DNA from: an uncultured virus (IMG/VR IMGVR_UViG_3300030333_003802)
Taxonomy: Duplodnaviria > Heunggongvirae > Uroviricota > Caudoviricetes
DNA length: 20,000 nucleotides
Virus record (IMG/VR): IMGVR_UViG_3300030333_003802
Location: 51,659 to 71,658 of that record
Reading direction: 5' to 3' (one strand)
In this document: in pieces, positions 1-20,000 of the stretch
How the letters are laid out: each line of letters opens with the position of its first letter
Position numbering within the stretch: the first letter of the stretch is position 1
The notes under the pieces: generated by a model
What the model was told of the DNA's origin: nothing
Databases searched by the model: none
The model's input: the letters and a program-made list of their open reading frames with translations, nothing else
Program-made: the position numbers and the translations under genes

Positions 1-32
1 GTACCTCTTTTTATTTTAATCGTATTTGACAT
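1..32 (-). CDS. 5' end of a tail-fibre-like protein (partial, runs off the window)
   Basis: ATG at 32 reads MSNTIKIKRGT, after an AAGGA RBS overlapping the upstream stop. The N-terminus resembles MSNRIKIKRNSS of the adjacent gene. Confidence 0.75.
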   Translation of the reverse strand, partial: MSNTIKIKRG

Positions 33-40
33 TTAATTCC

Positions 41-1675
41 TTAATAAGTTCCGCAATCTATAGTAGCACTTGTAATAGTAGCTGCTTCTACATCATTGAA
101 CTCAGCGCTACCTACACTACCACTAAAGACTTCACTTGAATTACTAGCGTCTGGAATAAATTTAAATTTGTAATCAGTATCATCAAATCCAAAGAATCCA
201 ACTTTTGCTGCACTTCCAGTATGATATTTAAACTCAATACCTCTATCTTTGTTATCGTCAGAACCTGCATTTCCGTCTCCGCCTAATGTAAATATAGGGT
301 CATCAACAGTTACTGTAGTTGAATTAACAGTAGTTGTAGTACCATCTACTTGCAAATCACCTTGAATGGTAACTTTTTTGTCCCATCCAATTTTCATTGC
401 TTCTTGAGCTACTCCACTTTCGCCAACATAAAATATTAAATCAGTTTTGTTAGCGGTTGCCGTAAAGTCTGCTGCCGCTTTTGCTTCAATAGAAGCTGCT
501 AGCGCTACAGCATCTGAACCAGCTGATTCATTTTCGGCTGCAAAGTCAATTCTTCCTAACACATTAGATACATCTACATCAGTTCTAGCTGAATATAATC
601 TTAAAATAGCCCCAGATGTTGAATCTACTGAAATTTTAGAGTTTGCATTTTGTGTCATTGCTGCATTAAAGTTAACTCCTCCACTTGCTCCAATTGTAAA
701 TGCAGTATTTCCAGCACTACCACTATTATTATATTTGTAAGTATTTGCTACTACATTTGTACCAATATAGTTTGTTGTGCTAATTGAATTAGTAGTTAAT
801 GCTCCAGCAACTGTTACTGCACCATCACTAGCTTGTACGCTAAATGCAGAACTTCCACTTGAATCATATACTTTAAAATCTACATCAGTACTTCCAGGTC
901 CAATTTCTACTAAATCTTGTGTAGCATCTATAACTTTAATCATAGGAATGTTATTAGCCGCAATTCTGACTTCGTTGTCTGTACCAAAATCTATATATTC
1001 AGTATCTGCTGCTCTACCTACTTTAAGTGAAGTATTAATTACAGATGTAATAGCTGTTTGTGCTGGAGTTATAGATATTGTTCTAGCATTTGCTCCATCA
1101 AAAGTTCCAGCTGAAGTTATACCAGTACCCGCAGTTAATGCATTTGGTACTTTTAATACAGATAAAGTATCGCTTGATAATTCTATTGTTGAAGTATCAG
1201 CTACATCCGTGTTTAACATAGTTCCATGAACTTTGTCTGTTCCAATAGTTGCTGCTCCACCTGCTGCTATAGTAATGTCAGAACCAACATTGCCAAAAAT
1301 AGTATCTTCTAAATTACTAAAAGTAATTTTTTGTGAACCATTGTCATCAGCATCTACCATTGCTATAAAATCAGCTTGTGCTATACTTGATTCAGTTCCT
1401 AATTCGTTTAAATCTAATGCTAATGTTACACTATTATCTGTATCTCCACTTGCTACAGTTTTTGTAAGTCCATTACCATCAGTTAAGTCAGATAATAATG
1501 GTAAGTGTATTGTTGTTGCTCCACTATCCGCTTGATTATCTGCTGTACATCTTCCTATAAATAGTTTTTTCTGATAATTTTGAAAAGCTAACTCACCATA
1601 ATGTAAACTAGATGGCAAACTTGATGAATCAAAATCAGCAGAACTATTTCTTTTTATTTTTATTCTATTGCTCAT
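41..1675 (-). CDS. Tail fibre / receptor-binding-like virion protein
   Basis: 544 aa, rich in G/S/T/D. N-terminal IKIKR...PSSL.YGELA resembles a fibre anchor motif. C-terminal GDLQVDGTTTTVNSTTVTVDDPIFTLGGD..DDNKDRGIEF resembles aquatic phage fibre modules. AGGAG RBS. Confidence 0.75.
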   Translation of the reverse strand: MSNRIKIKRNSSADFDSSSLPSSLHYGELAFQNYQKKLFIGRCTADNQADSGATTIHLPLLSDLTDGNGLTKTVASGDTDNSVTLALDLNELGTESSIAQADFIAMVDADDNGSQKITFSNLEDTIFGNVGSDITIAAGGAATIGTDKVHGTMLNTDVADTSTIELSSDTLSVLKVPNALTAGTGITSAGTFDGANARTISITPAQTAITSVINTSLKVGRAADTEYIDFGTDNEVRIAANNIPMIKVIDATQDLVEIGPGSTDVDFKVYDSSGSSAFSVQASDGAVTVAGALTTNSISTTNYIGTNVVANTYKYNNSGSAGNTAFTIGASGGVNFNAAMTQNANSKISVDSTSGAILRLYSARTDVDVSNVLGRIDFAAENESAGSDAVALAASIEAKAAADFTATANKTDLIFYVGESGVAQEAMKIGWDKKVTIQGDLQVDGTTTTVNSTTVTVDDPIFTLGGDGNAGSDDNKDRGIEFKYHTGSAAKVGFFGFDDTDYKFKFIPDASNSSEVFSGSVGSAEFNDVEAATITSATIDCGTY

Positions 1676-1684
1676 TTTATTCTC

Positions 1685-2197
1685 CTATAAGAATGTTCCG
1701 CCGTTAATATCATCTACGTCTATCCACTTTGAACTACTACTATCATATTTTAATAAAGCTCCATTGTTTGGGTTTGTTATGTTAGTATCATTCATTTCAT
1801 CAAGAGTATCTTCTCCTGAAACTTGTGTATCAACGTAACTTTTTACTGCCTTGGCACTAGGCAATGTTGTATCAGTACCAGCTGTTGAACTTAAGTCCGT
1901 ATCTAGTACTCCCGCTTTCAAATTATCTACTTCTACGTTGCTGAGTGTATTATTATCAGCATTAATTGTTTTGTTTGTTAATGTTTGTGTAGCATCAGCT
2001 GTTGCAGTATCGTTTAATGCATCTCTAACATTAGTCGCATCGCTATTGTCTAAACTAATAGGTATTTGGCTAGCATCAATACTAAAACTATCTTGAACTT
2101 TAGTAGCATTTTGTACACCTACACTTTTTGTAGCGCTTGTTCTTTGCACAGTAGCTTTTACAGCTTTATTCGTTGTAACTTTAGCACTTATAGCCAT
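1685..2197 (-). CDS. Virion structural protein (tail-associated)
   Basis: 170 aa with TQTLTNKTI and SAKAVKSYVD motifs typical of phage fibre-like proteins. Strong GGAGG RBS. Confidence 0.65.
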   Translation of the reverse strand: MAISAKVTTNKAVKATVQRTSATKSVGVQNATKVQDSFSIDASQIPISLDNSDATNVRDALNDTATADATQTLTNKTINADNNTLSNVEVDNLKAGVLDTDLSSTAGTDTTLPSAKAVKSYVDTQVSGEDTLDEMNDTNITNPNNGALLKYDSSSSKWIDVDDINGGTFL

Positions 2198-2664
2198 TAT
2201 CCTCCTCCTCCAATTCCTGACACAGATGCCGTAAATGTATGTGTTAACTTAGTTGCACCTTTAGAAATTATTACATCTCCTTGTATGTGCCTTACCCACT
2301 TATCGTTTGTTAGGTCATTTTTCTCTACCAAATCCCAATGTCCTTCAAAATCGTCATTAAAATGTTGTATAGCTTCAGCTGGTAATGTAAGAGTTATTGT
2401 TTTAGCAGCTCGATTTGCTACTACATCAAAATGTACTTCATTTTGATTTCCTGATGCCCATTGGTCATTATCTGCTGGCGTTCCATTTACCCCGTTACCA
2501 GTTTTACCTGGTCCAGTAAATGCACTATGTTTATAATCTTTTACAATTACAGCTGCATATTTCATATCGCTAGTCATAGTATATGAACTATCCAATGTAA
2601 TCACATTAGTAAAATCTGCGTTTTGTTGTAATTCTATATCTTGATATTGATTTGATGAAATCAT
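2197..2664 (-). CDS. Hypothetical virion protein
   Basis: 155-aa ORF with AGGAG RBS, coupled to the next gene, in the structural operon. Confidence 0.6.
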   Translation of the reverse strand: MISSNQYQDIELQQNADFTNVITLDSSYTMTSDMKYAAVIVKDYKHSAFTGPGKTGNGVNGTPADNDQWASGNQNEVHFDVVANRAAKTITLTLPAEAIQHFNDDFEGHWDLVEKNDLTNDKWVRHIQGDVIISKGATKLTHTFTASVSGIGGGG

Positions 2665-2673
2665 TTATTACTC

Positions 2674-2910
2674 CTAATATAAAAATACTACTGTGTTAGC
2701 ACTTGCTTTTGTCGCACAAATTGGATATGTGTGTCCTTGTAACAAATAAAATACAACATCAACACCATTTACTGTTAAAGTAACGTTTGCTGATGTGCCT
2801 TTCATATGAACTGCTCTACACGCATCTTGGTCGCTAGTTGTTGCAACTACTGCTTTAATATACGGAGCAACACTTTCTTGTACCGCATAATCATTAAGTC
2901 CTTTTGCCAT
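2674..2910 (-). CDS. Small hypothetical structural protein
   Basis: 78-aa ORF with AGGAG RBS, in the operon. Confidence 0.6.
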   Translation of the reverse strand: MAKGLNDYAVQESVAPYIKAVVATTSDQDACRAVHMKGTSANVTLTVNGVDVVFYLLQGHTYPICATKASANTVVFLY

Positions 2911-2926
2911 TTTAATCTCCTATGAT

Positions 2927-3391
2927 TTATTTTAATATTGAAAAAGTTTTTATTGGACTTGCCATAAATACTTTATTTTTATTGCTTTCGTTATCTGCTA
3001 CTTTTTTATAAAATTCTCGCATATAATATTCTTTTACATCTATTTGCCCCATTCTTTCTGCTAATTGAGCTTTTACATAACAAACTATTGCTAATGAAAT
3101 CATTCTATTTGCATTTAAATGAGAATTTTCATCAGGAGAAGTATCTTCAGTTAAGCTAGAATGAACTGTGCTTTCTGGGTCTTCTTGAACAAAAGGTTTT
3201 TCAATAGCAGTATATTCAATTCTTAATCCATTAGTAATTGCTTCATCTGGATAAATTATATCATCAAGTTCCCCGCCACTTAATCTTCCTTGATTGTCTA
3301 CAATTCTACCAGCACTTCTAACAATTTTATATAATCTTAATTGTTTGCCATTTTGTACATATGCGTACGTTCTATTTGTATCATAACTCAT
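2927..3391 (-). CDS. Putative head-tail adaptor-type protein
   Basis: 154 aa downstream of the capsid gene. Its start overlaps the upstream stop (ATGA). The function is inferred from position. Confidence 0.5.
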   Translation of the reverse strand: MSYDTNRTYAYVQNGKQLRLYKIVRSAGRIVDNQGRLSGGELDDIIYPDEAITNGLRIEYTAIEKPFVQEDPESTVHSSLTEDTSPDENSHLNANRMISLAIVCYVKAQLAERMGQIDVKEYYMREFYKKVADNESNKNKVFMASPIKTFSILK

Positions 3392-3666
3392 GGGTTTGTA
3401 TCCTCTGTAACAACTGGGTCATCTAATAATCTTCTAATTTTTTTATATTTATTATCATCTTCAGTATCTAACACACTAACACTTTTGATTGCTACTAACC
3501 CAGCAGGTAAATCATAATCTCTAGTATTTTTAACTATATTTGATTTAGTTGTTTTTGTATCTAATTCGTTAGATGATTGTATTTGTAAAATTGCATCTTT
3601 AATATAAGCAATTACTAATTTAGTATCACGTGAATTTGCTCTTTCCATAATTTCTAAAACTTTCAT
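3388..3666 (-). CDS. Putative head-tail connector-like protein
   Basis: 92 aa with a helical N-terminus followed by ..RDYDLP..L.AIKSV, which resembles adaptor N-termini. Position supports this. Confidence 0.5.
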   Translation of the reverse strand: MKVLEIMERANSRDTKLVIAYIKDAILQIQSSNELDTKTTKSNIVKNTRDYDLPAGLVAIKSVSVLDTEDDNKYKKIRRLLDDPVVTEDTNP

Positions 3667-3668
3667 AA

Positions 3669-4736
3669 TTAACTTCCCTCTTGTTGTCTTTGAGATTGTT
3701 GTTGTTGCGCTGGAGCTGATAATGCCCCTGTAATAGATTGTAATTCTGCGACAGCTCTTTGATAATATGAAATCGCCGCTTGCAATCTTTGATTTGCAAC
3801 ACTTAAATCTCCTTGAGAAACTTGCAATACTGATTCAGCTATTTCAGGGTCTTCGTCTTGCAACCAATGTATTGCTGATAAACTTGTTTTACTTGTTGCG
3901 TCATCTGAAGACATACCGCCCTTTAAAATCTTTTCTGCATCTTTTGAATGTGATAATCTTAACATATCTAATGACGCTGCATATAATAAAGCTACGTTTT
4001 CAAATTCTGTTAATACCCATGCATCGGTATTTTCGTCAATAATTGGAGGAGCTGAATAAACAATCACTCCTTTATCTCCCTCTTTGTAATTAAGGGCTGT
4101 CAAGCTTCCTCCTATTGGCGTATAAACTTTACCAAATGTTAATGTGACATTTGTTCCATTTTGTGAAGCGTTTGCTGACGCTACAAATGTTGTAGAATTA
4201 GTAATACTTTGAACAGTAGTCCCTGTTAATCCAGGACCAGTTATTTTCATCCCAACTTCTATATTTGCTGTGCTATCCATTGTAACGTTAGGACTTCCTT
4301 GTGTAGTATCACAAGTATTATCTGATNNNNNNNNNNCTAAACCAGTATAATCATTATAATCAGGGTCTGGTTTAATATATATTTTACCACTTAATTTATA
4401 ATATTTAGGAAACATTTTTGTAGGAAAATTTAAACTAGTAGGTTCATCAGCTGAATGAATAGCATAATCTGCTATTTCTTGAGCTACTCTTTTTTTAGTA
4501 CCATCATTACGATATACTGCTAATATTTTATCGTATGCTAAAGAAGAACCATTTCCAATAATACTTGCTCCAGTACTATCAAATCCATCTATTTCTACTT
4601 CAGAAGCAATAGACCATAAAAACTTTTCAGGTAAACTAGATACAATAAATTTAGCACCAGCATTTAAATGCTCTACTAAAAATCTAGCTTTAGAACCGTT
4701 TCCAGTTATATTATTTACTTTTTCCCATAATTTCAT
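3669..4736 (-). CDS. Putative head-completion/tail tubular protein with an inserted beta-rich domain (spans an N gap)
   Basis: 355-aa ORF directly after the capsid gene, with AGGAG RBS. It contains 10 Ns at 4327-4336, so its continuity is uncertain. Confidence 0.5.
   Translation of the reverse strand: MKLWEKVNNITGNGSKARFLVEHLNAGAKFIVSSLPEKFLWSIASEVEIDGFDSTGASIIGNGSSLAYDKILAVYRNDGTKKRVAQEIADYAIHSADEPTSLNFPTKMFPKYYKLSGKIYIKPDPDYNDYTGLXXXXSDNTCDTTQGSPNVTMDSTANIEVGMKITGPGLTGTTVQSITNSTTFVASANASQNGTNVTLTFGKVYTPIGGSLTALNYKEGDKGVIVYSAPPIIDENTDAWVLTEFENVALLYAASLDMLRLSHSKDAEKILKGGMSSDDATSKTSLSAIHWLQDEDPEIAESVLQVSQGDLSVANQRLQAAISYYQRAVAELQSITGALSAPAQQQQSQRQQEGS
4327..4336. other. Assembly gap (10 N)
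   Basis: Run of n in the sequence. Confidence 1.
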
Positions 4737-4756
4737 ATATATCTCCTATTCGCAAA

Positions 4757-4802
4757 TGGGTCCCTGTAGGGAGAAAGGAGGTAAAGAACCTACAAAGACC
4801 CA
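4757..4802 (-). promoter_or_regulatory. 14-bp hairpin with anti-SD loop after the capsid gene
   Basis: Minus-strand RNA reads UGGGUCUUUGUAGG-[UUCUUUACCUCCUUUCUC]-CCUACAGGGACCCA. The two G-U pairs form only on the minus strand. Confidence 0.75.
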
Positions 4803-4822
4803 ATGCAAATTAACTATTTAGA

Positions 4823-6382
4823 TTATTTCCAAATAGCGTGTGATTCTGGCATTTTATACTCAAAACCAGCTTCAGTTAATATCATATCAACTCTTTTATC
4901 AACACCTGAGTTCTCTAAATTCTGAACTCCAACGTAGATAGAAGTGTCTCTATTAACATCATTACCAATTAATGGTCTGTAAGCAACATTGTTCATGTTG
5001 ATAGCAGCGATTTTAACGTGTGAACCATCTAAGGCTATACATCTTGCAACGTTCATTTTACCATAAACTGTTGCAATTTCTGTTACGTCTAATCCCATTA
5101 CTTTCTTACGACCAGTAACTGCTAAGTCTGCACTAAAGCGATTAAAGTTATTACCATTATCGCCAACTGCAATATTGTTCTTAAAGAACCCACCTAGTTT
5201 ATGTAGCCAAGTGTACACAGCAGTACTACATAAGAATACTGTTGCTCCATCTTGATTATATCTAGGGTCAAAATATTGAGACATATCTTGTAAGAAGTCA
5301 TCAATAGATTTTGAAGCTAGGTCTAATGAAAAGATATTACCAAAATTCAAGATGTAATCAATTGCACCTTGAGTGTGGTTTACTGAACTATCTGTAACCT
5401 GTGAACTGAATAATCCAGCCCATTCAATGTCCCATTTGTGCTCAATAAGTTTTTCTTTCCATGTTCTAGCCCACTCATTTGGTTCGTATTTAAGAGCTGT
5501 TGCTCTAGCGGTATTTGTCATACCAAACTCGCTTCTAAAGATTTGAGTTTGTCCGTAACCAGTTGAGTATGGGTTATCTTTCCAAGACTCTCCAAGTAAT
5601 GAAGAACCTTCTCCATATGAAGTACCAACAACGTATGAACGTCTTTCTTCTAATGTTTCAGCAATATCTTCTGAATAAGCAACACATTGTGGTTTATCAC
5701 CAACATATGAAGCTGATTCTGAATTAGCTGGAACTCTTAGAATCTTAGCTGTTACAAGAGCTGGTTCAGCAGATGCGTGTCCAGTTCCTGAATTTGCAGA
5801 TAAGTCTATAGTTCCTGAAGCTGTAACAGCAGTAATTCTAATTAACATATAGTCATTAGGAGCACCGCCACCAGCTACATCACTCATAGGTACTTTTAGG
5901 ATTTGATTAGGTTGTAGGAATTGTGGTCTTGTACCAGGGTCTCCTACTTTGATTGCACCATTCGATTGTCCTTTGACGTTTTGAATGTTGCCTGCACTGT
6001 AATAATCAGTACAGAAATATAGTTTTACTTCTCCACCAAGTGATAAAGCACTATTGTCTGATTCCTTAATTTCAGCGTTATTAAGAACCACAGTTGGTCC
6101 TCCGCCATGTTGGAATCCAACTAAATATGCATATCTCTTCATGAACGAATGTCTCTTCTCAGTAAACTTGAAAGTTGGGTCATCCGTAGGTTTCTTAGCC
6201 ATTGTAGAAACGAGTCTAAAAAACGGAGTTTGAGCTAAAGCGAGTTCTGAAAATCTATCGCCAAAGTCATATCGTCTACGTAAATCACCAGTTAGAAAAG
6301 TATTAGCGTTAACTCCGCCAACAACTCTTCCTCTTTCAGTTAAACCTGTAGAAGTAGACAATGCTAAAGGTGTACTAGGCAT
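4823..6382 (-). CDS. Major capsid protein (SU10 MCP/DUF5309-like, likely HK97 fold)
   Basis: 519 aa following scaffold and portal, with motifs TPFFRLVS, QIFRSEFGMTNTARAT and ILTEAGFE..MPESHA. Very strong GAGGAGG RBS. Confidence 0.85.
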   Translation of the reverse strand: MPSTPLALSTSTGLTERGRVVGGVNANTFLTGDLRRRYDFGDRFSELALAQTPFFRLVSTMAKKPTDDPTFKFTEKRHSFMKRYAYLVGFQHGGGPTVVLNNAEIKESDNSALSLGGEVKLYFCTDYYSAGNIQNVKGQSNGAIKVGDPGTRPQFLQPNQILKVPMSDVAGGGAPNDYMLIRITAVTASGTIDLSANSGTGHASAEPALVTAKILRVPANSESASYVGDKPQCVAYSEDIAETLEERRSYVVGTSYGEGSSLLGESWKDNPYSTGYGQTQIFRSEFGMTNTARATALKYEPNEWARTWKEKLIEHKWDIEWAGLFSSQVTDSSVNHTQGAIDYILNFGNIFSLDLASKSIDDFLQDMSQYFDPRYNQDGATVFLCSTAVYTWLHKLGGFFKNNIAVGDNGNNFNRFSADLAVTGRKKVMGLDVTEIATVYGKMNVARCIALDGSHVKIAAINMNNVAYRPLIGNDVNRDTSIYVGVQNLENSGVDKRVDMILTEAGFEYKMPESHAIWK

Positions 6383-6410
6383 TTTATGTCCCTCCTCGGG
6401 GTTTGTTTAT

Positions 6411-7289
6411 TTACATTAACTCATCTAGCCCAGCGCCTTGCGATAGCAACTTGTCAAATACAGCATCGTCTACTGATTTTTCTTCTCTTTGTGTGTTCCC
6501 AGCTGATGCAACACTTTGAGGCATTTGTCTAACATTTTTCATTTGTTGGACTATCTCTTCTCTAGCACCTTCTGCTACTTGAGCATCTCGGTTTTCTCTA
6601 TTTTTGAGATAATATACATCCTCTAATGATAATCTATGTGATTTTGCGTAATCCATTAAATCATTATAGCTTTCTTCTGACATTTGATACTTTTGTTTAA
6701 AAGCATTTTCTTCAGAAGCTCTACGTGATTGTATAGATTGTTGTTTTGCATAATCACCTAATCTTCTTTGCACCACTCCATCAACTGTTGCATTAAACAA
6801 CTTTGCTGATGCCGAAGCAGGGTCTGACAAAGCATCGTCATAATCAAAAACGAAATCTTCATCTAAGCCAAGCTGCTCTTTTACGCTCTTAGGAGCCGAG
6901 CCGCCACCCTCAAAATAACCTCTCACATGAGAAATTAAATTAGGGTCTTCTTTCATTGCATTTAGTAAAGGCATATAAGGTTCTAACTCTTTTAAACGAG
7001 TGTTAAGTCGTTTAGCTTCTCGAGATGAATCCGAATATCTCTTTTCTAAATTAGCTACATCCTCATTAGGATTAGCTTTTTGCTCTACTTCAGGGTTCCC
7101 TTGTGGGGAAGTTATCTGTTCTTGTTGAGCTTCTTCTATTGGCTGTTCTATTACATCACCCATAACTTGTCTATCAAGCTGAGAAAAAAAATCTTCAGCC
7201 ACAGTATCTTGCTCTATAGGGGCTGCTTGTTCGGTTACCGCTCTTTCAGCGTCATCTACTAGCAGGTTGTCCTGTGTTATTTCACTCAT
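6411..7289 (-). CDS. Scaffolding protein
   Basis: 292 aa, acidic N-terminus and coiled coil (LEKRYSDSSREAKRLN), located between portal and capsid. Confidence 0.7.
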   Translation of the reverse strand: MSEITQDNLLVDDAERAVTEQAAPIEQDTVAEDFFSQLDRQVMGDVIEQPIEEAQQEQITSPQGNPEVEQKANPNEDVANLEKRYSDSSREAKRLNTRLKELEPYMPLLNAMKEDPNLISHVRGYFEGGGSAPKSVKEQLGLDEDFVFDYDDALSDPASASAKLFNATVDGVVQRRLGDYAKQQSIQSRRASEENAFKQKYQMSEESYNDLMDYAKSHRLSLEDVYYLKNRENRDAQVAEGAREEIVQQMKNVRQMPQSVASAGNTQREEKSVDDAVFDKLLSQGAGLDELM

Positions 7290-7321
7290 ACTGTACTCCT
7301 TCTAATTTACTGTATGTTTTT

Positions 7322-9565
7322 TTATTTATCAACACTATTTTTTTTTCTTTCTAGTGCCAATTCTTTTTCGTGCAAACTAACGGTATCTTGCATTACGCCT
7401 CTTAATAAACGTTGCTCTTGTTGTGTTTGCGATACTTCTTGTTCTATTTTCTTAGAACCTTTTTGAATTTTTTCTTTTATACCAGCTTGTACTAATTGTC
7501 GTTCTAATGTTTCTATTGTTCCAGACTGGTCTTTAATTTGTTCTTCCATTCCAGCAATTTGTGATTGCATTTGAGAATACATGCTTTTACGTTGCAATAA
7601 TGGTTTTTTATTTCTTATATCAGTTTGTTCAATCATAGCAATATCATCTATTAATCCCGATTGATACCATTTAAAATATTCATCTTGTAATGCCCATCTA
7701 TTAACTGGTTGTGTTGAACCTGCTATAATTCGTATATCAAATTTTGAAGTTTGATAATCATTATATCTTTCTACTACTTTTCCATAATCATTATAAATAG
7801 GAATGTTGATAGACACTTCTTGTACTTCGGCTTCACTAGCTCCTGCTTCTGGTTGAACAACTCTAAATACTTTTTGCGTAGTGTATGTAAATTGTGCTAC
7901 AGTTTTAAATATTTGTCCCATATGTTCTAAAGCTGGTTCTATGCAATTATTAACCCATTGTCTAATTCTTCGTGTTCCATATTCATCCATTGCTAACATA
8001 CCACGATAAGTTTCGTGACTATCTTGTCCAACACCTTGCATACTAGAAGATATACCGCTAATATATTCTATATCTGATTTACCTTGTTGTGTTATAGTGT
8101 AAAAAGCATTATTAATTGGTAAAGGTTGTATTGCGTTAGGAACATCAAATCCTTGTCTATATTTTAATAAAGCTCCAGGACTACTTGAATATTTTTCCCA
8201 TTCTTCTTCGTCAATAGCTCCTTCTGTATATAACCATCTTAAATTAGATGCTAAATTTGCATTATGTAACATAATTTGATGCGCTTTATTTATTTCTCTT
8301 TGTTTACCAATCATAGGTATAACAGCGCTAATAGGATATGGAGTATTTGTATGTTGATATGCGATAGGAATAATAGGATATTCTTCTATTGGCAATATAC
8401 TTTCATATAAATACATATCACCAGCTGATGCACATACTTTTATTTGAGTTTCAAAAAAATCTATAGCTTCTACTACTTGTTTTGCAAAAGCTTCCTCTTT
8501 CATTGACATATCAAAAGTAGCTTTATCCATAGTAGTTTGAATAGTTTTAGTTTGAGCTTGAATTAATTCGGCTTCCATTACTGCTTGCATTTCTTGTAAT
8601 TTAGACTGCATTTCCTTTTCGGCTTTTTGCAATTCTAATAAAGCTCTTTCTTCTAAAATTTCTCCCTCAGCTACTAAAGTATTTAGTTCTAGTTGTTTTT
8701 CTTTCATAGATACTTGCATTTCTGCTACCATATCTTGCATTTGCATTTCTGCTTGTTCTTTAATAGCTTTTAATTCTTCTTCTGTAGGAGGTTGACTTAA
8801 CCAAAGATTAACTCTAGCAATTTTTTCTTTTGAATATACTTCGTAAAAATCTAAGATTTCATCTTGCTCTCCCTCTAAAGTATAGGCTTCTCTTTCAACA
8901 TCTCCTGGTAATATTGCTTCTCCTTCGTGAACATCTCTCATAGAATATTGTTTTGATTGTGTTTGACCACTTGCTCTTACAATTTTTCTTTTATATTGAG
9001 GAAATAATTTTAATAAATGTGTTTTTGATAAGTTTTTTTGAATAATTATATAACTTGCATCACGAAATAAAAAATCTCTACTCATTGGGTCAACATAAAC
9101 ATCATAAGGGTCTATTGAATTAAATATTACTTCTCCCATACCTCTATCAGCATCAGGGTCTACATCAACTTTAAAATATCCAACGCCTTTTACAAGAGCG
9201 TCTTGTATAATTTGTCCAAATAAACTTTTACCATTAGAATTATGCCAACAATATTCAGCTATCATACTATGGACATGTGCTATATCAGTATCACTTCCAT
9301 CTGTTCCAATTGCTTGCCATCTAGGATTGTTTGCTGTAACAAAAAATTTCATAATATCAATCGCTGGAGTAATACGATTAATAATAAAATCTGGCATACC
9401 GCCTTCTTTTAAATCTTCTAATTCTTCAGCTGTTAATTGTTCATTTAAAAAGAAATCTAATCCTTTTTGTGAATCCATAAACCATTTTTTTCTATAATAA
9501 TTATTTGCTTTATCAAACAAATGTTTATTTACATCAGCTTTATTTTTTCTGCCTTTTTTAGCCAT
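7322..9565 (-). CDS. Portal protein (P22-like)
   Basis: 747 aa with INRITPAID, DPYDVYVDP.SRD..F.DA.Y, QREINK and a C-terminal coiled coil. Lies upstream of scaffold and capsid. Confidence 0.85.
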   Translation of the reverse strand: MAKKGRKNKADVNKHLFDKANNYYRKKWFMDSQKGLDFFLNEQLTAEELEDLKEGGMPDFIINRITPAIDIMKFFVTANNPRWQAIGTDGSDTDIAHVHSMIAEYCWHNSNGKSLFGQIIQDALVKGVGYFKVDVDPDADRGMGEVIFNSIDPYDVYVDPMSRDFLFRDASYIIIQKNLSKTHLLKLFPQYKRKIVRASGQTQSKQYSMRDVHEGEAILPGDVEREAYTLEGEQDEILDFYEVYSKEKIARVNLWLSQPPTEEELKAIKEQAEMQMQDMVAEMQVSMKEKQLELNTLVAEGEILEERALLELQKAEKEMQSKLQEMQAVMEAELIQAQTKTIQTTMDKATFDMSMKEEAFAKQVVEAIDFFETQIKVCASAGDMYLYESILPIEEYPIIPIAYQHTNTPYPISAVIPMIGKQREINKAHQIMLHNANLASNLRWLYTEGAIDEEEWEKYSSSPGALLKYRQGFDVPNAIQPLPINNAFYTITQQGKSDIEYISGISSSMQGVGQDSHETYRGMLAMDEYGTRRIRQWVNNCIEPALEHMGQIFKTVAQFTYTTQKVFRVVQPEAGASEAEVQEVSINIPIYNDYGKVVERYNDYQTSKFDIRIIAGSTQPVNRWALQDEYFKWYQSGLIDDIAMIEQTDIRNKKPLLQRKSMYSQMQSQIAGMEEQIKDQSGTIETLERQLVQAGIKEKIQKGSKKIEQEVSQTQQEQRLLRGVMQDTVSLHEKELALERKKNSVDK

Positions 9566-9573
9566 ATATTACC

Positions 9574-9888
9574 TTATTTTTTTTTCTTTCTATTTTTAAA
9601 TTTTTCAATTGCAGTACCTAACCCTAAACCAACTAATCCAGCTTTTCCGCCTTCTTCTTTTAGACGTTTTTCCACGATTTTTTGATAAGCTTTTCTTAAT
9701 GCTGGTGTAGCTACTTGCATTGTGTTTCTTGCAACTGAAGCTCCTCTTATATAAGGATTTGTTTTACCTAGCATTTTTGATGCATCTATAACTTTTTTTC
9801 CAGCTGGACTTTTTTCTAGCATTTCATATTTATTAGCTACTTCTTTAAATAACCTCATCATTCTTTTTGTTTCTTTTGCGTCGCTCAT
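9574..9888 (-). CDS. Hypothetical basic protein
   Basis: 104-aa ORF with GGAG RBS and a K-rich C-terminus. Confidence 0.6.
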   Translation of the reverse strand: MSDAKETKRMMRLFKEVANKYEMLEKSPAGKKVIDASKMLGKTNPYIRGASVARNTMQVATPALRKAYQKIVEKRLKEEGGKAGLVGLGLGTAIEKFKNRKKKK

Positions 9889-9903
9889 AATATTCTCCGT
9901 TAA

Positions 9904-10296
9904 TTAATCTCTTATCTCAAAATGAGGTAAGTCATCAAAGTTGTTGTCTTTTAATTCTGTATCTCTATCCCAATCTCCACCCCAACGAACAGTAAGTCCC
10001 ATTGAAGCTGCAATCCCCATAACAAATCCAGCAAAATATGTAAATCGTTCTCTATCTTTCCAATCTATTGGATAAGGAGCAACGTCTACAGCTAATGAAG
10101 GATATTGGTTATGTTTACCTTTAGGATATTGTAATTTACTAAACCCTTCTTCAAATAATTTGTTTTGTTCTTCTTCGCCACGATGACCTTGCAAAACAGT
10201 ACAATCAAAATCTTCTACTACTCTTTCAAATAGCTCAATTAATCTTGGGTCGCAAGTATTTAATTTTTCTTGTGATTTTTTACCGAAACTTGGCAT
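9904..10296 (-). CDS. Endolysin, M15 family L-Ala-D-Glu peptidase
   Basis: Motifs GHRG..EQ, KH....LAVD, WGGDW and D.PHFE, as in Ply500/T5-type M15 peptidases. Confidence 0.92.
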   Translation of the reverse strand: MPSFGKKSQEKLNTCDPRLIELFERVVEDFDCTVLQGHRGEEEQNKLFEEGFSKLQYPKGKHNQYPSLAVDVAPYPIDWKDRERFTYFAGFVMGIAASMGLTVRWGGDWDRDTELKDNNFDDLPHFEIRD

Positions 10297-10931
10297 TAGT
10301 ATGAATCCATTCCAGACATACGTCTTAAACGCATCATTTCTTCATTTTCTTTAGCACGTTTTTGTTTTTCTTCATAATTTCTCATAGTTTCAGAAGGCAT
10401 TTTAGGGTTTATTATTTCTTGATTCGTAGCTTGTCTCATTGATGGTTCTTTTTTTTTCTTACTAAAGTGTTTTCCTAATTGTTTTCTTATTACTTCTTGT
10501 CTATGTTGTAAAAAACGTTCTTCGTCAGCTTGCATTATTTTTTTTGCTTCTTCTTCAATCCATTTATCTTGTATAATATTTTCTATAGAATCACGTTTTG
10601 CTTTTAAAAATTGTTGCGATTCTAATGCTTTTTCAGGATTAAAGTTATCTAAAGTTGCTTGTCTAGTTGCTGGTCCAAATACGCTATCTACTGATGTTTT
10701 ATAAAAACCTCGTTCTTTTAAAATTTGTTGCCATTCACCAATTTGTGATTTTGTTAAATAAGTAGATGGTTCTAAATTTTGTCTAACTTGTCCTAATATA
10801 AAATCTTCCAAACCAAAATCTCTAATCCAAGATTGAGCTTCTTTAAATTTAGGACTTTTATTTTGTTCTACCATTTGTCTTTGTGCAAACGCTTTGTTAG
10901 ACTCTCCTGGATATTGTGTATATTTTGGCAT
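10296..10931 (-). CDS. Protein with a central peptidoglycan-binding-like (PG_binding_1) segment
   Basis: WQQILKERGFY...VDSVFGPATRQA resembles the PGBD consensus (LQ..L...GY....DG.FG..T..A). Adjacent to the endolysin. Confidence 0.6.
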   Translation of the reverse strand: MPKYTQYPGESNKAFAQRQMVEQNKSPKFKEAQSWIRDFGLEDFILGQVRQNLEPSTYLTKSQIGEWQQILKERGFYKTSVDSVFGPATRQATLDNFNPEKALESQQFLKAKRDSIENIIQDKWIEEEAKKIMQADEERFLQHRQEVIRKQLGKHFSKKKKEPSMRQATNQEIINPKMPSETMRNYEEKQKRAKENEEMMRLRRMSGMDSY

Positions 10932-10941
10932 AACTTATTCC

Positions 10942-11157
10942 TTATTTTTTATAAACTTTTTCTGCTCCTGCAATTCCAAACGAACCTAATGTTACCCAAA
11001 CAAATGAATTATAAATATTATCGTTAATTATAATTTCTTGTCCTAATAAACCTGTTACTAAATCTACAACTCCAAATACGCACATAAGTGCAAAAGAAAT
11101 AAATCCAATAATAGATTTTTCATTATATTCGTTTTTATCTTTAAATATTGCCCACAT
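10942..11157 (-). CDS. Holin-like small membrane protein
   Basis: 71 aa with two hydrophobic segments and a basic C-terminus, two genes upstream of the endolysin. Confidence 0.6.
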   Translation of the reverse strand: MWAIFKDKNEYNEKSIIGFISFALMCVFGVVDLVTGLLGQEIIINDNIYNSFVWVTLGSFGIAGAEKVYKK

Positions 11158-11169
11158 CTTTCTTCTCCT

Positions 11170-12741
11170 TTAGGCTACTAGCCAACTTTTTGCTTTTCTT
11201 TTAGGTTTATACCATTTTGGCTTCTTTTTATCACCGTTTTGCTTATAATTAGGCGGAAAAGCGTGTAAATTTGCATAATATAAGCTCTCAATTGTGTCAT
11301 CATGAGCCATTCTTGGTCCAAATGTAATGATTTCATTAATTAAATCAAACATATTTTCTCTAAAATATAAGGAACCTACACTAAAAATGCCAGATAAACC
11401 TGAATAAATTCTATTTCTTTTCTGTTGTCCTCCTGGTTTTTCAGGAATTACGCTAATATCATAACGATTAATTCTTCTTCTTTCGTCATTCAAAGCTTGA
11501 AAAATACTTCTATTCATAGCAACATCTTCTACTGTTGCACTATTGCAATGGTATTTATTATACAATTCAATAATATAATCTACCACTCCTTTTTTGTCAA
11601 AAACTTTTCCATCCGCATCTTTTGCTCCCAAAGTAGGAATACTTCTATGTCTTTCATATTCTAGTACATAACGATTATTGTTTGCATCAACTGCTATAAC
11701 CATTATAACGCTAAAGTCAGATTCTTTTGTATCTATGTCTGTAGCTGGGTCGCAACCAATAAATGTAGTAACAGGAACACTTTCACCATCTTTAACAATA
11801 TATCCCATATTATCATCTTTGTTCCATTCGTAATAACCTTCCCAATATTTAATATGTTTTTGTGTCCAAATAGAATCTTCTTCAGATTGTACTTGCATCA
11901 TATATTCTTGGTAAAACTTAGAAGGTGTTCCACTATCTTGATAGAATTTTTTCTTTTCTTCTAATTTTTCTAATGGAAACCAACCAGGCCACAAAGAAGT
12001 TCCATCGGGCAATATAGCTTTATAAGTAATTACTCTCCACGCAAAATCTTTTTGGTTTTCTCCTTGACGCTCGTAATTAACGATAAGATTATTGATGAAG
12101 CTATCAAAATGCACAGGAGTACCATTGACCCTAAGACGACCAGTATGAGGCTCAATAGCAGGATAAACAACAGCAGTAACGAGATTACTGTTTTTAGCCC
12201 TTGCTTCAGCCGTGATAGTATTCGCTTCGTGTTCAAAGTCGTCAAGTATGATGAGGTCGTATCTTTTATGCAATTTAGCACCTCCTCTAATACCCGCAAC
12301 ATTTGATTTACTAATGAGTTTACATCCATTTTTCAACTCCACATCTTCTTCTGTCCATTTTTTCCCTTTCAAACTACCAAAGTAGTATTTTATTTTATCG
12401 TTATACTCAAAATGGTATTTAATATAATCCATATTACCAGTACTAAGTTTTTGCGTAGCAGATACCCATGCATAAAATAACATATCGTCTTGAGGGCAAA
12501 AACAAAAGTCTTTAATAATTGAGCATTTAGTAAGCACAGTTTTTCCATGACCACGAGGCAAAATAACTGCTAATTGTTTTACTTCTGGGTTATCAATAGC
12601 ATCAGCCATCTCGTAATGAAATGGAGGTGTTTCGCTTCGCATAAAATCATCAGGAAGAAATAACTTCCCGAATGCAATCATATCTTTACTTGCTAGTCTT
12701 AGCGCTTCTTCCGCTTTGCTTATGTTCTGGATTTTGTTCAT
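11170..12741 (-). CDS. terL: Terminase large subunit
   Basis: Walker A PRGHGKT, Walker B LIILDDFE, GTP coupling motif, and RNase H-like nuclease motifs IGCDPA, DFS and HDD. Confidence 0.95.
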   Translation of the reverse strand: MNKIQNISKAEEALRLASKDMIAFGKLFLPDDFMRSETPPFHYEMADAIDNPEVKQLAVILPRGHGKTVLTKCSIIKDFCFCPQDDMLFYAWVSATQKLSTGNMDYIKYHFEYNDKIKYYFGSLKGKKWTEEDVELKNGCKLISKSNVAGIRGGAKLHKRYDLIILDDFEHEANTITAEARAKNSNLVTAVVYPAIEPHTGRLRVNGTPVHFDSFINNLIVNYERQGENQKDFAWRVITYKAILPDGTSLWPGWFPLEKLEEKKKFYQDSGTPSKFYQEYMMQVQSEEDSIWTQKHIKYWEGYYEWNKDDNMGYIVKDGESVPVTTFIGCDPATDIDTKESDFSVIMVIAVDANNNRYVLEYERHRSIPTLGAKDADGKVFDKKGVVDYIIELYNKYHCNSATVEDVAMNRSIFQALNDERRRINRYDISVIPEKPGGQQKRNRIYSGLSGIFSVGSLYFRENMFDLINEIITFGPRMAHDDTIESLYYANLHAFPPNYKQNGDKKKPKWYKPKRKAKSWLVA

Positions 12742-12943
12742 TTTCTAACTTTTGCTCTTTTTTTACTATTTTTTCCATGTATTTTTTTAACTTATCTTCA
12801 TCTTTATTCATATGAATATAGTTATTAACTACATTATCAATTAGCGCTACATGTCTATGTAACATACCTAACTGCATAGTTAGTTCTTTAATTCCTCTAA
12901 CTAAATCATGCTTAGTGAGAGTTTTTTTATTCATTTTAGCCAC
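12686..12943 (-). CDS. Hypothetical protein
   Basis: 85-aa ORF (start may be the ATG at 12934), overlapping the annotated terL start. Confidence 0.6.
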   Translation of the reverse strand: MAKMNKKTLTKHDLVRGIKELTMQLGMLHRHVALIDNVVNNYIHMNKDEDKLKKYMEKIVKKEQKLENEQNPEHKQSGRSAKTSK

Positions 12944-13076
12944 CTTGTCCTACCTTTCTTTTTTTATAGTTTGGACTTTCTTTAGTATAGTATTTTGTAT
13001 TATTACTCATACCTTGTCTAGTCTTTTTCTTTCTTTTAACCCTTTTTTCAAAGGTTCCAAATACTCTTCTTCTCAT
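12936..13076 (-). CDS. Small highly basic protein (46 aa)
   Basis: Manual translation MRRRVFGTFEKRVKRKKKTRQGMSNNTKYYTKESPNYKKRKVGQGG. The ATG directly abuts the upstream TAA. Not in the ORF track. Confidence 0.65.
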   Translation of the reverse strand: MRRRVFGTFEKRVKRKKKTRQGMSNNTKYYTKESPNYKKRKVGQGG

Positions 13077-13145
13077 TTATTTTTTCTTACCTTTTTTCTT
13101 TTTTGGTCTACCTGGTTTTCTATATGTTCCTGGTCCTTTTGGCAT
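13077..13145 (-). CDS. Tiny basic peptide (22 aa)
   Basis: Manual translation MPKGPGTYRKPGRPKKKKGKKK, preceded by a GGGAGA RBS. Fills the intergenic gap exactly. Confidence 0.6.
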   Translation of the reverse strand: MPKGPGTYRKPGRPKKKKGKKK

Positions 13146-13146
13146 T

Positions 13147-14031
13147 TTAATTCTCCCAACAGTTTATTCTATCTTTAGTAAATTCCATAGTAATCCAACC
13201 CGTACGTTGAATCCCATAGAAGCTATAACGAGCATAGTCTGCGTATCTGAGGAACGACCCGCCTCTTACATACCATTTTCGTTTTAGACTTTCTTCTCCG
13301 TCTTCTATTGTTAATGAATCAATTGGCTTACAATACAACTGATGATTATGTCCTAAAAAGTATACATCGCCATCAGAATAAACCGAAGCCATTTTATCCA
13401 ATTCTGTGTCTCCATTTTTAGCTCCACTCTTTCCGTGTCCACTAACAAGAAACCAATCTTTGTCGCCAATAGTTATTTGTGCGTATCCAGGCAATCTGAA
13501 ATATGGAACATCCATTTCACTTGCTAACGTTTTACATACATCAAAATCTAGTATATTAAAACTTCTTAGATAGTCGTGATTCCCTCCTCTTATAAATAGG
13601 CACTTATCCTGTATGGGTTGTACCAGTTTTAAGAAGCTTAGATATTGCTCTTCTGGTGGAATACTTTGCCCTCTTTGATTTATTTTATAATTAGGGGGAA
13701 TCAGTTCTATCATATCTCCATTACCAAACCATCGTGCATTTGGGTCTTCGTATATAATTTTAATTGCCTCTTGAAATTTTTTCAAATCAAATTCGTGTGC
13801 TCCTACGTGTATATCCGTCAATCCATGTACTCGTAGTTTTTCGTCTGATTGTATTTTAAATAATTTTCCTGGTTCTATGTGCTTCTTGTCATATTCTTTA
13901 ACATCAGAAGGTATTGGTATAGAAAACCATTTCCCGCAAGATTTACAGCTAAATTGTTGTTTAACAGTATCTTTGTTGCGTTTTTTACCTTCTTTTTTTG
14001 TCAACATACTACTACAATGTGGACATATCAT
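13147..14031 (-). CDS. Calcineurin-like metallophosphoesterase with N-terminal Zn ribbon
   Basis: Motifs DIHVG, GDMIE, GNHD, HG and GHNH, plus N-terminal CPHC...CKSC. Confidence 0.88.
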   Translation of the reverse strand: MICPHCSSMLTKKEGKKRNKDTVKQQFSCKSCGKWFSIPIPSDVKEYDKKHIEPGKLFKIQSDEKLRVHGLTDIHVGAHEFDLKKFQEAIKIIYEDPNARWFGNGDMIELIPPNYKINQRGQSIPPEEQYLSFLKLVQPIQDKCLFIRGGNHDYLRSFNILDFDVCKTLASEMDVPYFRLPGYAQITIGDKDWFLVSGHGKSGAKNGDTELDKMASVYSDGDVYFLGHNHQLYCKPIDSLTIEDGEESLKRKWYVRGGSFLRYADYARYSFYGIQRTGWITMEFTKDRINCWEN

Positions 14032-14810
14032 TTTCTTTCCTCCTCGGAAGTTGTTTCTGGAAGTATTGCTCTAGAAGCTCCTTCTATCTCTTCAGGACTA
14101 AATCCTTGGAACATTCCAACTACTCCAGTTTCTATTTTCTTAACTTGATTACCTAGCGTACCGATTGCTTTTCCTAGTTCTTTTAAAGATTGCAATGCAA
14201 TATTCTGGTCTTCACTTGTATCAGCTAGTTGCTTTAGGGAACCTAATATATATGCATGGTCAATCCCTAGCTCTTTTGCTATTTCTTTTGAAGTTTTTTC
14301 TATTTCACTCATTACTCGCTCCTGTTTAAGTAATACTACAGCTTTTTTTCTAGCCGTGTTACGATTTTTTTCAGTAAATGCTTTCATATAAGCACTCACA
14401 GCATCTTTTCCCACTGCGACGCTAGTCGCAAAAATTTTTTCTCTGTTTGTACATTTGGACCTCTCCTTCACCCTACTAGATGTATTCTTGATTTTGGTGC
14501 TAAATGTGTAGCGATTTGGGTGTTTCTGAAAGTCGGTGTCCATGTAAGTTTTCTTAGAATTGATAAATGTGCCAACTATGGTTCTTACATATCCTTTAGA
14601 TTGTTTATAGTTTTTAGAATCTTTTGGATGCGATAGATTACTGGAAACCTTTAAAAGCTGAACAATACGACCATCATCACTCTTAACCCAATCCCCTTGT
14701 TTAGCATCTCTCCATTCGGAGTGAAGTATCCCTTTGGGATGGTCCTTTAAAAACTCCTCTTTTGTATCGTATACGTAATGACGTACTTGTTTAATTTTTC
14801 TACTTTCCAC
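14028..14810 (-). CDS. Probable terminase small subunit with N-terminal extension
   Basis: The C-terminal half (REKIFA...SAYMKAF...A..LLK..RV...ILGSLKQLA...ALQSLKELGK.IG) has a TerS-like HTH and oligomerisation pattern. Lies upstream of terL. Confidence 0.55.
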   Translation of the reverse strand: MESRKIKQVRHYVYDTKEEFLKDHPKGILHSEWRDAKQGDWVKSDDGRIVQLLKVSSNLSHPKDSKNYKQSKGYVRTIVGTFINSKKTYMDTDFQKHPNRYTFSTKIKNTSSRVKERSKCTNREKIFATSVAVGKDAVSAYMKAFTEKNRNTARKKAVVLLKQERVMSEIEKTSKEIAKELGIDHAYILGSLKQLADTSEDQNIALQSLKELGKAIGTLGNQVKKIETGVVGMFQGFSPEEIEGASRAILPETTSEEERK

Positions 14811-15096
14811 GCTTCGCTAATTGTTTGTGTAAAGATTCAATCAAATACATCACATCTTTGTGAATCCAATACTTCTTTCCATTGATTTCTATGGGTACAC
14901 TACTAACTCCTTCGTCAGCATCGCCATCATTTTCTACATATTCCATTGCCATATCTTCATCTTCTAAGATTTCTTTAGACAATATCCTTTCTAATTTAAC
15001 CAAGCGTTCAATATGTCCCAAGATTCGTTCCTGGTCCTCTTGTGATAACCTAGCTAACCAATTAATTGATGTACCCATACATTTTTTCCTTGACAT
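14800..15096 (-). CDS. Hypothetical protein
   Basis: 98-aa ORF overlapping the next gene. Start uncertain. Confidence 0.6.
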   Translation of the reverse strand: MSRKKCMGTSINWLARLSQEDQERILGHIERLVKLERILSKEILEDEDMAMEYVENDGDADEGVSSVPIEINGKKYWIHKDVMYLIESLHKQLAKRGK

Positions 15097-15164
15097 AACA
15101 CATAAAACACTTTATCTTCAAGTAGTCTACGTAGCTACCGCAGATACTAGTAGATAATAGTAGA

Positions 15165-15368
15165 TTATGTAGATTTCTTTTTCTTTGGTTCTTTCTTTTT
15201 CTTTAATTGTTTACTTTGTTCTTCTTTTACTTTCAAGATAGCAGCAGCTAACAATTTTTCATTCATCTGTTGTTTTTTAATCAGTTCTTCCTGTTCCTTT
15301 CTAGCTACTCCAGTTAAACCTTCTAATCCGCTTAAATCTTTACTAGTTATATATCCGTCATCTGACAT
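15165..15368 (-). CDS. Hypothetical protein, first gene of the leftward arm
   Basis: 67 aa, AAGGAG RBS, K-rich tail. Confidence 0.65.
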   Translation of the reverse strand: MSDDGYITSKDLSGLEGLTGVARKEQEELIKKQQMNEKLLAAAILKVKEEQSKQLKKKKEPKKKKST

Positions 15369-15389
15369 AAAAACTCCTTTGTTTCTACA

Positions 15390-15418
15390 AATCTACGCAT
15401 ACCCCATGTTATTTCCAA
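15390..15418 (-). promoter_or_regulatory. Candidate leftward sigma70-type promoter
   Basis: TTGGAA-17 bp-TAGATT on the minus strand, upstream of the ATG at 15368. Confidence 0.35.
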
Positions 15419-15533
15419 GAAAAAAATGCAGTATTTTGATATGCACCTACATACACACGGGGCCCCCCCTTTCTGGAGTTATTGACATATAAGTTTTCCG
15501 TTGGAGAAAATTTATAAACCATGGAGGGTCGTT

Positions 15534-15863
15534 ATGTTTGATGATTTGTATAAACATCTTGGCTTCGCAATGGTGGCAGGTGTGCAAGACAACATAAATG
15601 CTAGAAATAATGGTATTCGTGTGTCTCAGCAGCCGTGGCAAATTCAACAAGCGTATCAAAACGCTGCTGGTTGTCTAATTCAAATGCAATTAGATGCTCA
15701 AGGCAAAGGTTCTTATCAAAGAACTCAATTGCCAGCCTTACCAGGCTTACCAGCTCAACCTCAGGTGGGAACACCGGTTGACGTTGAAACTCGTTTCCAA
15801 GCTTTAGAAACGGGTGTAGCCGACATCAAAGCGGACCTACAGCAGTTACTGGCGAAGTCTTAA
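15534..15863 (+). CDS. Hypothetical protein, first gene of the rightward arm
   Basis: ATG at 15534 after GGAGG. Q/P-rich with a C-terminal coiled coil. GC is visibly higher than in the flanks. Confidence 0.75.
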   Translation: MFDDLYKHLGFAMVAGVQDNINARNNGIRVSQQPWQIQQAYQNAAGCLIQMQLDAQGKGSYQRTQLPALPGLPAQPQVGTPVDVETRFQALETGVADIKADLQQLLAKS

Positions 15864-15928
15864 AACTTCGAAGGGTAGTAGAGTGTTCATAGGTTGAGAC
15901 GCCGAAGCTCTCGAGCACTCTACTCACC
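15853..15928 (+). terminator. Tandem hairpins after the 15534 gene (terminator or 3' stabiliser)
   Basis: CGAAGT/ACTTCG (15853-15870) and AGTAGAGTGTTC/GAGCACTCTACT (15877-15888/15913-15924), followed by T-rich sequence. Confidence 0.55.
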
Positions 15929-15962
15929 AGGACTTTTCTAATTTATTATTATTAACAGTATC

Positions 15963-16120
15963 TTATACACAGCAGATACGGTAATAATGTTGATAATATG
16001 TGTATATATTGTGGATATGTGGATAATATGTGGATACATAATACCATAGTTATATATAGCCTATGTGTATAACATGGGGATAAACTAGAAAGGAGACAAA
16101 AATGCGTATAATGTGTAAAA
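15963..16120. repeat. Cluster of ~10 DnaA boxes (candidate origin or DnaA-binding locus)
   Basis: Perfect TTWTNCACA matches at 15963 (+) and 16018, 16064, 16112 (-). One-mismatch copies at 15988, 15999, 16010, 16029, 16075 and 16103 (-). Confidence 0.75.
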
Positions 16121-16224
16121 CATGTCATACTATTACAACAATATGTTGTAGCAGATGTGCACAAAGAGAGCTTTACAATACTATAAGTGCATTACTAAAA
16201 GAATTTATAGAACATAGTAAGTAA
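16102..16224 (+). CDS. 40-aa Cys-rich (CxxC...CxxC) mini-protein
   Basis: Manual translation MRIMCKTCHTITTICCSRCAQRELYNTISALLKEFIEHSK, with AAAGGAG RBS at 16089-16095. Confidence 0.55.
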   Translation: MRIMCKTCHTITTICCSRCAQRELYNTISALLKEFIEHSK

Positions 16225-16247
16225 CAGCTCAAATACATGGTGTAATA

Positions 16248-16363
16248 GATATTGAGATAGTATAGAATTATGAAGACAAGGGTAGAAATTATTAACATCT
16301 ACACATAATACTTATAGGTAAAAGATTCACCAAATCCTATAACTATCTCTCTATCTTAATATC
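16248..16363 (+). ncRNA. Candidate small structured RNA / cis element
   Basis: A 13-bp closing stem GATATTGAGATAG/CTATCTTAATATC encloses inner stems GTAGA/TCTAC and TTATAGG/CCTATAA. Confidence 0.4.
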
Positions 16364-16412
16364 ATTTCCTTAATAATGTAGATAAGAAATAAAAAAGAAG
16401 GAGGTGATATAC

Positions 16413-16664
16413 ATGGGTAGACATTACTACTTAGTCTTTGTTGTTATTCCAACTACTACATCGTTGGTTACTGATAAAGACTATAAAATGAGATTATTAG
16501 GGTCAGTACGAGCTGATAATTCCATTGAAGCTTGTCATGAAGCGTCTATGTCATATGATATAGATATTGACAGGTTGAAGGTTGTGCTTTTCAAGAAGGC
16601 GCATGATGTTTGGAGTATAGAAACATATTCTGAACGTTATGTTACTCTTAAAAGACTCAACTAG
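16413..16664 (+). CDS. Hypothetical protein
   Basis: ATG at 16413 after an AAGGAGGTG RBS. Confidence 0.7.
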   Translation: MGRHYYLVFVVIPTTTSLVTDKDYKMRLLGSVRADNSIEACHEASMSYDIDIDRLKVVLFKKAHDVWSIETYSERYVTLKRLN

Positions 16665-16670
16665 ATTACT

Positions 16671-16701
16671 TAGGGGCTATTATATATTATAGTAGCCTCT
16701 A
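16671..16701 (+). terminator. Hairpin, likely terminator
   Basis: TAGGGGCTATTATA/TATAGTAGCCTCTA inverted repeat just after the stop codon. Confidence 0.5.
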
Positions 16702-16740
16702 TTATATTAAAACTATTAAAACTAAGAAAAGAGGTAGAAG

Positions 16741-16950
16741 ATGAGAGTAGATTTAAAAGATTTAAATGATTTAGTGAAAGATTTATACATACATCCTAAA
16801 TCTATAGTATCACATGTATTATTTATTACTATGTGCGTTTTATGGGTAGTTCAAATGATTAATAAAAGAGATAAAGTATCACAAGTTGCATCTACAGATG
16901 AAATTAACGAAGCAATATCTAAAGCATTTCAAGAAGGAGCTGAATTATGA
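16741..16950 (+). CDS. Small hypothetical protein with one transmembrane segment
   Basis: GAGGT RBS and hydrophobic stretch IVSHVLFITMCVLWVVQMI. Confidence 0.65.
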   Translation: MRVDLKDLNDLVKDLYIHPKSIVSHVLFITMCVLWVVQMINKRDKVSQVASTDEINEAISKAFQEGAEL

Positions 16951-17153
16951 CTATCGGAGAATTAAGTTATAATAAGCGTGATAATCTAATGCAACATTAT
17001 AGAGATTCATATCTAGAATTAAATAAAATAGAATTAACTCCTACTGATGAAGCAATATTAATAAGAAATTATTCAGTTGAAGAAATCTATGATATGATTA
17101 ATCAAATGGATATAGAATTAATGAAAGTACGCCTTAGAGGTAATAGGTGTTAA
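16947..17153 (+). CDS. Hypothetical protein
   Basis: 68 aa, AAGGAG RBS, ATGA overlap with the upstream gene. Confidence 0.65.
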   Translation: MTIGELSYNKRDNLMQHYRDSYLELNKIELTPTDEAILIRNYSVEEIYDMINQMDIELMKVRLRGNRC

Positions 17154-17161
17154 TGTTTTCA

Positions 17162-17296
17162 TTGGGCGTGATATTACCTTAGTTAGGAATATTATCAATT
17201 ATTATTCTACCTCTTCACGCTCAAATTTAGTGGGGATTTGTCTCCTTTTTAATATCATATTATATCTCATATATATCGTTATGATAAATCTCCACT
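17162..17296 (+). ncRNA. Two large-loop hairpins carrying anti-RBS sequences
   Basis: Stems 17162-17171/17215-17224 and 17229-17242/17283-17296, with G-U pairs valid on the plus strand. They contain TTCTACCTCTT and TTTGTCTCCTTT. Confidence 0.55.
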
Positions 17297-17309
17297 TTAA
17301 AAAGAATTA

Positions 17310-18211
17310 AGGTAAGCGGGTTTAGTGGATAGCGTCTACTTGTAAAAAAGGAAACCCAGTAACAAGATAGGCTTACCTAGATTTGTCCTAATCAGACATT
17401 AAATGATTCGGTTGTATATAATCGTTAAATAAACTTGGAAACAAGGATAAAGTGTTAACTTAGTCTGAAAGAGCTAATTTAATGCGACATTATTTATAGT
17501 GTTTAAGTATGCAATTGGAATACATAGAAAACTATTAAGTAAGTCCTTCAAGGCGCTTAGTAGGAGTCTATATTGGTGCATCAACATCAATTGAGCTAGT
17601 AATAGCAACAGGAATAATCCATAGGATATGACATAATGGTGTAGGAGCCAGGTTGTTGTATTCAGTCGGTGTATAGATGCTTATGCGAAAGTGTAAGTAT
17701 AAGACAGCCAAGACCATGTAAACCTTTTCCTATAAGGAACATAGAAATGTGCTAATCAATAGATTTCTCAAAAGGAAGTCCTGATTGCTATTTCAAGCGC
17801 ACATTTCATTTGATAGTCTATTCAAAGCAAATAGTGATGAATAGCCGAGTTGATGGAGATGCTTGCATTTAAAGTCAATAGGCAGTATGACGAGTGATTG
17901 GCAAAACCAATCGGAAAAAGTCTTGAAACTTCTGAGAGCATAGAGCCCTCGAGTATCTTTGAAATAGAAGATTCGTAGTGAACCCCAAGTTCGCTAGGTA
18001 TTCCGAAATGTTATTCATTGGGAGGCATCCTAATAATAATTCAGTAGGGGTAGAAATAACTCAGAAGAAAGAGTGATAGGCGATACCTATTGGGCTTGAT
18101 ATAATACTTGGTGAATAAAAGCTAAGTGGATATGCCTCCTAACAAATAAGGGAGTTTTAGGAAAAATCCTAAGCTAAAGTTATATCATTGTAATCCGTAA
18201 TCTCAGGATTC
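17310..18211 (+). ncRNA. Giant structured ncRNA, GOLLD-like
   Basis: About 900 nt with no ORF, raised GC, many helices with G-U pairs, GNRA tetraloops, long-range and crossing pairings, and a terminal hairpin with a GUAAUCUCA loop. The family assignment rests on recollection of GOLLD size and 3' architecture, not on a search. Confidence 0.7.
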
Positions 18212-18250
18212 CAGTTTAAAACTTAAATAGATAAACAGAAAGAGGTAGAT

Positions 18251-18415
18251 ATGAAAGAACGAAAAGTTATATCAGTAAGTAAAAAAAGAAAAACTATGAT
18301 GGTAGTAGATGTTGAAACAGTACCAAAGAAAAAAAATAGAACAGGTAAGCCTTATAAAATTTCTACTACAAAACATATTAAACTTGATAAATCTCTGTTG
18401 AAAGAGGGTGAATAA
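18251..18415 (+). CDS. Small basic hypothetical protein (54 aa)
   Basis: Manual translation MKERKVISVSKKRKTMMVVDVETVPKKKNRTGKPYKISTTKHIKLDKSLLKEGE, with AGAGGT RBS. Confidence 0.65.
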   Translation: MKERKVISVSKKRKTMMVVDVETVPKKKNRTGKPYKISTTKHIKLDKSLLKEGE

Positions 18416-18416
18416 T

Positions 18417-18938
18417 ATGAAAGATTTAATAGCACCATTTAAAGAAAATGGTAGTCAAGGATATGATACAATGTTAAACTCTATGGCTTGGGCTAGAAGA
18501 ACTAAAGATAAACATGGTAAAATATATTATATGGTAATGTTTAGTAATAAATATATATATCATATAACTCCTAATGACTATTATGAAGAGACAGTAAAAA
18601 AGTTTAATACTATGTGGGATGATAATATTGTAGTAACAAATGAAGTTAAAGAGTATAGAAAACATTATAAAAGTTTACATACTATCCCACGTTATTTAAT
18701 GTGGAGAATAATAGATAAAAAGTTTACTAAAGTATCTTGGTTAGCGTTACATGAAGACCAAAATGGTAAACCTTATTATTTTATACCCAAAACTAAAGTG
18801 ATTCCATTTAAAACTGATACAAGATTTATCTTAAAGAAAAATTATTATATATTTCATCAAGATATAAATAAAAATGGAACTTTAAAGAATAAAGCAAGAT
18901 TATGGTTTCCAGTTAAACCATGGGCATTTCAGCCTTAG
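18417..18938 (+). CDS. Hypothetical protein
   Basis: About 173 aa, aromatic and basic. ATG at 18417 after GAGGG. Confidence 0.7.
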   Translation: MKDLIAPFKENGSQGYDTMLNSMAWARRTKDKHGKIYYMVMFSNKYIYHITPNDYYEETVKKFNTMWDDNIVVTNEVKEYRKHYKSLHTIPRYLMWRIIDKKFTKVSWLALHEDQNGKPYYFIPKTKVIPFKTDTRFILKKNYYIFHQDINKNGTLKNKARLWFPVKPWAFQP

Positions 18939-18941
18939 GAG

Positions 18942-19139
18942 GTGAAAGTAGTGAAAAAAGATGCTAGAGATTATTATGGATATAATGAATATTCCATATA
19001 TAATAAAGGTAGTGGTAAAGCAACAGCAATAGTTGGAGCTTTAAATAATTATAGAAGAACACATTGGTTTGTTAAATTAATGCAAGACACTCGTGCGTTC
19101 TTAAAGAAAAAAACTAGAATTAAGATTGAGAGGTATTAA
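18942..19139 (+). CDS. Hypothetical protein
   Basis: About 65 aa with AGGAGG immediately upstream. The true start may be the GTG at 18951. Confidence 0.6.
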   Translation: MKVVKKDARDYYGYNEYSIYNKGSGKATAIVGALNNYRRTHWFVKLMQDTRAFLKKKTRIKIERY

Positions 19140-19402
19140 TGTTAAGATTTACAGTTGGTAAAGACACTAAGACGTTAAAGATATTAAGACACTTAAAGAA
19201 ATATGGAAGTATTACTAGTTTAGATGCATTTGAAAATTATCGTGCAACAAGGCTAAGTGCTATTATATATAGACTTAGAGAAGAAGGCTTTGATATTGAT
19301 ACTAGAAGAATACAACACAAAGAAGCAAACTTTGGTAAGTATGTATTAGAAGACACTCAAAATAATAATCAATTATTATATGATTTAAGAAGGTTAATAT
19401 AA
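19139..19402 (+). CDS. Winged helix-turn-helix protein (HTH_39-like)
   Basis: ILRHLKKYGSITSLDAFENYRATRLSAIIYRLREEGFDI matches the common phage wHTH pattern. Confidence 0.8.
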   Translation: MLRFTVGKDTKTLKILRHLKKYGSITSLDAFENYRATRLSAIIYRLREEGFDIDTRRIQHKEANFGKYVLEDTQNNNQLLYDLRRLI

Positions 19403-19424
19403 TTCGTTTCTATAATAGCGACAA

Positions 19425-19490
19425 CAGGAAACTAAGAGGGAAGGTTTTAATATTGTCAAGAACCTATTTTTTCCTTCCCTTCTTAGCCTG
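19425..19490 (+). terminator. Hairpin between the HTH and nuclease genes
   Basis: CAGG..CTAAGAGGGAAGG pairs with CCTTCCCTTCTTAG.CCTG. Confidence 0.5.
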
Positions 19491-19498
19491 AATAGGTG

Positions 19499-19527
19499 TT
19501 GCATATAACCTGAAATATTCGTATATT
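19499..19527 (+). promoter_or_regulatory. Sigma70-type promoter
   Basis: TTGCAT-17 bp-TATATT, followed by a GGAGG RBS and ATG at 19544. Confidence 0.6.
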
Positions 19528-19543
19528 ATTGTCGGAGGAATCT

Positions 19544-20000
19544 ATGATAGACATACCAAAAATATATAACGAATACTTGCAAAAAAAGAGTGATGAGAAT
19601 CGTGAAAAGTATAAAGACCATTTAGGTTGGTTCTCAGCTAGTAGTGCTGGTAGTTGTTATAGAAAACAAATACATAGAACACAAGGTTTAGATGTCCCAG
19701 CATTAGATGAAAAGAGTGCTAGACTACTAAGACTTGGAACTCTTGTACACGCTGACTTTGAAGAAGCGATGAAAGATTACGACATACAAGAAAGAGCAGA
19801 TAAACCTGATGAATTACAAATTGTTACAGAACATAGAATAGAAATACCTGAACTTAATGTAGTAGGACACTTAGATGTAGGTGTTATCAATAGAGAAGGT
19901 GAAATGATTCATGTATACGATATAAAAACAGCAGGAGCTTGGAAATGGCGTATGAAGTTTGGTAGAAATCCAGACAAGAACCCAAGTGTGAACTATGAAT
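19544..20000 (+). CDS. PD-(D/E)XK / Cas4-like exonuclease (partial)
   Basis: Manual translation shows SASSAGSCYRK, GTLVH, E..I, GHLD and YDIKT. Open to the window end and absent from the ORF track. Confidence 0.85.
   Translation, partial: MIDIPKIYNEYLQKKSDENREKYKDHLGWFSASSAGSCYRKQIHRTQGLDVPALDEKSARLLRLGTLVHADFEEAMKDYDIQERADKPDELQIVTEHRIEIPELNVVGHLDVGVINREGEMIHVYDIKTAGAWKWRMKFGRNPDKNPSVNYE

What the first reader, a model, noticed from the sequence alone, without database searches (positions are those of the whole stretch)
17310..18211. ~900-nt ornate, pseudoknotted phage ncRNA (GOLLD-like or a new giant RNA class)
Seen in sequence: an ORF-free block in a gene-dense phage, filled with helices. 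These include AGGTAAGC/GCTTACCT (17310/17371) enclosing GGGTTT/AAACCC; GNRA hairpins CTTG-GAAA-CAAG (17434), GCTA-GTAA-TAGC (17595) and a 10-bp GAAA-capped stem (17677-17700); GAAATGTGC/GCACATTTC (17744/17799); CTATTCA/TGAATAG (17818/17838); GATTGG/CCAATC (17896); CTTCTGAG/CTCAGAAG (17929/18060); TGATATAA/TTATATCA (18097/18180); and a terminal AATCC-GTAATCTCA-GGATT (18192-18210). G-U pairs indicate the plus strand. Established: GOLLD (~800 nt) and ROOL (~600 nt) are large phage-associated ncRNAs of unknown function, reported to form RNA-only multimeric cages. Inference: this is a GOLLD relative with a possibly divergent 5' domain. No flanking tRNA is visible, although tRNAs often accompany GOLLD.
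Basis: partly seen in the sequence, partly recalled or inferred. Interest (0 to 1): 0.9.

Follow-up and report, generated by a model that had tools for sequence, protein, structure and literature searches.

The report
Divergent GOLLD RNA in marine phage
The gene-free block is a full-length copy of GOLLD, a known giant phage RNA that builds RNA-only cages; it belongs to a divergent marine branch that standard catalogue thresholds miss, so it is a real but fairly ordinary find.

Summary
Window 17154-18250 has no ORF over 49 aa, all ten listed helices sit at the stated coordinates, and the + strand folds far better than shuffles (z -7.3, against -2.5 for the minus strand).

It is a GOLLD RNA, not a new class.
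- The 3' half (17744-18209) matches Rfam GOLLD over the whole model (1-416/416, E 1.4e-31). Its 116 bits fall below the curated cut-off of 150, so a default Rfam scan reports nothing.
- The first two thirds of the 5' half match a sequence profile built only from canonical GOLLD 5' domains (E 1.1e-10), including the conserved GAAA loop.

Seven relatives in marine viral contigs form a sub-clade. The four members scored reach 106-127 bits, all below cut-off. On seven distinct rows, 47 of 214 predicted pairs keep pairing through changes on both sides.

The conserved RNA is 17379-18211 (833 nt).

Differences from the solved env-38 GOLLD: one P21 hairpin instead of two, conserved hairpins in the linker, and no tRNA nearby.

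Metatranscriptome contigs cover the RNA at much higher depth than its flanks.

This scan has noted GOLLD about 1400 times on other DNA, so interest is low to moderate.

The parts
17232..17250 (+). Terminator-like hairpin plus T-run (GGGGATTTGTCTCC TTTTT) that closes the upstream small-ORF operon.
   Evidence: Consensus scan. The stretch around it (window 17197-17296) is 89% identical in the closest relative G001. Function is inferred.
17280..17285 (+). Possible -10 box (TATGAT) of the GOLLD promoter. This is inference only.
   Evidence: Read from the sequence. The hexamer and its surroundings are kept in G001. No -35 box is convincing, and no transcription start was mapped.
17310..17378 (+). 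Lineage-specific 5' hairpin (AGGTAAGC...GCTTACCT enclosing GGGTTT/AAACCC). It is not part of the conserved GOLLD core.
   Evidence: Folds at -19.5 kcal/mol and is unique in the record. It is absent from G001 and replaced by unrelated sequence in L246-L251.
17379..17743 (+). GOLLD 5' domain (the 'cap' domain in the solved env-38 structure), about 365 nt.
   Evidence: nhmmer profile of 15 canonical 5' domains, with this window left out: 17386-17523 at E 1.1e-10 and 17590-17626 at E 0.0018. The reciprocal sub-clade profile hits 17 of 34 canonical loci. Helices 2-17 carry compensatory changes.
17434..17445 (+). CTTG-GAAA-CAAG hairpin, the conserved GAAA tetraloop (called L11a in the env-38 structure paper).
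   Evidence: It lies inside the motif AAATAAACTNNGAAANNAGGATAAAGTG, found in at least 120 viral contigs. The L11a name is from PMC12286853, section 7. One pair of this stem changes on both sides within the sub-clade (helix 4).
17744..17807 (+). First hairpin of the conserved 3' domain (GAAATGTGC/GCACATTTC outer stem, UCAAAAG loop at 17768-17774).
   Evidence: Rfam GOLLD model positions 1-64. Helices 18-20 are 95-98% paired and have 6 pairs with changes on both sides.
17808..17915 (+). Variable linker. It is disordered and faces the cage interior in env-38. Here it holds two hairpins: CTATTCA/TGAATAG at 17818-17844 and GATTGG/CCAATC at 17896-17912.
   Evidence: Unpaired region of the Rfam model, with a 47-nt insertion. 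Its length and sequence vary among relatives. GATTGG/CCAATC is kept in 5 of 7 rows. The first hairpin is replaced in L247-L250 by CTTTT/AAAAG, with CTTTA/TAAAG in L250. No tRNA is present.
17929..18067 (+). Long-range helix CTTCTGAG (17929-17936) / CTCAGAAG (18060-18067) enclosing three hairpin arms.
   Evidence: Rfam bracketed helix, model positions about 129-138 with 289-298. Helix 23 is 100% paired, with one pair changed on both sides.
17980..17992 (+). GAAC-CCCAA-GTTC hairpin, matching the hairpin called L20 in the structure papers (a kissing-loop partner in solved cages).
   Evidence: Aligned to Rfam model positions about 186-207, with the outer stem shortened. The L20 role is from PMC12286853. 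Its partner here was not identified.
18017..18034 (+). Single P21 hairpin ATTGGGA-GGCA-TCCTAAT. The neighbouring P21a hairpin of env-38-type GOLLDs is missing.
   Evidence: Rfam model positions 235-247 are deleted here, and 235-251 in G002. The GGCA loop is invariant in 7 of 7 rows, and the stem changes on both sides at 3 pairs (helix 28). Canonical loci such as L002 carry GGCA on their second P21 hairpin.
18097..18187 (+). TGATATAA/TTATATCA helix enclosing two hairpins. The second hairpin is 37 nt here where the model consensus has 17.
   Evidence: Rfam model positions about 329-395. Helices 30-32 are 100% paired, with 6 pairs changed on both sides. The extra arm TTTTAGGAAAAATCCTAAGC is absent in L246, L249 and L251.
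18192..18210 (+). Terminal hairpin AATCC-GTAATCTCA-GGATT, the conserved GUAAUCUCA loop (L27, a tertiary hub in env-38).
   Evidence: Rfam model positions 401-416. The stem changes on both sides at 2 pairs (helix 33). The L27 role is from PMC12286853.
18251..18415 (+). First downstream ORF (54 aa, unknown function) with its ribosome-binding site. It marks the end of the gene-free block.
   Evidence: ORF list. No PHROG match. The same start is conserved in G001.

Best explanation
Window 17379-18211 (+ strand, 833 nt) encodes a full-length GOLLD RNA of a divergent marine-phage sub-clade. It has the two-domain build of the family:
- a 5' domain at 17379-17743;
- a 3' domain at 17744-18211;
- a variable linker at 17808-17915 inside the start of the 3' domain.

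By homology with the two solved GOLLDs (env-38, a 14-mer; Streptococcus agalactiae, a 12-mer), the RNA most likely self-assembles without protein into a closed homo-oligomeric cage. The 5' domains would form the caps and the 3' domains the rings, with the linker hairpins pointing inward. The remaining GGCA-loop P21 hairpin would form the self-kissing contact between the two half-shells.

What is shown: identity as GOLLD, conserved structure, strand, and presence in RNA libraries.
What is inferred: cage formation (my estimate about 0.65) and copy number (12 or 14, open).

The biological role of the family is unknown. My best guess, at about 0.3, is an infection-time RNA compartment or scaffold that holds or shields an RNA or translation-related cargo. 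Here that cargo is not a neighbouring phage tRNA.
For: Family identity
- Rfam GOLLD (RF02032) matches 17744-18209 on the + strand: 116.1 bits, E 1.4e-31, model 1-416/416. The UCAAAAG loop, the long-range helix and the GUAAUCUCA terminal loop all align.
- A profile built from 15 canonical 5' domains, without this window, hits 17386-17523 (E 1.1e-10) and 17590-17626 (E 0.0018) in the same order.
- The reciprocal sub-clade profile hits 17 of 34 canonical loci, 13 of them at E 1e-7 or better, over profile positions about 14-249.
- The 5' motif with the GAAA loop occurs in at least 120 viral contigs.

Conserved structure
- Seven relatives were found in viral contigs.
- On 7 distinct rows, 214 predicted pairs are 96.5% paired.
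- 47 pairs change on both sides, against 25.3 +/- 3.1 in shuffles (0 of 500 reach it) and 4-8 in slid controls.
- Fold z is -7.3 on the + strand and -2.5 on the minus strand.

RNA libraries
- Run X2: one contig covers 17400-18098 at depth 556 and another 18069-18151 at depth 290. Error-free contigs of the flanking genes have depth 4-26.
- Run X4: 17422-18045 at depth 189, flanks 3.5-20.
- Run X16 (another study): a roughly 95% relative covers 17460-18197 at depth 74.6, with no flank cover.

Cage behaviour of GOLLDs comes from PMC12286853 (passages and section 7) and PMC12990946 (passages).
Against: - The score is under Rfam's gathering cut-off (116 against 150), so a default scan reports nothing.
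- The last third of the 5' domain (17627-17743) has no sequence-profile match to canonical GOLLDs. The 5' domain is also about 55-60 nt shorter than theirs.
- One of the two P21 hairpins that tie the env-38 half-shells together is missing, so env-38-like assembly cannot be assumed.
- No tRNA lies in the record, whereas 20 of 34 Rfam-positive GOLLD loci have one within about 1.3 kb.
- The RNA evidence comes from assembled contigs. These cannot show strand, ends or true level. The runs were chosen because they hold this stretch. Related strains could also inflate depth on the conserved RNA (tool caveats).
- No assembly experiment exists for this sequence.
Confidence: 0.93

Rival explanations
1. 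A new giant RNA class unrelated to GOLLD.
For: No Rfam family reaches its gathering score anywhere in the window. blastn finds nothing in 50,697 phage records. 17627-17743 is not matched by the canonical 5' profile.
Against: There is a full-length GOLLD covariance-model match at E 1.4e-31. Sequence-profile matches run both ways between this sub-clade and canonical 5' domains. The shared GAAA and GUAAUCUCA motifs occur in more than 120 GOLLD-bearing contigs each.
Confidence: 0.02
2. A decaying, non-functional GOLLD remnant. The low score and missing hairpin would then reflect erosion.
For: This window and its three scored relatives are the four lowest of the 38 GOLLD copies scored here (106-127 bits, against 139-323 for the other 34). 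P21a is deleted and two stems are shortened.
Against: The structure is kept by compensatory change in relatives down to 64% identity (47 pairs). The missing hairpin is missing in both sub-clade copies whose Rfam alignment was seen (this window and G002), so the loss is old and stable. A 280-bit GOLLD (L027) and the solved S. agalactiae GOLLD also have a single P21 hairpin. The RNA is assembled at high depth in RNA libraries of 3 studies.
Confidence: 0.03
3. The block holds two units: the GOLLD proper (17379-18211), and an independent upstream element at 17310-17378. That element could be a leader hairpin that stabilises the transcript, an attenuator, or a small inserted element.
For: The hairpin is stable (-19.5 kcal/mol) and unique in the record. 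It is absent from the 92% relative G001, as a clean indel of about 72 nt. Other sub-clade members carry unrelated sequence of similar length at the same position.
Against: No sequence conservation, no covariation and no Rfam match. No T-run follows it, so it is not a typical terminator. Its transcript status is unknown.
Confidence: 0.5
4. Small proteins are encoded on the minus strand (ORFs 17474-17608, 17568-17717 and 17875-18018, of 44-49 aa).
For: These frames are open.
Against: Relatives differ by indels not divisible by three inside these spans, for example 1-nt and 2-nt gaps between near-identical copies. Substitutions preserve base pairs rather than a reading frame. The minus-strand fold is weak.
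Confidence: 0.01

Closest known systems
GOLLD RNA, env-38 type (Rfam RF02032; 833 nt; 14-mer cage; PMC12286853)
   Same: Marine and phage-borne. The conserved core here is also 833 nt. It has a two-domain build, a 5' domain with the GAAA loop motif, and a 3' domain with the UCAAAAG loop, the long-range helix, a GGCA-loop P21 hairpin and the GUAAUCUCA terminal loop.
   Different: - 116 bits, below the 150 cut-off.
- P21a hairpin absent.
- Stems at model positions about 160-207 shortened.
- Linker 47 nt longer, with conserved hairpins.
- 20-nt larger penultimate arm.
- 5' domain about 55-60 nt shorter, with its last third not alignable by sequence.
- No tRNA neighbour (env-38 lies downstream of a Met-tRNA according to PMC12286853).
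Streptococcus agalactiae GOLLD (700 nt; 12-mer; as summarised in review PMC12990946)
   Same: Only one hairpin in the P21 arm, so a single L21-L21'' kissing contact between the two planes.
   Different: According to the review, the S. agalactiae RNA lacks P9, P11a-c and P21b. This RNA keeps the P11a GAAA hairpin and an env-38-like 5' domain. Its retained hairpin carries the GGCA loop that env-type loci have on the second (P21b) hairpin.
L027, a canonical marine GOLLD in a viral contig (280 bits)
   Same: It also aligns with model positions 234-246 deleted and has a single P21 hairpin. It has the best blastn match to this window's 5' motif among the first set of loci searched.
   Different: It scores well above the cut-off, and its linker is short.
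ROOL RNA (RF03087)
   Same: A large phage-associated RNA that forms RNA-only cages.
   Different: No ROOL match at E up to 10 in 17100-18300. Its sequence and fold are unrelated.

Membership tests
GOLLD (RF02032) | Statistically significant, full-length match to the covariance model of the conserved 3' domain | tested here: met
   116.1 bits, E 1.4e-31, model 1-416/416, + strand.
GOLLD (RF02032) | Reaches Rfam's curated gathering score (150 bits). This is an annotation cut-off, not a biological trait. | tested here: not met
   116.1 bits here. Relatives score 106.3, 107.3 and 127.4. A default scan returns nothing. I do not treat this as defining, because the E-value and the independent 5' domain homology settle relatedness.
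GOLLD (RF02032) | Conserved loops of the 3' domain: UCAAAAG in the first hairpin and GUAAUCUCA in the terminal hairpin | tested here: met
   Both are present and aligned, at 17768-17774 and 18197-18205. Both are kept across the sub-clade, with AUAAUCUCA or AUAGUCUCA in some members.
GOLLD (RF02032) | Long-range helix enclosing the multi-hairpin core of the 3' domain | tested here: met
   CTTCTGAG/CTCAGAAG at 17929/18060 aligns to the bracketed helix. It is 100% paired in 7 rows, with one pair changed on both sides.
GOLLD (RF02032) | 5' domain homologous to that of canonical (env-type) GOLLDs, including the GAAA loop | tested here: met
   nhmmer E 1.1e-10 and 0.0018, in the same order. Reciprocal hits in 17 of 34 loci. 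The motif is found in at least 120 contigs. The last third of the domain is not matched.
GOLLD (RF02032) | Two P21 hairpins (L21a and L21b self-kissing loops), as in env-38 | tested here: not met
   Only one hairpin (18017-18034). Model positions 235-247 are deleted, and likewise in G002. This is not universal in the family: L027 and the S. agalactiae GOLLD (PMC12990946) also have one.
GOLLD (RF02032) | Encoded by a phage or prophage | tested here: met
   Terminase, portal, major head protein and endolysin lie in the window. The source is a virus record.
GOLLD (RF02032) | tRNA genes beside or inside it (frequent, not defining) | tested here: not met
   0 tRNA in the window and in the whole record. 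0 tRNA in 10 loci of the sub-clade. Among 34 Rfam-positive loci, 20 have a tRNA and 10 have neither a tRNA nor a tmRNA.
GOLLD (RF02032) | Self-assembly into an RNA-only homo-oligomeric cage | not testable with these tools
   Needs in vitro transcription plus mass photometry or cryo-EM.
ROOL (RF03087) | Match to the family covariance model | tested here: not met
   Not among the 5 matches at E up to 10 in 17100-18300.

The most novel reading that the evidence does not exclude
This sub-clade is a distinct architectural type of GOLLD. It combines an env-38-like cap domain with a single half-shell kissing hairpin and a structured, tRNA-free linker. It would therefore assemble into a cage of different copy number or openness than the two solved forms, carrying its own conserved linker hairpins inside as the functional payload rather than a tRNA.
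Probability: 0.15. Interest if true: 0.55.

Novelty: new member of a known kind. Interest (0 to 1): 0.25.

Why it matters
It shows that a whole marine branch of GOLLD RNAs sits under the Rfam cut-off. In batch scans these copies are even lost to the speed filters, so catalogue-based counts of GOLLD in marine viromes are too low.

The RNA mixes features of the two solved GOLLD cages: an env-38-like cap and one P21 hairpin as in the 12-mer. That makes it a cheap natural test of which elements set cage copy number.

It adds nothing yet to the open question of what GOLLD does, beyond showing that neither tRNA neighbours nor tRNA in the linker are needed.

Tried and rejected
- Rfam at gathering threshold on the whole window: 0 hits. 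This reflects the cut-off, not absence.
- blastn ('distant') of 17160-18250 against 50,697 phage records: no match.
- Batch cmscan of relatives. L242 and L243 gave no hit in a 23.6-kb batch, and L247 none in a 7.9-kb batch. Yet the same copies score 106-107 bits when searched alone or through the genome search. So the six pattern-positive loci without a hit (L008, L018, L052, L058, L070 and L022) cannot be called either way.
- Regex distance from the AAGUCU motif to GTGGATA, as a proxy for P21 size: only 23 of 117 loci matched the regex, so it was dropped.
- The long-range helix 1 of RNAalifold (alignment columns 7-11 with 741-745) has no pair changed on both sides and is probably spurious.
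- I looked by eye for the partner of the L20 loop (CCCAA) in the linker and the 5' domain. No consistent covarying partner was found. Not resolved.
- RNA contigs. In X2 no contig covers 17318-17399, and the high-depth contigs start at 17400, 17407, 17422 and 17460 in different runs. This hints that the abundant RNA lacks the 17310-17378 hairpin, but uncovered stretches in contigs prove nothing. The 'joint' 17959>18043 has only 24 letters on one side and long unrelated loose ends, so it belongs to other organisms' GOLLDs.
- Rfam on the GC-richer stretch 15360-16420: nothing at E up to 1.
- The search of earlier findings by place and by sequence: nothing on this genome or on look-alikes.
- Host: the terminase finds only 23-25% identical proteins in phages of Rhodobacteraceae, Vibrio and Methylophilales. 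No host call is made.

Full report
**The observation**

Between the ORF ending at 17153 and the ORF starting at 18251, the only frames of 40 aa or more are three minus-strand ORFs of 44-49 aa. For 17300-18215 the + strand folds at -257 kcal/mol, against -200.2 +/- 7.8 for 20 dinucleotide shuffles (z -7.33). The minus strand reaches only z -2.46. So the block is real, structured, and read on the + strand.

**What it is**

A default Rfam scan of the window at gathering thresholds returns nothing. With E-value reporting on 17100-18300, GOLLD (RF02032) matches 17744-18209 on the + strand over the entire model (1-416/416). The score is 116.1 bits, E 1.4e-31, against a gathering score of 150 (the same hit came through the genome search). 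The other four matches have E above 1 and are noise.

The alignment recovers these family features:
- the first hairpin with its UCAAAAG loop (GAAATGTGC/GCACATTTC);
- the unpaired linker;
- the long-range helix (CTTCTGAG/CTCAGAAG);
- the inner hairpins;
- the TGATATAA/TTATATCA helix;
- the terminal GUAAUCUCA loop.

The Rfam model covers only the conserved 3' half of GOLLD, so I tested the 5' half separately. I ran Rfam on 40 of those loci. 34 had a GOLLD hit, 33 of them at or above 150 bits (range 159-323), and one (L032) at 138.7. The 5' flanks of these 34 fall into several sequence groups.

A profile built from the largest group (15 loci, window excluded) hits the window at 17386-17523 (E 1.1e-10, profile positions 61-191). 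It hits again, in the same order, at 17590-17626 (E 0.0018, positions 264-300). The matched part contains the CTTG-GAAA-CAAG hairpin. The motif around it occurs in at least 120 viral contigs. It corresponds to the GAAA loop that the env-38 structure paper calls L11a (PMC12286853, section 7).

The reverse search, using a profile of this window's sub-clade against the 34 canonical loci, hits 17 of them. 13 are at E 1e-7 or better, over profile positions about 14-249.

The last third of the 5' domain (17627-17743) is not matched by sequence, and the domain is about 55-60 nt shorter than in the canonical group. The domain is homologous, with a divergent tail.

**Relatives and covariation**

blastn against all fetched loci, then two patterns taken from invariant stretches, found seven relatives in viral contigs plus one truncated copy. 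Identity to the window over the aligned stretch with its flanks ranges from 87% (G001; 92% over the GOLLD) through about 81-83% (L247-L250) to 64% (G002 and L251).

The members that could be scored are all under the Rfam cut-off:
- G001: 106.3 bits;
- G002: 107.3 bits;
- L249: 127.4 bits.

In batch scans these copies are lost even to the speed filters.

RNAalifold on seven distinct rows predicts 214 pairs. 96.5% of cells are paired. 47 pairs change on both sides while staying paired, against 25.3 +/- 3.1 in shuffles (0 of 500 reach 47) and 4-8 when partners are slid by 1-3 columns. Compensatory pairs are spread over both domains. With seven related sequences the shuffle control is generous, but the slid control, which keeps relatedness, is decisive.

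**Boundaries**

Conservation starts at 17379 (AGATTTG) and ends at 18211, giving 833 nt.

However, it is cleanly absent from G001, and the other members carry unrelated sequence of similar length in its place. It is a lineage-specific addition, not part of the GOLLD core.

A terminator-like hairpin (17232-17250) and a TATGAT hexamer (17280-17285) lie upstream and are shared with G001. This suggests a promoter that would put the extra hairpin in a 5' leader. That is inference only.

**Differences from known GOLLDs**

1. Model positions 235-247, the first hairpin of the P21 arm, are deleted here and in G002. What remains is one hairpin, ATTGGGA-GGCA-TCCTAAT (18017-18034). Its GGCA loop is invariant in 7 of 7 rows and its stem changes on both sides at three pairs. 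Canonical loci such as L002 carry GGCA on their second P21 hairpin. In env-38, the loops of both P21 hairpins form self-kissing contacts that join the two half-shells (PMC12286853, section 7). A single P21 hairpin is not new. The 280-bit locus L027 has one. According to the review PMC12990946 (passages), the S. agalactiae GOLLD, which forms a 12-mer, lacks P21b as well as P9 and P11a-c. This RNA combines an env-38-like 5' domain with a single P21 hairpin.
2. The linker is 47 nt longer than the model's. It contains hairpins kept within the sub-clade: GATTGG/CCAATC in 5 of 7 rows, and a first hairpin that is replaced by CTTTT/AAAAG, or CTTTA/TAAAG in L250.
3. The penultimate arm is larger (37 nt against 17), an extension that three members lack.
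4. There is no tRNA in the window, in the whole record, or in 10 loci of the sub-clade. Among the 34 Rfam-positive loci, 20 have a tRNA within about 1.3 kb, several of them inside the linker. Four more have only a tmRNA, and 10 have neither. So the lack of tRNA is a minority state, not an anomaly.

**Context**

The window carries a phage structural, lysis and packaging module on the minus strand: large and small terminase subunits, portal, major head protein and endolysin. From about 15500 there is a + strand module of small unknown ORFs, ending in a Cas4-like exonuclease. GOLLD sits about 2 kb into the + strand module.

The terminase has only 23-25% identical relatives in cultured phages. The stretch occurs in marine metagenomes of 12 studies.

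**Expression**

All four runs laid on the window are RNA libraries kept as assembled contigs.
- X2: one contig covers 17400-18098 at depth 556 (5 differences) and another 18069-18151 at depth 290. Error-free contigs of the flanking phage genes have depth 4-26.
- X4 (same sample as X2): 17422-18045 at depth 189, against 3.5-20 for the flanks.
- X16 (another study): a roughly 95% relative covers 17460-18197 at depth 74.6, with no flank cover.
- X19 (a third study): pieces of relatives.

DNA carry-over would give even depth, so this fits an abundant stable RNA. The caveats are real, though. Contigs show neither strand nor ends. The runs were chosen for holding this stretch. Related strains could inflate the conserved part.

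**How it most likely works**

Shown: it is a conserved, structured, + strand GOLLD RNA that is present in RNA libraries.

Inferred from the two solved family members: it folds into a cap domain and a ring domain, and self-assembles into a closed RNA-only cage. The linker hairpins would sit inside and the GGCA hairpin would link the halves (about 0.65). The copy number, 12 or 14, is open.

The role of GOLLD is unknown in the literature I read. The authors suggest encapsulation of tRNAs, ribosomes or other cargo. I adopt a cargo-holding or scaffold role as a weak best guess (about 0.3), and note that here the cargo cannot be a neighbouring phage tRNA.

**Novelty**

This is a new member, and a small sub-clade, of a known family. 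This scan has already logged 1403 notes mentioning GOLLD in at least 1153 genomes, including other divergent copies in tRNA-less phages. None is on look-alikes of this stretch. Weinberg et al. 2009, the original description, is cited from recall only. I did not open it.

Noticed in passing
whole record G000 (window = 51659-71658); unit 1 at record 7969-15108, unit 2 at window 4823-14810: The 71.6-kb record holds two complete head and packaging gene sets (major head protein, portal, large and small terminase). They are only 29-35% identical to each other. It is probably two related phage genomes of about 30-40 kb joined in assembly, not one genome, despite the '100% complete' label. Only one GOLLD is present.
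   Followed up: partly
window 15482-15930: A near-consensus promoter (TTGACA, 18 nt, GAAAAT) is followed by a GC-richer ORF (15535-15863, GGAGG ribosome-binding site, no PHROG match) and a long hairpin at about 15876-15925. RNA contigs cover it at depth 20-26 in X2 and X4. It is likely the first early gene of the + strand module.
   Followed up: partly
window 15990-16050: A cluster of repeated ATATGTGGATA-like words lies in the gene-free stretch after that ORF. It looks like iterons or operator sites.
   Followed up: no
L016:623-689: A Pistol ribozyme (74.7 bits, gathering score 34.5) lies about 300 nt upstream of a GOLLD 3' domain (990-1372), where the 5' domain would be expected.
   Followed up: no
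L002, L024, L035, L036 (beside the GOLLD 3' end): Phage-borne tmRNA genes (73-106 bits) lie on the opposite strand next to canonical GOLLDs.
   Followed up: no
L025, L040, L056, L032, L034, L006, L003, L037, L038, L067 (inside the GOLLD match): In these lower-scoring GOLLDs a tRNA sits inside the linker of the 3' domain. This is the arrangement that the review describes for Mycolicibacterium.
   Followed up: no
window 4327-4336: A run of 10 N interrupts the 355-aa structural ORF at 3669-4736. The record holds 20 N in all.
   Followed up: no
window 10942-11174 and record 7237-7468: A 233-nt stretch, 80% identical, is shared between the two halves of the record. It lies beside each terminase gene and overlaps a 71-aa membrane-protein ORF.
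   Followed up: no
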